This document shows, in pieces, positions 1 to 64,000 of a stretch of 64,000 nucleotides of DNA (position 1 is the first letter of the stretch; each line of letters starts with the position of its first letter). The stretch is taken from contig CAZPYM010000003.1 in the NCBI GenBank assembly GCA_964590105.1, positions 72,179 through 136,178 of the forward strand, in the 5' to 3' direction. The position numbers were made by a program, and so were the translations under genes. This DNA comes from an uncultured Gammaproteobacteria bacterium. Lineage in GTDB: Bacteria; Patescibacteriota; Patescibacteriia; UBA11705; JABHMO01. The notes under the pieces were generated by a model. The model made no database searches, was not told where the DNA came from, and saw nothing but the letters and a program-made list of their open reading frames with translations.

Positions 1-246
1 GCGGAGGGCGGCCAGTTGATTTTCGTCCAGATCGGTTGTGTTTTTGTCTTTGAAAAAATATTCGCCCTTGGTTGGTTTATCAAGAAATCCAATGATGTGC
101 ATCAAGGTTGATTTGCCCGATCCCGACGGCCCCATGATGGCCACAAAGTCGCCTTGCTCTATTTCAAAAGTAGCTTCTTTCAGTGCGACTGTTTTTACTT
201 CTTCATTTTCGTATGCTTTGTTTAGATTGCTGGCTTTGATTAACAT
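1..246 (-). CDS. ABC transporter ATP-binding protein (MacB/LolD-like), N-terminal part, truncated by the window edge
   Basis: Reverse-strand translation from ATG at 244-246 reads MLIKASNLNKAYENEEVKTVALKEATFEIEQGDFVAIMGPSGSGKSTLMHIIGFLDKPTKGEYFFKDK with Walker A GPSGSGKST. It lies immediately downstream of the HlyD adaptor gene on the same strand. Confidence 0.8.
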   Translation of the reverse strand, partial: MLIKASNLNKAYENEEVKTVALKEATFEIEQGDFVAIMGPSGSGKSTLMHIIGFLDKPTKGEYFFKDKNTTDLDENQLAALR

Positions 247-321
247 AGTCACGAATTAACGCAAAAAACAAATTTACAAATTTTTACAAATATTACTAAT
301 AATTTTGATAACTAATACAAA

Positions 322-2082
322 TTAATCCCCGTTTTTAATGCTGATAACAATTTTGTCGCCCTCATTCACACCGGAAAGGATTTCAATGTTACCATTTGAG
401 CCGCGTAGTCCGGTTTTAACTTCAGTTTCCTTGAAATCAATTCCGTCAGCATTCAGAATTCGTACAATTTTTTTATTGTCTTTTTTTAATATCGCCCGTT
501 GAGGAACGCTAATGACATTGTCTTTTTTGTTTGTGAGAATATCCAGGTCAGCGGTCATGCCCGGTTTAATGAGTTCGTTTTCTTCTGAAAATTCAAAAGT
601 TACTTTGTAGGTGGGTACATTATCAATTATAGTTTCAGCCGGGTCAATCAAGATTACTTTGACTCCGAATTCGGTGTCGCTTGAATAAGCGTCAAGAGTA
701 ACTTTGGCCGGGTCATTAATTTTTATATCGGCAATATCAACTTCCGGCACATTGGCTTCAATTTGATATTTGGCTTCAGAAATAATTTTTATAATGTTTG
801 AATTTGCCGCCACGATCTCGCCCAGTTTAGTGTCTACGAGAGTGACAATGCCGACAATTGGCGAATGAATCGTGGTTTTGCTGATTTGCGCCTGATAATT
901 TTGCACATTGGCTTCGGCATATTTAATCTGCGCTTCCTGCGAGGCCGCGTTTGCCTCGGCTTGTTTTACTTTTGCTTCTTGCGCAGCGAGCTGTTCGGCC
1001 GTGTAGCCGGATTTGGTTATTTGGAGTTCGTCTTTTGTCGTGGCCAAAGTATTTTGTGCCGTAGTAATGCTAGCCCCGGCCGTAAAGATGGCGCTTTCAT
1101 TGGTGGCCTTTTGAACGGCCAGCGCCTGCCCTTTGGCGGACAGGGCGGAAATTTCAGCATTAATATTTGTTTTTTCCGTATTAATACTCAGAATGTCAGC
1201 GCTGCTCATGGTGACGGATATCGGCAGATTGCCAAGTGATGTTTTGATTGTTTGCAAAGTTGATTTGACCGAAGCGAGCGTGGAGTCAATATTGGCGCGC
1301 GTCGGATCAGCTTTTGTGCTGTTGACTAGGCCTTTGGCGCCACCGGACAATTGCGATAAACTTGTCTTGGACCAGAAGCCGGCGCCGGATTGACCGAGCA
1401 GGCTCAAAACAATAGCTTCTTTTTCAGAGGCGAATTTTATTCCATTCTGATCAGTTGAATAAAAAGAAGTTGTTTGAATATTATTGAGAGTATTGAGAGT
1501 GTTTTCGGCAACATTAATGGAAGCAGCAAGAGCATTCAGCGTGCCGGCATAGTCCTCGTCAAGATCCGCTTCAGCCTTGGATTTAACGTTTAATAAATTG
1601 TTTTCCGCGTCAGTCAAGGATTTTTGCGCATTGCTGACAGCTGTTTCGGCCAGCTGGATTTCTTCTTGTTTGGCGCCGGCTTTGTATTCATCCATTTTTG
1701 CCTGTTCGCTATCGCGGGCGGCCTGGTATTGGAGGAGCAGAGCGCGGGCGCTGTCAACGCTGGCACCGGCTTGCTTTAATTGAGCCGCCAGATCAGCGTT
1801 GCTCTCGCTGGCCAGCAATTGACCAGCTTTAACTTTGTCTCCAACTTTTATTGGCAGGAAAGAAATCTTGCCTGATTTTTCAAAGGCGAGCGACACTTCT
1901 TCGGCCGGTTTGACTGTGCCGGTAACGCTGATTTCCTGAATCAGTTCTCCTTTTTCCGCGACAACAAGATCATATTCCGGCGAGGTGGGCTTTTTTGTAA
2001 AATAAATTCCGCCGGCAATGAGCGCGATGATTATGATTAAAATAATGTAAAAACTTTTTTTCTTGTAAAACATAAAATACAA
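322..2082 (-). CDS. HlyD-family membrane-fusion / efflux adaptor protein with a long coiled-coil
   Basis: 586 aa. It has an N-terminal TM helix, a biotinyl-lipoyl-like beta segment (VKAGQLLA), a long Ala/Gln-rich coiled coil and a C-terminal beta-barrel typical of MacA/HlyD adaptors. It is paired with the downstream ABC ATPase. Confidence 0.75.
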   Translation of the reverse strand: MYFMFYKKKSFYIILIIIIALIAGGIYFTKKPTSPEYDLVVAEKGELIQEISVTGTVKPAEEVSLAFEKSGKISFLPIKVGDKVKAGQLLASESNADLAAQLKQAGASVDSARALLLQYQAARDSEQAKMDEYKAGAKQEEIQLAETAVSNAQKSLTDAENNLLNVKSKAEADLDEDYAGTLNALAASINVAENTLNTLNNIQTTSFYSTDQNGIKFASEKEAIVLSLLGQSGAGFWSKTSLSQLSGGAKGLVNSTKADPTRANIDSTLASVKSTLQTIKTSLGNLPISVTMSSADILSINTEKTNINAEISALSAKGQALAVQKATNESAIFTAGASITTAQNTLATTKDELQITKSGYTAEQLAAQEAKVKQAEANAASQEAQIKYAEANVQNYQAQISKTTIHSPIVGIVTLVDTKLGEIVAANSNIIKIISEAKYQIEANVPEVDIADIKINDPAKVTLDAYSSDTEFGVKVILIDPAETIIDNVPTYKVTFEFSEENELIKPGMTADLDILTNKKDNVISVPQRAILKKDNKKIVRILNADGIDFKETEVKTGLRGSNGNIEILSGVNEGDKIVISIKNGD

Positions 2083-2181
2083 TAATTATTGATTACGTGT
2101 TAATTATACTACAGTAGCTTGTTTTAACAAAATTATCAAGACTATGAACTATATACCTCACTACATTCCTTAAGTTCATGG

Positions 2182-2215
2182 CAAGTAAAAAAAACACAGC
2201 CGGTGAGGGCTGTGG
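2182..2215 (-). terminator. Rho-independent terminator for minus-strand gene 2227..2520
   Basis: Hairpin cacagcc-ggtgag-ggctgtg, followed on the minus strand by a T8 run. Confidence 0.6.
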
Positions 2216-2226
2216 TGGATTGTCAG

Positions 2227-2520
2227 TTATGCGGCGGCAGTAGTTTTATCTATGATGGTTTCTTCTCTTGTAAAAACATAAGAGGGGTTGAATTCATTGT
2301 GCTTGTAGACAAAGAATCTCGGCAGAGAGAATGAGTAATCGAAGTGCCGCAGATCCATTACGCAAGTGTTGCCTTCGTCAAGCCGCATCTGGATAGCGGA
2401 TATGTTTTTCTGAAGAGCCAGCGTAAGATGGACAACTTGGCTGGCAGTAATGGTAATTCCTTTCGCCGCAAGTGTTGCGGCAACGTGGGTCACATCATCA
2501 ATAATCGTCTGGTCTTCCAT
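2227..2520 (-). CDS. hypothetical small protein (97 aa)
   Basis: Intact ORF with a downstream terminator hairpin. No recognisable motifs. Confidence 0.45.
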   Translation of the reverse strand: MEDQTIIDDVTHVAATLAAKGITITASQVVHLTLALQKNISAIQMRLDEGNTCVMDLRHFDYSFSLPRFFVYKHNEFNPSYVFTREETIIDKTTAAA

Positions 2521-2883
2521 TGGGTCCTCCTGTTTTGTTCTTGTGTTACATTATATATTATCAATCTTTTATGTTTTGTCAATGGTGGTGATATTTTTTG
2601 TCTAATTTTGATGCATTCAAAACAAAAAACACAGCTTCGGAAGCCGTGTTTTTTTATTCTACTTTTTTATCGAACCTTGCTTAACGTCTTGATGCATTTT
2701 GTACACATAGTCATTCTTTTTCCGTCTACTTTTTTGCTTTGTAAATTCGGAAACTGGCGCCTTTTGGTGGCGACCTTTGAATGACTTCGTTGGTTGGCGG
2801 TGTTTGGACGCTTGCCGCATTTTTCGCAAATTTTTGCCATATTGAGTTTACTTATTTGTTAACTGGATATATACTATCATATG

Positions 2884-2892
2884 TGATATAAT
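2884..2892 (+). promoter_or_regulatory. extended -10 promoter element (TGaTATAAT) upstream of the S2P protease gene
   Basis: TGnTATAAT match about 90 nt upstream of the ATG at 2979. Confidence 0.35.
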
Positions 2893-2978
2893 TTGACAAG
2901 ATGCGTTAGTTGATTTGTTGATTCGTTAATTAGTTAATTGGTTGATTCGGACAAAAACTCATCTCTGTCAACAGAATT

Positions 2979-3647
2979 ATGATAATAATGAATTTAATTG
3001 ATCAGCCTCTGGTTTTGCTCGCCTGGGTCGCGGCCATAGTTTTTGTTTTGACTATCCATGAGTTTTCTCATGCGCTGGCCGCCACTGCACTCGGAGATCA
3101 GACAGCAAAAATGAATGGAAGATTAACGCTCAATCCATTATCTCATATTAGCTGGGTTGGTTTTGCCATGTTGCTTCTGGTCGGTTTTGGCTGGGGCAAG
3201 CCGGTGCCTTTCAACCCATACAATTTGAAATGGCCGAGATTTGGCCCGGCGGTAGTAGCCATAGCCGGCCCATTGTCAAATTTTATTTGCGCGGTGGTTT
3301 TCATTATCGCTTTCAAAATAATTTTTCCTGCCTTGCATCCGTTATTTCTAGCCTATGGTTATGAGGGTGGAAATTTAAATTTATTGGCAATTTTTCTGTC
3401 GCTGGCAATTTTTATCAACATTATTTTAATGTTATTCAATTTAATTCCTCTACCGCCGCTCGACGGTTCTAAGGTTTTATTTGCTTTTATTTCTGATGTT
3501 AAATATGCGGGCGTCAGGGAATCCTTGGAACATCAGGGACCATTAATATTAATGATGATAATAATCTTCGATAGCTTTTTAAACATCAATTTGCTTAGCC
3601 GTCTGCTTTACGGAGCAATAGACCTTGTTTATAAGTGGTTGCTCTAG
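2979..3647 (+). CDS. site-2 protease family zinc metalloprotease (peptidase M50)
   Basis: HEFSHA (HExxH) lies in the first TM helix, with multiple TM segments and an LPPLDG motif downstream. This is typical of SpoIVFB/RseP-like M50 peptidases. Confidence 0.75.
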   Translation: MIIMNLIDQPLVLLAWVAAIVFVLTIHEFSHALAATALGDQTAKMNGRLTLNPLSHISWVGFAMLLLVGFGWGKPVPFNPYNLKWPRFGPAVVAIAGPLSNFICAVVFIIAFKIIFPALHPLFLAYGYEGGNLNLLAIFLSLAIFINIILMLFNLIPLPPLDGSKVLFAFISDVKYAGVRESLEHQGPLILMMIIIFDSFLNINLLSRLLYGAIDLVYKWLL

Positions 3648-3726
3648 CTCTTGACCTATGCAAATTTGTGTGATATCCTAATATCGAATTAATATAGCTT
3701 AGCTAGGCTATTTTTTATTAATAATT

Positions 3727-4143
3727 ATGCCAACAATAAATCAATTAGTCCGACAGGGACGAAAAAGCGCGAAATCAAAGTCAAAAACACCGGCTTTGCA
3801 AACTGTTTTTAATACTTTAAAAAGACGACGCCGAACATTAAAAAAGGGAGCGTCTTTCAAACGTGGAGTGTGTCTGAAAGTGACTACTACGACTCCGAAA
3901 AAGCCGAACTCAGCCCTTCGAAAAATCGCTCGTGTGCGCTTGTCAAATGGCCAGGAGGTAACAACCTATATTCCTGGTGAGGGACACAATTTGCAGGAAC
4001 ACTCAATTGTCATGTTGCGCGGCGGCAGAGTAAAAGACTTGCCTGGTGTTCGTTACCATATTGTTCGTGGCGTGTATGATACGCAGGGAGTGGATGGCCG
4101 GAAGCAGTCTCGATCTTTGTACGGAGCAAAAAAAGCAAAATAA
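3727..4143 (+). CDS. rpsL: 30S ribosomal protein S12
   Basis: [13 protein letters not shown]...[10 protein letters not shown]...[10 protein letters not shown] is the canonical S12 sequence. Confidence 0.95.
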
Positions 4144-4204
4144 AATTGCTGATAATTGGTTTAATAGTTGATATCGGTGATTTTTTGTTCAAATCAAATT
4201 TAAA

Positions 4205-4252
4205 TCAACCAATTAACCAATTAACTAATTAACTAATTAACCAATCAACTAA
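4205..4252. repeat. tandem AATTAACY heptamer array (about 6 copies) in the rpsL-rpsG spacer
   Basis: caaccaattaaccaattaactaattaactaattaaccaatcaactaag. The reverse-complement copy lies at 2911-2950, with related copies at 36541-36568 (inside argS) and 63781-63825. Confidence 0.8.
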
Positions 4253-4353
4253 GTTGGGAGTAATGCGGTATAAAAGGTTTTCGTTATCGCGGGAAGAAAC
4301 CCGGGTCGTGAGCATATTATTTCGCGTGAATCTACACCAACTTCAATATTGTT

Positions 4354-4851
4354 ATGAGAGGGAAACAAGCGCCAAAAAGAAAGTTAAAGCCGGACATTCG
4401 CTATAATTCTACTCTGGTGGCTAAATTTATAAATTATCTAATGAATGATGGCGACAAGTCTATCGCTCAAAAGGTGATTTATAATTGTTTTGATGAAATC
4501 GAAAAAATGATTGCAACCGGCAAGATCAATAAAGAAGAGTATCCCAATGCACTCAGTGTTTTTGATCAAGCAGTAAAAAATGTTACCCCTCAAATGGAGG
4601 TTCGCGGCCGGAGAATCGGCGGCGGAAACTACCAAATACCGTATCCTGTGCGCGGAGAGCGCCGGGTTTTTTTGTCTTTGCATTGGTTGATTACAGCGGC
4701 TAAAAATAAAAAAGGCAAGCCTATGTCAGTAAAATTGACAAATGAATTGGTGGCTGCTTTGAATAATGAGGGCGATGCAGTAAAAAAGAAAATGGACGTT
4801 CACCGTATGGCAGATTCTAATAGAGCTTTTGCTCACTTTGCGCGTTATTAA
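4354..4851 (+). CDS. rpsG: 30S ribosomal protein S7
   Basis: 165 aa with an S7 signature (…NALSVFDQAVKNVTPQMEVRGRRIGGGNYQIP…). Confidence 0.93.
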   Translation: MRGKQAPKRKLKPDIRYNSTLVAKFINYLMNDGDKSIAQKVIYNCFDEIEKMIATGKINKEEYPNALSVFDQAVKNVTPQMEVRGRRIGGGNYQIPYPVRGERRVFLSLHWLITAAKNKKGKPMSVKLTNELVAALNNEGDAVKKKMDVHRMADSNRAFAHFARY

Positions 4852-4934
4852 AAATAAAAATTGTACGAATATACGAATGTAATGCAATTGTTGCGAATAT
4901 GCGAATAAAACGAATTCATTAATCTGTAATTTGT

Positions 4935-4972
4935 GATTCGCGTCATTCGCACAAAGATTCGCGTCATTCGCA
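4935..4972. repeat. two direct copies of the 17-mer GATTCGCGTCATTCGCA (reverse complement of the dispersed GCGAATGAYGCGAAT motif)
   Basis: Copies at 4935-4951 and 4956-4972 sit just upstream of the fusA start. They create a spurious N-terminal extension ([15 protein letters not shown]) in the ORF track. Confidence 0.8.
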
Positions 4973-4983
4973 TCATAATTTAT

Positions 4984-7062
4984 ATGCCGAGAGAATATTC
5001 TTTAGAAAATACCAGAAATATAGGTATTATCGCTCACATTGATGCCGGTAAAACTACGGTTTCCGAGCGCATTTTATTTTACACTGGGAAAAAACATAAG
5101 ATAGGAGAAGTTCATGAAGGACAGGCGGAAATGGACTGGATGGAACAGGAAAAGGAAAGAGGCATCACTATTACTTCTGCCGCCACCACTTGTTTTTGGA
5201 ACGGCAAAAGAATTAATATTATCGACACTCCCGGCCACGTGGATTTTACCGCCGAAGTGGAACGATCTTTGCGTGTGCTTGATGGCGGCGTGATAGTTTT
5301 TGACGGCGTAGCCGGTGTGGAGCCGCAGTCTGAGACTGTATGGCATCAGGCCGTGAAATACAATGTTCCGCGCTTGGGATTTATTAATAAAATGGATCGC
5401 ATGGGCGCGGATTTTTATGCTGACATGGAATCTATTTATGAGAGATTGACCAAGGCCGCTCATCCTATTCAGTTGCCGATCGGCGCGGCTGAAACATTTA
5501 GAGGAATTATTGATTTATTTGAAAGGCGAGCTTACATTCATGAGGATGACCTCGGAATAAAAATTAATGAAATCGATGTTCCCGAAGACATGAAAGAAAA
5601 AACAGAAAAATACCGTGGAAAATTAGTCGAAGCTATAGTTGAAAACGATGAAGCTTTGATGGATAAATATTTAGCCGGAGAAGAAATCCCCGTCGCAGAC
5701 TTAAAAAGAGTTTTGCGCAAGGCGACAATAGAAAACAAAATTGTACCAATCTTAGTTGGCAGCGCTCTGAAGAACAAGGGAGTTCAGGCATTACTTGACG
5801 CGATTGTCGACTTTTTGCCCTCACCACTTGAAATTCCACCAATGCAGGGCACTGATCCAAACGATCCTGAAAAAGTCATTACTGTGAACGCCAGCGATGA
5901 AGAGCCTTTTGCCGGCTTGGCATTCAAGATTGCCACTGATCCATATGTTGGCAAGCTTTGTTTTGTGCGCGTTTACTCAGGAGCTTTAAGGTCAGGTTCA
6001 TATGTATTAAATACTTTCACTAATAATAAAGAGAGAATCGGACGTTTAGTGCGTATGCACGCCAATCATCGAGAGGAGGTTAGTGAAGCTTTTGCTGGTG
6101 AAATAGTCGCGGTTATTGGTTTGAAAAATACTTTTACAGGGCATACTCTTTGCGATGAGAGTCGACCGGTTATCCTGGAAAACATTGTATTTCCCGAGCC
6201 GGTTATTTCAGTTGCTATTGAACCGAAAACCAAGGCTGATCAGGAAAAAATGGGTATGGCTATGCAAAAATTGGCTGAAGAAGACCCGACCTTTAGAATT
6301 CGCACTGACGAAGAAACAATGCAAACAATTATTTCCGGCATGGGGGAACTTCATTTGGATATTTTGGTTGATCGAATGAAAAGAGAATTTGGTGTGGAAG
6401 CTAATATTGGTAAACCGCAAGTGGCTTATAAAGAAACAATTAAAAAGACTGCAGAAGCAGAGGGAAAATATGTTCGTCAGTCAGGTGGCCGCGGACAATA
6501 TGGTCATTGCTGGCTTAGAGTCTCTCCTCGAGAACGCGGAGAAGGATTTGAATTTTTGGATGAAGTCAAGGGGGGCGCAATCCCGCGAGAATTTATTCCG
6601 GCAATTCAAAAGGGAGTCAAAGAATCGTTAGACAAAGGAATTCTGGCGGGTTATCCGCTCATTGATGTTCAGGTCACTGTTTACGATGGTAGTTTCCATG
6701 ATGTTGACTCTTCTGAGGCGGCCTTTAAGATTGCCGGTTCTCTGGCTTTTCAGGAAGCCACAAAAAGAGCTTCCCTCGTTCTTTTGGAGCCGATTATGAA
6801 AGTGGAAGCTGTGGTGCCAGAAAAATTTTTGGGCGACGTGGTTGGTGATTTAAATTCAAAAAGAGCGCAAATAAATGAAATGAAAGATCGCGCAAATGCC
6901 AAGGTTGTTGAGGCTCAGGTGCCGCTGGCTGAAATGTTTGGTTATGCGACTTCACTCCGATCAATGACACAGGGGCGCGGCAGCTACTCAATGGAATTTC
7001 TAAAGTATTCTGAAGTCCCGGCCAATGTGGTTGAGGCAATCTTAGTCGCAAAGGGACGGTAA
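4984..7062 (+). CDS. fusA: elongation factor G
   Basis: Start chosen at [25 protein letters not shown] (G1 motif). Full-length EF-G with DTPGHVDF and NKMD motifs. Confidence 0.95.
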
Positions 7063-7080
7063 GAAGCTGTCGTCAATTAT

Positions 7081-7383
7081 ATGCAAAATGCTTGGGACAA
7101 AATCTTAGATTTAATAAAAAGAACCGGTGACCGGTGTATCGTTATTAACGGAAAAGACGGGGATGCCTATGTGGTGATGGATTTGAGAAATTATGAGAAT
7201 TGCGTGCTACGCAAAAGTGAAGTGAGGGACTTGACAGAAGACGAATTATTAGATAGAATTAACCGTGATGTGTCTCTCTGGCAATCAGCACATTTTTCTT
7301 TGAGTAATGATGTTGAAACAGACGAAGAAAAAGATTTCAGGCGGGAAGAGGAAGATGAGTATTATATTGAGCCGGTTGATTAG
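7081..7383 (+). CDS. hypothetical acidic small protein (100 aa) between fusA and tuf
   Basis: Intact ORF 18 nt after the fusA stop. Asp/Glu-rich C-terminus. No known motif. Confidence 0.45.
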   Translation: MQNAWDKILDLIKRTGDRCIVINGKDGDAYVVMDLRNYENCVLRKSEVRDLTEDELLDRINRDVSLWQSAHFSLSNDVETDEEKDFRREEEDEYYIEPVD

Positions 7384-7416
7384 AGCAGGTGGTTCGTCGG
7401 GAAAAATTTAATAAAC

Positions 7417-7444
7417 TTGCAAGATAAATATTTTGTGCTATAAT
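7417..7444 (+). promoter_or_regulatory. sigma70-type promoter for tuf (TTGCAA-16-TGcTATAAT)
   Basis: -35 TTGCAA at 7417-7422 and an extended -10 TGcTATAAT ending at 7444. The tuf start is 85 nt downstream. Confidence 0.6.
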
Positions 7445-7529
7445 AGTTGCACAAAAAATAATAATTAATTTCAGCGGCTGGATTGTAACCCTGATTAAAT
7501 TTAGGGGCCGCTTAAAGGAGAATAATACA

Positions 7530-8720
7530 ATGGCAGCAGTATTTGAACGAACAAAACCTCATGTAAACGTGGGGACAATTGGTCACGTTGACCATGGCAA
7601 GACAACTTTGACCGCCGCGATTTTGAAATATTTAATCGGCAAGGGCGGCAAAGCGCAGGATAAATCTGTTGATCAGATTGATTCAGCGCCGGAAGAAAAA
7701 GCGCGTGGTATTACAATCGCCACGGCTCATGTTGAGTATGAAACAGAAAAAAGGCACTATGCTCACGTTGATTGTCCCGGCCATGCTGATTATGTAAAAA
7801 ACATGATTACCGGAGCCGCTCAAATGGACGGCGCAGTTTTGGTTGTGGCCGCGACAGACGGTCCTATGCCTCAAACCAGAGAGCATATTTTATTGGCCAG
7901 ACAGGTGGGCGTTCCATCAATTGTTGTTTTCTTAAACAAAACCGATTTGGTTGAGGACAAAGAATTAATCGATTTAGTGGAAGAAGAAATCAGAGATTTA
8001 TTGAAAAAATATGAATACCCGGGTGACGAAACTCCAATTATTCGCGGATCAGCTTTGAAAGCTTTGGAAAATCCTGGCGACGCAGAAGCGACTAAGTGCA
8101 TTCAAGAGTTGCTTGATGCTCTCGATAGCTTTATTCCCGAACCAAAAAGAGATATTGACAAGCCTTTCTTAATGCCCGTTGAAGATGTTTTTTCAATTGA
8201 AGGTCGCGGAACAGTAGTGACCGGCAGAATTGAAAGGGGGATCATTAAAATCAATGAAGAAGTTGAAATCGTCGGTATTAAGCCAACAGTAAAAACTGTG
8301 GTTACCGGCGTGGAAATGTTCAATAAAACTTTGGACGAAGGACGAGCCGGAGACAATGCCGGACTATTGCTCCGTGGCACAAAGAAAGAAGATGTGGAGC
8401 GTGGGCAAGTGTTAGCCAAGCCGGGAACAGTAACTCCTCATGTTGAATTTGAAGCAAAAGTTTATATCCTAACCAAGGATGAAGGTGGCCGACACAAACC
8501 ATTTTTCAAAGGCTACAAACCGCAATTCTATATGCGTACCACTGATGTTACCGGTGAAGTTGAATTACCAGAAGGCACAGAAATGGTAATGCCTGGTGAT
8601 ACGGTTAATATCAATGTTAAACTTATCACCCCGGTTGCTTTGGAAGAACAACAGCGATTTGCTATCCGCGAGGGTGGTAGAACTATTGGTGCCGGTGCGG
8701 TTACCAAGATCACTAAATAA
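7530..8720 (+). CDS. tuf: elongation factor Tu
   Basis: [21 protein letters not shown] and NKTD motifs. 396 aa. Confidence 0.97.
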
Positions 8721-8742
8721 TCTAATCTAATGAAATGATCAG

Positions 8743-9102
8743 ATGGCAGACGAAAAATCAAACAATCCTCGCGTAAGTGAGGAAAAGAAAACGGAAAATA
8801 TTCAGCGCGTGCGTATCAAGATCAAGGCATACGATCACAAAATAATTGATCAATCCACCAAAACTATTATCGAAGCCGGCGAAAGGACGGGAGCTACTAT
8901 CAAGGGCCCGATTCCATTGCCTGTAGAGAAGAAAAAGTTTACGGTGAATAGTTCAACTTTTGTGCACAAGAACGCGAGAGATCAATACGAAATGCGAACA
9001 CACAAGCGGCTGATTGATATTTTGAATCCAGGACCCAAGACTATTGACGCGCTCATGAGTTTGAATTTGCCTGCCGGAGTTGATATTGAAATCAAGATGT
9101 AG
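8743..9102 (+). CDS. rpsJ: 30S ribosomal protein S10
   Basis: ...[38 protein letters not shown]... It has a short N-terminal extension. Confidence 0.92.
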
Positions 9103-9129
9103 CCCTAAATTTAGCCAATAATTGTAGGG

Positions 9130-9158
9130 TTGACAGAACTTGAAAAATGTAATAGTAT
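9130..9158 (+). promoter_or_regulatory. promoter (TTGACA-17-TAGTAT) starting a roughly 280-nt leader upstream of rplC
   Basis: Consensus -35 with a good -10, located inside an unusually long 337-bp rpsJ-rplC spacer. Confidence 0.5.
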
Positions 9159-9322
9159 TTACATAGTAAATTAAGAGCATTTGAAATGGGGTTTAATAGG
9201 AGATTTCCGGTAACCGTAGCGCATTGCCACGAAGTGCCGGGCGCCAAATATTAAGCTAGAGAAGTTGTCTTATTGAAAAATCGTAAATAAAATTCGACTT
9301 AAGATAACCCGATCTATCAATT

Positions 9323-9355
9323 GTCCGGGCAGTTAAGTCCGGACTTTTGATTTAA
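9323..9355 (+). terminator. terminator/attenuator-like hairpin within the rplC leader
   Basis: gtccgg-gcagttaa-gtccggac stem followed by ttttgattt, about 90 nt upstream of the rplC ATG. Confidence 0.4.
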
Positions 9356-9439
9356 TCAGGCGAAACAATGCTCTAAATCAATTTTGAAAAGAATAGAAGT
9401 TAATCCAGCCAGGCTAATGCCTCAACATTATAATCAGTT

Positions 9440-10225
9440 ATGAAATTCCTAATTGGGAAAAAACAAGAAATGAGCCAAAAGTTTTTGGAAGATGGCACTA
9501 TCGTACCAGTAACTCGGATTATTGCTGGTCCTTGTTATGTAACTCAAAAAAAGGAATATGACGGCGGGAGAGCCATTCAATTGGCCTGGGGAGAAATGAA
9601 AGACAGCAAATTAAATAATGCGCAAAAAGGTTTTTTTAGCAAGATATTCAACCGGGGCGGCGGATATCGCCATTTAAAAGAATTTCGGTTACCGGAAGGA
9701 GATGCCATGTATGACAAGCTAGAAGCTGGCCAAGAGCTCGGCGCTTCAATTTTTGAAGCTGGTGATGAAGTGGACATTCAGGGTATTTCCAAAGGCAAAG
9801 GCTTTCAGGGCGTTGTGCGCAGACACGGATTTAAAGGTGGCAAAAAAAGTCATGGACACAAAGATCAATTGCGCATGCCGGGTTCAATCGGCTGCAAAGG
9901 TCCGGCCAGGGTATTCAAGGGAACCAGGATGGGCGGTCAAATGGGAAATCAAACAGCGACTGTTCAGGGGCTGGAAGTGATTGAAATTAATGCTGAAAAT
10001 AATGAAATTCTTGTAAAGGGAGCAGTACCGGGCGCCCGCAATGGACTATTGTTTATCGTTGCTGACGGTGCTTTTGAACCAATCAAACCAGAAATTAAAA
10101 TAGTCGAGGAAGTGAAAATTGAAGCTGATAAAATTGATATAAAAGAAGAGGTGAAAGAGGTGAAAGAAGTGGGGCAAGAAAAAGCACCTGAAACCGTTGA
10201 ACAAGAAATTAAAACAGCCGAGTAA
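9440..10225 (+). CDS. rplC: 50S ribosomal protein L3 with a Lys/Glu-rich C-terminal extension
   Basis: MKFLIGKKQEMSQ... L3 core. There are about 50 extra C-terminal residues (EVKIEADKIDIKEEVKEVKEV...). Confidence 0.93.
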   Translation: MKFLIGKKQEMSQKFLEDGTIVPVTRIIAGPCYVTQKKEYDGGRAIQLAWGEMKDSKLNNAQKGFFSKIFNRGGGYRHLKEFRLPEGDAMYDKLEAGQELGASIFEAGDEVDIQGISKGKGFQGVVRRHGFKGGKKSHGHKDQLRMPGSIGCKGPARVFKGTRMGGQMGNQTATVQGLEVIEINAENNEILVKGAVPGARNGLLFIVADGAFEPIKPEIKIVEEVKIEADKIDIKEEVKEVKEVGQEKAPETVEQEIKTAE

Positions 10226-10869
10226 TGTTATCAGATATGCTCAAGGCAAAAGTATATAATCAAACCGGAGAAGACAAGGGTGAGGTCAGCCTCAATCCGA
10301 AGGTCTTTGAAATACCTGTAAAAGATGAGTTGATTCATCAAGCTGTAGTGGCGCTATTGGCGAATAGGCGGCAGGTCTTGGCTCACGCCAAAACCAGAGG
10401 CGAAGTCAGAGGCGGCGGCCGCAAACCGTGGAAGCAAAAAGGCACCGGCCGAGCTCGTCATGGCTCAATTCGCTCTCCTTTATGGGTGGGCGGTGGCGTG
10501 ACCTTTGGTCCGACCAGCGACAGAAATTTTTCAAAGAAAATCAACAAGAAAATGAAAACCAGAGCTTTGTTTATGGTTTTGTCAGAAAAAGCATTAAACA
10601 AGAACGTTTCTGTTTTGGAAAAACTAGAAATAGCAGAAGCGAAAACCAAGCCAATTATTGAACTATTGAAAAAAATAAAGTTGGATAAAAAAGTTTTATT
10701 GATAATTGAAAAAATGGATAGCAAAATTGCGCGTTCGGTTAATAATATTCCAAAGATTACGTTGATATCAGCGAATAGTTTGAATGTTTATGATGTTTTG
10801 AACGCCAAGCATTTGTTGGTGACAAAAAACGCGTTAAAAACAGTAGAGCAAACTTTTTTGGTAAAATAA
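10225..10869 (+). CDS. rplD: 50S ribosomal protein L4
   Basis: L4 core ...RGEVRGGGRKPWKQKGTGRARHGSIRSPLWVGGG... Confidence 0.93.
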   Translation: MLSDMLKAKVYNQTGEDKGEVSLNPKVFEIPVKDELIHQAVVALLANRRQVLAHAKTRGEVRGGGRKPWKQKGTGRARHGSIRSPLWVGGGVTFGPTSDRNFSKKINKKMKTRALFMVLSEKALNKNVSVLEKLEIAEAKTKPIIELLKKIKLDKKVLLIIEKMDSKIARSVNNIPKITLISANSLNVYDVLNAKHLLVTKNALKTVEQTFLVK

Positions 10870-10875
10870 AAGCAT

Positions 10876-11370
10876 ATGGGATTGATTAATACAATTTTCA
10901 AATCCAAAAAATCAGAGACCAGGGCAAAGAAAAGCGATGATTTAAAAGAAACGGAAAAACCCGCAGTAGTTCAGGTTGCTCAGCAAAAAGAGGAAACAGA
11001 AAAGTCCGCGCCAAAGATTTCTCCGGAAAATAAATTGGAAAAATCAAATTACACACCTGCGATAAAGGTTTCTCAAAAAGATGACGCCACTGCCTACCGT
11101 ATGCTATATTATCCGTTGATTACGGAAAAAGCGACTGATTTAGTTCAATTTGGCAAATACTGTTTTGTAGTGCCTGTTAATGCTTGCAAAAATGAAATAA
11201 AGAAAACAATTATAAATGTTTACGGAGTTAGCCCCGCCAAAATAAATTTTGTCCGGCGCGAGGGCAAGCGGGTACGAGCCGGCAGAAGGTACGGACGAAC
11301 CAAGGCTTACAAAAAGGCAATTGTTACTTTACGGCCAGGAGACAAAATTGAATTGTACGAAGGCGTATAA
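10876..11370 (+). CDS. rplW: 50S ribosomal protein L23 (the annotated ORF carries an N-terminal Lys/Glu-rich extension of about 70 aa; the core may instead start near 11099)
   Basis: Core YPLITEKATDL...KTIINVYGVSPAKINFV. Upstream is low-complexity K/E sequence. Confidence 0.85.
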   Translation: MGLINTIFKSKKSETRAKKSDDLKETEKPAVVQVAQQKEETEKSAPKISPENKLEKSNYTPAIKVSQKDDATAYRMLYYPLITEKATDLVQFGKYCFVVPVNACKNEIKKTIINVYGVSPAKINFVRREGKRVRAGRRYGRTKAYKKAIVTLRPGDKIELYEGV

Positions 11371-11382
11371 AATTACCAAAAT

Positions 11383-12228
11383 ATGGGAATTAAAGTATAT
11401 AAACCGATTAGCAATGCTCGCCGCCAAATGAGCATGATTGATTCTTCCGGTTACACAAAGAAAAAACCGGAAAAGAGTTTGATTAGAATCAAGAAAAAAA
11501 CAGGCGGACGCAATGCCCAGGGGAAAATTACCGTTAGGCATATTGGTGGCGGAGCAAAGCGTTTTTGCAGAGAGATTGATTTCAAAAGAGACAAATTTGA
11601 TGTGCCAGCGATAGTAAAAGCAATAGAATACGATCCTGGCCGCACTTCTAGAATAGCGCTGTTGCAGTATCGAGATGGTCAAAAAAAATATATTGTCGCT
11701 CCGACAGAGTTAAAGATAAACGAAGAAGTTATTTCTTCTAAATCAAAAATTGAAATCAAGGCAGGCAACGCAACAATACTGGAAAATATTCCGATTGGCA
11801 CCTTGATTCATAGCATTGAAATGGTTCCGGGTAGAGGGGCTGAAATGGTCAGGTCAGCAGGCTCATGGTGTAAATTGATGGCGGTCGAAGGAAAATACGC
11901 CCAGCTGCGCTTGCCTTCATCTGAAATCCGTTTAGTCCCCAAAGAATGTATGGCGACGATCGGACAGGTTAGTAATCCTGAGCACATGCATATTAACATT
12001 GGCAAGGCTGGTAGGAAAAGACATATGGGAATCCGGCCGACAGTTCGGGGAAAAGCTATGAATCCGGTTGATCATCCGCACGGAGGCGGTGAGGGCGGTT
12101 GCCCTATTGGGTTAAAGCATCCGAAGACTCCATGGGGTAAGCCGGCGCTTGGACTCATTACCCGCAAAAGAAATAAAGCATCAAATAAATTTATTATACA
12201 GAGACGTAAGAAAAAAAGACGAAAATAA
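11383..12228 (+). CDS. rplB: 50S ribosomal protein L2
   Basis: ...[15 protein letters not shown]...[10 protein letters not shown]... Confidence 0.95.
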
Positions 12229-12231
12229 TTA

Positions 12232-12528
12232 TTGCGCAATATGTCAAGAAGTCTAAAAAAAGGGCCCTATATCGACTTAAGGCTAATTAAGAAAACCAGC
12301 TTGGTTAAGCAAGGCGAAAAAGTCGTAATTAAAACTTGGGCCAGGCATGCAGTGATTACCCCTGAAATGGTGGGCTTTACTTTTGGCGTGCACAATGGAA
12401 AAGACTTTGTTGAAGTAACGGCCGTTGAAAATATGGTTGGACATAAGTTGGGCGAATTTTCGCCGACTCGCAAGTTTGTTTCTCATGGTGGCAAAATCGC
12501 CAAAGCTCAATCAAAGGATGGAAAATAA
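12232..12528 (+). CDS. rpsS: 30S ribosomal protein S19 (the start may be at 12241, [10 protein letters not shown])
   Basis: [12 protein letters not shown]...NGKDFVEV...[13 protein letters not shown]. Confidence 0.93.
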
Positions 12529-12571
12529 TATAAAGAGTAAATTATAAAAGCAAAAGGCAAATTAATATAAT

Positions 12572-13168
12572 ATGCAGGTAAAAGCTAAAGCAAACTATAT
12601 CAGAATTTCTCCGCGCAAAGCACGCTTGGTTGCAGCCGTAGTGCGCAGTTTGGATTTGCAGCGGGCTTTTGATCAATTGGCAATGTTAAATAAAAAGGCC
12701 GTCAGACCAATTGTCAAGCTGTTGAAATCGGCTTTAGCCAACGCAGAACACAATTTTGAATTAGATAAAGGAAATTTATTTGTTCAGGAGATAAGAGTTG
12801 ACGATGGTCCCACTCTTCACCGGTGGATGCCCAGAGCATTTGGCCGCGCTACCCCCATCCGAAAGAGGACTTCTATGATCAGTTTAATTTTGGCAGAGAG
12901 AGTTCCTAGCGAAGGAAAAGCTAAGACCAAAAAGCAAAAAATTGAAACAATCAAGACAGCTGCGGAAATAGCAACTAAACCCAATGAAACAAAAATTGAA
13001 ACGCCTAAAAATGACGCTGTCATGAAGGACGCGGAAGCCGGACACCAAGAAGAATATTTTGACGTAAAGAAACAAGGCGGTTATCGCGATGCTCAACAGG
13101 TTGGAAAAAATATCAAAAAAGAAAAAGGATTATTTAAAAAAATGTTCAGACGCAAGTCTGGCATGTAA
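12572..13168 (+). CDS. rplV: 50S ribosomal protein L22 with a C-terminal extension of about 85 aa
   Basis: The L22 core MQVKAKANYIRISPRKARLVAA... is followed by a K/E-rich tail. Confidence 0.9.
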   Translation: MQVKAKANYIRISPRKARLVAAVVRSLDLQRAFDQLAMLNKKAVRPIVKLLKSALANAEHNFELDKGNLFVQEIRVDDGPTLHRWMPRAFGRATPIRKRTSMISLILAERVPSEGKAKTKKQKIETIKTAAEIATKPNETKIETPKNDAVMKDAEAGHQEEYFDVKKQGGYRDAQQVGKNIKKEKGLFKKMFRRKSGM

Positions 13169-13181
13169 TTAAGCAAGTCTT

Positions 13182-13850
13182 ATGGGAAAGAAAATAAATC
13201 CAAGAATTTTCAGAATAAAACAGACGCGCGGCTGGGACTCACGCTGGTTTTCTGGTAAAAATTACGCCAAATTTTTAAGGCAGGATTTATTGGTCAAAGA
13301 ATATTTAAAAAAGAAATTGCTAAATGCCTTTGTGTCTAGAATAAATATTGAAAGAACCGCCAAAGAGATAAATGTTATTATTTATTCCGCCAGGCCTGGG
13401 ATAATTATCGGACGGAGTGGTGCAGGCATTGAAGACATAAAAAAAGAAATCAGGCAAAAATTTTTGCCCGATCGCACAGCTAAACTGAATATTAATATCA
13501 AGGAGGTCGCAAATCCAAATTTAGATGCAAATATTGTTGCGCAAAGTATAAAGTTTGATATTGAAAAAAGAATTCCGTTCCGTCGAGCGATGAAGCAAGC
13601 TCTTGGAAAAGTAGAGAGGGCGGGCGCCAAGGGTGTGAAAATCAGAGTGGCCGGCAGATTGAATGGCGCTGAAATTGCCAGGACAGAAAAGGTGATTTCA
13701 GGCAAGGTGCCACTGCATACCTTGCGAGCAGATATTGATTATGCTTTAGTTGAAGCAAATACAATTTACGGAGTGATCGGTATTAAGGTCTGGATATATC
13801 TCGGAGAAATTTTTGAAAAAAAAGAAGTTACAACAAAAGAAAAAAATTAA
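13182..13850 (+). CDS. rpsC: 30S ribosomal protein S3
   Basis: MGKKINPRIFRIKQTRGWDSRWF... with KH and S3-C domains. Confidence 0.95.
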   Translation: MGKKINPRIFRIKQTRGWDSRWFSGKNYAKFLRQDLLVKEYLKKKLLNAFVSRINIERTAKEINVIIYSARPGIIIGRSGAGIEDIKKEIRQKFLPDRTAKLNINIKEVANPNLDANIVAQSIKFDIEKRIPFRRAMKQALGKVERAGAKGVKIRVAGRLNGAEIARTEKVISGKVPLHTLRADIDYALVEANTIYGVIGIKVWIYLGEIFEKKEVTTKEKN

Positions 13851-13853
13851 TAT

Positions 13854-14270
13854 ATGTTGGTCCCCAAGAAAGTAAAACATAGAAAATGGCATAAAGGACG
13901 GAGTCTTCGCAAGGAGATTACGGCTTGTCGTAGCACAGAAGTTTCGTTTGGCGAGTATGGCCTCAAGGCCGTGACAGAGTCTTGGGTTTCTTCCAAGCAA
14001 ATAGAAGCTGCCCGTCGAGCAATCACCAGACATGTAAAAAGAGGCGGCAAGGTTTGGATCAGGATATTCCCCGACAAGCCGGTCACGGCCAAAGGAACGC
14101 AGGCAACTATGGGTAGCGGCAAAGGAACGCCAGATCATTATGTCGCTGTTGTCCGACCGGGAACAGTTGTTTTCGAGATAGCGGGTGTAACTGAAACTAT
14201 TGCCAGAGAATCAATGCGTCTAGCCGGGCATAAATTGCCGGTCAAAGTGAAATTTGTTACCAGAAACTAA
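13854..14270 (+). CDS. rplP: 50S ribosomal protein L16
   Basis: [16 protein letters not shown]... and ...[19 protein letters not shown]. Confidence 0.95.
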
Positions 14271-14271
14271 T

Positions 14272-14463
14272 ATGAAAACAAAGGAAATAAGAGCAAAACA
14301 AACGGAAGAGCTGGAAAAAATGTATTTAGAGCTTTGTCAGAAAAGGCAGCAGTTAAATTTTAAGGTTGCCGGTAAACAGCTGAAAAACGTTAGAGAGCTA
14401 AGGGATGTAAAGCGAAGTTCGGCAAAAATTCTAACGATATTAAAAGAACGAAGCGGCGAATAA
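14272..14463 (+). CDS. rpmC: 50S ribosomal protein L29
   Basis: [31 protein letters not shown]... Confidence 0.85.
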
Positions 14464-14483
14464 TTATCAAATTTCAAATCAAT

Positions 14484-14741
14484 ATGGCAGAAGAAAAAAA
14501 ATCAAAAATTTGCCGGCAGCACAGCGGCATAGTTGTCAGTGTCAAGATGAATAAAACCGTAGTGGTTTTGGTTGAAAGGATTGTGAAACATAAAACATAC
14601 CTGAAGCAATACCGCGTCAGCAAAAAATACAAAGCACATGACGAAAAAAACGAATGCCAAGTTGACGATAAAGTTATAATTGAAGAATGTCGGCCGCTCA
14701 GCAAAGACAAGAGATGGAGAGTAATAAAAAGGGTCAGCTAA
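14484..14741 (+). CDS. rpsQ: 30S ribosomal protein S17
   Basis: ...[40 protein letters not shown]... Confidence 0.92.
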
Positions 14742-14744
14742 TAT

Positions 14745-15116
14745 ATGATTCAAGCAAGCACAATATTAAAATGCGCAGATAATACCGGAGCGAAAAGGAT
14801 CCAGTGTATTAAGGTTCTCGATGGATATAAAAAAAGATACGCTAGATTGGGTGACGTTATTACCGTTAGCGTAAAAGAAGCCAAACCGCATAGTATGGTA
14901 AAGAAAGGGGAGGTTTTGCATGCAGTGGTGGTCAGGACAAAAAAAGAAACAAGGAGAACTGATGGATCATATATTCGTTTCAGCGATAATGCGGTAGTAA
15001 TAGTTGACAGAAAAAGCAAAGAGCCAAAAGGCACAAGAATTTTTGGGCCGGTGGCCAGAGAGTTGAGAAAACATGGATTTAATAAAATTTTGTCATTAGC
15101 GCCAGAGGTTTTATAA
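14745..15116 (+). CDS. rplN: 50S ribosomal protein L14
   Basis: [27 protein letters not shown]... Confidence 0.95.
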
Positions 15117-15129
15117 ATTTGTTATTATT

Positions 15130-15489
15130 ATGAAAATACGCAAAGGAGACAAAGTACAAATAATGAAAGGCAAGGATCGCGTCAAGCGGACAAAAAAGGG
15201 AGAAAAAAAAGAAAAGTCCAATCAGGGAAAGGTTGTCCAGGTGATTCCGGCCAAACAAAAAATCATTGTTGAGGGGCTGAATTTGAGATACAAACATGTC
15301 AGGCCGAAAAAAGAAGGAGAAAAAGGCCAGAGGATCGAATATCCATATCCGATTAATGTTGAAAACGTAATGCTGGTTTGCCCCAAATGTCATAAATCTG
15401 TCCGGGTGGCCTACAAACTATTGGATTCTGATCTGAAGGGTAGAAAAAAAATACGAATTTGTCGCAAGTGTAATGAGGCGATTGATTAA
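15130..15489 (+). CDS. rplX: 50S ribosomal protein L24 with a C-terminal CxxC...CxxC zinc-ribbon tail
   Basis: KOW motif MKIRKGDKVQIMKGKDRVK, then CPKCHK...CRKCNEAID. Confidence 0.88.
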   Translation: MKIRKGDKVQIMKGKDRVKRTKKGEKKEKSNQGKVVQVIPAKQKIIVEGLNLRYKHVRPKKEGEKGQRIEYPYPINVENVMLVCPKCHKSVRVAYKLLDSDLKGRKKIRICRKCNEAID

Positions 15490-15540
15490 TCAATAAATTA
15501 TTTAGCCGAAAGGGTATATTATATAGAAAAGAAATAAATT

Positions 15541-16089
15541 ATGAATAGCCTAAAAGAACAATACAGCAAAGAGGTTGTGCCGGCGCTCATGAAGAGCCTT
15601 GGTTACAAAAACAAGTTATCAGTGCCCACAATAAAAAAAGTTGTGCTAAATGTTGGAATTGGCGCTGGGCTAAAGGATAAAGAATATCTTGAGATAGTAA
15701 AAAACACTTTAAGACGGATAAGCGGTCAGGAACCGATTGAAACGACTGCCCACAAATCAATTTCAAATTTTAAGATTAGACAGGGAATGGTGGTCGGGAT
15801 TAAAGTAACTTTGAGAAAAAGCCGAATGTGGGATTTTTTGGAAAAGCTGGTAAAAATTACTTTGCCTCGGGTTAGAGATTTCCGTGGATTAAGCTCTCAG
15901 GGTTTTGATAATCGTGGAAATTATTCACTTGGTTTTAAAGAAAATGTCGCTTTTCCGGAAATTAAACAGGATGAACTAGAAAGAATGCACGGACTGGAAG
16001 TCTGTATTTCCACCTCAGCTGAAACAAAAGAGCAAGGGAAAGTATTACTGCAGGAATTAGGGTTTCCATTTAAAAAGGAAGATAAATAA
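15541..16089 (+). CDS. rplE: 50S ribosomal protein L5
   Basis: MNSLKEQYSKEVVPALMKSLGYKN... Confidence 0.93.
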   Translation: MNSLKEQYSKEVVPALMKSLGYKNKLSVPTIKKVVLNVGIGAGLKDKEYLEIVKNTLRRISGQEPIETTAHKSISNFKIRQGMVVGIKVTLRKSRMWDFLEKLVKITLPRVRDFRGLSSQGFDNRGNYSLGFKENVAFPEIKQDELERMHGLEVCISTSAETKEQGKVLLQELGFPFKKEDK

Positions 16090-16098
16090 AATATTGAT

Positions 16099-16284
16099 AT
16101 GTCGACAACCGCGCAATACGCAAAATCACAAAAAAAACCAAAATATACCAGTCGGTTGATCCGGCGCTGTTGGCGTTGTGGCCGGGTACACGGCTTTATG
16201 AGAAAATTTGGTTTGTGCAGAATTTGTTTCCGTGAACTGGCTGACCGAGGCGAAATCCCTGGTGTTACTAGAAGCAGTTGGTAA
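16099..16284 (+). CDS. rpsZ: 30S ribosomal protein S14 type Z (zinc-binding)
   Basis: 61 aa with the [20 protein letters not shown] zinc ribbon. Confidence 0.92.
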
Positions 16285-16338
16285 ATGATCTAATCGGAGA
16301 ATTAATAGAAAAATTATCATTTTTTTAAGATCATAACT

Positions 16339-16731
16339 ATGACAATGACAGATCCAATCGCAGACATGCTCACACGCATAAGAAATGCCTCCATGGCGAA
16401 AAAGGCAGAGGTTTTGGTGCCTTATTCAAAGATCAAGCTGGCGATTGCAAAAATTTTAGAAAAAGAAAGATATATTAATAACGCAACGACTGTTGAGGAC
16501 AATTTTAAATTTATTAAAATTAAATTAAAATATCAGGATAAAAAATCTGCAATAAGTTCCATCTGTCGGGTAAGCAAGGCCGGGAGAAAAATGTATGCGG
16601 GCAAGGGCAATCTGCCCAGGGTTTTAAATGATTTTGGCATTGCCATCGTCACAACCTCCAAGGGAGTGATGACGAATAAAGAAGCCAGACGCGCCGGCTT
16701 GGGCGGAGAAATTATCTGCGAAGTCTATTAA
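16339..16731 (+). CDS. rpsH: 30S ribosomal protein S8
   Basis: MTDPIADMLTRIRNA... and ...TTSKGVMTNKEARRAGLGGEIICEVY. Confidence 0.93.
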   Translation: MTMTDPIADMLTRIRNASMAKKAEVLVPYSKIKLAIAKILEKERYINNATTVEDNFKFIKIKLKYQDKKSAISSICRVSKAGRKMYAGKGNLPRVLNDFGIAIVTTSKGVMTNKEARRAGLGGEIICEVY

Positions 16732-16755
16732 GCTAGTTTTTACTAAGAAGATTAT

Positions 16756-17310
16756 ATGTCACGTATAGGAAAGCTGACAATTGAGATTTTAGATGGGGTT
16801 GAAGCCAAAATGAACCAGCGGGTTTTGTTTGTTAAAGGTAAAAAGGGAGAATTATCGCAGGAAATCCCACCAATGGTTAATGTGTCAATTGATACCGAAG
16901 GAAAAGAAATAAAAATTTCAGTGAACAAACCAGCTGATCATAATCAAAATGCGCTTTGGGGACTGTTTCGCAGCTTGGTTAATAATATGGTTGTTGGTGT
17001 GACGCATGGTTTTGAAAAAAAACTGGAAATAAATGGAATCGGTTACAAAGCAGCTGCCAATGGCAGAAAAGTAATATTGAATGTTGGCTATTCACATCCA
17101 ATTGAGTTTAATTTACCAGAGGGAATTGATTGTCGGGTAGAAGGACCAGTAATAACTGTTTCTGGTTGCAATAAACAATTGGTCGGCGAGGTGGCCGCTA
17201 ATATCAGAAAAGTCAGAAAGCCTGAGCCGTACAAAGGCAAGGGCATTAAATATGCAGACGAAGTATTAAGGCACAAAGTTGGGAAAGCTGCGGCCAAAGG
17301 GGCAGCATAA
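16756..17310 (+). CDS. rplF: 50S ribosomal protein L6
   Basis: [18 protein letters not shown]... shows the duplicated L6 fold. Confidence 0.93.
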
Positions 17311-17315
17311 TTAAT

Positions 17316-17675
17316 ATGAAAAACGAGCAAAAAACAAAATTAAGCAAAATATTCTTGCGCAAGCAAAGAACTAGGAAAAAGATATTAGGCAAAGAAAAAT
17401 ATCCTAGACTAACTGTGTTCCGCAGCTTAAAACATTTTTATTTGCAGATAATCGATGATGCCAAGGGGATTACTTTATGCGCGGCAAGTGACAAGAACGT
17501 TAAAGTAACAGGCAAGAAACCGATTGAGATTGCCGCTGAAGTGGGCAAAGAACTTGCCAAACGAGCGATCGCAAAAAAAATAGATCGAGTCATTTTTGAC
17601 CGAGGAGCAAATAAGTATCATGGCCGGGTCAAGGCGGCGGCCGAAGGAGCCAGGGAAGGCGGCTTAAAATTCTAA
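17316..17675 (+). CDS. rplR: 50S ribosomal protein L18
   Basis: ...[19 protein letters not shown]...[25 protein letters not shown]. Confidence 0.93.
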
Positions 17676-17682
17676 TTGAAAT

Positions 17683-18261
17683 ATGATTAAAAAAAAGGAC
17701 AATAAAAAAGGATCAAGAGCAGGGAAAAAGCCAGAGCAAGAGTTTGAGCAAAAAATAATTGATTTAGCGAGAATTACTAGAGTAATGGCCGGTGGTAAAA
17801 GAATGCGTTTTCGCGCCTGTGTTTGCATCGGAGACAAAAAGGGTCGAGTAGCCATTGGATTGGCCAAGGGTGCTGACGTAACGGTAGCGGTTAACAAGGC
17901 GGTTAATAAGGCTCAAAAGCAGTGGATTACTGTACCGATAATTAATGAAACTATTCCGCACGAGATCCGTACTAAACTTGGGGCAGCCAGATTACTTCTA
18001 AAACCAGCGCCAACCGGAACAGGTGTACGCGCCGGTGGCGCAGTTCGCGTGGTCCTGGAATTGGCCGGTGTGCCGAATATTGTCGGAAAGATCATGGGGA
18101 CAAATAACAAGGTGAATAATGTAAAAGCATTGATCAGCGCTTTGTCGTCATTTAATCCTGACGCGATTAGAAAAGCCAGAAATAAACAACAAAAGAAAGA
18201 TAATAAAAATAAAGCTGAAGTGACTGAAGATAGCGTGAAGAAAGAAGAGGATAAGGAATAA
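17683..18261 (+). CDS. rpsE: 30S ribosomal protein S5 with a C-terminal extension
   Basis: ...ITRVMAGGKRMRFRACVCIGDKKGRVAIGLAKG... The next gene is rplO, so there is no intervening L30 gene. Confidence 0.93.
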   Translation: MIKKKDNKKGSRAGKKPEQEFEQKIIDLARITRVMAGGKRMRFRACVCIGDKKGRVAIGLAKGADVTVAVNKAVNKAQKQWITVPIINETIPHEIRTKLGAARLLLKPAPTGTGVRAGGAVRVVLELAGVPNIVGKIMGTNNKVNNVKALISALSSFNPDAIRKARNKQQKKDNKNKAEVTEDSVKKEEDKE

Positions 18262-18319
18262 AAATTAATAAAACAAGAAATTAAGAAAATAATAAGGAAT
18301 AAGAAAATAAGAATATAAT

Positions 18320-18793
18320 ATGGCATTGGGACTAGACAAAATCGGAACGAGAAAAAAGACCAAGAAGAGAGTTGGCAGGGGCAATGCTTCCGGCCACGGC
18401 ACTTATAGTTGCCGCGGATTGAAAGGGCAACGGTCACGTTCTGGCGGTAAAGGAGGATTGAAGCTAAAGGGATTTAAAAAGAATTTACTGAATATTCCTA
18501 AAATGAAAGGCATGAAGAGCAAAAGACCCAAAAACCAACTTGTAAACATTTCCTCTTTAGAAAAATTTAGCGCGGAAGAAAAAGTCACCCCCGGTAGCTT
18601 GTTTGAAAAAGGGCTTATTGATACAATGAATTTGCCGGTGAAAATATTGACTGACAAGAAAAATAAACCAATGACAAAAAAAGTAGAAATTTATAATTGT
18701 TTTGTGTCTGATTCAGCAAAAAAACTAATTGAAGCGGCCGGAGGAAAAATTATTGACCTCGAGACTCGAGAAAACAAATCCGAGAAAGTTTAA
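18320..18793 (+). CDS. rplO: 50S ribosomal protein L15
   Basis: MALGLDKIGTRKKTKKRVGRGNASGHGTYSCRGLKGQRSRSGG... Confidence 0.92.
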   Translation: MALGLDKIGTRKKTKKRVGRGNASGHGTYSCRGLKGQRSRSGGKGGLKLKGFKKNLLNIPKMKGMKSKRPKNQLVNISSLEKFSAEEKVTPGSLFEKGLIDTMNLPVKILTDKKNKPMTKKVEIYNCFVSDSAKKLIEAAGGKIIDLETRENKSEKV

Positions 18794-18802
18794 CATTGAT
18801 AT

Positions 18803-20074
18803 ATGTGGGAGAGAATCATTCAAATCTGGAGATTAAAAGACTTGCGGAATAAAATACTGTTTGTTTTTTCCATGTTAGTGGTTTTTAGATTGGCGGCGCA
18901 TATCCCGATTCCGGGTGTTAATATTGACAATCTGCGGGAATTTTTTGGTTCAAACCAAGTTCTTGGACTGTTGAATCTGTTTTCAGGTGGCGGTATGCAG
19001 AATTTTTCAATTGTGATGATGGGAGTGGCCCCCTATATTACAGCTTCAATTATTTTTCAGCTTTTGGCCATGATTATTCCAAAGCTGGAAGAAATATCAA
19101 AGGAAGAAGCCGGCCGACAGAAAATCAACATGTATACCAGGATTGCCACGGTTCCGCTTTCCTTTTTACAGGCCTACGGCATGATTACTTTGCTAAAGCA
19201 ATCGCCAAAGCCGATTATTGAAGATTTAAGTTTATTCAGTCTTTTTGCAATGCTTTTAACTATCACCGCCGGCACGGTTTTTCTGATGTGGCTTGGCGAG
19301 TTGATTACAGAGAAAAAAATAGGTAACGGTATTTCACTTTTAATTTTTGCCGGTATAGTTGTTCGCGTCCCAACGGCTTTGCAGACAGTGGTAATCAATT
19401 TTAGTCAAGAACAGGTTGTTAACCTATTGGTCTTTTGTGCCATTGCACTTATTACTGTTGTCGGAGTAGTGATTATTACGGAGGGTCAGCGAAATATCCC
19501 CGTGAGCTACGCCAAAAGGGTTCGCGGAATGAAAATGTATGGCGGAATGAATACTCATTTGCCGATTAGAGTAAATACAGCCGGCGTTATTCCTATCATC
19601 TTTGCCATTTCCTTAGTTTTGTTTCCGCCAATGATTGCTCAATTTATGTTGCGGGCCAATTCGGCCTGGATTCATTCGTTCGGGCAGGGGATTATTACAT
19701 TATTTAACAATCATCTTTTCTACGGTATCTTATATTTTTTATTGGTATTTGGTTTTACATATTTTTACACGGCAGTAATTTTTCATCCATATCAGATTGC
19801 GGATAATCTGCAGAAAAATGGCGGATTTATTCCAGGCATTAGACCCGGTTCGCATACGGCGGAGTATTTGCAGCACACTATCAGCAGGATTACCCTGACC
19901 GGTGCTTTGTTTCTCGGTTTAATTGCGGTTTTGCCAATGATGTTGCAACAAGTTTCCGGACTGCAATCAATGGTAATCGGTGGAACCAGTATTCTGATCG
20001 TAGTAAGTGTGGCCATTGAAATTGTCAAACAAGTCGAAGCGCAAATGACAATGCGCGATTATGATGGATTTTAG
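18803..20074 (+). CDS. secY: preprotein translocase subunit SecY
   Basis: 423 aa, 10 TM segments, GGGMQNFSIVMMGVAPYITASII motif. Confidence 0.95.
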   Translation: MWERIIQIWRLKDLRNKILFVFSMLVVFRLAAHIPIPGVNIDNLREFFGSNQVLGLLNLFSGGGMQNFSIVMMGVAPYITASIIFQLLAMIIPKLEEISKEEAGRQKINMYTRIATVPLSFLQAYGMITLLKQSPKPIIEDLSLFSLFAMLLTITAGTVFLMWLGELITEKKIGNGISLLIFAGIVVRVPTALQTVVINFSQEQVVNLLVFCAIALITVVGVVIITEGQRNIPVSYAKRVRGMKMYGGMNTHLPIRVNTAGVIPIIFAISLVLFPPMIAQFMLRANSAWIHSFGQGIITLFNNHLFYGILYFLLVFGFTYFYTAVIFHPYQIADNLQKNGGFIPGIRPGSHTAEYLQHTISRITLTGALFLGLIAVLPMMLQQVSGLQSMVIGGTSILIVVSVAIEIVKQVEAQMTMRDYDGF

Positions 20075-20278
20075 AGCCAATATACAAACCTCAAATATTA
20101 TTAAAAATGTTGGCTCTTTGCCGGCATTTTTGATATAATGATAAAGAAATTTGAAAACAGAAAATGGAAGCTGCCCGCCTTGACTAGACGTCAAGTCGAG
20201 GCGGGGAAATTAGGGTTAGGCTTAGTAGTCTCTGAATCATGGCGTTAACCCGAGTTTATAATTTCTAATCACGTATTT

Positions 20279-20926
20279 ATGAAACAGGTTTATATTCTAG
20301 TAGGTCCGCCGGGTTCGGGCAAGGGAACGCAGGCAGAGCTTTTGGCCAGGGAGCTCGGCATTAAGAGTTTTTCTTCCGGCCAGATTCTTCGCGAGGAAAT
20401 TATCAGAAAAACCGTAATTGGGAGGGAGGCTGACAGATTGCTTCGTCAAGGGCTCTTTATGCCTGATGATATAGTCTGCAAAATGATGATTGGCAGGCTG
20501 AAATCAGCGCGAAAAGCGGTGATTTTCGACGGGTTTCCGAGAAATTTAGCGCAGGCTAAAATCTTTAATGATTATCTCGAAAAGCATAAATCAATCAATA
20601 CCGTGATTGACATCAATCTTAGTCTAAGTAAAATATTTGATAGAATTTTGGGTAGGCTTTCGTGCCAGTGCGGGGAAATTTTTCATCGCAAGTACCGGCC
20701 GCCAAAGAAAAAAGGACTGTGCGATTATTGCGGTGGTAAATTAAAAAAACGATCTGATGATAATGAGAAAACTTTGCGGGCTAGGCTAAGAGTATATCAG
20801 CGGGAAACCAAACCGATAATAAAATATTATCAGAAGAAAAAAGGCTACCAATATTTTCGGCTTAATGGCGGCGGCTCGGTTGAAGCGGTTAATCGAATGC
20901 TTATAAAAAAAGTGAAAAACAAATGA
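20279..20926 (+). CDS. adk: adenylate kinase with a Cys4 zinc-binding lid
   Basis: ILVGPPGSGKGTQAE P-loop and the CQCGEIF...CDYCGG lid. Confidence 0.93.
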   Translation: MKQVYILVGPPGSGKGTQAELLARELGIKSFSSGQILREEIIRKTVIGREADRLLRQGLFMPDDIVCKMMIGRLKSARKAVIFDGFPRNLAQAKIFNDYLEKHKSINTVIDINLSLSKIFDRILGRLSCQCGEIFHRKYRPPKKKGLCDYCGGKLKKRSDDNEKTLRARLRVYQRETKPIIKYYQKKKGYQYFRLNGGGSVEAVNRMLIKKVKNK

Positions 20927-21687
20927 TCAGATTAAAAAGTGAAAGTGAAATTCAAGAGTTAAAAAAGGGCGGAAAAATTCTGGCTGGGGTTTTGGCGAAA
21001 GTAAAAAAAGCAGCTAAAGCCGGGGTTACTACTGTCGAACTTGATAAGATGGCGGAAGATGAAATTTTATTGAGTGGCGGCCAGCCTTCTTTTAAAGGCT
21101 ATGGCGAGGTAAATAATCCATTCCCGGCTTCACTTTGCACTTCGGTCAATGAACAGCTGGTTCACGGCGTGCCGGGTGGGTATATTTTAAAAAACGGTGA
21201 TATCCTTAGTTTGGACCTCGGGATGCGATTTCCAAAAGATCATGGATTATACACTGATATGGCCGTGACTATTCCCGTTGGAAAAATCAGCCAACCGGCA
21301 AAGAATTTGATAAAAGTAACAAAAAGAGCTCTGGATGTTTGGCTCGACAATCTCAAAGCTGGCCGCGATCTTTTTCAGATAGCAAAAAAAGTTCAGGATT
21401 ATGTGGAGGTGGCGGGATACTCTGTTGTTCGTGATCTAGTTGGTCATGGCGTGGGGCACGCAGTGCACGAAGATCCGCAGATTCCAAATTATTTTATACC
21501 AAGGGCGGAATTAATTTTAAAAGAAGGCATGGTGCTGGCGCTCGAACCAATGGTCAGCGCTGGTGACTATCGGATAAAAACATTGAACGATAATTGGACA
21601 ATTGTTACGCTGGATAAAAGTCTATGCGCTCATTTTGAGCATACTGTTGCGATAACAAAACGGGGCTGTATTGTTTTGACTAAATAA
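20923..21687 (+). CDS. map: methionine aminopeptidase type I
   Basis: MAP-I fold with metal ligands (D...D...H...E...E). ATGA overlap with the adk stop. Confidence 0.9.
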   Translation: MIRLKSESEIQELKKGGKILAGVLAKVKKAAKAGVTTVELDKMAEDEILLSGGQPSFKGYGEVNNPFPASLCTSVNEQLVHGVPGGYILKNGDILSLDLGMRFPKDHGLYTDMAVTIPVGKISQPAKNLIKVTKRALDVWLDNLKAGRDLFQIAKKVQDYVEVAGYSVVRDLVGHGVGHAVHEDPQIPNYFIPRAELILKEGMVLALEPMVSAGDYRIKTLNDNWTIVTLDKSLCAHFEHTVAITKRGCIVLTK

Positions 21688-21690
21688 AAC

Positions 21691-22077
21691 ATGAACTATC
21701 TTGGACTTGATTGGGGAAAAGCAAAAATTGGTTTGGCGATTGGCAGCGATGAAGTCAAAATCGCCAGCCCGATTTTAATATTGAGGTCAACGGGCGGGCA
21801 GGATTTAATTTTTAAATTGCGAGAAATTATTGAACAGGAAAACATTGAAGCGATTGTTGTTGGCAAGCCGGTCAGTTTAAGCGGGCAAATGGGAGAATCG
21901 GCTGAGTTTGATAATTTTGTAGCCGGTCTGGAATCTTTGGGTGTCAGGGTGGAGGTGGAAGACGAGAGACTGTCAACAAAAATGGCGCAAAAACTGCAAC
22001 GCGGCGCAGAAAAAAAAGGAGATGATGATGCCCTGGCTGCAGCGATTATTTTGCAGTCATATTTTGACCGGCTATAA
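21691..22077 (+). CDS. ruvX: Holliday-junction resolvase-like YqgF/RuvX
   Basis: MNYLGLDWGKAKIGLAIGSDEVKIASPI... RNase H-like YqgF. Confidence 0.85.
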   Translation: MNYLGLDWGKAKIGLAIGSDEVKIASPILILRSTGGQDLIFKLREIIEQENIEAIVVGKPVSLSGQMGESAEFDNFVAGLESLGVRVEVEDERLSTKMAQKLQRGAEKKGDDDALAAAIILQSYFDRL

Positions 22078-22078
22078 T

Positions 22079-22732
22079 ATGGAAAGAACTTATAAAACTG
22101 CGGCCATTGCGCTCGGCCAAAAACAATGGAGGGATGACGACCTCTTGTTTTATTTTTTTACGCAGGATTTCGGGCGAGTTGAGGCGGTGGCTACGGGCGC
22201 CCGCAAAATAAAAAGCAAGCTGGCTGGCCACCTGGCAGTTCCCGGAATTATCGAAGTTATTTTTATTAATGGTAAAGCGCAAAAAAAATTAACCCACGCA
22301 TATTTAATTAAAAAATATAGTTTTGATAGTGAGCAAGATTGGTATTATTATAATTGTTTACTCGAGCTTTTAGTCAAGTCGTTGCCAGTCGGAGAGAAGA
22401 ATGAGCCGGTGTGGAAACTATTAATGTGGACGATGGAAAGTATTGGACTGCAAAATACTGACGAAGGAAAAAAAATGATCTTGAATTTGTTTATTATAAA
22501 ATTAATGACAATGCTTGGTTACGAAATTAGTTTTGATCGCGCCGGAACATATACGAATCGGTTCAATCTGCCCGATCAGATCCGGCAGACGATTGAAAAC
22601 ATTCAACAAAAGAGAGCGAATCCGCAAATAAGCATTTCAAAGGAAAATGTAAAAAAAATGGCCGTGTTTTTACGTAAATACTTAGCTTATTATTTAGAGC
22701 GGCCAATACACAGCTTGGAAAATGTTGTTTGA
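22079..22732 (+). CDS. recO: DNA repair protein RecO
   Basis: MERTYKTAAIALGQKQWRDDDLLFYFFTQDFGRVEAVATGARKIKSKLAGHL is the RecO N-terminal OB fold. The start sits 1 nt after the ruvX stop. The longer upstream ORF in the track (21941) overlaps ruvX and is rejected. Confidence 0.75.
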   Translation: MERTYKTAAIALGQKQWRDDDLLFYFFTQDFGRVEAVATGARKIKSKLAGHLAVPGIIEVIFINGKAQKKLTHAYLIKKYSFDSEQDWYYYNCLLELLVKSLPVGEKNEPVWKLLMWTMESIGLQNTDEGKKMILNLFIIKLMTMLGYEISFDRAGTYTNRFNLPDQIRQTIENIQQKRANPQISISKENVKKMAVFLRKYLAYYLERPIHSLENVV

Positions 22733-22805
22733 TTGGGCTCTTGACATTGTTGTTTCTTTGATGTAACTTTAAATGTTGGAATAGTTCATTTTAACGGAGG
22801 GAACA

Positions 22806-23585
22806 ATGAAACGTCTCGGATATATGCTGTTGATTTTTGTTTTGAATGGCTGTCTGCAAAAGCCGTCTCCCTGGGTGCCGTCAGGCGACTGGGCGGGAGA
22901 AGTCCTTGCAGAAGCAGTAATTACTATTCATCCTGATCTGGAGGGGGAAGCCGAACCGTTGGATCTCCTGGATCAGACAGAGGACAAGCATCGGCAGGAA
23001 AATGAAGACTTGTCTACGAAGGACAAGGATCTGTCGGTGGAAGTTTCGGATCTTGATTTCGTGGAACAATGCACTTCTGACAATGAACTTGCAGCAGACA
23101 CGCCGGAAGTGGACTTTGAAACAGATGACGACACGGCAGATGTCTCCACTTTCGATGTCCCAGTCTGCCCGCCGGGCTATGTCTGGAGCAAAACGCAGGG
23201 TAAGTGCGTTTCATTCTGCGCGGCTGATCAGTATTATGAAGCAAACCTGGGCAAGTGCGTATACTACCCGTGTTGTGACCTTTCTGGTAGCTGGGAATTA
23301 AGCATACTTGATTCAGACACCATGCTCTTCACGATTTATCAGTTGACGATCAATCAGTTGATATCGTACTTGGAAGGCGATGCAAAATGTGTTTCGCTGT
23401 CGGAAGAGGCCAAGTGCTATGGCCTGCTGGAAGATAAAAAGTTCACGCTGAACTGTGTGAGCAATGAATACACACTTGTGCTCACGTCTGGCATTACGAC
23501 AGTAACTTCATTTATTGGATTTTACAGTTACCAGTACACTGATGGTAATTTTAAAAATGGTTCGTTTAACGTAAAAAAATTATAA
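22806..23585 (+). CDS. lipoprotein with an acidic variable N-terminal region and a conserved Cys-rich C-terminal domain (paralog 1)
   Basis: Lipobox-like signal MKRLGYMLLIFVLNGC. A D/E-rich region is followed by a C-terminal domain of about 150 aa with at least 8 Cys. That domain is near-identical to the next gene. Confidence 0.7.
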   Translation: MKRLGYMLLIFVLNGCLQKPSPWVPSGDWAGEVLAEAVITIHPDLEGEAEPLDLLDQTEDKHRQENEDLSTKDKDLSVEVSDLDFVEQCTSDNELAADTPEVDFETDDDTADVSTFDVPVCPPGYVWSKTQGKCVSFCAADQYYEANLGKCVYYPCCDLSGSWELSILDSDTMLFTIYQLTINQLISYLEGDAKCVSLSEEAKCYGLLEDKKFTLNCVSNEYTLVLTSGITTVTSFIGFYSYQYTDGNFKNGSFNVKKL

Positions 23586-23592
23586 ACAAAAC

Positions 23593-23622
23593 AGGTCCGA
23601 TCATCCGGGCCGTTTTATTTTG
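23593..23622 (+). terminator. Rho-independent terminator after lipoprotein paralog 1
   Basis: ggtccg-atcatc-cgggcc hairpin followed by gttttattttgtt. An identical element follows paralog 2 at 24415-24445. Confidence 0.6.
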
Positions 23623-23725
23623 TTAATAATATGTGGCGAGGTCTTATTAATGGTTGTTGACATTTTTATTTCGCTATTGTAAAGTAATTGGTAATAATTG
23701 TTCTTTACCCAACAAGGAGAACGCG

Positions 23726-24406
23726 ATGAAGTATTTTGTATGTTTCTTTCTGGCCCTCATTTTCAGTTCATGTATAAAACGAGTTGATTGGGGTGAGTTT
23801 GTCCCTTTGGACGAGCTTTCAGTTGATTCTGATATTAATGTTGGCGAAACAGAGATTTTTCAGCTATTGGATGGTAGCGGTGAGCAACACGAGAATTTGT
23901 TTGATTCTATCACGTCTGAGTTATTGGATACAAATATTGCCCCCCTGAGAGAGATAAAAGAGACCGTATCCGTTGATGTGCTGGTTTGTGCTCCGGGCTA
24001 TGTCTGGAGCGAAGCGCAGGGCAAGTGCGTTTCATTCTGCGCGGCTGATCAGTATTATGAAGCAAAACTGGGCAAGTGCGTATACTACCCGTGCTGTGAT
24101 CTTTCCGGCGACTGGGAATTAAGCATACTTGATTCAGACACAATGCTTTTTACGATCTATCAGGTAAAGATCAATCAGCTGACATCGTACTTGGAAGGTG
24201 AGGCAAAATGTGTTTTACCGTTGGAACAGGCGGATTGTTACGGTTTGCTTGAAGACAAAAAATTCGCGTTTAATTGCGTGAGCAATGATTACACGCTGGT
24301 GCTCACGTCCGGACTGGCGACAGTAACTTCATTTATTGGATTTTACAGTTACCAGTACACTGATGGTAATTTTAAAAATGGTTCGTTCAACGTAAAAAAA
24401 TTATAA
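23726..24406 (+). CDS. lipoprotein paralog 2 (Cys-rich C-terminal domain)
   Basis: Start MKYFVCFFLALIFSSC (lipobox). AAGGAG RBS. The C-terminal 150 aa are about 85-90% identical to the previous gene, and there is long nucleotide identity as well. Confidence 0.7.
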   Translation: MKYFVCFFLALIFSSCIKRVDWGEFVPLDELSVDSDINVGETEIFQLLDGSGEQHENLFDSITSELLDTNIAPLREIKETVSVDVLVCAPGYVWSEAQGKCVSFCAADQYYEAKLGKCVYYPCCDLSGDWELSILDSDTMLFTIYQVKINQLTSYLEGEAKCVLPLEQADCYGLLEDKKFAFNCVSNDYTLVLTSGLATVTSFIGFYSYQYTDGNFKNGSFNVKKL

Positions 24407-24476
24407 ACAAAACAGGTCCGATCATCCGGGCCGTTTTAATTTTATTAATAAATTGTATATAAAAATTAATTTTAAA

Positions 24477-24505
24477 AAGAAAAAGAGGCGAATGTTCGCC
24501 TCTTT
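24477..24505. terminator. bidirectional terminator hairpin (serves minus-strand gene 24530..25708)
   Basis: aagaggcga-atgt-tcgcctctt with T-runs on both strands. Confidence 0.6.
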
Positions 24506-24529
24506 CTTTGTTGTGACAGAGTTATTTTT

Positions 24530-25708
24530 CTATCTCTTTTCTTTTGCCTTGGCCCTGACCGCCTGGCACCAGGGCAAGCCCCAGACGTACCAGGGGCAAG
24601 CGTTTTCCGGCTTGGACGCGCACATGCCCATCTGACAGAGCGCGGCGCGAGCCGGTTCAAAGGTCTCCGGACAAACCGCCACCTTGATCAGCTCGCAGAT
24701 ATCCGCGAGCGGGATCATGGTCGGCGTGGTGGCGGGAGCAGTGATGCTCCCGTTCAGCAGGAACTGGCCTTCGTGATGGAAATACCACACACCGGAGGGG
24801 CCCATGCCTTCGTCCGACAGTTCCCGCCAGTTGTTTACGATGACCTTGCCGCGAACCTTCTGCTCTTCATAGCGCAAGACTCGCGCCAGGGTGAAAAGCT
24901 TCAGGTTGGCACGGCGGGCCGTGTGAATGGTCACATGACCGGCCGGTCGTCTCTGGACAACGATGTCAGCGTTGGCGCCGTCCTTGAAGCGGCCGGCGCG
25001 GCCGATTTCGTTGTTGTCCGATTCGATGGCCAGGAGAACAAGCGTGCGCTCGTTCGGGCCCTTGATCTTGCTGATCTGGCCCTTTTCTTTGATTTCCTCG
25101 AGCGCGGCCTTGAAGGCCTCGTCCTGCGCCTTTTCCGCGTCAGCGGTATAGGCCAGCCAGTTCGCCGCGGAAATCTCAGGCTTGTTCGGATTCTGCTCGA
25201 CGAGTAGTTTGCCGAAATAGTCCTTGCCGAACTCCTTGGTTTTCTTCTCCGCCCGAATCTTGGCGCGGATGGCCACAAGGGCCCAGTCGATGATCTCGGC
25301 GGTCTGTTCCGAGAAAACCCGGTGCAGCATGTTCACGTACGTGGCCAGCCCACCAGGCTGATCGCGTCCGTGGAGGTCATTGTCCAGGACATAGGACAGA
25401 ACCTCCTTCAGTTCCTCGTTGTCCCGGACGCCGAGTGCCCTCGCCACCAGTGTGGCCGCGCATTCGTCCTCTTTCTTCGCCTCCCCGTTGGCGGGATGCT
25501 CATCAAACTCGCCACCCAGCACTCCGACGTGGATGATGCCGTGTGGACAGTGCGTTTTTAGAAACTCCTTGGTGCCGTACAGCTCAAGGAGGGAGATTGC
25601 CGCGATTTCCTCCACGTGGAGGGCGGCGTGAGTGAGAAACCAGATCTTCCGGCCTGCGACCGTGATCTGGAATCGGATGAAATTCCCTTGTCTTTCTATT
25701 GTTTTCAA
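24530..25708 (-). CDS. hypothetical protein (392 aa) on a GC-rich island. Apparent TTG start. His-rich N-terminal region and a Cys-cluster C-terminus.
   Basis: Long ORF with strong GC3 bias in about 57% GC DNA, a G-rich RBS and a terminator. Motifs THAALHVEE, HCPHGIIHVGVLGGEFDEH and 5 Cys in the last 45 aa. I cannot assign a family. Confidence 0.55.
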   Translation of the reverse strand: MKTIERQGNFIRFQITVAGRKIWFLTHAALHVEEIAAISLLELYGTKEFLKTHCPHGIIHVGVLGGEFDEHPANGEAKKEDECAATLVARALGVRDNEELKEVLSYVLDNDLHGRDQPGGLATYVNMLHRVFSEQTAEIIDWALVAIRAKIRAEKKTKEFGKDYFGKLLVEQNPNKPEISAANWLAYTADAEKAQDEAFKAALEEIKEKGQISKIKGPNERTLVLLAIESDNNEIGRAGRFKDGANADIVVQRRPAGHVTIHTARRANLKLFTLARVLRYEEQKVRGKVIVNNWRELSDEGMGPSGVWYFHHEGQFLLNGSITAPATTPTMIPLADICELIKVAVCPETFEPARAALCQMGMCASKPENACPWYVWGLPWCQAVRAKAKEKR

Positions 25709-25935
25709 TTTTCCCCCCTATTTTGGTTGTCAATTTGCAAACTCTACGAAATCGTATTATAGCATATAAAAATTTAAATGTCAAGCTGTTTTAGCTATTT
25801 TTAGCTAAAATTGCTATTTATATTAAGTTCCAAAAAGACCATTGACAAGAATAAAAAAATTGGGTAAGCTTATTTGATATATTTGTTCATTTATTGAAAT
25901 TTCTAAACGTTGTTCGAGCTTTACAAGGAGGCGCA

Positions 25936-26808
25936 ATGGCAGGAAAAAGCAAAACCGGTTTTATCGAACGAGCTATGGCTAAAGTGGCCAAGCAGATTGA
26001 AAAATTGATTGAAGAAGAAGGAAAAATGCGGATGCGTTGGGTAAAGGGTTACCACCGCATGCAACGCGCGGCGCAGGGTTTGACAAAGATTACGAGACTG
26101 AAAACCAAGAGAGCTGAAAGTTTTGGGAAGATTGTCAATTCCTGGATGCAGGAATCAATAGGCATGACCAAGGCGCGTGACGCCAAGCGAGCGCAAAGGG
26201 AAGCCAAAGAAAAAGAGCTTCAGGAATTGAAGTTACAATTGGTTAAACTGCAGGCTGAAATCAACCGCGTGACCGGTGAAACCGATGAAATCGTGGACCA
26301 GGTTTTCAGTCTGAATGACGCAGTGGTGGCGGCGCTCGAGTCGCGGCAGGCATATCTCAGCAATCATGTGTTTCATCGTTTGATCGGCGACAATGGGGAG
26401 ATGCGCAGTCAGATCACGTTTGACAGCAAGGACGGTTTGCGCCGGGTGGTGGTTATGGTGAATCATATAACCAAGGTTCAGACCGACTTGGCTAACGCGG
26501 CCATGCTCGAGATTGATAAGTTTTTCACCCGCTTTGGCGTTGAAACCGCAGAAGACAGGCTGGAACCGGAAGTGCAGGCGCTGTACAAGCTGACGCGCGA
26601 GATCTTGATTTCACGCCAGACATTCAAGGTCGGACGGGATTTGTATCGGTTCCTCGGAATTGAGATTGATGAAGGCATTTTCCCCGAATTGTACAAGGCT
26701 CAGATGCTCCTGCGGCGCAGTCTGCGCAGTGAGAAAACCAATTCATACATTCGCTTGTCCAAACGAGCAAACATGAATGACAAGTGGCAGGCATTGCCCC
26801 TGCACTAG
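25936..26808 (+). CDS. hypothetical coiled-coil protein (291 aa) on a GC-rich island, divergent from the previous gene
   Basis: AGGAGG RBS 7 nt upstream of ATG 25936. N-terminal K/R/E coiled coil, then a C-terminal globular part. High GC3. Followed by a strong terminator. Confidence 0.55.
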   Translation: MAGKSKTGFIERAMAKVAKQIEKLIEEEGKMRMRWVKGYHRMQRAAQGLTKITRLKTKRAESFGKIVNSWMQESIGMTKARDAKRAQREAKEKELQELKLQLVKLQAEINRVTGETDEIVDQVFSLNDAVVAALESRQAYLSNHVFHRLIGDNGEMRSQITFDSKDGLRRVVVMVNHITKVQTDLANAAMLEIDKFFTRFGVETAEDRLEPEVQALYKLTREILISRQTFKVGRDLYRFLGIEIDEGIFPELYKAQMLLRRSLRSEKTNSYIRLSKRANMNDKWQALPLH

Positions 26809-26840
26809 ATTTGAGATCATCCCCCCGCCGTTCGCGAATG

Positions 26841-26877
26841 GCGGGGATTTTATTTTTAAACTCTTGATAAAAAGGCA
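26841..26877 (+). terminator. Rho-independent terminator
   Basis: ccccgccgttcgcgaatggcgggg hairpin followed by attttattttt. Confidence 0.7.
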
Positions 26878-26913
26878 ATAGTTTGTTATTGTGGGTTTAG
26901 TTTCAAGTTTTAT

Positions 26914-26989
26914 GCTCGTATAGCTCAGTGGTTAGAGCACCGCCCTTATAAGGCGGGGGTCGATGGTTCAAATCCATCTACGAGCACCA
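26914..26989 (+). tRNA. tRNA-Ile with anticodon UAU (as read from the loop CTTATAA)
   Basis: 76 nt cloverleaf: acceptor GCTCGTA/TACGAGC, D arm GCTC-AGTGGTTA-GAGC, anticodon stem CCGCC/GGCGG, T arm GATGG-TTCAAAT-CCATC, encoded CCA. The scaffold closely resembles bacterial tRNA-Ile(GAU) but has TAT in the anticodon. Confidence 0.75.
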
Positions 26990-27050
26990 TTCTTCGCTCC
27001 GCTAAGGCGGAGCTACGAATGGCGCGCCAAAGTTTGTAACGTTCAGTTCA

Positions 27051-27127
27051 GGGCAGCTAGCTCAGTTGGTTAGAGCGTCTCGTTGACGTCGAGAAGGTCA
27101 CAAGTTCGACTCTTGTGCTGCCCACCA
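27051..27127 (+). tRNA. tRNA-Val (anticodon GAC)
   Basis: 77 nt. Acceptor GGGCAGC/GCTGCCC, anticodon loop TTGACGT, T arm ACAAG-TTCGACT-CTTGT, encoded CCA. Confidence 0.8.
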
Positions 27128-27195
27128 TAAGAAATAAATATATTTAACTGTTTATTTTTTTTTGCCTTTTTATGTTATAATGAAAAAAATCAAAT

Positions 27196-28218
27196 ATGAT
27201 GATATTTATCTGGAGTATTATTTTAGTCACGAGCCTCTGGGTTCTGGTAAAGGCCGCTGACTATTTCACTGATTATGCTGAAAAGTTGGGTAAATTACTT
27301 CACCTGTCCAATTTTATTATTGGAGTTGTGATTGTGGCTGTCGGTACATCTTTGCCGGAACTGGCCACGTCCATCATGGGAGTTAGGCGGGGAGAGGTTG
27401 AAATGCTTAGTGGCAATGTGATCGGAACAATCATTGCTAATCTATTGCTTGGCCTCGGACTGGCGGTTTTATTTACTAGAAAAAAGGCGGTTTTCAATTG
27501 GGACATTGTGTCCAATGATTTTCCGTTTTTTGCCGGCGCGATATTTTTACTGGCCGTGACATTGATGGACGGCAAGTTCACTTTTGTTGAGGCGATTTTA
27601 TTTTTAGTCGGCTATGTTCTTTATTTATTGTATGCCTTTTTTATTCAAAAGGAGGAAAGCGCTGTCACGCGCCAGGAGTTTAGAAAAGAGCTAAAAAAAG
27701 AAGTTGAAACAGGCATTGAAGAAACACAAAAAAGAGAAAAAAAAGCCGGCTTTCTTGCCACGATGATTAGTGAAAACACAAAAACGATTTTGGTTTTAAT
27801 TGTCAGTCTGGGAATTGTTTCTTTCGCTTCTTATTATGTAGTGGAAGCAGTAATCAATATGGCTGTCTTGCTTGGCTTCGGAGCTTCGGTTCTGGCGGCA
27901 ACAGTGGTGGCAGTGGGAACTTCACTCCCTGAAATATTGATTGCAATTTCAGCGGCGCGGCGCGGTAATTTTGACCTGGCGCTGGGCGATATTTTCGGTT
28001 CAAACATCTTTGATATTTTCGTGATTTACGGCGTGGCTGGCCTCATGACAACCTTAACAATCAGTCCGGCTTTGTTCAGCACTTTAATTATATTTTTAAT
28101 TGGAACCTTTATCCTGCTCTGGTTGGTATTGATTGACAAAAAAATTACAAAAACAGAGGCAACACTCTTTCTTATTATTTATTTATTTTTCATCGGTAAA
28201 ATGTTTTTGTTGTTTTAA
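27196..28218 (+). CDS. Ca2+/Na+ antiporter, CaCA family (YrbG-like)
   Basis: Two alpha-repeats containing GTSLPEL / GTSLPEI, with about 10 TM segments. Confidence 0.8.
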   Translation: MMIFIWSIILVTSLWVLVKAADYFTDYAEKLGKLLHLSNFIIGVVIVAVGTSLPELATSIMGVRRGEVEMLSGNVIGTIIANLLLGLGLAVLFTRKKAVFNWDIVSNDFPFFAGAIFLLAVTLMDGKFTFVEAILFLVGYVLYLLYAFFIQKEESAVTRQEFRKELKKEVETGIEETQKREKKAGFLATMISENTKTILVLIVSLGIVSFASYYVVEAVINMAVLLGFGASVLAATVVAVGTSLPEILIAISAARRGNFDLALGDIFGSNIFDIFVIYGVAGLMTTLTISPALFSTLIIFLIGTFILLWLVLIDKKITKTEATLFLIIYLFFIGKMFLLF

Positions 28219-28276
28219 TAACAAAATAAAAACTTCTTTGGCGATTTAAACTGTCCCCTAGAAGGCGGACAAAACA

Positions 28277-29272
28277 ATGAATTTATGGCCATGGAATTGT
28301 TTTTTTGAGCGGGGCTTTAATCGAATAACAATTCGTATGAACAAAGACATGGTTAAGCTAGTTGAGCCAATGTACCCTTGTCAGGATGTGCCAGTTGTTG
28401 TATTTGACGTCAGATGCCCAAAACCTTGCTTGTATTGCGATTTGTATCAGCGAGAATTTTCAGATGATCAGATAATTGCTGTCGGCGTAGACAATGTTTT
28501 AAAAAAATTGAAAAATTATAGCGGCGCATATTTTAGCGCGGTGTCGGATTGTTTTTTAGAAGAGAATCGGGAGCTGACCCATTATTTGTTGGAAAACATT
28601 TTTAGAATTATTCCGGATTTTGTGCCGTTGGTCGTTACTAAACAAATAATTCCGGATAAAACAATTGACTTGTTGATTGGGAATAAAGACCGAGTAGTTG
28701 TTCAGGTTTCAATTCCAAGTTTAAATGATAAATTGCTTTCAGTACTTGAACCTGGCGCGGCGGTAGTTGCTGATAGATTAAAACTAATTAAAAAATTAAT
28801 CAGCGCCGGCGTTCCGGTTTTGCCAGTCATTATGCCGTGGTTTGAAATTTATGAGGCCGAAGATAATATTGAAGACCTGCCAAGAGCTCTGGCTGAAGTC
28901 GGTGTTACTCGTTGTACGCTGGGTACAAGTGTTTTACCGGAAAAACAGCGGAAGGCGATGATTGGTTCCGGAAATGGAGCGGTTATTGAAGCCGTTAATA
29001 GTATGACAGAATCAAGAGAAGTTGTAACCAAGACTGGCTATACCCTGCCATTAGGAAAAAGAATGTTGATATTTGGGCGATTGGTTGAGGCTTTTAAAAA
29101 ACATGGTATTAAGGCTCGAATTTGTTCAGCGGATAATGTTGATATGATTGGCAAAACTGATTTGCCGATTTGTACAAAGTTTAAACATCCGCTGTTCCGA
29201 ACAATTAATAAAGCAAGAAAAGCAAGTTCGCCCGCCCAATATGCCAGCCGAGGCAGGCGGGTGGGTTGCTAA
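28277..29272 (+). CDS. radical SAM domain protein (SplB / COG1533-like DNA-repair-photolyase family)
   Basis: CPKPCLYC = CxxxCxxC radical SAM cluster motif, in a protein of about 330 aa. The last roughly 15 codons run into duplicated junction sequence. Confidence 0.6.
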   Translation: MNLWPWNCFFERGFNRITIRMNKDMVKLVEPMYPCQDVPVVVFDVRCPKPCLYCDLYQREFSDDQIIAVGVDNVLKKLKNYSGAYFSAVSDCFLEENRELTHYLLENIFRIIPDFVPLVVTKQIIPDKTIDLLIGNKDRVVVQVSIPSLNDKLLSVLEPGAAVVADRLKLIKKLISAGVPVLPVIMPWFEIYEAEDNIEDLPRALAEVGVTRCTLGTSVLPEKQRKAMIGSGNGAVIEAVNSMTESREVVTKTGYTLPLGKRMLIFGRLVEAFKKHGIKARICSADNVDMIGKTDLPICTKFKHPLFRTINKARKASSPAQYASRGRRVGC

Positions 29273-29443
29273 GGTAAAAGTTTTTAATTTACAAAAACAG
29301 AGGCAATGCTTTTCCTTGTTATTTATTTATTCTTTATCGGTAAGATGTTTTTGCTATTCTAATGGCAAAATGAGAAAATAAAAAATTAAGAAATAAAATA
29401 TAAAAACTTCCTCAGCGATAGCCGCGGAAGTTTGAGTTTTGGA

Positions 29444-30556
29444 TTATAGCAGTTGTTTTAGTTTTTCGAGCACAACTTCATTTCCGGTATTTAATGGAAA
29501 TTTAATCAGAGTCCTATTGCCCGTAGGTTCGAGAGCGGCAAAGTGGACGCGAAGGTCAAGGTTTTTTTCAGATTTCAGCAGGCAGTAGGCCTGTTCATTT
29601 TTTTTATAGAAAATAGCGGTCAGCTCAATAGTTGGGACGCTGGCGATTAGCTCGTCAATCGCGCCGACCAGGTCCTGCGGCAGGGCATTAGTTTCTCTGA
29701 AGTCTTGTTCATTTACTTCAGCCCAGGCGATTTTTTGCAAATCATCAGTTTTGAGACTGAGAAGCACTCTGCCCCAGAGACGCAGGGCACCCACAGTTTG
29801 CATTTGATAAAGATTTTTTACAATAGACTCGCGCTGGGCTCCGGCCGCCATCAATTGGCTGGCGATACTCAAACTTTTGGGAGTAATGGCCGGGGTTTTG
29901 AAACTTTTTGTTTTTTCAATCATGCCGGTCAGAAGATAAGTGGCAATGGTTTCATCGAGCAGATTGGCATCGGTTTGTTCAATAAAGTCATAAATAATTT
30001 CCGAGACTGACGAAGAAGCAATATTAATAATATTTATGTGGCCGTAATGTTCATTATCGGGCGAATGATCAATATTAACAATCGGCACATTGTAAAAAAA
30101 ATCAGTATTTTTTTCATAAACATGAGACAATGATTCGAGATCCGGCGTGTTTACGGTAATAATCAGGTCATGATTGTAATGATTGTCGGTGATAGAAATG
30201 TTTTGTTTGGAAAAATTACTGTTGGTCGGATTGACATGAATGTGCATTTTATTTTTTTCAATTTTATAATCAATCTCCGGATGCTGGCCGTCAATAATAT
30301 CCAAACTAATAATTAATTTTTTCAAATTATCTAGGCGGCTTTGAATGGTATTTGATTGCGCTAAAAATTGGTATGAATGCGGTAATTCAAAGTCCGGCGA
30401 GACGATTGTCGCTTTTTTATCCATCTTACGAAGGAGTTCTGCGAGAGCCAGACTAGCGGCAATTACATCGCCATTGTGCTCTTGTTTGAAAGCAATGAGC
30501 GGCGTATTGCTACTTTGTATGGCTTCGTATAATTGTTGGTGTTGATTTAATGACAT
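29444..30556 (-). CDS. DHH-family phosphoesterase (NrnA-like nanoRNase / pAp phosphatase)
   Basis: DHH motif (NIDHSPDNEHYG) with an N-terminal DHH and a C-terminal DHHA1-like region. Confidence 0.7.
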   Translation of the reverse strand: MSLNQHQQLYEAIQSSNTPLIAFKQEHNGDVIAASLALAELLRKMDKKATIVSPDFELPHSYQFLAQSNTIQSRLDNLKKLIISLDIIDGQHPEIDYKIEKNKMHIHVNPTNSNFSKQNISITDNHYNHDLIITVNTPDLESLSHVYEKNTDFFYNVPIVNIDHSPDNEHYGHINIINIASSSVSEIIYDFIEQTDANLLDETIATYLLTGMIEKTKSFKTPAITPKSLSIASQLMAAGAQRESIVKNLYQMQTVGALRLWGRVLLSLKTDDLQKIAWAEVNEQDFRETNALPQDLVGAIDELIASVPTIELTAIFYKKNEQAYCLLKSEKNLDLRVHFAALEPTGNRTLIKFPLNTGNEVVLEKLKQLL

Positions 30557-30787
30557 ATTAATTTAGTAAAATTTAAAGCGCAAAGCCCAAAGTTCAAAGG
30601 AAATTTTAAATTTAAAGTCTAAAATTCGAAGATACGCCTTTGTTTTTTAATTTTAAGTTTTAAGTTTCCTTTTGATTTTGCTTTTTGAATTTTGAGCTTG
30701 GATATAGCATCTTAGCTAAATAAATGTATAGTGTCAAGGCATTAGCCCACACAATTCGTCACAAATGGGTGATTGTGTCAAATATAG

Positions 30788-30816
30788 TTGTCATTACAGT
30801 ATAAATATGCTAAAAT
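30788..30816 (+). promoter_or_regulatory. promoter for valS (TTGTCA-17-TGcTAAAAT)
   Basis: Good -35 and an extended -10, about 30 nt upstream of the valS ATG. Confidence 0.5.
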
Positions 30817-30844
30817 CAAATAGAATTTATCTTTAATTTTCAAT

Positions 30845-33800
30845 ATGGAGATACCCAAAGCCTACGATCCGAAAGAGCATGAAAGCCGGATTTATAAAAT
30901 GTGGGAAGAGGCCGGGCTTTTTAATCCGGACAATTTGGAGCCTAAATCCAAAAAGCATTTTTCCATTGTTTTGCCGCCGCCAAATGTTACCGGCACACTG
31001 CACCTGGGGCATGCGGCCATGCTCGCAATAGAAGATTTAATGGTCCGTTACAAAAGGATGAATGGTTTTGATACCCTCTGGATGCCTGGCACTGATCACG
31101 CGGCGATTGCCACGCAAAACGTGGTTGAAAAAAAGCTTTACAAGGAAGAAAAAAAGACCAGGCACGATCTGGGTCGTGAGAAATTTTTAAAAAAAGTTGA
31201 GCAGTATGTGGAAGGCTCAAAAAATGTTATTCATAATCAATTGCGCAAAATGGGTTCAAGCCTGGACTGGAGCCGCGAAGCGTATACTCTCGATGAAGTC
31301 AGAAGCAAGGCAGTAAAAAAGGTTTTCAAACAAATGTATGAAGACGGGCTGATTTATCGGGGTTATCGGATTGTCAATTGGTGTCCGCGCTGCCATTCAA
31401 CGCTCGCGGACGATGAGGTTGATTACAAAGAAGAAAAAGCCAAGATTTACACTTTTAAATACGATAAAAATTTTCCATTTGCTATCGCCACAACGCGGCC
31501 GGAAACCAAACTTGGGGACACGGCAGTGGCTGTGCATCCTGACGACAAGCGCTATGCAAAATATATCGGTAAAACATTTGTCGCTGATTTCTGTGGTGTT
31601 AAGTTGAATATAAAAGTAATTGCCGATGATCAGGTTGAAAAAGATTTTGGCACCGGCGCGCTTGGCGTAACCCCGGCGCATAGTTTGATTGACTACGAAA
31701 TGGCGCAAAAAAATAAATTGCCGGTGATTAAAGTTATTGACGAGGATGGAAAAATAACGGTGGCTGGCGGAAAATTTCAGGGATTAAGCGCGGAACAGGC
31801 AAGAGAAAAAATTGTTGAAGAATTAAAAAAGCAGGGGCTTTTGGAAAAGCAGGAAGAGAATCAGCACAATTTATCTGTTTGTTACCGTTGTAAATCAGTA
31901 GTGGAGCCTTTGCCGAGCGAGCAATGGTTTATCAGTATAAGTTCAAAGTTCAAAGTTAAAAGTGAAAAGTTGAGAAAAATAATCGGGAAAAAAGAGGCAA
32001 GCTTGAAGGAAATTTCGCTCGCCGTGGTAAAGAGCGGGTCGATAAAAATAATTCCAGAGCGTTTTGAAAAAATTTATTATCATTGGATGGAAAATTTGCA
32101 TGACTGGTGTATTTCCCGGCAGATTTGGTTTGGGCACAGGATCCCTGTTTGGTACAAAAAGCAAAAACAAATTATTGTTTTGCGGCACGGACAGGCGGAA
32201 AGCAATGCCCGAGATCAGCTGAATTCCGATATTTTGCGGAATCATTTTCACTTGACCGTAGAGGGTAGGGAGCAGGCGGCCGCGGCGGCGGAAGAGCTGC
32301 AAAAAGAAAAAATTGACATTATTTTTTGTTCTGATTTCGAACGGGCAAAACAAACCGCCAAAATAGTTGCCGACAAATCGGGGATTAAGCAAATTATTGA
32401 AGACGCCAGACTCAGGGAAGTGGGAGTGGGGGATTTCGAAGGCAAATCCGATATGGACTTTACCAAATTTCGTCAGCAAAACTTTGACAAGTGGCATAAA
32501 GGAAATCCGCATAACATCGAGTCCTTTGTTGAATTAAGAAGCCGTGTATTTAATTTTCTTGACGAAATAAAACAAAAGTATGGAGATAAAAAGATTTTAA
32601 TGGTAACGCACGGCGATGTGGCGCGAGTGGCGCAGGCATACGGAAAAATTTTATCGGATAAAGAAATTTATGGCCTTGATTATCCGGATACCGGAAAGTT
32701 TTATCGCGTTGATTTAAATCAAAAAACATCTGGAATCGAACTTAGTTTTCGTAATCGAAAAATATTTGAAGCGATTAAATCCGGCAGCAAAACCATTGAA
32801 ACCAGAGCTTTGAATCCTGAAGAGCCGGATCGTTATTTTGGCAATATTAAAGGCGGCGATCAGATAATTTTGAATTATAAGCAAGGGGAGTATATTTTAG
32901 AAAGTTTAAAATCAAAAGTCAAAGCGGCGAGGCGGTACAAAACCATTGAAGAATTGTTAGCCAAGGAAAAGATGTCTAAAATTTTTCCCGGCAAAAACAT
33001 TGATTATAAAAAATCCTATTCTGATCTGGTGCCCGGAAATTTGGAAAAAATAAGCAAGAACGGAATAATAGCTTTTGAGCTTGGAAAAGTTGAAAAGTAT
33101 AATAAAAATATCACGCTTCGCGTTTCTGAAGAAGAACTGCCGGCTGCCGAATGGAAACAAGATGAGGATACTCTTGATACCTGGTTTTCTGCAGGTCTTT
33201 GGACTTTCAGTACGCTCTTGCCGAAGGATTGGGACGGAAAAGAATTTAAATCCAAGGATTTGGAACGATTTCATCCAACGACCGTGCTGGAAACCGGTTA
33301 TGACATTTTGTTTTTCTGGGTGGCGAGGATGATACTCATGACCACTTATGCGACGGGCGAAATACCTTTTGAAACAGTTTATCTGCACGGCCTGATTCGC
33401 GACAAAGACGGCGACAAAATGAGCAAATCCAAACCAGAGACGGCGATTGATCCGGTTGAAGCCGGCAATAAATATGGATTTGACGCGGTGCGTTTGAGCT
33501 TGCTTATCGGCAATACGGCGGGCAATGATATTCGGCTTTATGATGAAAAGATTGAGGGGTACAGGAATTTTGTTAATAAGTTGTGGAATATTAGTCGGTT
33601 TGTGTTGCAAAATAACAAATTACAAGACACAAATTACAAGCAAATTACAAATAACAAATTACAAACAGTTGCATTGACTTTAGCGGATAAGTGGATACTT
33701 TCGCGATTCAATAAGTTAAAATGCGAGGTAAATAAATTGCTGGATGAATATAATTTTTCACAGGCCGGCGAGATTTTGCGGGAATTTACCTGGAATGATT

Positions 33801-34483
33801 TTGCCGACTGGTATTTGGAAATTTCAAAAGTTGCCCTTCGGCAAGATCAGGGTGACAATCGAAATTTAATTTTGAATTCAATTTTTCGGGAATTGCTGAA
33901 ATTGTGGCATCCTTTTGTGCCGTTTGTGACAGAGGCTGTTTGGTCCCTCGCTATGCTCGGGATGACACAGCAAGCAAAAAGTATTATGGTTTCTGATTGG
34001 CCAGCGGTCGAAAAGGGATTAATTGATGAAAAAGCGGAAAAAGGATTTGAAAAAATTCAAGAAATAATTATTAAAATCAGAAATTTGCGGGCTGAATACA
34101 AAGTCAATCCGGGGAAGAAGATTTCTGTTTCCATCAAAGGCGCTTCAATTGGCGAAAATGAAATAGTTGTAAAAACCTTAGCTCGTCTGGAAAAAATTAC
34201 TTACGTAAAAATAAAACCGGAAAAAGCAGCCGGCGCGGTTGTCGGTAAAAGGGAGATTTATTTGTTGTTATCAGATTTGGTTGATGTTGATAAAGAAAAA
34301 GAGAGACTGGAAAAAGAAAAAGCCGACCTTGAAAAATATTGCTTCGGATTGGATAAAAAACTTCAGAATAAAGAGTTTACGAAAAATGCTCCGGTGGCCG
34401 TGGTTGACGGAGAGCGGGCAAAACTCACGGAGGCGGAAGAAAAATTAGGAAAAACAAATACGCAATTAAGTGAATTAAAATAA
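30845..34483 (+). CDS. valS: valyl-tRNA synthetase carrying an in-frame histidine-phosphatase (PGAM-like) + ASCH domain insertion
   Basis: HLGHA (HIGH), CP1 editing domain (TTRPETKLGDTAVAVHPDD), DWCISRQIWFGHRIPVWY, KMSKS, and a C-terminal coiled coil. Between WY (about 32154) and QDEDTLDTWFS (about 33158) about 330 extra residues contain IVLRHGQAESN and VTHGD (histidine phosphatase) and G-SKTIETR (ASCH). Length is 1212 aa against roughly 880 typical. Confidence 0.9.
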   Translation: MEIPKAYDPKEHESRIYKMWEEAGLFNPDNLEPKSKKHFSIVLPPPNVTGTLHLGHAAMLAIEDLMVRYKRMNGFDTLWMPGTDHAAIATQNVVEKKLYKEEKKTRHDLGREKFLKKVEQYVEGSKNVIHNQLRKMGSSLDWSREAYTLDEVRSKAVKKVFKQMYEDGLIYRGYRIVNWCPRCHSTLADDEVDYKEEKAKIYTFKYDKNFPFAIATTRPETKLGDTAVAVHPDDKRYAKYIGKTFVADFCGVKLNIKVIADDQVEKDFGTGALGVTPAHSLIDYEMAQKNKLPVIKVIDEDGKITVAGGKFQGLSAEQAREKIVEELKKQGLLEKQEENQHNLSVCYRCKSVVEPLPSEQWFISISSKFKVKSEKLRKIIGKKEASLKEISLAVVKSGSIKIIPERFEKIYYHWMENLHDWCISRQIWFGHRIPVWYKKQKQIIVLRHGQAESNARDQLNSDILRNHFHLTVEGREQAAAAAEELQKEKIDIIFCSDFERAKQTAKIVADKSGIKQIIEDARLREVGVGDFEGKSDMDFTKFRQQNFDKWHKGNPHNIESFVELRSRVFNFLDEIKQKYGDKKILMVTHGDVARVAQAYGKILSDKEIYGLDYPDTGKFYRVDLNQKTSGIELSFRNRKIFEAIKSGSKTIETRALNPEEPDRYFGNIKGGDQIILNYKQGEYILESLKSKVKAARRYKTIEELLAKEKMSKIFPGKNIDYKKSYSDLVPGNLEKISKNGIIAFELGKVEKYNKNITLRVSEEELPAAEWKQDEDTLDTWFSAGLWTFSTLLPKDWDGKEFKSKDLERFHPTTVLETGYDILFFWVARMILMTTYATGEIPFETVYLHGLIRDKDGDKMSKSKPETAIDPVEAGNKYGFDAVRLSLLIGNTAGNDIRLYDEKIEGYRNFVNKLWNISRFVLQNNKLQDTNYKQITNNKLQTVALTLADKWILSRFNKLKCEVNKLLDEYNFSQAGEILREFTWNDFADWYLEISKVALRQDQGDNRNLILNSIFRELLKLWHPFVPFVTEAVWSLAMLGMTQQAKSIMVSDWPAVEKGLIDEKAEKGFEKIQEIIIKIRNLRAEYKVNPGKKISVSIKGASIGENEIVVKTLARLEKITYVKIKPEKAAGAVVGKREIYLLLSDLVDVDKEKERLEKEKADLEKYCFGLDKKLQNKEFTKNAPVAVVDGERAKLTEAEEKLGKTNTQLSELK

Positions 34484-34488
34484 AATTT

Positions 34489-35673
34489 ATGAAAATCAAC
34501 ACTGACGAAAAAAAAATTAATGAACTCTTAACGCGCGGAGTTGAAAATGTTTATCCCAACCCAGAGTTTCTGGAAAAACTGCTTAAATCAGGCAAACAAT
34601 TAAAATTATATCTTGGCATTGATCCGACAGGTCCCAGTTTGCATATTGGTCATGCGATTAGTTTAATGAAACTGAAACAATTTCAGGACCTCGGCCACAA
34701 AGTGATTATGCTTATCGGCAGTTTTACCGCCATGATCGGCGATCCGACCGACAAATTGGCCACGCGCCAGCAATTGACGCGCAAGCAGGTCATGAATAAT
34801 TGTAAAAATTACAAAAAACAAGCAGCCAGCATTTTGGACATGAAAAAAACGGAGATTCAATACAATAGTCATTGGCTCGATAAATTAACTTTTAAAGAAG
34901 TTGTTGAATTGGCTTCAAAAATGACCGTACAACAAATGCTGGAGCGCGATATGTTTGAAAGGCGAATAGAAGACGGCAAACCAATTGGCTTGCATGAATT
35001 TTTATATCCGCTGATGCAGGGTTACGACTCGGTGGCCATGGATGTGGATGGGGAAATCGGCGGGAATGATCAGACTTTTAATATGCTCGCCGGCAGGACG
35101 CTGATGAAGGCGCTCAAGGGCAAGGAAAAGTTTGTTTTGACCAATAAACTCCTAGCAGACACTTCCGGGAAAAAAATGGGAAAAACAGAAGGCAATATGA
35201 TTGCGCTTGATAATTCCATTGACGACAAATTTGGCAAAGTAATGTCCTGGACAGACGACATGATTGCCGGCGGGTTTGAAATGTGCACTTTTGAGCCGAT
35301 GGAAATAGTCAAGCAAGTGGGAGAAAGATTGCAGCAAGGAGAAAACCCGCGTAATTTAAAACTGGAATTGGCCGAGGCGATTGTGAAAATTTATCACGGC
35401 GAAAAAGCTGCCAAAGCGGCGCGAGAAAATTTTTTGAATATGTTTCAGAAAAAAGAAACGCCTGATCAGCTCGATGAATTTGATCTGGCCGGAAAAAATA
35501 TTGTTGACGCATTATTGGAAGGCGGATTAGTTCAATCAAAATCTGAAGCTCGTCGGAATATTGAACAAGGCGGAGTGAAAATCAATGAAAAAGTTGAGAA
35601 AAATGCGGCAGCTGTTGTTCGTGCCGGGGATATAATTCAGAAAGGGAAAAGATTTTTTATCAAAATTAAGTAG
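34489..35673 (+). CDS. tyrS: tyrosyl-tRNA synthetase
   Basis: LHIGHA (HIGH), KMGKT (KMSKS-like), C-terminal S4-like domain. Confidence 0.92.
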   Translation: MKINTDEKKINELLTRGVENVYPNPEFLEKLLKSGKQLKLYLGIDPTGPSLHIGHAISLMKLKQFQDLGHKVIMLIGSFTAMIGDPTDKLATRQQLTRKQVMNNCKNYKKQAASILDMKKTEIQYNSHWLDKLTFKEVVELASKMTVQQMLERDMFERRIEDGKPIGLHEFLYPLMQGYDSVAMDVDGEIGGNDQTFNMLAGRTLMKALKGKEKFVLTNKLLADTSGKKMGKTEGNMIALDNSIDDKFGKVMSWTDDMIAGGFEMCTFEPMEIVKQVGERLQQGENPRNLKLELAEAIVKIYHGEKAAKAARENFLNMFQKKETPDQLDEFDLAGKNIVDALLEGGLVQSKSEARRNIEQGGVKINEKVEKNAAAVVRAGDIIQKGKRFFIKIK

Positions 35674-35675
35674 CA

Positions 35676-35730
35676 AGTTGTAAGGTTGTAAGTAAATTAC
35701 TACTTACTCACTTACAACTTTTAAATATAT
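35676..35730 (+). terminator. imperfect inverted repeat / terminator after tyrS
   Basis: agttgtaaggttgtaagtaa ... ttactcacttacaact followed by ttttaaat. It is built from the TTGTAAK repeat family. Confidence 0.4.
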
Positions 35731-36208
35731 GAAAATACTAGTTTTTACTGAAGGCACGGTTTTGAAGCATGTTTCAGATGACCGGATCAAGGATTATTCA
35801 AGCTATGTGCCGGTTGGTGGCGCGGTGGAAAAACTGACCGTCTGGACGGAAAATGGCGCGGAAATTTCTTATTTAACTTCCCGCGTCAAGTTTATGGAAA
35901 TCAAACAAATCAAGGACGTCTTGAAAAATTTTGATTTTCCGGGCGACATGGTTCACGCGAGGCAGGAAGACGAAACATATAAGCAGGTAGTTATGACCGT
36001 TAAGCCGGATCTTTTGATTGAGGACGACTGCAAGAGTATTGGTGGCGAAGCAGAGATGATTTCGTTTGGCTTAAAATCAGAAGCAGGCATTCATGTTATT
36101 GTCGTGCCGGAATTCGGCGGTATTGATCATTTGCCGGATAATTTGGAGGAATTGAAAGAGTTTGGAAAAAAAGAAGAGGTGGCTACAACCAGAGATGATA
36201 CTTATTAA
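35729..36208 (+). CDS. hypothetical protein (159 aa)
   Basis: Intact ORF between tyrS and argS. No motif recognised. Confidence 0.5.
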   Translation: MKILVFTEGTVLKHVSDDRIKDYSSYVPVGGAVEKLTVWTENGAEISYLTSRVKFMEIKQIKDVLKNFDFPGDMVHARQEDETYKQVVMTVKPDLLIEDDCKSIGGEAEMISFGLKSEAGIHVIVVPEFGGIDHLPDNLEELKEFGKKEEVATTRDDTY

Positions 36209-36244
36209 GTAAAAAGTAAATTTAAAGCTTAAAATTGAAATCGC

Positions 36245-37960
36245 ATGTTAGAGATAAAAAATAAATTAGCAAAAGTGCTTAGTGAGATTTTAAAGGTGGA
36301 AATCAATCCGGAAGATTTTACCGAGCCGCCGAAAAATGTTGAAGCAGACCTGGCTTTGCCGTGTTTTACTTTGGCCAAGGAACTAAGACGCGATCCGAAT
36401 GAGATTGCCGGCGAGTTGGGAGCAATGGTCAATGCGAAAAATTTAGTTATTATTGAAAAAGTAAAGTCGCTCGGCCCTTATATGAATTTTTTTATTGATT
36501 CGGAATATTTGGCGCAAGCTGTTTTATATTCTCAATTAACGAATGAACCAATTAACCAATTAACTAAAATCATGGTAGAATTTGCGCATCCAAATACGCA
36601 CAAAGCATTTCATATCGGGCATTTGCGAAATATTATTACCGGCGAATCAATTGTCCGGATTTTGCAAAACGCTGGATACAAAGTTACCCGGGCGAATTAT
36701 CAGGGTGATGTCGGTCTGCATATTGCCAAGGCGCTCTGGGGAATTGATCAGCTTCGGAATGAATACAAAGAAGTTAAGAAAAAGGACTTAGACGATAAAG
36801 TCGGGTTTTTGGGCAAAGCCTATGCGCTTGGCGGCCAGACATTTGAAAAAGATGAAAAAGCAAAACAAGAAATTTACAAGTTGAATGAAAAAATTTATAA
36901 CAAAGAAAAGTCGATTCAAGATGTTTATAAAACAACCAGGGCTTGGAGCCTGGAATATTTTGATAAAGTTTACAAACGAGTTGATTCACACTTTGACAGG
37001 TTATATTTTGAATCCGAGGTTTTTGAAAAGGGAAAACAAATTGTTTTGAAGTTTCTGGAAAAGGGCGTATTCAAGAGAAGCGAGGGCGCGGTCATATTTG
37101 AAGGTGAAAAATATGGCTTGCACAGCCGCGTTTTTGTCAATAGTTTGGATTTTCCGACTTACGAAGCCAAAGATCTGGCGCTGGCTGAAGCGCAGTTCAA
37201 AGAGTTTAAGCCGGACAGAATTATTCATGTTGTCGGCAAAGAACAAACAGAATATTTCAAGGTAGTATTTAAAGCACTTGAATTTACCCTACCGAAAAGC
37301 AAGGGCAGGGAAGAGCATCTGGCTTACGGCTGGGTTTCTTTGAAGTCCGGCAAAATGAGTTCGCGAACCGGGCAAGTTATTTTGGGCGAATGGCTTTTGG
37401 ATGAGATTGAAAAAAGAATTGCGGCAATTATGAAAGATAGTCCAGCGAAAGATAAGGATTTAATTATTAAAAAAGTTGCGTTGGCGGCTGTTAAATACGC
37501 GATGCTAAAGATTGGCGTCAAAGTTGATATGGCTTTTGATATTGAAGAATCCGTGAATACTTCTGGCGACAGTGGACCGTATTTACTTTACATTGTGGCG
37601 AGGATAAAGAGCATTTTGAAAAAGGTAAAGGGTAAAAGTGAAAAGCATGCCCTGAGCATGGTCGAAGGGTTAAAAGGAATTGAATCAATTAAGATAAATG
37701 AATATGAAAAAAGTTTGCTTTTAAAAGTGGCAAAGTTTGAGGAGGCGCAAGAGCTGGCGGCAAAAGAGCTGGATCCGTCGCAAATTGCCAAATACTTGTT
37801 TGAACTGGCGCAGGAATTCAATGGTTTTTATCACGAGTGTCCGGTATTGCAAGCTGAACAGGCTATTCAGGCATTTAGAATCAATTTAATAAAAAAAGTT
37901 GAGCAGACAATGACCAAAGGTCTAAATTTACTTGGAATCGAGCCTGTTGATGAAATGTAG
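36245..37960 (+). CDS. argS: arginyl-tRNA synthetase
   Basis: HPNTHKAFHIGHLRN (HIGH) and GKMSSRTG (KMSKS). An in-frame AACCAATTAACCAATTAAC repeat at 36541-36568 encodes EPINQLTK. Confidence 0.92.
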   Translation: MLEIKNKLAKVLSEILKVEINPEDFTEPPKNVEADLALPCFTLAKELRRDPNEIAGELGAMVNAKNLVIIEKVKSLGPYMNFFIDSEYLAQAVLYSQLTNEPINQLTKIMVEFAHPNTHKAFHIGHLRNIITGESIVRILQNAGYKVTRANYQGDVGLHIAKALWGIDQLRNEYKEVKKKDLDDKVGFLGKAYALGGQTFEKDEKAKQEIYKLNEKIYNKEKSIQDVYKTTRAWSLEYFDKVYKRVDSHFDRLYFESEVFEKGKQIVLKFLEKGVFKRSEGAVIFEGEKYGLHSRVFVNSLDFPTYEAKDLALAEAQFKEFKPDRIIHVVGKEQTEYFKVVFKALEFTLPKSKGREEHLAYGWVSLKSGKMSSRTGQVILGEWLLDEIEKRIAAIMKDSPAKDKDLIIKKVALAAVKYAMLKIGVKVDMAFDIEESVNTSGDSGPYLLYIVARIKSILKKVKGKSEKHALSMVEGLKGIESIKINEYEKSLLLKVAKFEEAQELAAKELDPSQIAKYLFELAQEFNGFYHECPVLQAEQAIQAFRINLIKKVEQTMTKGLNLLGIEPVDEM

Positions 37961-38043
37961 ATAAAAATGATTGACGGCTCAGCTAGCTTACATTAAGATA
38001 AGTATCAAGGAGGGGTTAATAATAGGTAAAATGAAAAAAGCTT

Positions 38044-38466
38044 ATGTTTAGATCAAATGACGAGGAGGAAAAAGATTTTAATGAAGTTGACGACACTGTT
38101 ATCGGCCATTCAATTAAGATTGAAGGAGACCTAGTAAGCAATGGCAGTATTACCGTCGAAGGAGAAGTCGTCGGTAGTTTGAAAACCGAACAAGTTTTGC
38201 GTGTCGGAGAAAGAGCGAAAATTGTGGCTGATGTAAAGGCTAGGGAAGCTTTGGTTTCCGGAAAAGTAAACGGTAATGTAGCAGTCGAAGGTAAGCTGGA
38301 ATTGGCTGAAACCGCAGAAGTGAATGGCGATATCAGCGCTGCAACATTGTCAATTGCCGCCGGAGCAGTTTTTAACGGCCGTTGTTCAATGACGAATCAG
38401 GGTCAGTCAGCGCCAGTCGTAGAAAAGGCCAACGTCGCCGCGAAATCGGATAGCGAAGAAGAGTAA
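38044..38466 (+). CDS. bactofilin (CcmA-like) cytoskeletal protein
   Basis: DUF583-type beta-helical repeats (VEGEVVGSL...VSGKVNGNVAVEGKLEL...VNGDISA) with acidic termini. Confidence 0.75.
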   Translation: MFRSNDEEEKDFNEVDDTVIGHSIKIEGDLVSNGSITVEGEVVGSLKTEQVLRVGERAKIVADVKAREALVSGKVNGNVAVEGKLELAETAEVNGDISAATLSIAAGAVFNGRCSMTNQGQSAPVVEKANVAAKSDSEEE

Positions 38467-38564
38467 AGTTAACTTCCGGTTTCTGATTTTGAATTTGGAG
38501 TTTTAAATTTCCTTTTGCGCCAGAGGCGCATCCGCCTATGGCGGAGGATTTTGGGCCTTGAGCT

Positions 38565-39365
38565 TTGAATTTTGTTATGTATTATTATATTTACGATACA
38601 TTTCTTGCTGATAAAAAACACGAAAAAGTCATTGACCGGATCAAGACTCGGCTTTTGGATTTAGAAATCCAGGGCAAGCACGAAAAATTAACTTTGCTGA
38701 AAAGCATGGATGAATTAATCCGGGACGAGGTAAAAAAGGGCGTGGATACTGTGATCGTTATTGGTAACGACAAGACTTTTCTCAAAGCGATCGATGTAGC
38801 CGCGCAAAATGATGTTTCTCTGGGGCTGATTCCCGTTGGCGAAGACAATAATTTAGCCCCTTGCCTTGGCGTGCCAATGGAAGAGCCGGCATGTGAAGTG
38901 ATCGCCGCTCGCAAGATTGTAAAGTTTGATTTAGGCAAGATTAATGCACAATATTTTTTCTCAAACCTGAGCATTACAAAAAATCTTGATCGGTTGAGCG
39001 TTCAAAAAGATAAATATAAAATTGTGCCCAGCCGGGAATGTTCGGAAATTGCCATTTACAATTTTTATTTTCCAAACAAGAAACAAAGGTTTGAACGGCA
39101 AATGAAAAAAGTTTCTGCTCAAGACAAAAAGCTTGAATTGGTAATAAGGTCAAAACAGGAAAAAGGGAGCTGGTTTTCTAAAAAAACAGAGACGGCCAGG
39201 ATTGACAGCATTATTCAGGGAGAAGAATTTGAAATAAAAAGTTTTGAATATCTGCCGGTATTGCTTGATGGTTATAAAATTATCAAGACTCCGGTAAAAA
39301 TAGAAGTTGAGCCGAAAAAATTAAAAGTAATTGTTGGCAAAGATAGATTGAAAACTATAAACTAA
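38565..39365 (+). CDS. DAGK-catalytic-domain-like (YegS/BmrU/NAD-kinase fold) protein with divergent motifs
   Basis: VIVIGNDKTFLKAIDV (compare GGDGT) and LGLIPVGEDNNLAPCLG (compare GIIPxGTGNDFAR). The key Gly/Asp/Thr residues are altered. Confidence 0.55.
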   Translation: MNFVMYYYIYDTFLADKKHEKVIDRIKTRLLDLEIQGKHEKLTLLKSMDELIRDEVKKGVDTVIVIGNDKTFLKAIDVAAQNDVSLGLIPVGEDNNLAPCLGVPMEEPACEVIAARKIVKFDLGKINAQYFFSNLSITKNLDRLSVQKDKYKIVPSRECSEIAIYNFYFPNKKQRFERQMKKVSAQDKKLELVIRSKQEKGSWFSKKTETARIDSIIQGEEFEIKSFEYLPVLLDGYKIIKTPVKIEVEPKKLKVIVGKDRLKTIN

Positions 39366-39480
39366 AATTTATACGAATAATGCGAATATGTATGCGAATG
39401 ATGCGAATTGCGAATAACGCGAATAGTATAGTTCGTAATATTCGCGATTTGCGATATTCGTATTAAAATTCGCGAAATTC
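39366..39480. repeat. cluster of GCGAAT/ATTCGC-type repeats, including the core ATGCGAATGATGCGAATT at 39393-39410
   Basis: Dense, both-orientation GCGAAT hexamers upstream of the ferredoxin gene. The same 15-18-mer recurs at 39696-39715 and 52975-52994, and as a reverse complement at 4935-4972. Confidence 0.8.
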
Positions 39481-39494
39481 GCGTTAAACTATTT

Positions 39495-39680
39495 ATGACA
39501 CCAAAAGTAAATCAAGAAACTTGCATCGGTTGCGGCACTTGCGCCGCCGTTGCTGTAGATGTGTTCAAAATGAATGATGCCGGTAAAGCGGAAGTGATTG
39601 CCGGGGATTTTGCCGGCAAAGAAGATTTGATAAATCAGGCGAAGGATGCTTGTCCGGTACAGGCGATTACAGTAGAGTAA
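39495..39680 (+). CDS. small ferredoxin (single-cluster, Pyrococcus-type)
   Basis: 61 aa, CIGCGTC ... CP motif. Confidence 0.7.
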   Translation: MTPKVNQETCIGCGTCAAVAVDVFKMNDAGKAEVIAGDFAGKEDLINQAKDACPVQAITVE

Positions 39681-39760
39681 CACGAATGAGCCGCAACGCG
39701 AATGACGCGAATTAGAAGTTTATATGATTGTCAGGCTGATTCGTGTCATTCGTGTCGAGT
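39681..39760. repeat. GCGAAT-family repeat cluster downstream of the ferredoxin (ACGCGAATGACGCGAATTAG, and the inverse-orientation variant GATTCGTGTCATTCGTGTCG)
   Basis: Shares a 17/18-nt core with 39393-39410 and 52975-52994. It contains both orientations. Confidence 0.8.
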
Positions 39761-39782
39761 CTGTTTATTCGTATTTATTTAT

Positions 39783-39868
39783 GCCCAGGTGGTGGAATCG
39801 GTATACACACATGGTTGAGGGCCATGGCTCTTCGGGGCGTGCGGGTTCAAGTCCCGCCCTGGGCACCA
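39783..39868 (+). tRNA. tRNA-Leu (anticodon GAG), class II with a long variable arm
   Basis: 86 nt. Acceptor GCCCAGG/CCTGGGC, anticodon loop TTGAGGG, variable arm GCTCTTCGGGGC, T arm GCGGG-TTCAAGT-CCCGC, encoded CCA. Confidence 0.8.
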
Positions 39869-39996
39869 TGAATTTTAGAATGAGTACAAAGCTAGATTTC
39901 ATGGTAAAACATTTGTTTAGTTTTTCGGTAGATTCGAATCTCGGGTTCATGCTTGCCGTGTACCCGAACGAAGAGTAGAACTCCGGTAAATTACCA

Positions 39997-40024
39997 CGCC
40001 AAGATGATTGGCGTTTTTTTGTTT
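39997..40024 (+). terminator. Rho-independent terminator
   Basis: cgccaa-gatga-ttggcg followed by a T9 run. Confidence 0.6.
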
Positions 40025-40070
40025 TTATGAATTATGGTATAATTGAATTGAAAAAAAATAATCAATATTT

Positions 40071-40310
40071 ATGTTTGTAAGAATCTTGATTGGCGCTGTT
40101 GTGTGCGCAATTGGTTTTCTTTTAGTAAGAAAAACGGATTGGGCGCTTGATACCGTCGGATCGATAAATTTTGCCGAAAAAATGTTTTCAGGCGGAAGCC
40201 GTTCATTTTACAAATTGTTCGGTGTAATTGTTATTCTGATAGGTTTCCTGGTGATAACAAATTTGCATGAAAGTTTTTTTGGAGGACTATTTCACTTCTT
40301 TTTTGGCTAA
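40071..40310 (+). CDS. small membrane protein (79 aa, 2 TM)
   Basis: Hydrophobic ORF after a terminator. No motif. Confidence 0.45.
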   Translation: MFVRILIGAVVCAIGFLLVRKTDWALDTVGSINFAEKMFSGGSRSFYKLFGVIVILIGFLVITNLHESFFGGLFHFFFG

Positions 40311-40337
40311 TTTGCCGACGGCAAACTGTTTTTTGTT

Positions 40338-40718
40338 ATGAAAGGTTATAAAAAAAGGATTGGCTCCTGGGGGGAAGAACTTGCCGAAAAGTACTTAGTG
40401 GAGCGCGGTTATACTTTGGTGGCAAAAAATTGGAGAGCCCGGGATATGAAAATACTGGGAGAAATTGACTTGATTATGACAAAAGATCAAGAGGTTGTGT
40501 TTGTCGAAGTGAAGACCAGAGCAACTCCGGCTTTTGGTTATGGCGAGCAAGCGGTAACTTATTCTAAAAAGCAAAAGTTAACAAAAGCGATAAATCAATA
40601 TTTAACAGTCCATCCTGAATATGATGATTGTTTTCCTCGTTTTGATATTTTAGTGGTGGAAATTTTTCAACTGACGCCGAATTTTATTCATTTTGAAAAC
40701 GTCGCATTAAATTGTTAA
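40338..40718 (+). CDS. yraN: YraN-family (UPF0102) endonuclease-like protein
   Basis: GEELAEKYLVERGYTLVAKNWR...GEIDLIMTKDQEVVFVEVKTR is the classic YraN pattern. Confidence 0.75.
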   Translation: MKGYKKRIGSWGEELAEKYLVERGYTLVAKNWRARDMKILGEIDLIMTKDQEVVFVEVKTRATPAFGYGEQAVTYSKKQKLTKAINQYLTVHPEYDDCFPRFDILVVEIFQLTPNFIHFENVALNC

Positions 40719-40777
40719 ACTATTAAATCGCCAAACTGTTTAAACAATTTAGCGGTTTAACAATATATTTTATTTTT

Positions 40778-41107
40778 ATGCAAACCCAACAATCTTCTAC
40801 ATCAAATCTTTCAGAAAACAAATTATTGGCGGCCATCAGCTATCTCGGAGTTTTATGCTTAATTCCGCTACTTCTGAAAAAAGACGATAAATTCGTCCAG
40901 TTCCACGCCAAACAAGGGCTGGTGCTTTTTATTGCTGAAATTGTTGTCAGCTTCATTAATATTATCCCTTTTCTTGGGCAAATGATCTGGTTGTTCGTCA
41001 GTTTGGCCTTTTTGCTGATTTCAATTATCGGCTTGATCAAAGCTTGTCAGGGAGAATGGTGGAAAATTCCGTTTTTGTATGAGTATTCGCAAAAAATTAA
41101 CATATAA
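40778..41107 (+). CDS. conserved membrane protein (DUF4870-like)
   Basis: AAISYLGVLCLIPLLLKKDDKFVQFHAKQGLVLFIA motif with 3 TM segments. Confidence 0.45.
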   Translation: MQTQQSSTSNLSENKLLAAISYLGVLCLIPLLLKKDDKFVQFHAKQGLVLFIAEIVVSFINIIPFLGQMIWLFVSLAFLLISIIGLIKACQGEWWKIPFLYEYSQKINI

Positions 41108-41110
41108 AAT

Positions 41111-42544
41111 ATGAAACGGACAAAAATCGTCTGCACAATCGGACCGGCGTCGGACAAAAAGAATATTTTGAAAAAGCTCGTTCAAAACGGTATGAACGTG
41201 GCGAGGCTTAATTTTTCTCACAATGTTCACAAATATCATTTGCAAGTGATAAAAAATGTTCGTGCCATTGCGAGAGAGCTGGGACAGCCGATTGCCATTT
41301 TGCAGGATTTGCAGGGTCCGAGAATTCGGCTTGGCGATCTTCCTGAAAAAGGAATTGAGCTGAAAGCAGGCAAGCAGATTACATTGACGACGTACAAGGG
41401 AATTCAGCAGGAAAAAATTCCAGTTACTTACGAAAAAATGCACGAGGATGTCAAAGCCGGCGAAAGGATTTTGATTGCCGACGGGTTGATTCAGGTAAAT
41501 GTCCTTGAAGTGAAAGGACAGAACATTATTTGCAAAGTAATTAATGGCGGCAAAATTACTTCTCATAAGGGAATAAATTTGCCGGACACCAGCGTCAGCG
41601 TACCGGCTGTTTCTGGAAAAGACAAAGACGATTTGCTTTTTGGCGTGAAAAACAGAGTTGATTTTGTGGCCTTGTCTTTTGTGCGGACAGCCAAGGATGT
41701 TTATGACCTGAAGTATTTGATTCAAAAATATCAGCAAAAATTAAAAATAAAAGAAAAACAGCCGATAAAAGTTATAGTAAAAATTGAGCGTCGGGAGGCC
41801 ATTGAAAATATTGACGAAATTATTGAAGCCACGGACGCTGTGATGGTGGCGCGCGGCGATTTGGGCATTGAACTGCCGGCGGAAGACGTGCCGCTCATGC
41901 AAAAAATGATTATTGACAAGTGCCTGGCCGCGGCCAAACCGGTAATTGTGGCTACGCAGATGCTTGAGTCAATGATAATTAATCCCCGGCCAACGCGCGC
42001 CGAGGTCAGCGATGTGGCCAATGCGGTAATTGATCATACTGACGCAGTCATGCTGTCCGGCGAAACCGCTTCAGGAAAATATCCGGCGGTAGCGGTTGAA
42101 TACATGAAAAAAATAATTGAAAAAACAGAAAAATCAACATATGATGATTTGGTTTTGCAGGAGAAAGTAAAAAAAATTGTGCCTACAAGCGACGCGGTCA
42201 GCAGTGTGGCGAAAATGCTGGCTGAACACGTGAAAGCTAAATTGATTTTAGCCGCCTCGCTTTCCGGTTATTCCGGCCGAATCGTCAGCCGCTACCGTCC
42301 GGAATTGCCGATTTTGGTTGCTTGCGATAATGAGCGAACCGAGCGCCAATTGAATTTGAGCTGGGGCATTATTCCGTTTGTTCTCCCGCGCTGTGATTCC
42401 ATTGAAGAGCTGCTTGATCGTTCAGTCGGGTATTTAAAGAAAAATAAGTATCTTTTTAAAGAAGATAAGATAATTATCGTGGCCGGCGAGCCGGTTGGCA
42501 GGAGCGGGAATGTTAATTTGGTTGAGATTAAAACGATAAACTAG
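41111..42544 (+). CDS. pyk: pyruvate kinase
   Basis: MKRTKIVCTIGPAS...NFSHN... and ...MVARGDLGIE... Confidence 0.92.
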   Translation: MKRTKIVCTIGPASDKKNILKKLVQNGMNVARLNFSHNVHKYHLQVIKNVRAIARELGQPIAILQDLQGPRIRLGDLPEKGIELKAGKQITLTTYKGIQQEKIPVTYEKMHEDVKAGERILIADGLIQVNVLEVKGQNIICKVINGGKITSHKGINLPDTSVSVPAVSGKDKDDLLFGVKNRVDFVALSFVRTAKDVYDLKYLIQKYQQKLKIKEKQPIKVIVKIERREAIENIDEIIEATDAVMVARGDLGIELPAEDVPLMQKMIIDKCLAAAKPVIVATQMLESMIINPRPTRAEVSDVANAVIDHTDAVMLSGETASGKYPAVAVEYMKKIIEKTEKSTYDDLVLQEKVKKIVPTSDAVSSVAKMLAEHVKAKLILAASLSGYSGRIVSRYRPELPILVACDNERTERQLNLSWGIIPFVLPRCDSIEELLDRSVGYLKKNKYLFKEDKIIIVAGEPVGRSGNVNLVEIKTIN

Positions 42545-42546
42545 GT

Positions 42547-44919
42547 ATGACAAAGAAAAATAAGTATATTTTGTTTTTTCGGGAAATCAATAAAACCGAC
42601 ATTGGTCTAGTCGGCGGGAAAAATGCCTCGCTCGGCGAAATGTATTCCAATTTGGGGAAAAGAGGCATTCTGGTTCCGGACGGTTTTGCAATTACAGCCA
42701 AGGCTTATTTTGATTTTATTGGCGAGGCAAAGATAAAAAATAAGATCGCTAAAATTTTAAAAGGCTTGGATGTGCAGAACGTAAGAGAGCTGGCGCTTCG
42801 AAGTTCAGAGGTCAGAGAATTAATTATACAGGCCGAGTTTTCAGAAAAACTTCAAACGCAGATTATTTCTGCCTATAATATTTTGTCAAAAAAATATAAG
42901 GCTGGAAATCTCGATGTGGCAGTGAGAAGTTCAGCCACGGCGGAAGACCTGCCAATAGCTTCATTCGCTGGGCAACTGGAGTCTTATTTGAATATTTCCG
43001 GAGAAAAAGAACTTTTACTGACAATAAAAAAATGTTTTGCTTCTTTGTTTACCAATCGAGCTGTTTCTTATCGGTATGACAAAAAATTTCCGCTGTGGAA
43101 AGTTGGAATTTCAGTGGGCGTGCAAAAAATGGTTAGAAGCGACAAAGCCGGCGCAGGCGTAATGTTTACCCTGGAAACTGAAAGCGGGTTTAAAGATTTA
43201 GTCATGATAAACGCGGGATTCGGGCTTGGCGAAAATGTGGTCAAAGGCAGAATAATGCCGGACGAGTATTTTGTTTTCAAAAAAACATTAGTCGGTAAAT
43301 TCAAGCCGATTATCAGAAAAGAAATCGGAAAAAAAGAATGGAAATTGATTTATAGTTTCAATAAACAAAAGTCCACGAAGAATTTATTAACCCCAAAAGC
43401 GGAGCGGCAGAAATTTGTGTTGAGCGATTCTGAAATTTTACAGCTGGCAAAATGGGGCGTGGAAATAGAAAAATATTTTAACAAGCCGATGGATATTGAG
43501 TGGGCCAAGGACGGAAATGACAAGAAAATTTATATCGTGCAGGCGCGGCCTGAAACGGTTCATTCTCAAAAAAATCAAAATATTTTCGAAGAGTATACGC
43601 TCTTGGCAAAATCAAAGGTTATATTAAAAGGTTTGAGCGTCGGCAATAAAATTGGCAGCGGGCAAGTGCGGATTGTAAAAAATCCCGCGGAATTGAGCCG
43701 TTTCAAGCAAGGCGAAATTTTGGTGGCGAAAATAACTGACCCAGCCTGGGAGCCGATTATGAAAGCGGCCGGAGCCATTATTACTGACAGCGGCGGCAGG
43801 ACGTGCCACGCGGCAATAATCAGCAGAGAGATGGGAGTTCCCTGCGTGGTGGGGACAAAACAAGCAACTTCAATTTTAAAAAATGGACAAAAGATTACGG
43901 TTGACTGTTCCGAGGGAACAGACGGAACAATTTATCAGGGTGAGTTAAAAATTAACAAAAAGAAAATCAATCTGTCAAAAGTAAGCTTACCAAAAAAAGT
44001 AAAAATAATGATGAATATCGGCAATCCTGATATTGCTTTTGCCAGTTCTTTCCTGCCGAATAGCGGCGTGGGATTGGCGCGCGAAGAATTTATTATCAGT
44101 AATTATGTCGGCATCCATCCTTTGGCGCTCCTTGATTATTGCCGTTTGCCCTTGAAGCTTAAAAAGCAGATTGAAGAGTTAACGCCGAATTATAAAGATA
44201 AAAGCCAATATTATATTGATCGGTTGTCGCAGGGGGTAGGCCAGATAGCGGCGGCTTTTTATCCGAAAGAAGTAATCGTGCGTTTTTCTGATTTTAAAAC
44301 CAATGAATATCGCAGTTTGGTCGGCGGCAATCTTTATGAACCAAAAGAAGCCAATCCAATGATCGGTTGGCGCGGCGCTTCGCGGTATTATGATCCGAAG
44401 TTCAAGAAAGCGTTCATTATGGAAATCGAAGCGATCAAAAAGGCACGCGAAGTTTTTGGTTTAGACAATATAAATGTGATGATTCCGTTTTGCCGCAGCG
44501 TGGAAGAAGCAAAAAAAGTCATGGCGATATTAAAGCAAAACGGTTTAAAAAGAAGTAAAAAATTGAAAGTATATTTGATGTGTGAATTGCCGGTTAATGT
44601 TTTGAACGCTGAATCATTCTTGCCTTTGGTTGACGGCTATAGCATCGGCAGCAATGATCTGACGCAGCTGACTCTCGGCGTTGACCGCGATTCTGAGCTG
44701 GTCAGCCATATTTATAATGAATTGAACCCTGCTGTTTTGAAAAGTCTGGCGCAGGTAATTTCCACCTGCCGCCGGATGAAGAAAAAAGTGGGAATTTGCG
44801 GGCAGGCACCGTCCGACTTTCCGGAATTTGCTAGGTTTTTAGTGAAAAATAAAATTGATTCAATGTCTCTAACTCCGGATTCGGTGATTAAAACCATAAA
44901 GAAAATAAAAAACAAATGA
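42547..44919 (+). CDS. ppsA: phosphoenolpyruvate synthase (pyruvate, water dikinase)
   Basis: 790 aa. ATP-grasp N-terminus, phosphohistidine domain GGRTCHAAIISREMGVPCVVG, and a PEP-utilising TIM barrel. Confidence 0.88.
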   Translation: MTKKNKYILFFREINKTDIGLVGGKNASLGEMYSNLGKRGILVPDGFAITAKAYFDFIGEAKIKNKIAKILKGLDVQNVRELALRSSEVRELIIQAEFSEKLQTQIISAYNILSKKYKAGNLDVAVRSSATAEDLPIASFAGQLESYLNISGEKELLLTIKKCFASLFTNRAVSYRYDKKFPLWKVGISVGVQKMVRSDKAGAGVMFTLETESGFKDLVMINAGFGLGENVVKGRIMPDEYFVFKKTLVGKFKPIIRKEIGKKEWKLIYSFNKQKSTKNLLTPKAERQKFVLSDSEILQLAKWGVEIEKYFNKPMDIEWAKDGNDKKIYIVQARPETVHSQKNQNIFEEYTLLAKSKVILKGLSVGNKIGSGQVRIVKNPAELSRFKQGEILVAKITDPAWEPIMKAAGAIITDSGGRTCHAAIISREMGVPCVVGTKQATSILKNGQKITVDCSEGTDGTIYQGELKINKKKINLSKVSLPKKVKIMMNIGNPDIAFASSFLPNSGVGLAREEFIISNYVGIHPLALLDYCRLPLKLKKQIEELTPNYKDKSQYYIDRLSQGVGQIAAAFYPKEVIVRFSDFKTNEYRSLVGGNLYEPKEANPMIGWRGASRYYDPKFKKAFIMEIEAIKKAREVFGLDNINVMIPFCRSVEEAKKVMAILKQNGLKRSKKLKVYLMCELPVNVLNAESFLPLVDGYSIGSNDLTQLTLGVDRDSELVSHIYNELNPAVLKSLAQVISTCRRMKKKVGICGQAPSDFPEFARFLVKNKIDSMSLTPDSVIKTIKKIKNK

Positions 44920-45152
44920 AATCGCAGGCAAAATATTTAATTTTATTAATATTTATTTTGGTGGTTATCCTGGCGATGTTTTTTATTTATTCAAATATTA
45001 ATTCGCCGGAAAAAATTGTTTATTATCAGGAAAAGCCAAAAATATTAGAAAAAGTTTACTGCATTATCAGGGGCGGCGCGTTGGAAATTTTGGAGGATGG
45101 CGCGATCAACAGTGAAGACGGTCTTGCTGTTTATCTTTGCCATTTCCATTAG
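44916..45152 (+). CDS. small membrane-anchored hypothetical protein (78 aa), start overlaps the ppsA stop
   Basis: ATGA overlap, one TM helix, C/H residues at the C-terminus. Confidence 0.4.
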   Translation: MKSQAKYLILLIFILVVILAMFFIYSNINSPEKIVYYQEKPKILEKVYCIIRGGALEILEDGAINSEDGLAVYLCHFH

Positions 45153-45176
45153 AAAAATAAAAAAATATAAACGGTT

Positions 45177-46316
45177 ATGATTTTTAGCGAAAAAAAAACC
45201 AGTTTCTGGGAGGCGGTGGCCACGCTTGTCGGCACAATTATTGGCGCGGGAGTTCTCGGCGTGCCGTTTGTTATTGCTCAGGTCGGTGTTTTACCAGGAT
45301 TTATAATGTTGGCGATTTTAGGATTAGCGGCAATGCTTATGAATTTAATGTTTGCCGAAGTGGTTCTGCGTACTCATTTCCGGCATCAGATAGCCGGATA
45401 TGCAAAAAAGTATTTGGGAGTCTTTGCCTACCGAATAGCGACTGTGGCGGTTCTGATCGGCGGCTATGGCGCGCTAACTGCGTATTTGATTGGCGAAGGT
45501 GAAGTTTTGTCGGCGCTTTTTGGCGGGGAAAGTTTTTTGTACAGTTTGTTTTTCTTTGTTATTTGTGCAGTGGTTCTATATGTTGGTCTAAAACTGGTAA
45601 AAGTTTTTGAGCTTTGGATGGTGGCGATATTTATTATTATCATTTTAATCATCTTTGCCAAAAGTTACTTGTCAATTGATTTTTCAAATTTGCATTATGT
45701 TCACTGGAGCAAAATTTTTCTGCCGTACGGCGTGATTTTATTTGCCTACGGCGGCGCGGCCTCAGTCGTGCCTTTGCGTGAAATTCTGCGCCGCCGTGAA
45801 AAGTTAGTTCCTCATGCCGTCGCTGTCGCCAGTATTATTCCTATTATTATTTATTGCATTTTTGCTATTGTGGTCGTGGGCGTTACAGGCTTGTCAACAA
45901 CAGAAGTAGGCTCGGTTGGTTTGGGGCAGACAATTGGACCTTTTATGATTGTTTTTGGAAATTTATTCGCAGTTTTTGCTATGGGCACCAGTTTTTTGAT
46001 TATTGGCGAAACCATGAAGGAATTTTTTCAGTTTGATTTTAAAATGCCAAAGCCGGCAGCTTGGCTAAGCGTCGTATCAATTCCATTAATTATTTTTTTG
46101 GTCGGGGCCAGAGATTTTATTGCAGTGATGAGCATTGCCGGCAGTCTTACTTTTGGTTTGACCGGAATCCTTTTGGTTTTAATGTATTGGAAAGCCAAGA
46201 AGCATGGCGACCGCCGGCCGGAATTTAGCTTGCCAAAATTTAAAGTTGTTGGTTTGGCCTTGATTGCCATGTTCGCGGCGGGCATTGGTTATGCTGTTAT
46301 TGAGTTGTTAAAATAG
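45177..46316 (+). CDS. amino-acid permease (Trp/Tyr-permease-like HAAAP family)
   Basis: About 11 TM segments, N-terminal TLVGTIIGAGVLGVPFVIAQ motif. Confidence 0.55.
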   Translation: MIFSEKKTSFWEAVATLVGTIIGAGVLGVPFVIAQVGVLPGFIMLAILGLAAMLMNLMFAEVVLRTHFRHQIAGYAKKYLGVFAYRIATVAVLIGGYGALTAYLIGEGEVLSALFGGESFLYSLFFFVICAVVLYVGLKLVKVFELWMVAIFIIIILIIFAKSYLSIDFSNLHYVHWSKIFLPYGVILFAYGGAASVVPLREILRRREKLVPHAVAVASIIPIIIYCIFAIVVVGVTGLSTTEVGSVGLGQTIGPFMIVFGNLFAVFAMGTSFLIIGETMKEFFQFDFKMPKPAAWLSVVSIPLIIFLVGARDFIAVMSIAGSLTFGLTGILLVLMYWKAKKHGDRRPEFSLPKFKVVGLALIAMFAAGIGYAVIELLK

Positions 46317-46441
46317 CGATTGATTACATCGAATACAGAATGTTTGTTAAATCGGTTCTATTGAAAATGGAGCTTTTTTTGTTTCTAAAATAAGCTTGAT
46401 TTAGCTGTAATTTTGTGTTATGGTAATGAAGATTCACTCCT

Positions 46442-47926
46442 ATGAAAGATGCGACCAAATTAAAAATTTATGAAATGATCCCGGGCACTTTGATCTGGAC
46501 GAGCTTTATTTTGTCTTTTGTTTTGTCATTTATTTGGCCTATTTTCGTTATTTGTTTCATTATTGCTTTTGATTTATATTGGCTATTACGTGTTTTGCAT
46601 TTTATTTTCTACGCCAGTTATTCATATTTCAAATACAAGAGCACGATTCAAATCGATTGGTTGGGTAAAGTCGAAAAGATCCCCGGCTGGGAAAAAATTT
46701 ATCATATTATTTATATCCCGACTTATGGCGAACCGGTCGAAGTTTTGCGCACGACTTTTAATAGTTTGTGCAACAGCAGTTATCCTTTGAAAAAAATGAT
46801 TGTTATCCTGGGCGGAGAAGGCAGGGTAGAACAAGATTTTAGAACCAAGGCGGCTCAGATAAAAAAAGAATTTGGCGATAAATTTTTTCAATTAAAGTTT
46901 ACTATTCATCCAGATGGATTACCGGGAGAATTAAAGGGCAAAGGCGCCAATGCCAATTGGATGGGGCACAAGTCGCAGCAATTGATTGACGAGCTGAAAA
47001 TTCCTTATGAAAATTTAATTGCTTCATATTTTGACTGCGATACTTGCGTGCACAAAAAATATTTTGCTCATTTGACTTACCGTTATCTGACTCACAAAAC
47101 ACCGACCAGAGTTTCATATCAGCCGGCGGTAAATTACAACAACAATATCTGGGACGCGCCGGCGGCCATGAGGGTGACAGCTTTTGGCACAATTTTCTGG
47201 CTACTGATGGATCTGATGCGGCCAGAGCGTTTGTATACATTTAGTTCTCATTCAATGAGTTTCAAAGCGCTCGTTGATGTCGGCTTTTGGCAAAAAGATA
47301 TTGTGACTGATGATTCCAGAATATTTTTGCAATGTTTTTTCAAATACCATGGCAACTATGCGGTTGAGCCAATGTATGTCCCTGTTTCCATGGATACGGT
47401 GATGGATAAAAATTATTGGCAAGGATTTAAGAATCTTTACAAGCAGCAGCGGCGCTGGGCCTGGGGCGTGGAGCATTTTCCGTATATGATGCTGAATTTT
47501 GGCAAAGATAAAAAAATCCCCTGGTACAAAAAATTAAAATACACCTGGAATTTAACAGAAGGAATGTATTCCTGGGCAACTGCTCCGATTTTGATTTTTG
47601 TTTTAGGCCGCTTGCCCCTGTGGGTCGCCGGCAGAGGCGAGGTTTCCTCATCAGTAATTGTTCAGAATGCCCCATTTGTACTTGAATGGCTTATGTCCGC
47701 CGCTATGATCGGTATATTTTTTTCGGCAATAATTAGTTTGCTTATACTGCCGCCGCGTCCAAAGGATCATCCGCGCTGGAAATATCTGATTATGTTTTTG
47801 CAGTGGATTTTACTGCCCGTAACATTGGTTATTTTCGGTTCTATCCCGGCAACAGAGGCGCAAACTCGTTTGATGTTGCCAAAAAAATATCATTTGGGAT
47901 TTTTCACCACGCCGAAAGTACGGTAA
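46442..47926 (+). CDS. family 2 glycosyltransferase, processive/cellulose-synthase-like (QxxRW)
   Basis: QQRRWAWG motif, N- and C-terminal TM helices, 494 aa. Confidence 0.7.
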   Translation: MKDATKLKIYEMIPGTLIWTSFILSFVLSFIWPIFVICFIIAFDLYWLLRVLHFIFYASYSYFKYKSTIQIDWLGKVEKIPGWEKIYHIIYIPTYGEPVEVLRTTFNSLCNSSYPLKKMIVILGGEGRVEQDFRTKAAQIKKEFGDKFFQLKFTIHPDGLPGELKGKGANANWMGHKSQQLIDELKIPYENLIASYFDCDTCVHKKYFAHLTYRYLTHKTPTRVSYQPAVNYNNNIWDAPAAMRVTAFGTIFWLLMDLMRPERLYTFSSHSMSFKALVDVGFWQKDIVTDDSRIFLQCFFKYHGNYAVEPMYVPVSMDTVMDKNYWQGFKNLYKQQRRWAWGVEHFPYMMLNFGKDKKIPWYKKLKYTWNLTEGMYSWATAPILIFVLGRLPLWVAGRGEVSSSVIVQNAPFVLEWLMSAAMIGIFFSAIISLLILPPRPKDHPRWKYLIMFLQWILLPVTLVIFGSIPATEAQTRLMLPKKYHLGFFTTPKVR

Positions 47927-47983
47927 GTAAGGTCATTATTATTCCAAATAAACGTCAAGTTCCAAATTTAGAAAATTAGAATA

Positions 47984-48030
47984 ATTGTAATTTGTAATTT
48001 TTGCTTTATCGTTTGTAATTTGTTTTTGTA
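47984..48030. repeat. TTGTAATT tandem/dispersed repeat array
   Basis: ttgtaatttgtaattt ... tttgtaatttgtttttgtaatttgtaatc. The reverse complement of this motif occurs in frame inside valS (33611-33668). Confidence 0.75.
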
Positions 48031-48049
48031 ATTTGTAATCTAAACTATT

Positions 48050-49027
48050 ATGTCCAAAGTTTCCATCAACTTAGTCACCTGGAACGGCGCTCGTTATATT
48101 GAAAATTGCCTGCGTTCGGTTATGAATCAAACATTCAAGGACTATTCGATTGTCATTATTGATAATGGCTCAACAGATCAGACTTTGGAATTAATTGACG
48201 AGCGTTATCCTCACCTGAAAATAATTAAGCATAAGGAAAATTTTGGTTTTGCCAAGGCGCACAACCAGGCTATCCATTGGACAAAATCAGATTATGTTTT
48301 GTGTTTGAATCAGGATGTTGAGCTCGATGAAAATTTTCTGGCAGAAATGGTGCGCTTTATGGACTCGCAGCCAATGGTCGGGACGGCCAGCGCCAAGGTT
48401 TTGCGATTGCAGGAAGGCGAGAGAACCAATTATATTGACACTCTTGGTTTGAAAATATTTAAAAATTTTAGAGTTATTGATATGGCCAGCGGAGAAGTTG
48501 ACGAGGGACAGTATGATGTTTCTGAAGAAGTGTTTGGCGTTTCTGGAGCAGTGCCATTTTTTCGGCGCAAAGCCTTGGAGGAAGCAATCTATCAGCAGGA
48601 ATATTTTGACGAATCATTTTTCAGTTACAAAGAAGATGTGGATCTGGCTTTCCGACTGCGCCTTGTCGGCTGGAGATCGTGGCGAGTGCCAAAAGCCGTG
48701 GCTTATCATGATCGGACAGTGACAACGCCAGTGAACCGGATGACAAAAATACAGATTGCCAGAAACAGAATAAAAAAATCAAAGTTTGCCAATTATTATT
48801 CATACCGTAATCATTTATTTTTTCTAATCAAATGTCTGCCAAAATTAAATTGGCGGGTTTTCTGGTATGAGTTGGTAAAGTTTTTTTATGTTTTGTCTTT
48901 GGAAACTAGGAATCTAAGGGTTTGGTCAGAGGTACTTAAAAACCGGAAGCAACTACAGCTCAAACGAAAAGTAATCTGGAAAAATGCCAAGGTTAAGGAA
49001 GAAGATCTGGTGCAGTGGTTTAGTTAG
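48050..49027 (+). CDS. family 2 glycosyltransferase
   Basis: N-terminal GT-A fold signature SINLVTWNGARYIENCLRSV...IVIIDNGSTDQT. Confidence 0.8.
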   Translation: MSKVSINLVTWNGARYIENCLRSVMNQTFKDYSIVIIDNGSTDQTLELIDERYPHLKIIKHKENFGFAKAHNQAIHWTKSDYVLCLNQDVELDENFLAEMVRFMDSQPMVGTASAKVLRLQEGERTNYIDTLGLKIFKNFRVIDMASGEVDEGQYDVSEEVFGVSGAVPFFRRKALEEAIYQQEYFDESFFSYKEDVDLAFRLRLVGWRSWRVPKAVAYHDRTVTTPVNRMTKIQIARNRIKKSKFANYYSYRNHLFFLIKCLPKLNWRVFWYELVKFFYVLSLETRNLRVWSEVLKNRKQLQLKRKVIWKNAKVKEEDLVQWFS

Positions 49028-49173
49028 AGGAAAAGCACAAATCACAAAATCCAAAACTCGAAGGAAATTCCAAATCTAAAATTCACAAATCATTTTGGAA
49101 TTTTGAATTTTGCGCTTTGAATTTAAGTCTTCAGTACGCGGTAATCGCGTTAAACATTAATCTTCCATACACT

Positions 49174-49965
49174 ATGGAGTTGAGCATAATAATTTTAAAT
49201 TACAAAATGAAGGGCTTGGTTAAAAATTGCGTCAAGACTATTTTTGAGTCTGAATTTGATCAGCCCTATGAAATAATTGTTGTGGATAATAATTCCGGCG
49301 ATGGAGTTGAAGCTATGCTTCAGGAGAGATTTCCACAAGTTAAATTTATCCAAACCGGCGCAAACCTGGGAATGGGCGCGGGAAACAACGCCGGAATTAA
49401 TGCAGCGCTGGGAAAATATGTTTTAATAATGAATCCTGATATTTTTGTGTCCAGGGATTCTTTGCAAAAACTTTATGATTATATTAGCCAGCGGTCTGAT
49501 GTTGGTCTGGTGGCGCCGCGCTTGTTAAATCCCGACAAAACCTTGCAATACACGTGCTATCGCTGGCATAAATTTTTAACGCCGGCTTTGCGACGTACTT
49601 TTTTTGGTAAAATTAAATGGGCGCAGAAAGAGTTGGATCGTTTTTTAATGCGGGACTGGGATCATGCATCAACTCGTGAAGTAGATTGGATCCAGGGCTC
49701 GTGCCTGCTCATTCCTAAAAAAGTGATTGATGAAGCCGGAGCTTTTGACGATCGTTTTTTTATGTATTTTGAGGATACTGATCTTTGTCGGCGAATTCGA
49801 AAAGCCGGATACAAAAATGTTTATTTGGCAGAGGCTGAAGTTGTTCATCTGCACCGCCGCCAGTCAGCTGATCAGAGCGGCCTGAAGTCTTTGTTCAGCA
49901 AACTGACCAGGATTCATATTGCCAGCTGGATGAAGTATATGTTGAAGTGGAAGGGGGAAAGTTAA
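49174..49965 (+). CDS. family 2 glycosyltransferase
   Basis: MELSIIILNYKMKGLVKNC...IIVVDNNSGDG... Confidence 0.8.
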   Translation: MELSIIILNYKMKGLVKNCVKTIFESEFDQPYEIIVVDNNSGDGVEAMLQERFPQVKFIQTGANLGMGAGNNAGINAALGKYVLIMNPDIFVSRDSLQKLYDYISQRSDVGLVAPRLLNPDKTLQYTCYRWHKFLTPALRRTFFGKIKWAQKELDRFLMRDWDHASTREVDWIQGSCLLIPKKVIDEAGAFDDRFFMYFEDTDLCRRIRKAGYKNVYLAEAEVVHLHRRQSADQSGLKSLFSKLTRIHIASWMKYMLKWKGES

Positions 49966-50046
49966 AAGTTAAAAGGTAAAAGGGGAAAAGGGAAAAGGTA
50001 AAAGGTAAAAGGGGAAAAGGGAAAAGGGAAAGGGGAAAAGGGAAAA
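49948..50046. repeat. tandem heptamer minisatellite (GGKAAAA)x~14 with G3-4 tracts
   Basis: gttaaaa gttaaaa ggtaaaa ggggaaaa gggaaaa ggtaaaa ggtaaaa ggggaaaa gggaaaa gggaaa ggggaaaa gggaaaa gggaaaa. It begins at the stop of the GT2 gene and ends before a terminator hairpin. Confidence 0.9.
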
Positions 50047-50058
50047 GGGAAAAGTAAG

Positions 50059-50082
50059 ACAGCCTGGAGGCTGTTTTTTTGT
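50059..50082 (+). terminator. Rho-independent terminator
   Basis: acagcc-tgga-ggctgt followed by a T7 run. Confidence 0.7.
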
Positions 50083-50123
50083 TTGCTCGATGTTGTAAAA
50101 TTAGCTAAAAGCAGTTGCCTAAC

Positions 50124-50152
50124 TTGACAAATATGTAAATCTGTGCTATACT
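50124..50152 (+). promoter_or_regulatory. consensus sigma70 promoter (TTGACA-17-TGcTATACT) for the GC-rich membrane-protein gene
   Basis: Perfect -35, 17-nt spacer, extended -10. About 50 nt upstream of ATG 50206. Confidence 0.65.
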
Positions 50153-50205
50153 AAAACGTAGTTGATCTTTGTTAGACGTGTCCTTAACCTTAGAAGAGGT
50201 GTCGC

Positions 50206-50682
50206 ATGAAAAAGGAAATGCTGTGGTTTTACGGCTCGTTGGCAGTGGTTGCGCTGGTAGCACTCGTTGTCGGGCTGAATGCGGAGGTTGTTTTCACCGC
50301 GAAGCTCACCGGCCTGTTGGTCGCCTTGATTGTCGGCACGGTTGTGGGAGCCTGGCGCGACGGAACCAGCTATCGCGCTGCGAGTGAGGGGGATCCTCTG
50401 ATCGTCCCCAAGTTGTTCATGTTCGCAATGGCGGCCATTTCAATCCTTGTCGGTGCGTATCTCGTTGACTTGATCAACACCTACGGGGTGCGATTCTTTT
50501 CACAAGGGGTTTCAATCTGTTTTTCTGGAGTAATGGTGGTTTTCTTGCTTGCCACTGGGGCCAGCATCGGGATGTACTGGAATGACCGTCCCGCCGGTAC
50601 CACCGTCCGCACAGCCATCGCCACCTGCGCCATCTACCTCCTGCCGGCGATCATCCTCACGCCGATGGTGATTTACATCTAA
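50206..50682 (+). CDS. hypothetical membrane protein (158 aa, about 4 TM) encoded on a GC-rich (about 58%) islet
   Basis: High GC and GC3 unlike neighbouring genes. Own promoter and terminator (cgact-acac-agtcg + T-run at about 50727-50751). Confidence 0.55.
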   Translation: MKKEMLWFYGSLAVVALVALVVGLNAEVVFTAKLTGLLVALIVGTVVGAWRDGTSYRAASEGDPLIVPKLFMFAMAAISILVGAYLVDLINTYGVRFFSQGVSICFSGVMVVFLLATGASIGMYWNDRPAGTTVRTAIATCAIYLLPAIILTPMVIYI

Positions 50683-50837
50683 GTCGCCTGAAGCAAATTT
50701 TCACAACAACGTTTTGTGAAAGAACTCGACTACACAGTCGGGTTTTTTCTTTTAAATGAGCAATAGGCCTGCCCTGAATCTGACGGAGGAATGGTTCATG
50801 GCTCGTTTTTTATTTAAGAAATTGTTATAATGGTGAC

Positions 50838-52805
50838 ATGCACAGTAATAAACAAAATTTTATCCGGCCGGAAAGGCGGGATTACAAAAAGCACGCAATA
50901 ACCGTGGGCCAGATTTTGTTGATTCCAATTCGTTTACTGCCGTATTTAATTCTGCTGTGTTTAATCATGGCGATTTTGATCGGCGTATTTGTCGGTATTT
51001 CTTTGGCGCCATATTATGCCTCACTAAAAGCTGTTTATGCGCAGGGAATAGAAGGGCAAAATCATTTATTGGCCGCGGAAAAGTTTTTGGGAGCGCAAAA
51101 ATTTGATTTGACTGCGGCAGAACTGGAGAGCGCGGAGCAAAGTTTTGTCAATGCGCAAAAAGGTTTGAAGCTGGCCGGCCAGGCGGCGATTTTTCGGAGC
51201 GATCTCATAAAAAATCAGTTGGTTGTGGCTGAAGAAATTTTTTCAATCGGCGAAATTTTATCCCGGTCTTTAAAAAATATCACCGCTATTGGTCAGGAAA
51301 TTCAGGCGGCATTAAAAGCAGACAATATTGTCTGGCTGGATATTACTCCGGAGAAAAAAGGCGAAATTTTGAAAATTCTGAATGATTCTGTCGGCGACCT
51401 GCAAAAAGTTCAGCAGGATTTTGCCTTAGCCAATGGAAAACTTCTTGATATCAATAGCCGCCAGCCGCTTTTCATTTTCAATAAAGCGGTAACTCCCCTG
51501 CAAACAAAGATTCCCAAGCTGCAGAAAACTTTTGACGGCCTGGTCACAGTCGCCAAGCTTTTGCCGGCTTTTTCCGGATATCCCGAAGCCAAAACTTATT
51601 TATTTATTTTGGAAAATAATCGCGAGATGCGTCCGGCCGGCGGATTTATCGGTACCTATGGCATACTGAAAATAAAAAATGCTGAAATGGAACAATTTTT
51701 TACTGACAATTCATACAATTTTGATTCTCCGGTTCACGACACTTTTCAGATCCCTTCACCGGAGCCGATGAAAAAATATATGAATCAGCCTCATTGGTAT
51801 TTTCGCGATTCTAATTGGTGGCCGGATTTTCCAACTTCAGCAGAAAAAGTGGAGTGGTTTTATCACAATCAGGGCGGCGCGGAAAATCTGGATGGTATTA
51901 TTGCTATCACGCCAAACGTGATCGAAGAACTGCTCGGCGTGCTGGGTGAATTTCAGGTGAGCGATTTGAAATTTAATAAAGAAAATTTTTGGGAGCAATT
52001 GCAGTATCAGGTTGAATACGGTTATTACAAGCAGGGGATTGAGGCGAAAGACAGAAAAGACATTATCAGCGATCTGGGCCAGCAGATGATTGCCAGGTTA
52101 TATTTATTGCCAATGAATAAGTGGCCGATCCTTATTGACGCCATTTCAGAGCAAGTAAAGGAAAAGCAGTTTTTATTATATTTTAATGATCCGGAAATGC
52201 AGGCTATGGCAATTAAAAATGGCTGGGCCGGCGAGGTAAAAGATTTTTCCGGCGATTATATAATGCTCGTGGACGCGAATCTGGCGGCGCTGAAAACCGA
52301 TTCGGTTATGAACAGAACAATGATGTACCGGCTGGATCAGAACGAAGATGGCGAATTGTTTGCCTCAACCAGTGTTAATTATCAGAACATGGGAACTTTT
52401 TCCTGGAAAACCACTCGATATCGAACTTACACCCGATTGTATGTGCCGGCAGGAAGCGAACTTATCTCCGTGAAAGCGGGTAATACAGAGATTGACCTGG
52501 AGAAAGACGTTGACATAACCAATGAATTTGGAAAAACCGCTTTTGGTTTATTTTTCGAGGTAGAGCCGCAAACTTCCAAAGTCATAACCTGGAAATATAA
52601 ATTGCCGGCTCGAATTTTGCCGGGCAATGAATATGCTGTCATGGTGCAAAAACAGCCGGGCATTCCTCAAATGAATCTTCAGCTTGATTTAAACTTCCAG
52701 AAAAAAATAAAAAGCAATCAGGTCGGACTGCACGCCAGCAAAAACAATCTTAAACACGTGGAAGTGATGCGTCAGGATCAGGTTTATACGGTTTGGTTGG
52801 AGTAG
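50838..52805 (+). CDS. DUF4012-domain membrane-anchored protein
   Basis: N-terminal TM helix. LENNREMRPAGGFIGTYG matches the DUF4012 signature. 655 aa. Confidence 0.6.
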   Translation: MHSNKQNFIRPERRDYKKHAITVGQILLIPIRLLPYLILLCLIMAILIGVFVGISLAPYYASLKAVYAQGIEGQNHLLAAEKFLGAQKFDLTAAELESAEQSFVNAQKGLKLAGQAAIFRSDLIKNQLVVAEEIFSIGEILSRSLKNITAIGQEIQAALKADNIVWLDITPEKKGEILKILNDSVGDLQKVQQDFALANGKLLDINSRQPLFIFNKAVTPLQTKIPKLQKTFDGLVTVAKLLPAFSGYPEAKTYLFILENNREMRPAGGFIGTYGILKIKNAEMEQFFTDNSYNFDSPVHDTFQIPSPEPMKKYMNQPHWYFRDSNWWPDFPTSAEKVEWFYHNQGGAENLDGIIAITPNVIEELLGVLGEFQVSDLKFNKENFWEQLQYQVEYGYYKQGIEAKDRKDIISDLGQQMIARLYLLPMNKWPILIDAISEQVKEKQFLLYFNDPEMQAMAIKNGWAGEVKDFSGDYIMLVDANLAALKTDSVMNRTMMYRLDQNEDGELFASTSVNYQNMGTFSWKTTRYRTYTRLYVPAGSELISVKAGNTEIDLEKDVDITNEFGKTAFGLFFEVEPQTSKVITWKYKLPARILPGNEYAVMVQKQPGIPQMNLQLDLNFQKKIKSNQVGLHASKNNLKHVEVMRQDQVYTVWLE

Positions 52806-52974
52806 GGGACGCGAAATAACGCTAAACTAAAAGCAAAACAACGCGAAACTACGCTAAGAAGAGAGCGTTTTTTTTGTTGAAAAATGGCATAATAAGTGGA
52901 TAAATTGTCGCTTTGTTTAATCGGGTTTTGTGTGGTAAAATGGAGGCGAAAGAAACATCACGAATAACTCAAAA

Positions 52975-52994
52975 CATGCGAATGATGCGAATTA
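52975..52994. repeat. copy of the dispersed GCGAATGAYGCGAATTAG motif upstream of dnaE
   Basis: atgcgaatgatgcgaattag, compared with 39393-39410 and 39696-39715. Confidence 0.75.
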
Positions 52995-53098
52995 GGAAGG
53001 CAAAATAAAGAGAAATACAGTGAATAGAAGTGTAATAATTAGCTCAGAATCGTTCCATGTTTCCTGTCACGTGTTTCGTGTTATGTGATTAATAATTC

Positions 53099-56000
53099 GT
53101 GTTTATGAAATATACCCCTCTCCATGTCCACAGCCATTATTCATTGCTTGACGGCCTGACCAAGATTGACGATCTGGTGGGCAAAGCAAAAGAAGACGGC
53201 ATGACTGCGCTCGCATTGACCGACCACGGTGTGATGTATGGCGCGATTGAGTTTTATCAAAAATGCAAAGCCGCGGGCATCAAGCCGATAATCGGCGTGG
53301 AAGCGTATATTGTTAATGATCGAAAGGAAAAGAAAGCGTCTGAAGAAGAGCGCTTTCATTTGATTTTATTAGCCAAGAATTACGAAGGGTACAAAAATCT
53401 GATCAAGCTGACAACGCTCGCTCATTTGGAAGGATTTTATTACAAGCCGCGCATTGATTGGGAGATTCTGCGGAAATATAGTAAAGGACTTATTGGTTTA
53501 TCTGCTTGTCTGGCCGGCGAAATACCGCGGGCGATTACCAGGGGGCTCGACGACGAGAAAATTGAATTAGTAATAAAAAAATATTTAAATGTTTTTGGCA
53601 AAGACAATTTTTATCTGGAAGTCCAGCACCATCCGAATATCCCTGATCAAAAAGTGGTAAATAATAAAATTTTTGAAATAGCCAAGCGCTTGGGATTGGA
53701 AGTCGTGGCCACGAATGACAGCCATTATTTAAATACAGAAGATGCGGAAGCGCATGATATTTTAATCTGCCTTCAAACAAAAAAATTGCTCAGTGATACT
53801 GACCGCATGAGCTATCTTGGCGAAGATTTTTCTTTGTATACTTCACAGCAGATGACTGACAATTTTCGCGGCAATCCGGAAGTTCTGGAGAACACCAATA
53901 AGATTGCGGATAAATGTGAAATAGAAATTCCGCTTGGCGAGATCAGATTGCCGTACTTTGAAGTACCGGAAGGGCAAACTGATTTTGAGTGTTTGCGTGA
54001 CCTTTGTTATCACAATATAGCCCGCCGCTATAATTTTGATTATAAAAAAGAGCAATTAATTGAAGCTGAAAAAAAAGTTATCGGCCGATTGGAATTTGAG
54101 CTCGGCGTTATTCAGCGCACCGGTTACTCTTCATATTTTTTGATTGTGCAGGATTTTACCAGCTGGGCGAGAAGCAAAGGGATCATTGTTGGACCTGGCC
54201 GCGGCTCGGCAGCCGGGAGCATAGTTTCATATTTGCTTGGCGTGACCAATTTGGATCCACTTCAATATGATTTGTTGTTTGAAAGATTTTTAAATCCGGA
54301 CCGTATTTCAATGCCTGATATTGATATTGATTTTGCTGATGAACGCCGCGCTGAAGTTATTCATTATGTCGAAGAAAAATACGGCAAAGATCACGTGGGC
54401 CAGATTATTACTTTTGGCACAATGGCCGCCCGGGCGGCGGCGCGCGACGTGGGCCGGGTGCTCGACATGCCGTATACGTTTTGCGATCAGGTGGCCAAAT
54501 TGATTCCAATGGGAATTAAACTGGATGAAGCTATCAACAAGGTAGTTGAAGTCAAAGAATTATATCGCAGCAATGATGATGCCCGGCGGCTTTTGGATTT
54601 CGCCCGCAAGCTGGAAGGCGTGGCCAGACATGCTTCCACGCATGCTTGCGGCGTGGTTATTACCAGAGAGCCGCTGGATAATTATTGTCCCTGTCAATTT
54701 GCCAGAGATCAGGAAGACGTAATCGTCACTCAGTATTCACTTCATCCGGTTGAAGATCTCGGCCTTTTGAAAATGGATTTTTTGGGTTTAAAAAACCTGA
54801 CTATTATCGAGAGAGCCTGTGAAATTGTGGAAAAAATGCATGGACAAAAAATAGTTATTGATGATTTGCCTCTGGGGGACATAAAAGCTTACGAACTGTT
54901 TCAGAACGGTCAGACAACCGGTGTTTTTCAATTTGAATCGAGCGGCATGAAAAGATATTTAAAACAGTTAAAACCGACGGAATTCGAAGACCTGATCGCC
55001 ATGGTCGCGCTCTATCGTCCGGGACCGCTTAATTCCGGCATGGTGGATGAATTTATTGCCAGAAAGCATGGCTTGAAAAAAATTGCCTATGTTCATCCGT
55101 TGATGGAAAACGCTTTGAAAAATACTTACGGCGTTATTGTTTATCAAGAGCAGGTCATGCAGCTTTCAAAAGATATGGCCGGTTTTACCGGCGGTCAGGC
55201 GGACACTTTGCGCAAAGCTATAGGAAAGAAAATCGCCGACTTGATGGAAAAAATGAAAACTGTATTTATTGAAGGCTGTATAAAAAATAACATTTCCAAG
55301 CAAATAGCTGAGCAGACATTTGAATCAATGGAAAAGTTCGCAGAATACGGATTTAATAAATCCCATGCCGCTTGTTATGCGCTCATTGCTTATCAGACGG
55401 CATTTCTTAAAGCAAATTTTCCTACTGAATTTATGGCGGCCCTTCTTACTTCAGATCAGGGAAATTTGGACAGAGTGGCAATTGAAATTGATGAATGTCA
55501 GCAGATGGGAATAGAAATTATGCCGCCAAGTATTAATGAAAGTTATTCCACTTTTACTGTAGTCGCCGATTCATTAAAACAAGGAACTCCAAGAATTCGT
55601 TTTGGCTTGAACGCAATTCGTAATGTCGGAGAAAACGTGGCCAGAGAGATTATTCATGAAAGAAAAGACAACGGCGCGTATATAGAACTGGAAGATTTTT
55701 GCAGCCGGCTCGGCAACCGGGCGCTGAATAAAAAATCTCTTGAAGGATTGATAAAAAGTGGCGCCATGGATCTTTTTGGTTCGCGTTCACAGCTGTTGGA
55801 TAATGTTGATAAAATTATAATGTTTATTCGAGAGGTTGAAGCGTCGCGCGCAACAAAACAGGTAAATATTTTTGATTTAAATAATTCACCTGACGCAACT
55901 TTACCGCGCATATTGCTCCGTCAGAGCAAAGATCTGGGACTCAAGCAAATACTTGCCTGGGAAAAAGAATTTTTGGGATTATACGTATCAGAGCATCCGT

Positions 56001-56611
56001 TCAAAAATTATGAAAAGAAATTACAGGGCCTGGTAACGCCGCTTTCAGAATTAAAAATCGGGGGCGACAGGCAATTGGTGCGCATTGCCGGCGTGGTGGC
56101 CAGCGTGAAAAAAATCACCACAAAAAAAGGCGATCCGATGCTATTTGTTTCCCTGTCCGATGCTTTGCGGGCGGTTGAAATATTAGTATTCCCTCGTTTG
56201 TACAAGGAAGATGAAGTGATCTGGCACGACGGCAAAGTTTTGATGGTAGAGGGAACAGTTTCCGACAAAGATGAAGAAATAAAAATTTTAGCCAATAAAG
56301 TCTGGGCCATTGATGAGATTGGCCTCGAGACAATACCAAAGGAAATGAACAGCGAATCACCGCGAGGCAGATTTAGTGGCGCCGGCCGGGGGAAAACGGT
56401 TTTGCGGGCGATAATAAATTACCCGGCCGGCGCAACTCATGATTTTGCCAATCAGGTAAAAATGCTTTTCATGGCAATCCCCGGCCGGCATCAAGTAATA
56501 TTTCGGATTCAAGACAAGCTGATAAAAACTAATTTTTTAATCAGCGTGGATGAAGAAAGTAGGTTGAAAATAGAATCTTTGCTTGGCAAGGGGACACTGA
56601 AGCAATTATAA
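53099..56611 (+). CDS. dnaE: DNA polymerase III alpha subunit
   Basis: PHP domain HVHSHYSLLDG, polymerase core, OB fold. 1170 aa. Confidence 0.92.
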   Translation: MFMKYTPLHVHSHYSLLDGLTKIDDLVGKAKEDGMTALALTDHGVMYGAIEFYQKCKAAGIKPIIGVEAYIVNDRKEKKASEEERFHLILLAKNYEGYKNLIKLTTLAHLEGFYYKPRIDWEILRKYSKGLIGLSACLAGEIPRAITRGLDDEKIELVIKKYLNVFGKDNFYLEVQHHPNIPDQKVVNNKIFEIAKRLGLEVVATNDSHYLNTEDAEAHDILICLQTKKLLSDTDRMSYLGEDFSLYTSQQMTDNFRGNPEVLENTNKIADKCEIEIPLGEIRLPYFEVPEGQTDFECLRDLCYHNIARRYNFDYKKEQLIEAEKKVIGRLEFELGVIQRTGYSSYFLIVQDFTSWARSKGIIVGPGRGSAAGSIVSYLLGVTNLDPLQYDLLFERFLNPDRISMPDIDIDFADERRAEVIHYVEEKYGKDHVGQIITFGTMAARAAARDVGRVLDMPYTFCDQVAKLIPMGIKLDEAINKVVEVKELYRSNDDARRLLDFARKLEGVARHASTHACGVVITREPLDNYCPCQFARDQEDVIVTQYSLHPVEDLGLLKMDFLGLKNLTIIERACEIVEKMHGQKIVIDDLPLGDIKAYELFQNGQTTGVFQFESSGMKRYLKQLKPTEFEDLIAMVALYRPGPLNSGMVDEFIARKHGLKKIAYVHPLMENALKNTYGVIVYQEQVMQLSKDMAGFTGGQADTLRKAIGKKIADLMEKMKTVFIEGCIKNNISKQIAEQTFESMEKFAEYGFNKSHAACYALIAYQTAFLKANFPTEFMAALLTSDQGNLDRVAIEIDECQQMGIEIMPPSINESYSTFTVVADSLKQGTPRIRFGLNAIRNVGENVAREIIHERKDNGAYIELEDFCSRLGNRALNKKSLEGLIKSGAMDLFGSRSQLLDNVDKIIMFIREVEASRATKQVNIFDLNNSPDATLPRILLRQSKDLGLKQILAWEKEFLGLYVSEHPFKNYEKKLQGLVTPLSELKIGGDRQLVRIAGVVASVKKITTKKGDPMLFVSLSDALRAVEILVFPRLYKEDEVIWHDGKVLMVEGTVSDKDEEIKILANKVWAIDEIGLETIPKEMNSESPRGRFSGAGRGKTVLRAIINYPAGATHDFANQVKMLFMAIPGRHQVIFRIQDKLIKTNFLISVDEESRLKIESLLGKGTLKQL

Positions 56612-56790
56612 AGCAAAGGGCAGTTTTTACATCTAGTTTGAACACGGGTAAATTGCTTTTTTCTTTTATTCTGGTAAACTATAGGTGTGATATAGGCAGG
56701 TTCATATAAGTTTACAATTAGATTAATAAATAGGGAAAGCCGGACAGGGAGCCCCTCTATCTTATTGGCCTGTTTAGCCCCATCTTCCAT

Positions 56791-57933
56791 ATGTATATCA
56801 AAAAACATTCAAGAGTTACGGAGGGATACAAAAAAATGGTTTTCAGTTTTGTGGTAATCACGGTTATTTTGGTGGGAATAATTTTATATTTTTCAGCCAG
56901 CAAAGCCCTGATCAAAGTAGTGCCAAAAGCGTCAGCCATTGAAACTGATTTTGTTATTGATGTTATTAGTGATGGCGGTTCGGCAGAGGGCGCTATGCAG
57001 GGAGTATTGTATGAAACAGAAGTAGAGGGAACTATCGAAGGAGTGGCCACTGGGACAGAGATAGTTGATGGTAGCGCGATTGGCGAAGTGCTTTTGATTA
57101 ACAAGCGGGCAGAATCGCAAACTTTGGTTAAAACAACGCGACTTCTAACGCAAGATGGAATATTGTTAAGGTTAATGGACAAAGTCAATGTTCCTGCCGG
57201 CGGACAGATTGAAGCGGCTGTTTATGCTGATGATCCAAATGCTTTTGAAGAAATTCAACCGACTACATTTACTATCCCCGGACTTTGGGAAGGTTTGCAA
57301 ACGCAGGTTTACGCGGAAAGCACGACTGTGTTAAAAAGTACCGGCGATTCAATCAAAGTAGTAAAAGCAGTTGACATTGCCCGCGCCAAAGAAGAATTGA
57401 CAAATCAGCTTTATGATCGGGCGATCGAAAAATTTAAAGAACAATTACCAAATGGAAATTATGTTTCGCAGGTAGTTTCAAAAAAAATTATTGAAGAGAG
57501 CGTAGACGCTTCGGCTGGCGACAAAAAAGACAAGTTTACGTCAAGCATGAAGTTGAGCGCGACATTAATCGGCGTTTCGCAGGACAAAATTATTGAATTG
57601 GCGGGCGAGAGACTAAAGGCCGCGGTTTCCGGCGGTCAGGATCTGGCTAATTTGGATCCTAATACGCTGTCATATAAAGTGCAGAGCTTTGACGAACAAA
57701 AAATGACCGCCAATATAAAAGTTCATGCCGCAGGTTCGGCAGTCGTCAAGGAAAATAATGAAATATTTCAGAAAGACAAGCTGATTGGTCTCAGTCCAAA
57801 GGGAGTGGAGCTGTATCTGGCCAATTTTGACGAAGTGGAATCAGTGACTGTTGAGCTTTCTCCTTTTTGGGTGAAAAATATTCCAAAATTAAAAGATCAT
57901 ATTAATATTGTGATTGTCAGCCCGAATAAATAA
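56791..57933 (+). CDS. hypothetical membrane-anchored protein (380 aa; the start may be at 56836, MVFSF...)
   Basis: One N-terminal TM helix, followed by a soluble domain rich in small residues. No motif recognised. Confidence 0.5.
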   Translation: MYIKKHSRVTEGYKKMVFSFVVITVILVGIILYFSASKALIKVVPKASAIETDFVIDVISDGGSAEGAMQGVLYETEVEGTIEGVATGTEIVDGSAIGEVLLINKRAESQTLVKTTRLLTQDGILLRLMDKVNVPAGGQIEAAVYADDPNAFEEIQPTTFTIPGLWEGLQTQVYAESTTVLKSTGDSIKVVKAVDIARAKEELTNQLYDRAIEKFKEQLPNGNYVSQVVSKKIIEESVDASAGDKKDKFTSSMKLSATLIGVSQDKIIELAGERLKAAVSGGQDLANLDPNTLSYKVQSFDEQKMTANIKVHAAGSAVVKENNEIFQKDKLIGLSPKGVELYLANFDEVESVTVELSPFWVKNIPKLKDHINIVIVSPNK

Positions 57934-57979
57934 GGACGGAGAAGGGAGTAAAAGTGGAATACAAAATAATAAAACACAA

Positions 57980-58010
57980 AGAACGCTGCGAGATTGGCGT
58001 TCTTTTGGTA
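57980..58010 (+). terminator. Rho-independent terminator
   Basis: gaacgc-tgcgagattg-gcgttc followed by ttttgg. Confidence 0.5.
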
Positions 58011-58021
58011 AGGCTTATTAG

Positions 58022-58049
58022 TTGACGAAAATTTTTCAAGTGCTATAAT
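58022..58049 (+). promoter_or_regulatory. promoter (TTGACG-16-TGcTATAAT) driving a short non-coding transcript
   Basis: Strong -35 and an extended -10. No ORF follows before a terminator at 58213-58240. Confidence 0.55.
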
Positions 58050-58055
58050 AAAAAT

Positions 58056-58238
58056 AATCACAAGCGATTGGCCTGGCTACCAACCGGGCACCACAAGGTT
58101 TTGCAATAAAAAGCTAACTAAGTTTGTGAGAACAATATAAGAAATTAAGAGCTTTGGCGTTTGTTTGTCCGAAGAACTTGGGTGGAACCCCCTGGCGTAT
58201 GCCTGGGCCCAAGACTAAGTAAAATTAGTCTTTTTTAT
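58056..58238 (+). ncRNA. putative small structured RNA (about 180 nt; 6S-like long hairpin?) between promoter and terminator upstream of dtd
   Basis: Bounded by the promoter at 58022-58049 and by terminator agactaa-gtaaaa-ttagtct plus a T-run (58213-58240). The 5' segment (ttggcctggctaccaaccgggcaccacaagg) is largely complementary to the 3' segment (cttgggtggaaccccctggcgtatgcctgggcccaag), predicting a long closing helix around an AT-rich interior. There is no coding potential. Confidence 0.4.
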
Positions 58239-58242
58239 TTGT

Positions 58243-58704
58243 ATGAAGGTTTTATTACAAAGAGTAAATTTAGCTTCCGTTGAAGTTGACAATAAAGTTG
58301 TCGGAAAAATCGGCAAAGGGCTTTTGGCTTTTTTGGGCGTTGGCAAAGAGGATTCTGAAGTGGAAGTAACTACTTTGGTCGAAAAGTTAATAAACTTGCG
58401 GATTTTTCCAGTTGAAGACCCTTCGACAAGCTCAGGGCAGGGAAAACATTTTGACAAATCATTATTGGAAGTTGGCGGCGAGGTTTTGGTGGTTTCCCAG
58501 TTTACTCTTTATGCTAATTGCGAAAAAGGCAGGCGGCCTGATTTTTTTGACTCTGCCGATCCTAAAAAAGCAGAAGATTTGTACAATAAATTCATTGATA
58601 AATTAAAATCTAAAAACATTAAAACTGAAGCAGGAAAATTTGGCGCGTATATGCAAGTCAATTTAGAAAATGACGGGCCGTGTACTTTCTGGCTGGAGAG
58701 ATAA
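58243..58704 (+). CDS. dtd: D-aminoacyl-tRNA deacylase
   Basis: MKVLLQRVNLASVEVDNKVVGKIGKGLLAFLGV...SQFTLYAN...GRRPDF...NDGPCTFWLE. Confidence 0.8.
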   Translation: MKVLLQRVNLASVEVDNKVVGKIGKGLLAFLGVGKEDSEVEVTTLVEKLINLRIFPVEDPSTSSGQGKHFDKSLLEVGGEVLVVSQFTLYANCEKGRRPDFFDSADPKKAEDLYNKFIDKLKSKNIKTEAGKFGAYMQVNLENDGPCTFWLER

Positions 58705-59017
58705 CGGGCACTCATTCTTGTCATTTCGACCATCGTGGAGAAATCACAAGAATGGAGAAGGGATTTCTCGACTCCTCCTTCGTCGTCGCTCGAAATGACA
58801 AAAATGGGGAAGCGGACGTCGCTCGAAATTGCCAAAGATCTTGGCTATGTTTCAGAATATGAATATAAAGTTCTGCTCGAACAGTCCATTAAAGTCCACA
58901 AAATCACCAAGGGCTTAATAAAGAGGACTCGCTCCCTCTCAACATGATTTATGCTTCATTCTTCATGTTTCATGCTTAATTCATAATTCATTATTCATAA
59001 TTCATACTTCAAATTTT

Positions 59018-60823
59018 ATGAACAAAGAACAGTTAGAATTAATGCGTCATTCGCTTAGCCACATAATGGCTGAGGCAGTACTTAAATTTTACCCAAACGC
59101 CAAGCTGGCAATCGGGCCGGCGATTGAAAACGGCTTTTACTATGACTTTGATTTGGGGGATGAAGCCTTTTCAAAAGATGATTTAAAGAAAATTGAAAAA
59201 GAAATGAGAAAAATTGTCAGTGCCGATCAAAAATTTGAGCATTTTAATTTACCGATTGACGAAGCTAAAGAAAAACTGGCGGGCAATCCTTACAAACTGG
59301 AAATGGTGGATCAATTGGCGGTTGAGGGAGAAAAAGAAATTAGTTTTTACAAAAATCTTGATCAGGATGGCAATGAAGTTTTTGTTGACATGTGCCGCGG
59401 TCCGCACGTTGCCTCAACAAAACAAGTCGGCGCTTTCAAACTGCACAAAGTTGCCGGCGCATACTGGCGGGGAGACGAAAAAAATAAAATGCTTCAGCGT
59501 ATTTACGGGTTAGCTTTTGAAACGCGGGAAGAAATTGAGAAATATTTAAAACTGCTCGAAGAAGCGGAAAAGCGCGATCATCGGGTGATTGGCAAAGACT
59601 TGTTTTTGCTTGATCCGATGGTCGGACTTGGACTCGCCATGTGGAAGCCAAAAGGCGCTCTGCTCTGGCACATTATGGAAGATTTTTGGTACCAAGCGCA
59701 TCTGCGGGCAGGTTATCAACTGGTTAGATCGCCACATATTGGCTCGCGGCAATTGTGGGAAACTTCAGGGCATTGGAATTTTTATAATGACAGCATGTAT
59801 CCGGCGATTGAAGTCAGCAAATCATTGAAAGAAGTGCAGCTGGGACAAACAGTCGACCGGCCAAAAGAAGAATATCTGTTAAAGCCGATGAATTGCCCAT
59901 TTCATGTTCAGCTGTATAAAGCAGAAATGTGGTCGTACAAGGATCTGCCTTTGCGCTGGGCTGAATGCGGTACGGTTTACCGATATGAAAAATCAGGAGA
60001 GCTTTCCGGCCTGGTGCGCGTTCGCGGTTTTACCCAGGATGACGCGCATATTATTTGCACAAAAGATCAGGTAGAGCAGGAATTAGTCAGAGTTGCGGAA
60101 TTTATTAAATATATATTTGAAACATTTGGCTTCAAAGAATATAAGATCTGTTTGTCGCTTCGCGACCCTCAAAACAAAGATAAGTACGCCGGCAATGACA
60201 GCGGTTGGGAATTTACAGAGGCGGTCATGGAAAAGGTCGCTGGACAGCTGGGCGTGGAATATGAAAAAGAGCTTGGCGAAGCGGCGTTTTACGGGCCGAA
60301 ACTAGATTATAAGATAAAAGATGTGCTTGGTCGCGAGTGGCAATGTTCAACTCTGCAGTTTGATTTTAATCTGCCTGAGAAATTTAAAATGACTTATATT
60401 AATAATGAAGGGAAAGAAGAACAGCCATTTATGTTGCACCGGGCTTTGTTCGGTTCGTTTGAGCGATTTGTCGGTTTATTGATTGAGCACTATGCCGGCG
60501 CTTTTCCATTGTGGTTGTCGCCAGAACAAGTCCGTGTTTTGCCGGTATCGGAAAAGTTTGATGATTATGCCAAAGAAGTTGTGGAAGAGTTGATAAAAAA
60601 TGGCTTGCGCGCAAGGCTGGATAGTGAGAGTGAATCTCTGCCAAAGAGAATCAGAAACGGAGAAAAAGCCAAGGTGCCATATTTATTGGTTGTCGGAGAA
60701 AAAGAAGCGGCTGATCGGACAGTGGCGGTGCGTCAGCGGTCGCAGGGAGATTTGGGCGCAAGAGCGATTGCTGAATTTATTTCAGAGGCAGTTCAGGCAA
60801 ATGAGAAAAAAATAATTTGGTAA
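59018..60823 (+). CDS. thrS: threonyl-tRNA synthetase (lacks the N-terminal TGS domain)
   Basis: N2 editing domain HSLSH, class II motifs, C-terminal anticodon-binding domain. 601 aa. Confidence 0.92.
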   Translation: MNKEQLELMRHSLSHIMAEAVLKFYPNAKLAIGPAIENGFYYDFDLGDEAFSKDDLKKIEKEMRKIVSADQKFEHFNLPIDEAKEKLAGNPYKLEMVDQLAVEGEKEISFYKNLDQDGNEVFVDMCRGPHVASTKQVGAFKLHKVAGAYWRGDEKNKMLQRIYGLAFETREEIEKYLKLLEEAEKRDHRVIGKDLFLLDPMVGLGLAMWKPKGALLWHIMEDFWYQAHLRAGYQLVRSPHIGSRQLWETSGHWNFYNDSMYPAIEVSKSLKEVQLGQTVDRPKEEYLLKPMNCPFHVQLYKAEMWSYKDLPLRWAECGTVYRYEKSGELSGLVRVRGFTQDDAHIICTKDQVEQELVRVAEFIKYIFETFGFKEYKICLSLRDPQNKDKYAGNDSGWEFTEAVMEKVAGQLGVEYEKELGEAAFYGPKLDYKIKDVLGREWQCSTLQFDFNLPEKFKMTYINNEGKEEQPFMLHRALFGSFERFVGLLIEHYAGAFPLWLSPEQVRVLPVSEKFDDYAKEVVEELIKNGLRARLDSESESLPKRIRNGEKAKVPYLLVVGEKEAADRTVAVRQRSQGDLGARAIAEFISEAVQANEKKIIW

Positions 60824-60830
60824 TAAAAAA

Positions 60831-60860
60831 GACCCCGTCTCTGGCGAGAGACTGGGGTCT
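60831..60860. terminator. bidirectional terminator between thrS and the convergent minus-strand gene
   Basis: gaccccgtctc-tggcgag-agactggggtc with flanking A/T runs. Confidence 0.65.
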
Positions 60861-60864
60861 TGTG

Positions 60865-61515
60865 TTAGTTCGTGTCGGCCAACGCCGACGTCTTGTCGAA
60901 GTGCCGGCGGAACATCCTGAGGATGATGAAGAAGAAGACTTCTCCCTTGAATAGTACGAAGGGGACATCCTCTTCCGGCACTTCTTTTTTGAACTCGGGC
61001 CGCAGAAAAAAGACCTTTTGGGGCCGTTCGTTTCTCGGCAGAGTGAATTGCGCGTGCGCGCTTTCCAGGTCAAAGCCCTGAATCAGGCTCTGGCCACTCA
61101 CGGCGGCTCGACTCCACAGGGCCTGTTCTTCGTCGGCAATGTCATACTTGGTCGGCTGATGAGACTCTTTGAACTCAGCTCTCACCGACTTGATGATTTC
61201 ATATTCAAGATCAGGGAACATGTCCATGAGCGGCTGCAACGCCCGGTAAAGCCGGTTGTGCTCGCGGGGCGAAACCAGTTTTTCACGGAGCAGCATGTCA
61301 ATATAGGTGTCGAGAAGGTGTTCTTTTCGCACGGGCTGTCCACCTCCTTTTGGCTTTTCAATTTGCTTCTTCTCAGGCCGGCAAAACTGCAGGAGCTTGC
61401 CGGGCGCTTGTTTTTCTCTGTTCTCTCCAGTAATACCCGCTTCGTGGTTCTGGCTGAAAGAGATAAAGACAACGGACTGGTCAGTCCGAGCTTGTTTGTT
61501 CATCGTAACCTCCAA
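60865..61515 (-). CDS. hypothetical protein (216 aa) on a GC-rich (about 56%) islet
   Basis: Strong RBS (ttGGAGGTtacgATG) on the minus strand, high GC3, terminator downstream. No family recognised. The overlapping + strand ORFs are judged spurious. Confidence 0.55.
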   Translation of the reverse strand: MEVTMNKQARTDQSVVFISFSQNHEAGITGENREKQAPGKLLQFCRPEKKQIEKPKGGGQPVRKEHLLDTYIDMLLREKLVSPREHNRLYRALQPLMDMFPDLEYEIIKSVRAEFKESHQPTKYDIADEEQALWSRAAVSGQSLIQGFDLESAHAQFTLPRNERPQKVFFLRPEFKKEVPEEDVPFVLFKGEVFFFIILRMFRRHFDKTSALADTN

Positions 61516-61645
61516 TTGTCAGAGAGTAAACCCTAACAAGGTATTATTGCATTTTTTTACTGAGTTGTCAAGGCCTTAAAAAATTTATAAATTTAGGGTA
61601 TAATGGGGACAGTTAACAAATAAAGCTATAATCAGAAAATATTGT

Positions 61646-63712
61646 ATGAAAAAAGCATATTTATTAATCGGATTTTTAATCATTAGTTTTGTCATAACTA
61701 ATAGCTCACTTGCGGCGGCTGATCCTTATTATTACAAACAGTGGTATCTGCCGCAAATAAAAGCACCTGAAGCCTGGACTGTTACCAAGGGGAGCACCAA
61801 TATTATTGTGGCGGTTTTGGATACAGGACTCGACATGGAGCATCCTGATATCAAAGATAACATTTGGCGGAACCTTGATGAGATTCCCGGCGACAAAATT
61901 GACAATGATGGAAACGGTTATATTGATGATGTGAACGGCTGGGACTTCGTTGACAAGAACAACACTCCGTCTCCAAAATTAAGCGGAAAATATTCTGTGC
62001 CGGCTGTTGATCATGGCACTTTTGTGGCGGGATTAATTTCTGCGGTTCACGACAATGGCCAAGGAATAAAAGGCGTTACCGCCAATGTGAAAATTATGCC
62101 TCTGCGCGTTTTGGATTCAGAGGGCTATGGTACTTCAGCCACAGTTACTTCGGCAATGGATTACGCGATAAAAAATGGCGCTGATATTATTAATCTTAGT
62201 TTTGGCGGATATGATTATAGTAGCAGTCTAAAAAATAAAATCAGCGAAGCGTATAGCAAAGGCATTTTGATAGTGGCGGCGGCGGGCAATATGGCTGATT
62301 CTACGGCCAGCACTGGAGTTGATTTGACTGATAAACCGATTTATCCGATTTGTTATGATCAGCAATTTACTGAAAATAAAATTCTGGGAGTAGTGGCCAG
62401 CACCAAGCAAAATAAGCCGGCTGCTTTTTCCAATTACGGTAAGGGCTGTATTGACATTGCCGCTCCGGGCGAGGATTTTATCGGACTTGTTTATCATGAT
62501 AATGAAAAAGCAAATTTAAGCGCCTATTACGAAGAGGGCTGGAATGGCAATTCTTTTTCCGCGGCTTTGGTTTCAGGAGCGGCGGCTTTATTAAAATCAG
62601 TAAAACCGGAATTAACGCCAAAGCAATTGATTGAAACATTAATGCAGGAAAGCGGCCTGCTCATCATTGACAATCCCAAATATAATGGTAAGGTAGGTGC
62701 TGGACTATTGGACATCAAAAAGGCTTTGGACAAAGTGTATACTCCGGCAGTGACTACGACGCCGGTTGTCGCGACACCGGTAACCGGAACGACCCCAACA
62801 CCGATTGTTTCCAATGCGCAAATTATTGTTTCGACAAAAGCCAAGGGCCTTAGTTCAGTCATGATTTACAATTCAAGTTTAACTAGAATCAATGAAATAG
62901 AAGTGTTAAAGGGAGAAGAATTTCAAGGATTGAATGTTCAGGTGGCGGATGTTAATGGCGGCGATAAGGAAATCATAGTTGGAGCGGCCAGGGGCGCCAC
63001 GCCTTTTGTGCGAGTGCTTGATTCAAACGGCACAATTGTCAGTAGTTTTCTCGGCTTTGACGCCAATTTCAAGGGCGGCGTGGAAGTGGCGGCTGGCGAT
63101 ATTGACGCGGATGGCCAGGTGGAGATTATTGTCGCTCCGGAATCAGGCTATGCTCCGGTAATCAAAATTTTTGATTTAAATGGTAAACTTAAAAAAGAAT
63201 TTTACGCTTATAATGAAAGCTTTACAAACGGAATAAACGTGGCGGTGGGAGATGTTGACGCGGACGGCAAGCCGGATATAGTAGTGGCGCCGCACCAGGG
63301 TTTGATGCCCAAAATAAAAATTTTTGACGGGCAGGGAACTCTGAAAAAAGAACTGGTTGTTTACAGCCCGCAATTTACCGGCGGCGTAAACATTGCTCTT
63401 GCCAATGTTAATGGTACGGGGCCGCTTGAAATCATCACTGGCGCAGGACCTGGCGGCGGGCCTCATGTGCAGGTGCTGACTTATCAGGGAACAAAGCTGG
63501 CCAGCTTTATGGCTTACAGTGCGAGTTTTACCGGCGGAGTGGAAGTGGCGGCCGGCGACTGGAATGGCGACGGAAATATTGAAATCATTACCGCGGCCGG
63601 ACCGGGCGGCGGGCCGCACGTAAAGATTTTTAATAGTTGGGGCGGCTATTTGAATCAATTTTTTCCATTACCAAACACTTTTACGAATGGAATTAATATA
63701 GCGATTAAATGA
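61646..63712 (+). CDS. secreted subtilisin-like serine protease (S8) with a C-terminal FG-GAP beta-propeller repeat domain
   Basis: Signal peptide. D (VAVLDTGLD), H (HGTFVAG) and S (GNSFSAALVSG) triad. Thr/Pro linker, then about 6 repeats of ...AAGDIDADGQVEIIVAP...P.IKIFD... Confidence 0.8.
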   Translation: MKKAYLLIGFLIISFVITNSSLAAADPYYYKQWYLPQIKAPEAWTVTKGSTNIIVAVLDTGLDMEHPDIKDNIWRNLDEIPGDKIDNDGNGYIDDVNGWDFVDKNNTPSPKLSGKYSVPAVDHGTFVAGLISAVHDNGQGIKGVTANVKIMPLRVLDSEGYGTSATVTSAMDYAIKNGADIINLSFGGYDYSSSLKNKISEAYSKGILIVAAAGNMADSTASTGVDLTDKPIYPICYDQQFTENKILGVVASTKQNKPAAFSNYGKGCIDIAAPGEDFIGLVYHDNEKANLSAYYEEGWNGNSFSAALVSGAAALLKSVKPELTPKQLIETLMQESGLLIIDNPKYNGKVGAGLLDIKKALDKVYTPAVTTTPVVATPVTGTTPTPIVSNAQIIVSTKAKGLSSVMIYNSSLTRINEIEVLKGEEFQGLNVQVADVNGGDKEIIVGAARGATPFVRVLDSNGTIVSSFLGFDANFKGGVEVAAGDIDADGQVEIIVAPESGYAPVIKIFDLNGKLKKEFYAYNESFTNGINVAVGDVDADGKPDIVVAPHQGLMPKIKIFDGQGTLKKELVVYSPQFTGGVNIALANVNGTGPLEIITGAGPGGGPHVQVLTYQGTKLASFMAYSASFTGGVEVAAGDWNGDGNIEIITAAGPGGGPHVKIFNSWGGYLNQFFPLPNTFTNGINIAIK

Positions 63713-63745
63713 GAAGGTAAAAGCTAAAAAGTAAAAGTTAAAAGT
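63713..63745. repeat. GTAAAAG-type heptamer repeats (same family as 49948-50046)
   Basis: gagaaggtaaaagctaaaaagtaaaagttaaaag. Confidence 0.6.
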
Positions 63746-63827
63746 TTTCGTCAAGGATAAATTCGTCTATGGCGAAAAGCAAGTTAACCAATTAGCTAGT
63801 TAGCTAATCAACTAGTCAACTGCCATA

Positions 63828-64000
63828 TGATTGAAGGAGTGAAAATTAAACAGCTAAAAAAGTTTTGCGATGATCGTGGTTTTTTTGCTGAAATTATCAA
63901 GGAGGGCGAAGACTCTTTTTGCCAGGTAAAACAAACAAGCTATACGGAAACTCATCCTGGCGTGATCAAAGCTTTTCATTGGCACAAGCGCCAGTGGGAC
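63828..64000 (+). CDS. rfbC: dTDP-4-dehydrorhamnose 3,5-epimerase, N-terminal part (truncated by the window end)
   Basis: MIEGVKIKQLKKFCDDRGFFAEI... is the RmlC cupin start. Confidence 0.7.

Follow-up and report, generated by a model that had tools for sequence, protein, structure and literature searches.

In-frame 7–8-nt tandem repeats in aminoacyl-tRNA synthetase linkers of a Patescibacteria bacterium and its relatives

Why do the genes for two essential aminoacyl-tRNA synthetases (aaRS) carry, in frame, short tandem repeats of the kind found in the neighbouring spacers? This question is raised by a 64-kb stretch of DNA from a Patescibacteria (CPR) bacterium, hereafter called the window. 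The initial annotation of this DNA had pointed out three repeat segments within valS and argS, assigned each to an intergenic repeat family and proposed that these families had invaded the genes. The host ORFs were identified by Pfam as ValRS and ArgRS. The first, valS (30845–34483, + strand), encodes a valyl-tRNA synthetase of 1212 aa with tRNA-synt_1, Anticodon_1, Val_tRNA-synt_C and His_Phos_1 domains; it matches the structure 1GAX (E=1.9e-185), and the His_Phos_1 domain belongs to an inserted module that also has an ASCH-like part. The second, argS (36245–37960, + strand), encodes an arginyl-tRNA synthetase of 571 aa with Arg_tRNA_synt_N, tRNA-synt_1d and DALR_1 domains, and has PDB matches too.

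Using TRF, we found three in-frame arrays with 7–8-nt units in the coding sequence of the window, two in valS and one in argS, all of them repeated head to tail beyond chance and in at least three copies (4.0–8.4 copies, scores 45–77). The first valS array, R1 (31939–31971, + strand), is a degenerate 7-nt array of AAGTTCA/AAGTTAA/AAGTGAA (4.7 copies, score 45, 88% matches) that encodes SSKFKVKSEKL at ValRS aa 365–376. R2 (33610–33668, + strand) is a degenerate 7-nt array of AAATTAC/CAAATTA with ∼8 copies (8.4 by TRF, which delimits it at 33610–33665) and encodes NNKLQDTNYKQITNNKLQT at aa 922–941. The argS array (36533–36567, + strand; 36533–36564 by TRF) has the unit CAATTAAC, a period of 8 and 4.0 copies (score 50), and encodes QLTNEPINQLTK, which links the N-terminal domain to the catalytic core. 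The three segments and their translations were therefore as first described. A second argS array, missing from that description, lies at ArgRS aa ∼458–465 (37620–37638, + strand); it is AAAAGGT-like, has 2.7 copies (score 31), encodes KKVKGKSEK and is weak alone, and it belongs to an AAAGGTA family and aligns to the intergenic arrays at 49951 and 63714. Homology runs on past both sides of each array, and therefore the reading frames are preserved; the ORFs are intact, in agreement with the proposal that repeats sit in frame within essential aaRS genes. R1 departs from pure AAGTTAA exactly at the points where TAA stops would arise, and a single T>G change in the argS linker array abolishes the TAA of a pure array.

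Repeats of this type were abundant throughout the window when compared with a chance baseline of 50 dinucleotide shuffles and with a 50-kb piece of E. coli DNA containing valS. With 2.8 copies or more there were 23 arrays (mean of 1.6 in shuffles, 3 in E. coli); those of period 7–8 numbered 16 (0.5 and 0), and those scoring at least 45 numbered 11 (0.04 and 1). The short repeats and the short-read metagenome assemblies in which they were found could suggest an artefact, either an assembly error or chance low complexity in AT-rich DNA. Against this stand the last of these comparisons, the intact ORFs with homology on both sides, the identical sequence of the locus in ENA and JGI assemblies, two further sources, and the same pattern in >100 independent assemblies, and we consider the artefact explanation effectively refuted. 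An exact-protein look-up and a metagenome scan returned identical copies (L001 and L002) and otherwise relatives with at most 82% amino-acid identity.

We then compared the coding arrays with those in spacers. The R2 unit recurs in an 8-copy intergenic array (47985–48039, − strand; TTGTAAT on the + strand) that ends 10 nt short of a GT2 glycosyltransferase gene start, and exact CAAATTACAA is confined, across all 64 kb, to four valS sites (+ strand) and three sites in the 47985–48035 spacer (− strand). The argS linker unit recurs as AATTAACC in a 5.9-copy array (4203–4252, + strand) between an rpsL-like ORF (3727–4143) and rpsG, and a third locus of this AATTAACC/AATCAAC family (2906–2947, − strand) has the opposite orientation and precedes an M50 peptidase gene by 31 nt. 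The exact 17-mer CCAATTAACCAATTAAC was found only at 4209 (spacer) and 36548 (argS); allowing up to two mismatches, there were eight matches against 0.07 expected, including one on the other strand of the 2925–2949 spacer. The longest array of the window, AAAGGTA/AAAGGGG with 13.6 copies (49951–50054, + strand), runs across the stop codon of a GT2 gene, with a terminator-like hairpin after it, and a further intergenic array of the AAGGTAA/AAGTTAA family lies at 63714–63744 (+ strand). By unit, the dispersed loci are thus AAATTAC at 33610 and 47985, AATTAACC at 2906, 4203 and 36533, and AAGGTAA/AAGTTAA at 31939, 49951 and 63714. An exact unit is common to coding and intergenic arrays for two of the three coding arrays, while the third is one base off. 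The coding segments are genuine tandem-repeat DNA of the intergenic kind, and the family assignments held for R2 and the argS linker; that of R1 was weaker, as only the first two copies of the 49951 array (49959–49972) are AAGTTAA.

Similarity of units did not extend to the surrounding DNA. Alignments of the flanks of coding and intergenic arrays revealed nothing common outside the repeat units, and coding–intergenic sharing was only modestly above expectation, so the movement from spacer to gene implied by an invasion was not borne out. In the window alone, two exact coding–intergenic unit matches were seen against ∼0.3 expected, which is modest evidence (p ∼0.04, a rough Poisson estimate from cross-genome unit-identity rates). 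Across loci, coding–intergenic sharing was 9 against ∼4 expected, a modest and partly window-driven excess (p ∼0.02, discovery window included). As a separate candidate, a mobile element with defined ends was ruled out for the window, where there was no homology and there were no termini outside the repeats.

The coding arrays differ in how they are accommodated by the proteins. The loop that holds R2 joins the NKLWNxSRF helix to the anticodon-binding domain. R2 exceeds the corresponding part of T. thermophilus ValRS (1GAX) by 10 aa and was modelled with pLDDT <50 at aa 927–937, flanked by two confident helices (AF2). Its loop sequence has no counterpart in relatives other than L083, which carries the R2 unit CAAATTA at the same valS site. 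The initial description of the repeats as low-complexity surface loops fits this hypervariable segment, but not R1, which was modelled confidently as a strand plus a short helix (pLDDT ∼87, AF2). Nor does R1 appear to be a lineage-specific loop: although it is 19 aa longer than in T. thermophilus, its length (the 38-aa form) and position are common to many CPR ValRS, and it is orthologous to an equal-length (AAGTGCA)n array in L084, L085 and L087, relatives whose ValRS core is ∼73–75% identical. At R1, the repeat appears from the model to have overwritten, or co-evolved with, a structural element. The argS segment, which had been taken for an insertion, appears to be a linker replacement instead; it stands in place of the usual '..YG..GKGKK' linker of orthologues (extracted by tblastn) and exceeds the T. 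thermophilus linker by only 3 aa, and most CPR orthologues have a longer one.

To place these arrays in a broader context, we surveyed related loci. In 141 non-redundant related valS genes there were 141 tandem arrays, 76 of them with period 7. Three hot spots that make up ∼7% of the protein held 57% of the arrays (39 at aa 918–948, 26 at aa 434–460 and 15 at aa 360–386), and two of these are the R2 and R1 sites, R2 being the strongest, with arrays in 37 of the 141 loci. The third ValRS site and the linkers of TyrRS and ArgRS also carry lineage-specific 7–8-nt arrays in many CPR genomes; at ArgRS aa 459–474, for example, seven arrays came from seven of the first 83 loci. The units at the same site vary by lineage (caaatta, attacga, aaattca, aaattcc, acaagct, aaattgtc, gtcgaaa, cagccga, ccgaagt and others), and the peptides at one site are unrelated between lineages. 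In some loci (L083, L026, L027, L008 and L052) the arrays are pure, with 4–5 copies, and a Falkowbacteria lineage (L026, L027, L107 and L110) carries (ATTACGA)n in both valS and tyrS. Other loci (such as L030, L084 and L012) have in-frame hairpin elements at the same ValRS and ArgRS sites, and a palindrome, ACGCAAAATTTTGCGT, is in frame in valS of L084/L085 and L095 and in the argS linker of L045; it is absent from the window even at 3 mismatches. The same protein sites bear arrays in dozens of lineages, and therefore repeat DNA keeps rewriting tolerant linkers. The proposed link between repeats and protein evolution is thereby strengthened, since the same two ValRS sites carry lineage-specific arrays in many CPR genomes.

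The preference for a 7-nt period was general. In 1.35 Mb of CPR DNA, the mode was 7 (174 arrays, compared with 82 of period 8, 54 of period 9 and 42 of period 6), and 7 was the mode inside ORFs as well. Using crude longest-ORF gene calls, the density of period 7–8 arrays per kb was 0.86 in intergenic DNA, 0.27 in valS, 0.24 in argS, 0.10 in tyrS and 0.063 in other ORFs; the leading hosts within the sampled regions are valS and argS. The coding strand of 124 aaRS arrays was 54% A, compared with 33% for valS overall, and this A-rich coding strand together with the mutated-away stops is a signature of selection. Inspection of the 7-aa period in the peptides showed hydrophobic positions without an a/d pattern, and a heptad (coiled-coil) reading was rejected.

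Array-bearing R2 loops were only ∼3 aa longer than those without arrays (median 23 aa versus 20 aa, p=0.08), and therefore simple expansion is not the whole story; an explanation is also needed for replacement that leaves the length almost the same. A comparison of gaps in close pairs indicated that, at the available divergences, loops were replaced wholesale and not stepwise, and near-identical pairs (99–99.96%) among the other loci had no gaps. Orthologous arrays also changed their unit without changing length. At the R1 site, L096 has (aaacacaa)x5 where L095 has (aaacacga)x5, with equal length and ∼90% nucleotide identity, and the window has aagttca where L084, L085 and L087 read aagtgca. 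These equal-length unit changes between R1 orthologues are a case of concerted evolution.

We next considered whether each array could have been born on the spot, by local slippage, with the coding–intergenic matches being coincidences within an AT-rich repertoire that reflect a shared mutation bias only. The unrelated flanks agree with this, as do the weak window-only test and the dependence of the p ∼0.02 for coding–intergenic sharing on inclusion of the window. The baseline of cross-genome unit identity is also high: 4.2% among 7-mers that have one G/C, 3.6% among 8-mers that have two. Furthermore, CAAATTA is found at R2 in both the window and L083, which are non-sister lineages, and nearer relatives are without it; therefore, units can recur independently. 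However, unit identity within a genome was 2.5x expectation when the window was excluded: among the 140 other loci, 25 same-genome pairs were observed against 10.0 ± 3.0 expected, a number reached in 0/5000 permutations of a null that was composition-matched for unit G+C count only and not for genome-specific oligonucleotide bias. An earlier test of 83 loci, window included, gave 15 against 4.3–4.8 expected (0/2000 permutations). Non-trivial units are common to different genes of one genome, such as AATTACG in valS and tyrS of L026, GAAGTAA in tyrS and argS of L060 and AACACGAA in valS and a second ORF of L012, and L083 has AAATTCG in both valS and a spacer. Independent local births are thus an unlikely explanation for the whole pattern.

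Could the arrays instead be functional, either as nucleic-acid elements (regulator sites, standby or leader sequences, internal signals) or as selected peptides (Lys-rich, tRNA-binding)? Several intergenic arrays end 1–10 nt before a start codon (array end/start at 18318/18320, 35720/35729, 48039/48050 and 59015/59018), and for the similarly placed TAACTGA repeats of Beggiatoaceae a role as translational regulators has been proposed (PMC4679880). The coding arrays are rich in Lys and Asn, and one could take the return of arrays to the same protein sites as a sign of selection. In contrast, the units and peptides at a given site are wholly different between lineages, with unrelated hairpin elements in others, and the hot spots coincide with linkers that are length-variable in all bacteria. 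R2 was modelled as disordered, and the orientation of arrays to the downstream gene varies, as for those at 2906 and 4203. At the Rfam gathering threshold, the only known RNA families in the window were three tRNAs; therefore, no T-box or other known RNA accounts for the arrays. Together, these observations make a functional origin improbable.

The 7–8-nt units shift the frame, so the arrays might also act as contingency (phase-variation) loci, in which non-triplet repeats toggle genes by frameshifting. Like the window arrays, the contingency loci of host-adapted bacteria have non-triplet short tandem repeats within or just upstream of genes; some lineages have the pure 4–5-copy arrays described above, and some window arrays flank glycosyltransferase genes. 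However, the repeats of contingency loci are pure and hypermutable and belong to surface or restriction genes that a cell can do without, whereas the window arrays are degenerate (67–88% matches by TRF), which suppresses slippage, and their hosts are essential housekeeping synthetases for which an off state would be lethal. Three independently assembled copies of the locus are also identical, and no length variants were seen. We therefore regard phase variation as very improbable here.

Instead, we propose that the arrays are probably the products of a pervasive repeat-generating mutational process in CPR bacteria that are filtered by selection and survive only in permissive linkers. Slipped-strand or template-switch amplification of 7–8-nt units would create, homogenise and replace arrays, much as in the heptamer STRR/TAACTGA repeats of cyanobacteria and Beggiatoaceae, with some exchange or re-seeding between loci within one genome, possibly including transfer between intergenic and coding arrays. 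In spacers, arrays would accumulate freely (∼0.9/kb). In genes, nearly all would be purged, since the frame is lost with each 7- or 8-nt step and stops or hydrophobic peptides result from most orientations. A difficulty for this proposal is that within an essential gene 7-nt units cannot be added singly; the viable changes would be a 21-nt step, the replacement of a whole block or two events that compensate each other. The arrays that survive would be those in the few linkers of large multidomain proteins that permit them, with the A-rich strand coding and point changes removing stops, and would be read through as K/N/Q/T/I/E-rich peptides, which in all likelihood serve no particular purpose of their own. 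The valS and argS hot spots would then be rewritten repeatedly, using a unit particular to the lineage or, at times, small hairpin elements.

A bolder proposal, which we put forward tentatively and hold to be rather less likely than not to prove right, is that Patescibacteria have an active lineage-wide generator of 7–8-nt repeats with genome-specific units that rewrites the same essential-enzyme linkers. Its targets may be the linkers at ValRS aa ∼365, ∼440 and ∼930, TyrRS ∼330 and ArgRS ∼100 and ∼465, and each unit may be read in all three frames. These sites, softened by repeats, might also be entry points for larger acquisitions; the aa 434–460 hot spot is the exact insertion point of the His_Phos/ASCH module in the ValRS of the window.

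Searching the open-access literature and bioRxiv, we found no paper on tandem or simple repeats or low complexity in CPR/Patescibacteria, and we compared the arrays with repeat systems of other organisms. The RPEs of Rickettsia are palindromic elements of ∼100–150 bp. Like the window arrays, they are abundant short repeats in a reduced genome, both intergenic and in frame at tolerant ORF sites (85 of 728 RPEs in R. felis lie within ORFs; PMC1166351), with housekeeping ORFs among the in-frame hosts in both cases. In contrast to RPEs, the window arrays are direct 7–8-nt tandem repeats without a hairpin, defined ends or a full-length consensus, and CPR arrays place different sequences at the same protein sites in each lineage. 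In AT-rich genomes such as that of the eukaryote Plasmodium, slippage produces Asn/Lys-rich surface-loop segments between the conserved blocks of essential enzymes, aaRS included, and these insertions are mostly triplet-periodic or homopolymeric tracts. They are not known to come with intergenic families of the same unit or to show a 7-nt period.

Another comparison is with the STRR and TAACTGA repeats, which use one or few fixed units per genome (STRR1–3; TAACTGA). The window differs in having many different units per genome, 8-mers included, and in its host phylum. STRRs are dispersed heptanucleotide tandem arrays of cyanobacteria (PMC2670836), and TAACTGA repeats occur in Beggiatoaceae, cyanobacteria and Bacteroidetes (PMC4679880); their mechanism and function were left without explanation (PMC2670836, PMC4679880). 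Both resemble the window in their 7-nt arrays at many, mostly intergenic loci, often just before start codons and sometimes overlapping ORFs. Where TAACTGA arrays overlap ORFs, they mostly do so at the ends of proteins or in hypothetical ones (PMC4679880), whereas the coding arrays of the window are in internal linkers of essential synthetases. Judged on TAACTGA alone, which was not among the TRF units of the window, our arrays appear to be an analogue and not a member of the named heptamer families.

The tandem repeats of Borgs create intrinsically disordered regions (Schoelmerich et al. 2023; PMC9879509). Like CPR arrays, they are pervasive, fast-evolving, A-rich, both intergenic and in ORFs, and highly genome-specific in their formation. 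In Borgs, genic repeats add low-complexity or disordered peptide (PMC9879509); of the window arrays, R2 was modelled at low confidence and R1 as structured. Every Borg repeat within an ORF has a unit length that is a multiple of three; these repeats are near-perfect and occur preferentially in extracellular or membrane proteins (PMC9879509). In contrast, the coding units of the window are 7, 7 and 8 nt, the commonest unit of CPR genic arrays is 7 nt and is read in three frames, and these arrays are short, often degenerate and in cytoplasmic essential enzymes.

These results indicate that CPR spacer repeats extend beyond non-coding DNA and leave a recurrent, mappable footprint in essential translation enzymes. 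The hot spots provide a natural map of ValRS, ArgRS and TyrRS linkers that tolerate arbitrary sequence, and they carry a warning that annotation and phylogenomic pipelines will misalign or over-interpret array segments. The arrays also offer a tractable case of non-triplet repeats that persist in ORFs, for which the Borg comparison covers triplet-compatible units only, and they raise the question for CPR biology of why 7 nt is the preferred unit. If a lineage-wide generator does exist and its sites also admit larger acquisitions, non-triplet repeats would be a main source of protein-length innovation in a genome-reduced phylum.

The window holds 23 tandem arrays of at least 2.8 copies (period 7–8, 16; score of at least 45, 11), compared with 1.6, 0.5 and 0.04 in dinucleotide shuffles of the window and 3, 0 and 1 in 50 kb of E. 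coli including valS, demonstrating a repeat load far above chance. Three of the 16 period 7–8 arrays are inside ORFs, all in valS (ORF 30845–34483) or argS (ORF 36245–37960, arginyl-tRNA synthetase). The valS product carries the Pfam domains tRNA-synt_1, Anticodon_1 and Val_tRNA-synt_C and matches the T. thermophilus ValRS structure 1GAX (E = 1.9e-185). Its closest relatives are Patescibacteria (CPR) proteins with Falkowbacteria-like names. The locus recurs, identical in sequence, in one ENA assembly and one JGI assembly, and we consider an artefact extremely improbable.

Tandem Repeats Finder (TRF) reported two arrays of period 7 in valS, R1 (31939–31971, AAGTTAA, 4.7 copies) and R2 (33610–33665, AAATTAC, 8.4 copies), and one of period 8 in argS (36533–36564, CAATTAAC, 4.0 copies). 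A second, weak argS array (37620–37638, unit AAAAGGT) is the window copy of a site at ArgRS aa 459–474. The three coding stretches in the initial annotation, with their coordinates and translations, and the intergenic arrays it named are all present. The window copies depart from the pure unit exactly where TAA would arise (AGT TCA and AGT GAA in R1; AAT GAA in argS), and across 124 aminoacyl-tRNA synthetase arrays the coding strand is 54% A, compared with 33% across valS. Both features are the expected residue of selection against stops and hydrophobic peptides.

These segments had been proposed to be in-frame insertions tolerated as surface loops. In an AlphaFold2 model of ValRS aa 760–1212, R2 has pLDDT <50 at aa 927–937 between confident helices (900–923 and 946–967), and its loop is 10 aa longer than in 1GAX. 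The proposal was wrong in detail for R1, which is modelled at pLDDT ∼87 as a strand and short helix and matches in length a 38-aa form found widely among CPR ValRS (e.g. ‘EFVLPHSNIDGIQSGEKVTLKKL’). As modelled, R1 is a conserved structural element; in some clades the DNA encoding it has turned periodic. The argS array occupies the linker joining the N-terminal and catalytic domains, and is a replacement rather than an insertion, as the linker exceeds that of T. thermophilus ArgRS by only 3 aa and falls short of that in most CPR orthologues, where it takes the form ‘..YG..GKGKK’.

From GTDB genomes, metagenomes and exact-match look-ups we gathered 164 related valS-bearing loci (L numbers), of which 141 remained after duplicate removal. 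The R2 loop (window aa 921–947), which joins the conserved ‘NKLWNxSRF’ helix to ‘DKWIL’, is hypervariable, and one lineage after another encodes it with a short tandem array, each using its own unit. Examples include (caaatta)x5 in L083, identical in unit to the window, (attacga)x4–5 in L026, L027, L107 and L110, (aaattca)x4 in L008, (aaattcc)x4 in L052, (acaagct)x5 in L010, (aaattgtc)x4 in L033, (gtcgaaa)x4 in L098, (cagccga)x4 in L104 and (ccgaagt)x4 in L115. In other lineages, the R2 site holds in-frame perfect hairpins (e.g. L030, L014, L066, L077 and L099). The R1 site (aa ∼365–376) behaves similarly, with (aagtgca) in L084, L085 and L087, (aaacacaa)x5 in L012, (aaatcaa)n in L005, (aattatg) in L068 and (cagacag/cagacgg) in L027.

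When all TRF arrays were placed on window ValRS coordinates (141 arrays, 141 valS genes), 39 fell at aa 918–948 (37 loci), 26 at aa 434–460 and 15 at aa 360–386, i.e. 57% of arrays within ∼7% of the protein. Their period was 7 in 76 and 8 in 25 of the 141. Arrays also recurred at TyrRS aa 330–332 (five) and ArgRS aa 459–474 (seven) in the first 83 loci. The suggested tie between repeat load and protein evolution was right in outline, and its scope was under-stated. The stress on synthetases was also justified: in the non-redundant set, period 7–8 arrays per kb numbered 0.27 in valS, 0.24 in argS and 0.10 in tyrS, compared with 0.063 in the remaining ORFs of ≥100 aa and 0.86 in spacers. Array production characterises the lineage as a whole rather than a single gene. 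Among the first 83 loci (1.35 Mb), period 7 formed a sharp peak (174 arrays, followed by 82 of period 8, 54 of 9 and 42 of 6) and was also commonest inside ORFs (86, with 36 of period 6 and 34 of period 9), contrary to the usual triplet rule.

Two further features of these synthetases were observed. The window ValRS has a ∼320-aa module (aa 443–765; window 32171–33139) inserted directly after ‘IPVWY’, comprising a His_Phos_1 histidine-phosphatase domain (E = 1.3e-37, aa 443–626), common in CPR ValRS of 1060–1110 aa, followed by an ASCH-like region (PF04266, E = 8e-4, slightly below gathering score). Its insertion point coincides with the aa 434–460 tandem-array hot spot of orthologues. In other CPR lineages, the same ValRS/ArgRS linkers carry in-frame perfect hairpins (L030, 4504–4596; L084, 2730–2795; L085, 2643–2708; L045, ∼15041–15056; L095, 2909–2924; L012 valS, gene alignment columns 1928–1992). 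The palindromic core ACGCAAAATTTTGCGT occurs in valS R2 (L084, L085), the argS linker (L045) and another valS loop (L095), and is absent from the window.

Orthologous arrays switch unit in concert at constant length. At R1, (aaacacaa)x5 in L096 corresponds to (aaacacga)x5 in L095 at ∼90% nucleotide identity, and aagttca in the window to aagtgca in L084, L085 and L087. At R2, (agatttc)n is shared by L012 and L095, the L012 array being interrupted by a 30-nt hairpin insertion. R1 arrays accompany the long 38-aa form (38 versus 28, P = 4e-5). The median R2 loop is ∼3 aa longer with an array than without (23 versus 20 aa, P = 0.08), and this near-constancy indicates that, for the most part, arrays take the place of linker sequence instead of just lengthening it. 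Since copy-by-copy growth of a 7-nt unit is not open to an essential gene, the changes that remain viable would be 21-nt steps, block replacement or compensated pairs, each deduced rather than directly seen. Phase variation is, in our judgement, very improbable.

Within the 64 kb, exact CAAATTACAA is confined to valS (four occurrences) and to the opposite strand of the 47985–48035 spacer (three). The exact 17-mer CCAATTAACCAATTAAC has just two copies, at 4209 and 36548, and there are eight matches at up to two mismatches (0.07 expected). The claimed family match between R1 and the 49951–50054 array is looser, as AAAGGTA/AAAGGGG units make up most of that array and AAGTTAA is confined to its first two copies. 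The window alone gives two coding-to-intergenic unit matches (∼0.3 expected, P ∼ 0.04). Alignment of coding and intergenic arrays found no common flanks and no sign of an element with defined ends. Nothing in these comparisons points to movement from intergenic into coding DNA. In its particulars the invasion proposal fails for two of the three segments, and the direction of transfer that it implies is unproven. The unrelated flanks, and a high baseline of recurring units, would fit purely local births with coincidental unit matches. We consider this unlikely; it is at odds with permutation of same-genome arrays. Units were scored as identical in any rotation on either strand, and the comparison was with other-genome arrays whose units had equal length and G+C count. 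The first 83 loci, window included, contained 15 same-genome identical-unit pairs >600 bp apart (4.3–4.8 expected; 0/2000 permutations reached 15), and 140 loci without the discovery window gave 25 (10.0 ± 3.0 expected; 0/5000 permutations). Same-genome arrays share units more often than different-genome arrays. Coding-to-intergenic pairs showed a modest excess (nine, two of them from the window, versus ∼4 expected; P ∼ 0.02). Striking cases of unit sharing within one genome are AATTACG in L026 valS and tyrS (3778–3809, 6674–6704), each reading ITNYELRITN, GAAGTAA in L060 tyrS and argS (13370–13400, 15439–15471), AACACGAA (11 copies) in L012 valS and another ORF (11341–11429, 21695–21830), and AAATTCG in L083 valS R2 and a 9-copy spacer array. 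CAAATTA is at R2 in both the window and L083, which are non-sister lineages with nearer relatives lacking it, so units can recur independently or last through continual homogenisation.

Several spacer arrays end 1–10 nt before a start codon, so close that a separate Shine-Dalgarno sequence could not fit between: 18257–18318 (ORF 18320, after rpsE), 35697–35720 (ORF 35729), 47985–48039 (GT2 gene 48050) and 58977–59015 (thrS 59018). TAACTGA repeats of Beggiatoaceae likewise lie just before starts, and a role in translation was proposed (PMC4679880). This resemblance would favour arrays being functional elements or peptides, which is improbable given that neither units nor peptides are conserved at any site. 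The longest window array (49951–50054, AAAGGTA/AAAGGGG, 13.6 copies) begins within the final codons of a GT2 glycosyltransferase gene (stop 49963–49965) and is followed by a terminator-like hairpin (50061–50085, cagcctggaggctg plus a T run).

Other features of the window were recorded. A tRNA-Ile with anticodon UAU (26914–26989, ARAGORN call) adjoins tRNA-Val(GAC); in most bacteria, AUA is instead decoded by a tRNA with a lysidine-modified CAU anticodon. The 24001–26000 segment (G+C 0.50 versus ∼0.40 elsewhere) holds one of the few minus-strand ORFs (24530–25708) and may be foreign or differently constrained DNA. A mechanical ORF (39724–39978) overlaps tRNA-Leu(GAG) (39783–39868) and is probably not a gene; nearby spacers (39374–39488) contain 9-nt arrays of CGAATAATG/ATTCGCG type.

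We found no published description of such arrays in CPR in the open-access and bioRxiv literature. Conceptually, the closest system is the Rickettsia palindromic elements (RPEs), which invade coding and non-coding DNA (PMC1166351). However, RPEs and MITEs are palindromic with ends, whereas the window arrays are direct repeats with neither. Next are Borg tandem repeats, which create disordered regions and whose genic units are all divisible by three (PMC9879509), a rule the window arrays break. By anatomy, the closest are cyanobacterial STRR repeats with a 7-bp unit (PMC2670836) and TAACTGA heptamers of Beggiatoaceae, cyanobacteria and Bacteroidetes (PMC4679880), but the window units are different and many, and their arrays lie within essential enzymes, where those families are peripheral. 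We think it reasonably probable that a CPR-wide process makes, homogenises and replaces 7–8-nt tandem arrays, with some re-seeding of units between loci of one genome. Selection would then keep genic arrays only in a few permissive linkers, on an A-rich strand and free of stops, and the resulting peptides would be passengers.

Follow-up and report, generated by a model that had tools for sequence, protein, structure and literature searches.

Tandem GCGAAT-word hairpins at gene ends in a Patescibacteria genome and hairpins of the same design in other bacterial phyla

The 64-kb stretch of DNA analyzed here (the window) encodes a 61-aa 4Fe-4S ferredoxin (positions 39495–39680, + strand; Pfam Fer4_13, 2.8e-16) and, downstream of it, a tRNA-Leu(GAG) (39783–39868, + strand; ARAGORN and Rfam), both of which are context for the repeats described below rather than part of them. 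The ferredoxin gene is bracketed by two clusters of GCGAAT words, at 39374–39481 and 39683–39771, and further clusters are located between rpsG and fusA and upstream of dnaE; the bracketing, as well as the assignment of the ferredoxin, fusA (EF-G) and dnaE (DNA polymerase III alpha subunit) genes, agrees with the original prediction made for this DNA. Four such cluster sites were found in the window; another 10 kb that was examined contained no site. An 18-nt core had been predicted to occur in five copies. Its recurrence was confirmed for the 15-mer GCGAATGAYGCGAAT, which has five exact copies, at 4936–4950 and 4957–4971 on the − strand and at 39394–39408, 39698–39712 and 52978–52992 on the + strand, together with one copy carrying a single mismatch (39410–39424); however, the 18-mer ATGCGAATGAYGCGAATT is exact at two sites only (39392–39409 and 52976–52993), the remaining three copies carry 1–2 mismatches, and some of the predicted coordinates were displaced by 1–2 nt. 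The original prediction had made the repeat depend on enrichment over shuffled sequence, and in the window, the sequence on which this count was run, the five exact copies of GCGAATGAYGCGAAT compare with an expectation of 0.01 in dinucleotide-preserving shuffles, of which 0/100 contained six or more matches. The GCGAAT hexamer itself is not over-represented across the window (49 observed, 59 expected), but 18 of the 49 occurrences are packed into four spacers that sum to 657 bp, or 1% of the window (binomial P ~1e-23). The shuffles and the clustering of the hexamer identify the repeat as a non-random, dispersed family of non-coding sequences. The predicted proximity to gene starts is correct for this co-directional genome, but the preceding stop codons are equally near the clusters.

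At three of the four sites, forward NCGAAT words are followed by inverted ATTCGN words, a polarity that was not noticed in the first reading of the sequence. The order of the word orientations is +++++---- at 4866–4970, ++++++---- at 39374–39481 and +++--- at 39683–39771, and it is +++ only at 52961–52992. Because the forward words precede the inverted words, a cluster of this type can form a long hairpin of 90–110 nt, and the first three clusters are indeed long imperfect palindromes. The hairpin in the DAGK-ferredoxin spacer (39374–39481, + strand), which is filled by GCGAAT words, has arms of 50 nt: the left arm (39374–39424) contains six NCGAAT words at spacings of 9, 12, 9, 7 and 9 nt, and the right arm (39432–39481) contains ATTCGC and ATTCGT words. 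The second hairpin occupies the spacer between the ferredoxin and tRNA-Leu genes (39682–39772, + strand), ends 10 nt before the tRNA and is likewise built from GCGAAT words, with a left arm (39682–39715) running from CACGAAT to CGCGAATGACGCGAAT, a right arm (39736–39772) running from GATTCGTGTCATTCGTG to ATTCGT, and a U-rich tail, ATTTATTTAT. Folding of the repeats as RNA, which had been proposed as a check of the original prediction, yielded minimum free energies of −49.4 kcal/mol (z −5.6) for the + strand and −32.3 kcal/mol (z −2.8) for the − strand of the DAGK-ferredoxin hairpin, and of −40.9 kcal/mol (z −6.1) and −28.7 kcal/mol, respectively, for the ferredoxin-tRNA-Leu hairpin. In both hairpins, the sense strand owes its greater stability to G-U pairs, of which the first contains 8 in the sense and 1 in the antisense fold (8 and 2 in a slightly wider spacer) and the second 7 and 2, giving 15 vs 3 for the two together.

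The hairpin in the rpsG-fusA spacer (4866–4972) consists of a left arm of ACGAAT and GCGAAT words (4866–4915) and a right arm formed by two identical 17-mers, GATTCGCGTCATTCGCA, at 4935–4951 and 4956–4972; it folds less stably, with a small advantage for the antisense strand (−37.0 kcal/mol for the − strand vs −33.5 kcal/mol for the + strand). The copy upstream of dnaE (52961–52993, + strand) is a half element with three forward words, from CACGAAT to ATGCGAATGATGCGAATT, and its inverted partners are only degenerate (TTTCGTG and ATTCGTG at 53075–53101); no significant hairpin was obtained when it was folded as RNA (z −0.3 on the + strand and −0.4 on the − strand). A terminator-like site (52851–52868) and a promoter-like site are both located upstream of this copy, which places it in the 5′ leader of dnaE. 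Repeats 21 bp apart occur in these elements, and word arrays are all that the window copies have in common. Among the Rfam families, only tRNAs reached the gathering score in the window, and at E ≤ 10 there was no credible match for the window elements or for one acidobacterial copy (see below). A scan with a terminator consensus called none of the three window hairpins, its only returns being two short stems within the hairpin between DAGK and ferredoxin; canonical terminators, with a short GC stem and a T-run, also occur in the window.

GCGAAT is one among many words in this DNA, and other window spacers contain arrays or hairpins of 7–9-nt words, including AATTAACC at 4203–4252 with its complement at 2906–2947, TTGTAAT at 47985–48039, GGAAAAG/AAGGTAA at 49951–50054, TTCATAA at 58943–59015, and CAAAAT-type hairpins at 30645–30695 and 49031–49124. 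Word arrays are also present in frame within variable loops of ValRS and ArgRS.

The nearest named relatives of the source genome are Candidatus Falkowbacteria and Kuenenbacteria (Patescibacteria/CPR). Seven contigs that encode the same ferredoxin show 100% identity over the repeats as well. The order DAGK-ferredoxin-tRNA-Leu is kept in about seven related contigs (L248–L254 and L262; DAGK 61–75% identical), most of which lack GCGAAT repeats, so that the synteny holds with or without them; the suggestion that the ferredoxin and tRNA-Leu genes form a mobilized unit is therefore refuted. In the DAGK-ferredoxin spacer, L249 has a different hairpin of GCGAAT words, L248 has a short, repeat-free sequence, and L250 has a small remnant hairpin. 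The words vary less than the sequences that separate them, and they are retained in the comparison of L249 with the window, where protein identity is 71%. The ferredoxin-tRNA-Leu spacer contains a hairpin favored on the sense strand in 6/6 orthologous loci analyzed (the window and five relatives), although its sequence differs: the hairpin words are CAAAAT/ATTTTG in L248 and L250 and CTAAA/TTTAG in L251 and L254, and the hairpins of L249, L252 and L262 are plain. The rpsG-fusA spacer, which is 133 nt long in the window, is empty and only 24–32 nt long in three relatives, and in a fourth it measures 85 nt and contains a hairpin of GTGAG/CTCAC words. The GCGAAT motif is missing upstream of the ferredoxin gene in 5/7 relatives (including L248, L250, L252 and L262) and upstream of fusA in 3/3 relatives (L263–L265), which makes a transcription-factor operator, one of three readings offered in the original prediction, unlikely.

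A search for the 15-mer with one genome per species returned at least 120 stretches, and about 55 of those listed are lone matches, consistent with chance. Among the genome matches listed, 32/133 were followed within 150 nt by at least two inverted words, compared with 4 in which such words lay upstream. Viral contigs, which served as a negative control, gave 2/122 downstream and 2 upstream, and they were rejected as carriers since their 15-mer matches are coding ANDAND-type repeats or chance and the hairpin architecture is at control level; a BLAST search of plasmids with one acidobacterial copy yielded no match. The hairpin-bearing genomes among the matches listed belong to Acidobacteria (Holophagaceae and Solibacteraceae), Verrucomicrobia, Planctomycetes, Chloroflexi, Armatimonadetes and Gemmatimonadetes, and include a Treponema, an uncultured gammaproteobacterium and a Saccharibacterium. 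At least seven phyla contain the same word. The consensus of the cross-phylum copies is (A)ACCGCGAATGACGCGAATGnnCGCGAATrAA - loop - TTyATTCGCGnnCATTCGCGTCATTCGCGGTT, with loops of 4–128 nt that are unrelated between copies. The word spacing is mirrored between the arms in many of these copies and ranges irregularly from 7 to 20 nt. Spacing patterns tend to be repeated within a lineage, for example [9,10] in four Acidobacteria copies, [9,8,9] in Chloroflexi, and [10,10]/[10,9] in two copies of one Verrucomicrobia genome, and several near-identical sets of arms are found per genome.

For 21 CGCGAAT hairpins among the matches listed, the gene context is convergent in 7 cases, same-direction or with a single callable flank in 14, and divergent in none, and most of the 21 lie 3–50 nt downstream of a stop codon. 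The neighboring genes are ordinary housekeeping or metabolic genes without a functional theme. Neither a transposase nor a RAYT (Y1 HUH transposase) was found among the 20 flanking proteins scanned for these 21 copies, nor was a RAYT gene noticed in the window. Over the 12 nt that follow the stem, 137 T residues were counted, compared with 73 expected (1.9-fold); clear T-runs, along with bidirectional A/T flanks, are present in some copies, and several have no T-run. Across phyla, the sense and antisense folds showed no consistent difference in stability (10 favor sense, 7 antisense), and a G-U bias on the sense strand was accordingly rejected as a universal signature. No target-site duplications were seen, the flanks instead extending the palindrome, and word arrays without inverted partners occur at four loci (L118, L100, L020 and L043). 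When these loci from other phyla were scanned for inverted repeats of any sequence, identically designed hairpins made from other words were recovered, namely CACCAAGA, CCATCCCCT, CCAATGACC, GATGAAA, ATGAACA, GTGATGAAC, GAACAGAGG and GGCAGTRG.

The turnover of the words was followed in an arginine operon of the order argG, a gene for a 351-aa protein, argC and an aminotransferase gene, which was compared in five Holophagaceae species. Two of these, L068 and L270, are sister species whose ArgC proteins share 88.7% identity and whose 351-aa proteins share 93.4%. The spacer 3′ of argC contains a word hairpin in 5/5 species, with the words CGCGAAT in L068, ACAGGATG in L270, GTGAGCAGAG in L269 and L272, and CATCTGTG in L271. 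In the spacer between argG and the 351-aa gene, a GGTCCTTGG hairpin is common to L270 and the outgroup L271, and L068 has a CGCGAAT hairpin. Since the GGTCCTTGG hairpin is present in both the sister and the outgroup, CGCGAAT replaced a resident hairpin in the L068 lineage; for the CGCGAAT family, it is thereby shown that a family can reach further hairpin sites within a genome and replace the residents. At the junction of the 351-aa gene with argC, the genes overlap by ATGA in three species and are separated by a spacer with homologous hairpins in L068 and L270. The words are GTGATGAA/TTCATCAC in one of these hairpins and GTGAGGA/TCCTCAC in the other, and they differ by the same compensatory change in each of the three units and in both arms. 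An identical change across units and arms is concerted evolution with pairing maintained.

Among known systems, the elements most resemble REP/PU, BIME and REPIN sequences, which are also dispersed extragenic palindromes and often form inverted pairs that fold into long hairpins. REPs are found after ORFs, between same-direction or convergent gene pairs and rarely between divergent genes (PMC3733652), and the present elements are placed in the same way, with 0/21 in a divergent context among the matches listed and the window copies abutting stop codons. For REPs, too, a role as RNA stem-loops has been proposed, either in terminating transcription or in stabilizing mRNA. The differences lie in the design. 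REPs are short imperfect palindromes of 20–40 bp with many dispersed extragenic copies; the elements described here are also dispersed, extragenic and palindromic, but they are 90–110 nt long, and 4 sites were counted in the 64-kb window and the further 10 kb. The arms here are tandem words of 7–10 nt in place of a single imperfect palindrome of 8–20 bp, and REP sequences are usually specific to a species or genus, whereas the word occurs here in at least seven phyla, in hairpins whose loops are not conserved. In the PU/REP sequences of enterobacteria, as in the elements described here, the position may be conserved while the sequence is lineage-specific. REPs carry an unpaired GTAG or CGTC tag at one end; here, no GTAG stands at the ends of the elements, and CGTC is confined to the paired arm, within GCGTCATTCGC. 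REPs also flank a cognate RAYT gene, and none was seen among the flanking proteins scanned or in the window. The survey of GTAG/CGTC REPs describes a similar placement but different elements with short stems (PMC3733652), and its supplements contain no occurrence of ATTCGCG, CGCGAAT, CGTCATTC or GAATGACG.

Several other classes share part of this design. The STRRs of cyanobacteria comprise several families of tandem 7-nt words scattered between genes, with neither an origin nor a function assigned to them, and the descriptions, from heterocystous cyanobacteria, are of direct arrays; in contrast, the arrays reported here are typically paired with an inverted array so as to form a hairpin, and their hosts are CPR bacteria, Acidobacteria, the PVC phyla, Chloroflexi and others. 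Intrinsic terminators, including those made of inverted DUS/USS pairs and Correia elements, are similarly stem-loops downstream of genes with a T-enriched tail, but the stems here are far longer (25–50 bp), repetitive and constrained in sequence. MITEs are comparable in being small, non-coding, dispersed and palindromic, and in the replacement or invasion at one or more sites; they differ in having defined terminal inverted repeats, target duplications, a uniform length, a conserved interior and a parent insertion sequence. An integron attC site, with which each cassette of an array ends on its 3′ side, is defined by R″(RYYYAAC) and R′(GTTRRRY) boxes that enclose an imperfect palindrome, a structure that these elements do not have: the acidobacterial copies end in AAC...GTT but the neighboring bases do not fit RYYY/RRRY, the AAC and GTT are missing in the PVC and Chloroflexi copies, the words are direct repeats within an arm, and the flanks are genes of core operons. 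Resemblances of the word to the Type III restriction site CGAAT (HinfIII) and to the Helicobacter DnaA box TCATTCAC, as well as to Fur hexamer arrays and the cleavage preference of RuvC, are presumably coincidental. A full-text search of the literature with the exact 15-mer and its complement returned no paper, although the element may have been presented under another name or as a logo, and searches with looser words gave nothing relevant.

Of the three readings in the original prediction, namely an operator, an RNA-level motif and a MITE-like repeat, the RNA-level motif fits best, given the long stem-loops, the sense-strand G-U bias and the placement at gene ends. A protein-binding function would have a transcription factor or nucleoid protein recognize GCGAAT half-sites and thereby co-regulate fusA, fdx, tRNA-Leu and dnaE. 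The half-sites are in part 9 and 21 bp apart, the words vary less than the sequences that separate them and are retained in L249, and 4/4 window sites are upstream of genes; however, the motif is absent from the orthologous ferredoxin and fusA upstream regions, the copies elsewhere follow stop codons, often between convergent genes and in no divergent promoter region among the matches listed, the neighboring genes have no common theme, sister species carry quite different words at the same sites, and the word spacing is irregular, all of which render such an array highly improbable. A non-autonomous MITE- or REPIN-like element, with CGCGAAT arrays as the ends bound by a transposase encoded elsewhere, would account for the replacement of a resident hairpin in one Holophagaceae lineage, the several near-identical arm sets per genome, the fixed polarity, the tendency of spacing patterns to recur by lineage, and a multi-phylum distribution suggestive of horizontal spread. 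It is nevertheless improbable, considering that the loops are unrelated, no target-site duplication is visible where the flanks merely extend the palindrome, no transposase adjoins the 21 copies among the matches listed, half elements and variable unit numbers are common, the hairpin was not found in viral contigs or plasmids, and small CPR genomes carry it. For the window copies, a classical MITE is likewise not supported, in that defined terminal repeats, target duplications and a conserved interior are lacking and only the word arrays are common to the copies.

The similar repeats on either side of a small ferredoxin gene recall the ends of a mobile cassette, carrying the ferredoxin with or without tRNA-Leu, but this reading is refuted by the gene order, which is maintained in relatives mostly without GCGAAT repeats. 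In addition, each cluster is a complete hairpin rather than half of a larger inverted pair, and the ribosomal str operon contains the same repeat, between rpsG and fusA. A greater, though still low, probability attaches to the hairpins being functionless, as neutral by-products of slippage duplication and template switching at quasi-palindromes, with arrays arising where they are harmless, i.e., in post-stop-codon spacers and permissive protein loops. The diverse word arrays that fill the window spacers, the in-frame arrays in ValRS and ArgRS, the arrays without inverted partners, the variation in presence between relatives, and the concerted word change are in line with such an origin. Against it, a hairpin persists through complete sequence turnover in 6/6 ferredoxin-tRNA-Leu and 5/5 argC-downstream spacers, the ferredoxin hairpins have a G-U bias on the sense strand, the tails are T-enriched, the forward-then-inverted polarity is strict (32 vs 4 among the matches listed), and one word recurs across phyla.

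The GCGAAT clusters are probably REP/BIME-like dispersed palindromes with tandem-word arms that act as a 3′-end or intercistronic stem-loop of the RNA, and the most fitting classification of the element is as a structurally new form of the REP/BIME-type extragenic palindrome. Judging from the sequences, an RNA-level role as a 3′-end, intercistronic or processing stem-loop is most likely. Each arm consists of 2–6 tandem copies of a word of 7–10 nt, (C)GCGAAT plus a spacer of 2–5 nt, and the second arm is the inverted array, so that the transcript or single-stranded DNA could fold into a stem of 25–50 bp with a variable loop. The copies occupy presumably transcribed spacers directly 3′ of stop codons (rpsG|fusA, DAGK|fdx and fdx|tRNA-Leu), and the copy in the dnaE leader would be a decayed half copy. 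Such a stem-loop may mark or protect the 3′ end of the upstream message, attenuate read-through, and provide a double-stranded processing site that parts the ferredoxin message from tRNA-Leu. By analogy with the Holophagaceae locus, the units may turn over by slippage and arm-to-arm correction. In the two ferredoxin hairpins, AT-biased mutation would produce both C-to-T and G-to-A changes, of which only those that keep the pairing of the sense transcript would have been retained. Counting against an RNA-level role are the slightly better antisense fold of the rpsG-fusA copy, the dnaE copy, which forms no hairpin and is located in a 5′ leader, and the inconsistent strand preference across phyla. 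Many copies are without a proper U-tract and are therefore not canonical intrinsic terminators. Furthermore, a purely structural role does not account for the recurrence of an identical word in many phyla.

A broader proposal, which we put forward tentatively, is that tandem-word hairpins, including those of CGCGAAT, constitute an undescribed pan-bacterial class of elements in which words change in concert and families overwrite resident hairpins. If this is true, the identical word would have one of three causes: a sequence-specific factor that is conserved, whether a protein that binds the word or an enzyme that copies it; extensive horizontal transfer; or convergent arrival at a favored word. 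For the window itself, the tempting regulatory and mobile-cassette readings are removed, and the hairpins account for a large share of the unusual, repeat-rich spacers in this small CPR genome. At the CPR ferredoxin locus and in the Holophagaceae arg operon, sister species have the same hairpin design at the same sites with different words, which suggests that stem-loops at gene ends are built and renewed in a manner that is common among bacteria and has apparently escaped annotation. The concerted word change would make a clean system for studies of palindrome homogenization. If the stem-loops set the 3′ ends or processing sites of transcripts, they would be relevant to the prediction of operons and terminators in phyla in which few canonical terminators are known to be recognizable.

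Word hairpins, intergenic stem-loops in which each arm is a tandem array of one short word and the second arm is inverted, were found to turn over between related species. In the arg operon of Holophagaceae (argG, a gene for a 351-aa protein, argC and an aminotransferase gene), a comparison of L068 (reverse strand, 900–3440) with the contigs of four other species of the family (L269–L272), which are 79–93% identical, showed that word hairpins had been gained, lost or swapped at all three intercistronic sites. At one of these junctions, a 4-nt ATGA gene overlap in some species corresponds to a hairpin-containing spacer of 170–195 nt in others.

Many spacers of the window consist of tandem arrays of 7–9 nt words, or of word hairpins, that belong to families other than GCGAAT (2906–2947, 4203–4252, 18257–18318, 30645–30695, 47985–48039, 49031–49124, 49951–50054, 58943–59015 and 63714–63826). 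The words in these spacers include AATTAACC, TTGTAAT, CAAAAT, GGAAAAG/AAGGTAA and TTCATAA, several of which were found again at more than one locus. Word arrays also lie in-frame within two aminoacyl-tRNA synthetase genes: the ValRS gene (30845–34483; product of 1212 aa), inside which a match to the histidine-phosphatase family PF00300 was also recorded, carries an array of AAATTACAA at 33610–33665, which is translated as NNKLQDTNYKQITNNKLQ within a variable loop, and the ArgRS gene carries a similar array of CAATTAAC at 36533–36564. The window further encodes a tRNA-Ile with the anticodon UAU (26914–26989); in bacteria, AUA is usually read by a lysidine-modified CAU tRNA, and the UAU anticodon is uncommon.

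Many unrelated word hairpins have in common an (A)ATGA(A/C) core, as in GCGAATGAC, which always belongs to the 5′ arm, the 3′ arm carrying TCAT (L048, 302–407; L265, ~790–900; L068, 2099–2235; L065, 2871–2937; L049, 330–397; L070, 3987–4086). Some word arrays start at the upstream gene's stop codon or contain it (L048, L060 and L102). Long arrays of (C)GCGAATGAC-like units that run in one direction only were identified in a Planctomycete contig (L118, 2090–2282; 12 units) and in an Anaerolineae contig that stops within the array (L100, 3899–4101; at least nine units), and a Gemmatimonadaceae contig (L073, 4440–4960) contains two tandem copies of a repeat unit of ~400 bp, each containing a CGAAT word array adjoining conserved flanking sequence.

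The GCGAAT arrays of other CPR contigs lie next to, or surround, hairpins of a second type, which are built on CCTCTCC...GGAGAGG (L044, 760–1080; L093, ~5780–6030; L070, ~1100–1150); the arrangement has the look of nested or mosaic repeats, as in BIMEs. A protein identical to the window's S7 protein (P0001, encoded at 4354–4851) is recorded on a 594-kb contig; therefore, a near-complete genome of the window's organism is probably already present in public data.

Follow-up and report, generated by a model that had tools for sequence, protein, structure and literature searches.

A predicted stand-alone membrane-protein cassette with GC-rich codons in a variable slot of an envelope-glycan locus of Falkowbacteria-like Patescibacteria

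In the Lawrence-Ochman amelioration framework, horizontally acquired genes and islets are reportedly detected by their atypical composition, and GC islands in AT-rich genomes are often structured non-coding RNAs. In glycan-modification modules, GT2 glycosyltransferases occur together with small multi-helix membrane proteins, those of the GtrA type among them, and the membrane protein HK97 gp15 mediates superinfection exclusion. For the phage moron, the Juhala/Hendrix concept exemplified by the HK97 gene 15 element, in which a single extra gene carries its own σ70 promoter and intrinsic terminator, we followed the definition given in a review (PMC3594210). Here we describe a 665-bp unit (50092-50756) in a 64-kb window, the whole stretch of DNA that was analysed; its sequence marks it as a self-contained, stand-alone unit composed of a predicted promoter, a membrane-protein gene and a terminator.

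The unit occupies a variable slot between the last GT2 gene (49117-49965) and a DUF4012 gene (50838-52805) in a cell-envelope glycan locus of a Falkowbacteria-like Patescibacteria (CPR) chromosome. Both neighbours, named as such in the initial annotation, were confirmed by Pfam, and the wider surroundings comprise GT2 genes, DUF4012, dnaE, pyruvate kinase and PPDK. The parts of the unit and the two features preceding it are as follows, L005 being the locus of a homologue in another genome.

49958..50054, no strand: heptamer minisatellite (AAAGGTA/G-tract) just past the GT2 stop codon; TRF period 7, 13.6 copies
50056..50077, + strand: hairpin terminator of the upstream GT2 gene; 9 pairs, then a T-run (terminator scan)
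50092..50123, + strand: conserved upstream promoter element containing TTAGCTAAAA at 50101-50110; homology with L005 begins here
50124..50152, + strand: σ70-type promoter; TTGACA at 50124-50129, 17-bp spacer, extended −10 TGc, TATACT at 50147-50152
50153..50205, + strand: putative 5′ UTR with the conserved motif AGTTGATCTTTGWTAG and the Shine-Dalgarno sequence GAGGTG at 50196-50201
50206..50682, + strand: CDS, ATG start, 158 aa; predicted five-helix integral membrane protein of a three-member unannotated family
50700..50720, + strand: conserved inverted repeat TTCACAA-N7-TTGTGAA containing the CACAACAA motif
50718..50749, + strand: intrinsic terminator with A-tract, GC stem and U-tract; 14-bp stem, 4-nt loop

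The promoter matched the consensus at 11 of 12 positions, carried the extended −10 TG as well, and was conserved in L005. The element directly upstream may be a UP element or a regulator-binding site; the sequence TTAGCYAAAA was also present upstream of the promoter of a second GC-rich gene of the window (islet 1, below) and of the promoters of both homologues. GAGGTG stood at the correct distance from the ATG for a ribosome-binding site, and no stable structure was found in the 5′ UTR (folding z = 0.0). The 74-nt 3′ region (50683-50756), which contains the terminator, folded with −18.9 kcal/mol (z = −2.8); the inverted repeat was near-identical in L005, with a single 1-nt indel, and the L005 version folds as an 8-bp hairpin. 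The near-perfect TTGACA-17-TGcTATACT promoter, the gene's own hairpin terminator and the upstream G-tract heptamer minisatellite had all been reported in the initial annotation, and all three were present. Relative to L005 the upstream module was 75% identical and the 3′ module 86%, as compared with 59% for the CDS with its saturated synonymous sites, and for this reason we regard the flanks as functional.

Homology with L005 stopped at about 50756. At its other end the unit starts about 15 nt past the U-tract of the GT2 terminator, and the L005 cassette likewise begins directly after a terminator U-tract; the minisatellite lies outside the conserved cassette and is length-polymorphic between samples. 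The flanks of the unit contained neither phage genes nor an integrase, a tRNA attachment site or a target-site duplication, and no direct repeats were found at its ends. The terminator that precedes the cassette in L005 resembles the cassette's own terminator and was the sole repeat candidate. Judged from consensus matches only, the unit would be transcribed strongly and independently of its neighbours, from the upstream element and σ70 promoter through a leader of about 47 nt with its Shine-Dalgarno sequence and the 158-codon ORF to the A-tract/U-tract hairpin terminator.

The ORF had a GC content of 55.8%, relative to 41.5% for the window, so that the GC-rich islet initially described is real but the figure then given, about 58%, was slightly high. 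GC at the three codon positions was 0.54, 0.43 and 0.70-0.71; GC3 was thus 0.71, as against 0.414 ± 0.040 for native genes (z = +7.4 against 51 other ORFs) and 0.43-0.46 in the neighbouring genes, bearing out the compositional mismatch that had been noted. Codon usage, when quantified, was also far from native: the synonymous-codon log-likelihood gave z = −5.1 (against 51 other ORFs), and RSCU correlated with that of native genes at only about 0.03-0.15, whereas native genes correlated with one another at 0.71-0.81. The GC content stepped up and down essentially at the start and stop codons, and the 5′ and 3′ flanks were 35-43% GC. Selection for mRNA structure was considered as the cause of the high GC and rejected, since the transcript folded with z = −0.10 relative to shuffled controls.

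Five hydrophobic segments were recognized in the 158-aa protein by both Kyte-Doolittle analysis and AlphaFold2, rather than the four transmembrane helices of the initial annotation; the AlphaFold2 model, built on a three-sequence alignment, was poor (pLDDT 50.8). On the basis of the N-terminal MKKE and positively charged loops at 50-69 and 124-135, the product would insert into the cytoplasmic membrane by its five helices with the N-terminus inside and the C-terminus outside. Profile searches of Pfam, NCBIfam, PHROGs, PADLOC and PDB gave nothing usable. Pfam, at a reporting threshold of E = 10 with HMMER speed filters that drop most matches above E about 0.1, returned only the sub-threshold matches TgpA_N (16 bits against a cut-off of 30), Ycf4 and DUF6223, and GtrA (PF04138) was not among the matches reported to E = 10. 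There was no significant PHROG match at E ≤ 1, including none to a lysis family, and no match to PADLOC defence-system profiles at E ≤ 0.1. A holin was considered and rejected, as the C-terminus is hydrophobic (…LTPMVIYI), there is no lysin among the neighbours, and no PHROGs lysis family was matched. Neither this protein nor the islet-1 protein had a relative in the phage and plasmid collections searched with tblastn or in the viral contigs that were scanned. By analogy with the membrane proteins encoded by phage morons, it might conceivably be a strain-specific factor of the envelope that serves in exclusion, immunity or surface modification, a guess that we offer with low confidence.

When 1.84 billion cluster representatives (about 15 billion proteins) were searched exhaustively with HMMER, only two homologues were found, in L005 and L010, both in AT-rich contigs and both preceded by the same promoter type, with a TTAGCYAAAA element, consensus −35 and extended −10. 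L005 shares the synteny of the window: its homologue lies in the same neighbourhood downstream of GT2 genes, the flanking GT2 proteins are 72-74% identical to those of the window, and the 5′ and 3′ flanks of the two cassettes are alignably homologous. The exact slot differs, the order being GT2/cassette/DUF4012 in the window, whereas in L005 the cassette is between a 65-aa gene and a lipoprotein gene. L010 carries a truncated third copy in an unrelated context, beside murI, inside a three-gene block and away from any GT2 gene. In L006, the closest relative by DUF4012 (73% identity), GT2 is followed by DUF4012 after a 139-bp gap, an empty site; other genes fill the slot elsewhere, small lipoprotein-like genes in L007 and MVP-like and NYN genes in L008 and L009. 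The gene is absent from these four of the 6 related loci and present in L005. Between L005 and L007, whose GT2 proteins are 93% identical, there is an indel of about 650 bp that is exactly the promoter-gene-terminator unit. A scan of genome contigs with DUF4012 added one 30%-identical locus only and no useful synteny. The empty site in L006, the difference of exactly one cassette between L005 and L007, and the other genes in the same slot indicate that the 158-aa gene is accessory.

The window contains further GC-rich genes, as follows.

24530-25708, − strand: islet 1 gene, GC3 0.765
25894-26808, + strand: milder GC-rich gene, GC3 0.589
60865-61515, − strand: islet 3 gene, GC3 0.653

The initial annotation had taken three compositionally aberrant orphan genes in 64 kb as a sign of ongoing gene capture. 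All three are indeed aberrant, but the gene at 24.5 kb (islet 1) is no orphan: 30 homologues were found, its place behind secY-adk-map-ruvX-recO is the same in two other genomes, and its GC3 is stable (0.765, 0.756 and 0.746 in the three syntenic genomes). It also has the promoter type of the 158-aa gene, and CACAACAA is present after its stop codon. The pattern TTGACA-N14-TGNTATAMT had only three matches in the window, all before GC-rich genes, where 0.04 were expected by chance; of the four best promoter matches in the 64 kb, three precede the three GC-rich genes, and an equally good promoter at 58022 precedes a gene of native GC. The genes of the window fall into two RSCU regimes. A metagenome scan provided further examples, the ORFs behind this promoter type having a mean GC higher by 0.021 (p = 0.018), a modest effect with 13 strong cases among 87; ARAGORN and Rfam found no RNA genes downstream of the ORF-less promoters of the same type. 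Two extensions were rejected. CACAAC after the stop codon, tried as a class marker, occurred in 2 of 3 islets and in 0 of 50 native window genes, but in the metagenome in 3 of 16 against 1 of 35 (p = 0.086); a looser promoter pattern in the viral scan matched mostly one unrelated podovirus family, with the promoter before the terminase region, which we consider coincidental. We raise, tentatively and with considerable doubt, the idea of a CPR class of stand-alone genes with a stereotyped promoter (TTAGCYAAAA, about 13-15 nt, TTGACA, 17 nt, TGnTATAMT), a strong terminator and a GC3-rich regime (about 0.65-0.77 in genomes with a native GC3 of 0.2-0.45) that is actively kept up over long divergence, of which class the cassette would be a mobile member and not an import from a host. 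The GC3 of such a class might be kept by selection or by GC-biased gene conversion at recombination-prone accessory loci.

A sharp compositional change is the sole support for regarding the islet as an assembly chimera, CPR DNA joined to that of a higher-GC organism, a possibility that the initial annotation had proposed to check at the junctions. Four other samples gave assemblies in which both junctions recurred: the contigs of ENA ERZ27248920, ENA ERZ27248895 and Logan SRR8437217 matched at 100% identity, and that of JGI 3300028168 (contig L003) differed only by 21 missing bp, equal to three minisatellite units, so that this contig carries a different minisatellite allele. The diverged homologue in L005, with homologous AT-rich flanks and the same neighbourhood in another genome, likewise argues against a chimera, and chimerism is refuted as far as public assemblies allow. 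Alternatively, the GC-rich segment could be a structured non-coding RNA and the ORF a by-product of its high GC, an idea favoured by the strong promoter and terminator of this GC-rich island; high GC lowers stop codons in all frames, and islet 3 has a long antisense ORF. The divergence of the window and L005 sequences is, however, hard to reconcile with this explanation. Their CDSs differ at 35, 27 and 61% of first, second and third codon positions, with dN 0.39 and dS about 3.9, the synonymous sites being saturated, and dN/dS about 0.1; the reading frame is kept although the lengths differ by a net 24 nt (8 codons); and the protein is conserved at both ends in the homologues, all of which have MKKEM. 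The correctly placed Shine-Dalgarno sequence, an Rfam search without a match, and a transcript that folds no better than shuffled controls also speak against an RNA, which we consider highly improbable. The low dN/dS, the third-position bias and the retained frame indicate that the 158-codon ORF is a real gene under purifying selection.

There remains the question of how a real accessory gene came by such codons. Foreign origin, in the initial annotation possibly from a high-GC host, would make the composition the unameliorated signature of a donor, perhaps the host of this episymbiont, from which the gene was recently captured. The strongly non-native GC3 and codon usage, the patchy presence among close relatives and the recent indel separating L005 from L007 all fit such a capture, and the alien composition and accessory status stand. 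Yet among about 15 billion proteins no homologue comes from a high-GC organism, both known homologues being in AT-rich contigs; the GC elevation ends at the start and stop codons; and the promoter and terminator modules of the window, at 35-43% GC, have homologous counterparts in L005 and must therefore have been part of the unit before its two copies separated. Despite the saturated dS, GC3 is still 0.71 in the window and 0.66 in L005 (0.62 in L010), in backgrounds with a native GC3 of 0.41 and 0.31 for the window and the L005 genome, respectively, which is the opposite of a decaying import, and the equally GC-rich islet-1 gene has conserved synteny in three genomes. We judge recent capture to be quite unlikely. 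An old, non-mobile resident of the locus, lost several times and GC-rich in its codons through gene-specific selection, would explain the shared neighbourhood downstream of GT2 genes and the conserved regulatory flanks; the 55% identity of the protein, next to 72-74% for the flanking GT2 proteins, is a plausible gap for a fast-evolving membrane protein, and islet 1 is an example of how a GC-rich gene can be passed on vertically in these genomes. Against it are the different exact position in L005, the third copy next to murI, and absence at 4 of the 6 related loci, L006 (the nearest relative) and L007 (93% related) among them, and we regard an old resident as possible but doubtful. The reading that we favour, at a probability of roughly 60%, is of a moron-like autonomous accessory cassette that circulates among Falkowbacteria-like CPR bacteria with its GC3 maintained; the family has three members only, among which vertical descent with repeated loss is inseparable from horizontal exchange. 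Related CPR lineages would acquire or lose the cassette as a whole. The family GC3 values in AT-rich backgrounds despite saturated dS, together with those of the islet-1 orthologues (0.746-0.765), suggest that the GC-rich codon regime is being maintained, whether by selection or by GC-biased gene conversion, and is not a fading import signature; it would be common to other stand-alone, presumably strongly promoted genes of the same genome.

An unusual GC content is routinely taken for a sign of recent horizontal transfer and, in CPR MAGs, also for a warning of contamination or chimerism. For this cassette neither reading holds, because its junctions can be reproduced and orthologues retain the GC-rich codon regime after synonymous saturation. 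Should this apply more widely, filters and HGT detectors that rely on composition would assign a whole set of genuine CPR genes to the wrong class, and the cause of the maintained GC3, for which biased gene conversion at recombination hot spots and selection tied to very strong expression are candidates, would become tractable in organisms with tiny, AT-biased genomes. The hypervariable slot in the envelope-glycan locus probably harbours variation between strains in surface or defence, in bacteria whose life is spent attached to other cells.

With GtrA-type proteins the cassette shares a small polytopic membrane protein encoded beside GT2 genes in an envelope glycan locus; unlike them, it has its own promoter and terminator and no operon in common with the GT2 genes, and its L010 copy is away from any GT2 gene. 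Genomic islets and horizontally acquired ORFans resemble it in their atypical GC3 and codons, patchy presence and use of a hot-spot slot in a surface-polysaccharide locus. The cassette, in contrast, has no identifiable donor lineage, mobility genes or direct repeats, none of the three family members shows amelioration of its composition, and its natively AT-rich flanks are part of the conserved unit. It differs from a phage moron in lying in a bacterial chromosome among housekeeping and envelope genes (GT2, DUF4012, dnaE) and not in a phage or prophage, in that phage, plasmid and viral-contig searches found no viral relatives of its protein, and in an atypical GC that persists across saturated divergence and is no transient mark of transfer. 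Like a moron, it is a single extra gene with its own σ70 promoter and intrinsic terminator, inserted between genes that are adjacent in a relative (the 139-bp gap of L006; the indel between L005 and L007), with a GC content unlike that of its neighbours (GC3 0.71 against 0.43-0.46) and a product that is predicted to be a small inner-membrane protein.

The window, with an overall GC content of 41.5%, carries three GC-rich genes, and the features discussed here are these:

24530-25784 (-): islet 1, gene of 392 aa, GC3 0.765
49958-50054: heptamer minisatellite after the GT2 stop codon, found by TRF
50124-50152 (+): promoter TTGACA-17-TGc-TATACT, 11/12 matches with extended -10
50206-50682 (+): cassette ORF, ATG start, 158 aa, 55.8% GC
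50718-50749 (+): terminator, 14-bp stem followed by a U-tract
60835-61571 (-): islet 3, ATG at 61503, about 212 aa, GC3 0.65

Pfam placed a GT2 gene upstream of the cassette and a DUF4012 gene downstream, as the initial annotation had it; the minisatellite upstream of the 158-aa gene, the sigma70 promoter and the gene's own hairpin terminator were likewise present as described. The foreign composition that it reported also held when computed. GC content rose at the start codon from 0.35 to 0.54-0.68 and returned to about 0.42 at the stop codon (100-bp windows), with values of 0.54, 0.43 and 0.70-0.71 at codon positions 1, 2 and 3. GC3 was far above that of the 51 other long window ORFs (z=+7.4; 0.414±0.040), the synonymous-codon likelihood under a model trained on native genes was low (z=-5.1), and RSCU was uncorrelated with that of native genes (r 0.03-0.15), whereas native genes correlated with one another at 0.71-0.81.

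Chimeric assembly with host DNA had been raised as a possible source of this mismatch. However, the 158-aa protein and both junctions recurred in contigs from four other samples: those from ENA ERZ27248920, ENA ERZ27248895 and Logan SRR8437217 matched the window at 100% identity over 4-12 kb, and the JGI 3300028168 contig (L003, 1130-1240) was identical apart from the absence of 21 bp (three units) from the minisatellite, whose length thus differs between samples. A contig that differs in its repeat allele alone argues for separate populations and assemblies, not one error passed on, and chimerism was ruled out.

When 5.8 billion cluster representatives were searched with a word index, nothing was returned beyond the 158-aa gene itself; exhaustive HMMER searching of 1.84 billion representatives yielded two homologues, P0002 (150 aa, 55% identical) and P0003 (a 67-aa fragment). 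In a codon alignment with the P0002 gene, differences amounted to 35%, 27% and 61% at positions 1, 2 and 3 (dN 0.39; dS about 3.9, saturated; dN/dS about 0.1), and the reading frame was preserved, as were both termini, N-terminal MKKEM and C-terminal PMVIYI. This pattern indicates that the ORF is a real protein-coding gene, and its family is new and tiny, with three members. A structured RNA in the GC-rich segment was rejected, since Rfam gave no match and the predicted transcript was no more stably folded than its shuffled versions (z=-0.10). The protein has five hydrophobic helices by Kyte-Doolittle analysis and AlphaFold2 secondary structure (about 2-24, 30-58, 66-97, 101-127 and 131-157) instead of the four transmembrane segments initially assigned.

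Homologues of the DUF4012 protein pointed to a Patescibacteria/CPR bacterium, with Falkowbacteria-type names on related proteins. Relatives kept the order amino-acid permease, GT2, GT2, GT2, slot, DUF4012, dnaE, in which the slot was hypervariable; a further family member lay in L010, in a different context:

L006 (closest relative, DUF4012 73% identical): slot of 139 bp only
L007: 136-aa gene and two small lipoprotein-like genes
L005: the L007 set plus the 150-aa homologue
L008 (2675-5900) and L009 (2677-5878): protein of about 850 aa with Vault_3 and MVP_shoulder (Pfam), then an NYN-domain protein
L010 430-1290: three-gene GC-rich block behind one TTAGCCAAAA/TTGACT/TGaTATAAT promoter, adjoining a murI fragment

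By its Pfam domains, the L008 and L009 slot protein resembles major vault protein. Both GT2 proteins of L005 and L007 are 93% identical, yet the two loci are set apart by a roughly 650-bp indel, which extends from directly after the preceding terminator's U-tract to after the cassette's own terminator and therefore corresponds exactly to promoter, gene and terminator. Clearly related terminators (GA(A)CTCGAC-loop-GTCGGGT-T-run) were seen at L005 2738-2767, preceding the cassette, at L005 3383-3415, the cassette's own, and singly at L007 5360-5388; recombination between them could be a route to cassette gain or loss. In the L010 block, genes for a soluble protein (84 aa) and a membrane protein (66 aa) come before a homologue of the 158-aa protein that breaks off after about codon 57, in what looks like a deletion or rearrangement scar. 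Together, the slot variability, the L005/L007 indel and the other context of L010 indicate that the cassette is accessory, a block that has undergone gain, loss or relocation.

The window and L005 are homologous from 50092 to about 50756, with 59% identity in the CDS (synonymous sites saturated), 75% in a 114-nt 5' module and 86% in a 74-nt 3' module. The 5' module contains the TTAGCYAAAA element, the -35 and TGnTATAMT boxes and the AGTTGATCTTTGWTAG leader motif; the 3' module contains a TTCACAA-N-TTGTGAA inverted repeat and the terminator. Both non-coding modules thus exceed synonymous sites in conservation, which implies that each is under purifying selection.

The initial annotation had taken the three GC-rich genes for orphans under ongoing capture, an inference that falls with islet 1. 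Its protein had no Pfam match but 30 homologues; orthologues in two other genomes, L033 and L034, lay at the same position after secY-adk-map-ruvX-recO, with 48-63% protein identity and GC3 of 0.756 and 0.746 (0.765 in the window) against 0.32 to 0.62 for neighbours. The gene is thus vertically inherited and remains GC-rich. The islet-3 protein matched neither Pfam nor PADLOC; its gene has a TTGACA-17-TGcAATAAT promoter and a GC-hairpin terminator, and the long antisense ORF opposite it, 61018-61536 (+), probably owes its existence to the high GC. The window also carries a tRNA-Ile with anticodon UAU (26914-26989), an uncommon bacterial route to reading AUA, for which most bacteria use a lysidine-modified CAU tRNA.

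The pattern TTGACA-N14-TGNTATAMT, with at most one mismatch, occurred at exactly three sites in 64 kb, compared with 0.04 expected, and each of these, 25756-25784 (-), 50124-50152 (+) and 61543-61571 (-), is the promoter of one of the GC-rich genes. That of islet 1 is perfect (12/12 plus TG extension), with a TTTTAGCTAAAA palindrome upstream. In a graded scan, three of four sites with at least 11/12 matches plus TG extension preceded GC-rich genes; the fourth, at 58022 (+), has TTGACG-16-TATAAT, precedes a 153-aa gene whose composition is native (GC3 0.36; promoter and gene at 58022-58704) and is the only counter-example to the link. The chance that four promoters placed randomly among about 56 genes cover all three GC-rich genes is about 1.4e-4 by our own calculation. 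The same promoter type was found in L005, in L010 and at the islet-1 orthologues; L005 and L010 also have TTAGCYAAAA upstream, as do islet 1 and the cassette of the window.

Scanning metagenomes with TTAGCYAAAA-N12-16-TTGACA-N14-TGNTATA gave at least 120 sites. For 87 distinct promoters, mean GC exceeded the rest of the contig by +0.021 in the 300 nt downstream, compared with -0.003 upstream (Wilcoxon p=0.018), and an excess of at least +0.10 was seen downstream in thirteen cases versus upstream in four; GC3 of the ORFs behind them was at least 0.2 above background in 18/54 and at least 0.2 below in 3/54. The full anatomy, from stereotyped promoter through GC-rich ORF to GC-hairpin terminator, was clearest in six loci (L035, L091, L062, L074, L087 and L089). 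L035 and L091 lie on one 27.8-kb contig of 33-35% GC, Ga0210057_1002262; their promoters are nearly identical (TTAGCTAAAATTA..GCTTGACAAAAGGGTTAAAATGTGCTATACT), each preceding an unrelated GC-rich ORF (GC3 0.68 and 0.75; background about 0.2) with a GC-hairpin terminator. This support is suggestive, not conclusive: GC contrast was lacking at most matches, ORFs were called crudely, and unrelated phage promoters also fit the pattern. A CACAAC(A) motif lies between stop codon and terminator at 50702-50709, 24508-24515 (-) and L005 3361-3368, and also in L035 and L091; it follows the stop in 2/3 window islets versus 0/50 native genes, and its enrichment in the metagenome set was not significant (3/16 versus 1/35, p=0.086).

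In the amelioration framework, native mutation pressure, if unopposed, should bring the GC3 of an imported gene to that of its background. Family members have GC3 of 0.71 (window), 0.66 (L005) and 0.62 (L010), in AT-rich flanks and against native values of about 0.41 and 0.31, although saturated dS means that synonymous sites have fully turned over. On these grounds fresh import from a high-GC host fails, and the islet-1 orthologues show it still more clearly; moreover, neither the two protein searches nor phage, plasmid and viral-contig collections yielded homologues beyond these AT-rich contigs. The AT-rich modules were evidently in the cassette before the window and L005 copies split, which fits poorly with a donor whose genome is GC-rich. 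Of the proposed foreign origin, what stands is an accessory unit gained or lost as a whole; a host-derived or recent one is not demonstrable. As causes of the maintained GC3, selection on mRNA structure was rejected by the fold result, and, given the ordinary GC3 of ribosomal-protein genes in the window, translational selection of the kind acting on such genes is unlikely; the maintained GC3 may be due to GC-biased gene conversion at recombination-prone loci or to other gene-specific selection. The unusual aspect is that, in a CPR genome, this maintained GC-rich codon regime is coupled to consensus promoters of a stereotyped form.

At the level of sequence, the cassette is a complete conserved transcription unit that encodes a polytopic membrane protein under purifying selection; it would be transcribed strongly and independently of its neighbours. 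The protein would be membrane-inserted with its N-terminus inside, given the N-terminal Lys-Lys and the positively charged conserved loops 50-69 and 124-135 (YWxDRPxxxTVRTA). Searches of Pfam (including a loose threshold), NCBIfam, PHROGs, PADLOC and PDB gave no family, defence or structure match, the AlphaFold2 model was unreliable, and a GtrA-like flippase role found no support in Pfam. The envelope-glycan locus, the variable slot contents and the precedent of membrane proteins encoded by morons (PMC3594210) lead us to suggest, as a tentative and rather doubtful guess, a strain-specific envelope, exclusion or immunity role. The phage moron is the closest concept: the cassette shares all of its anatomical features, but is chromosomal and lacks the phage location that defines a moron, and by this analogy we regard it as a moron-like chromosomal cassette, not a moron.
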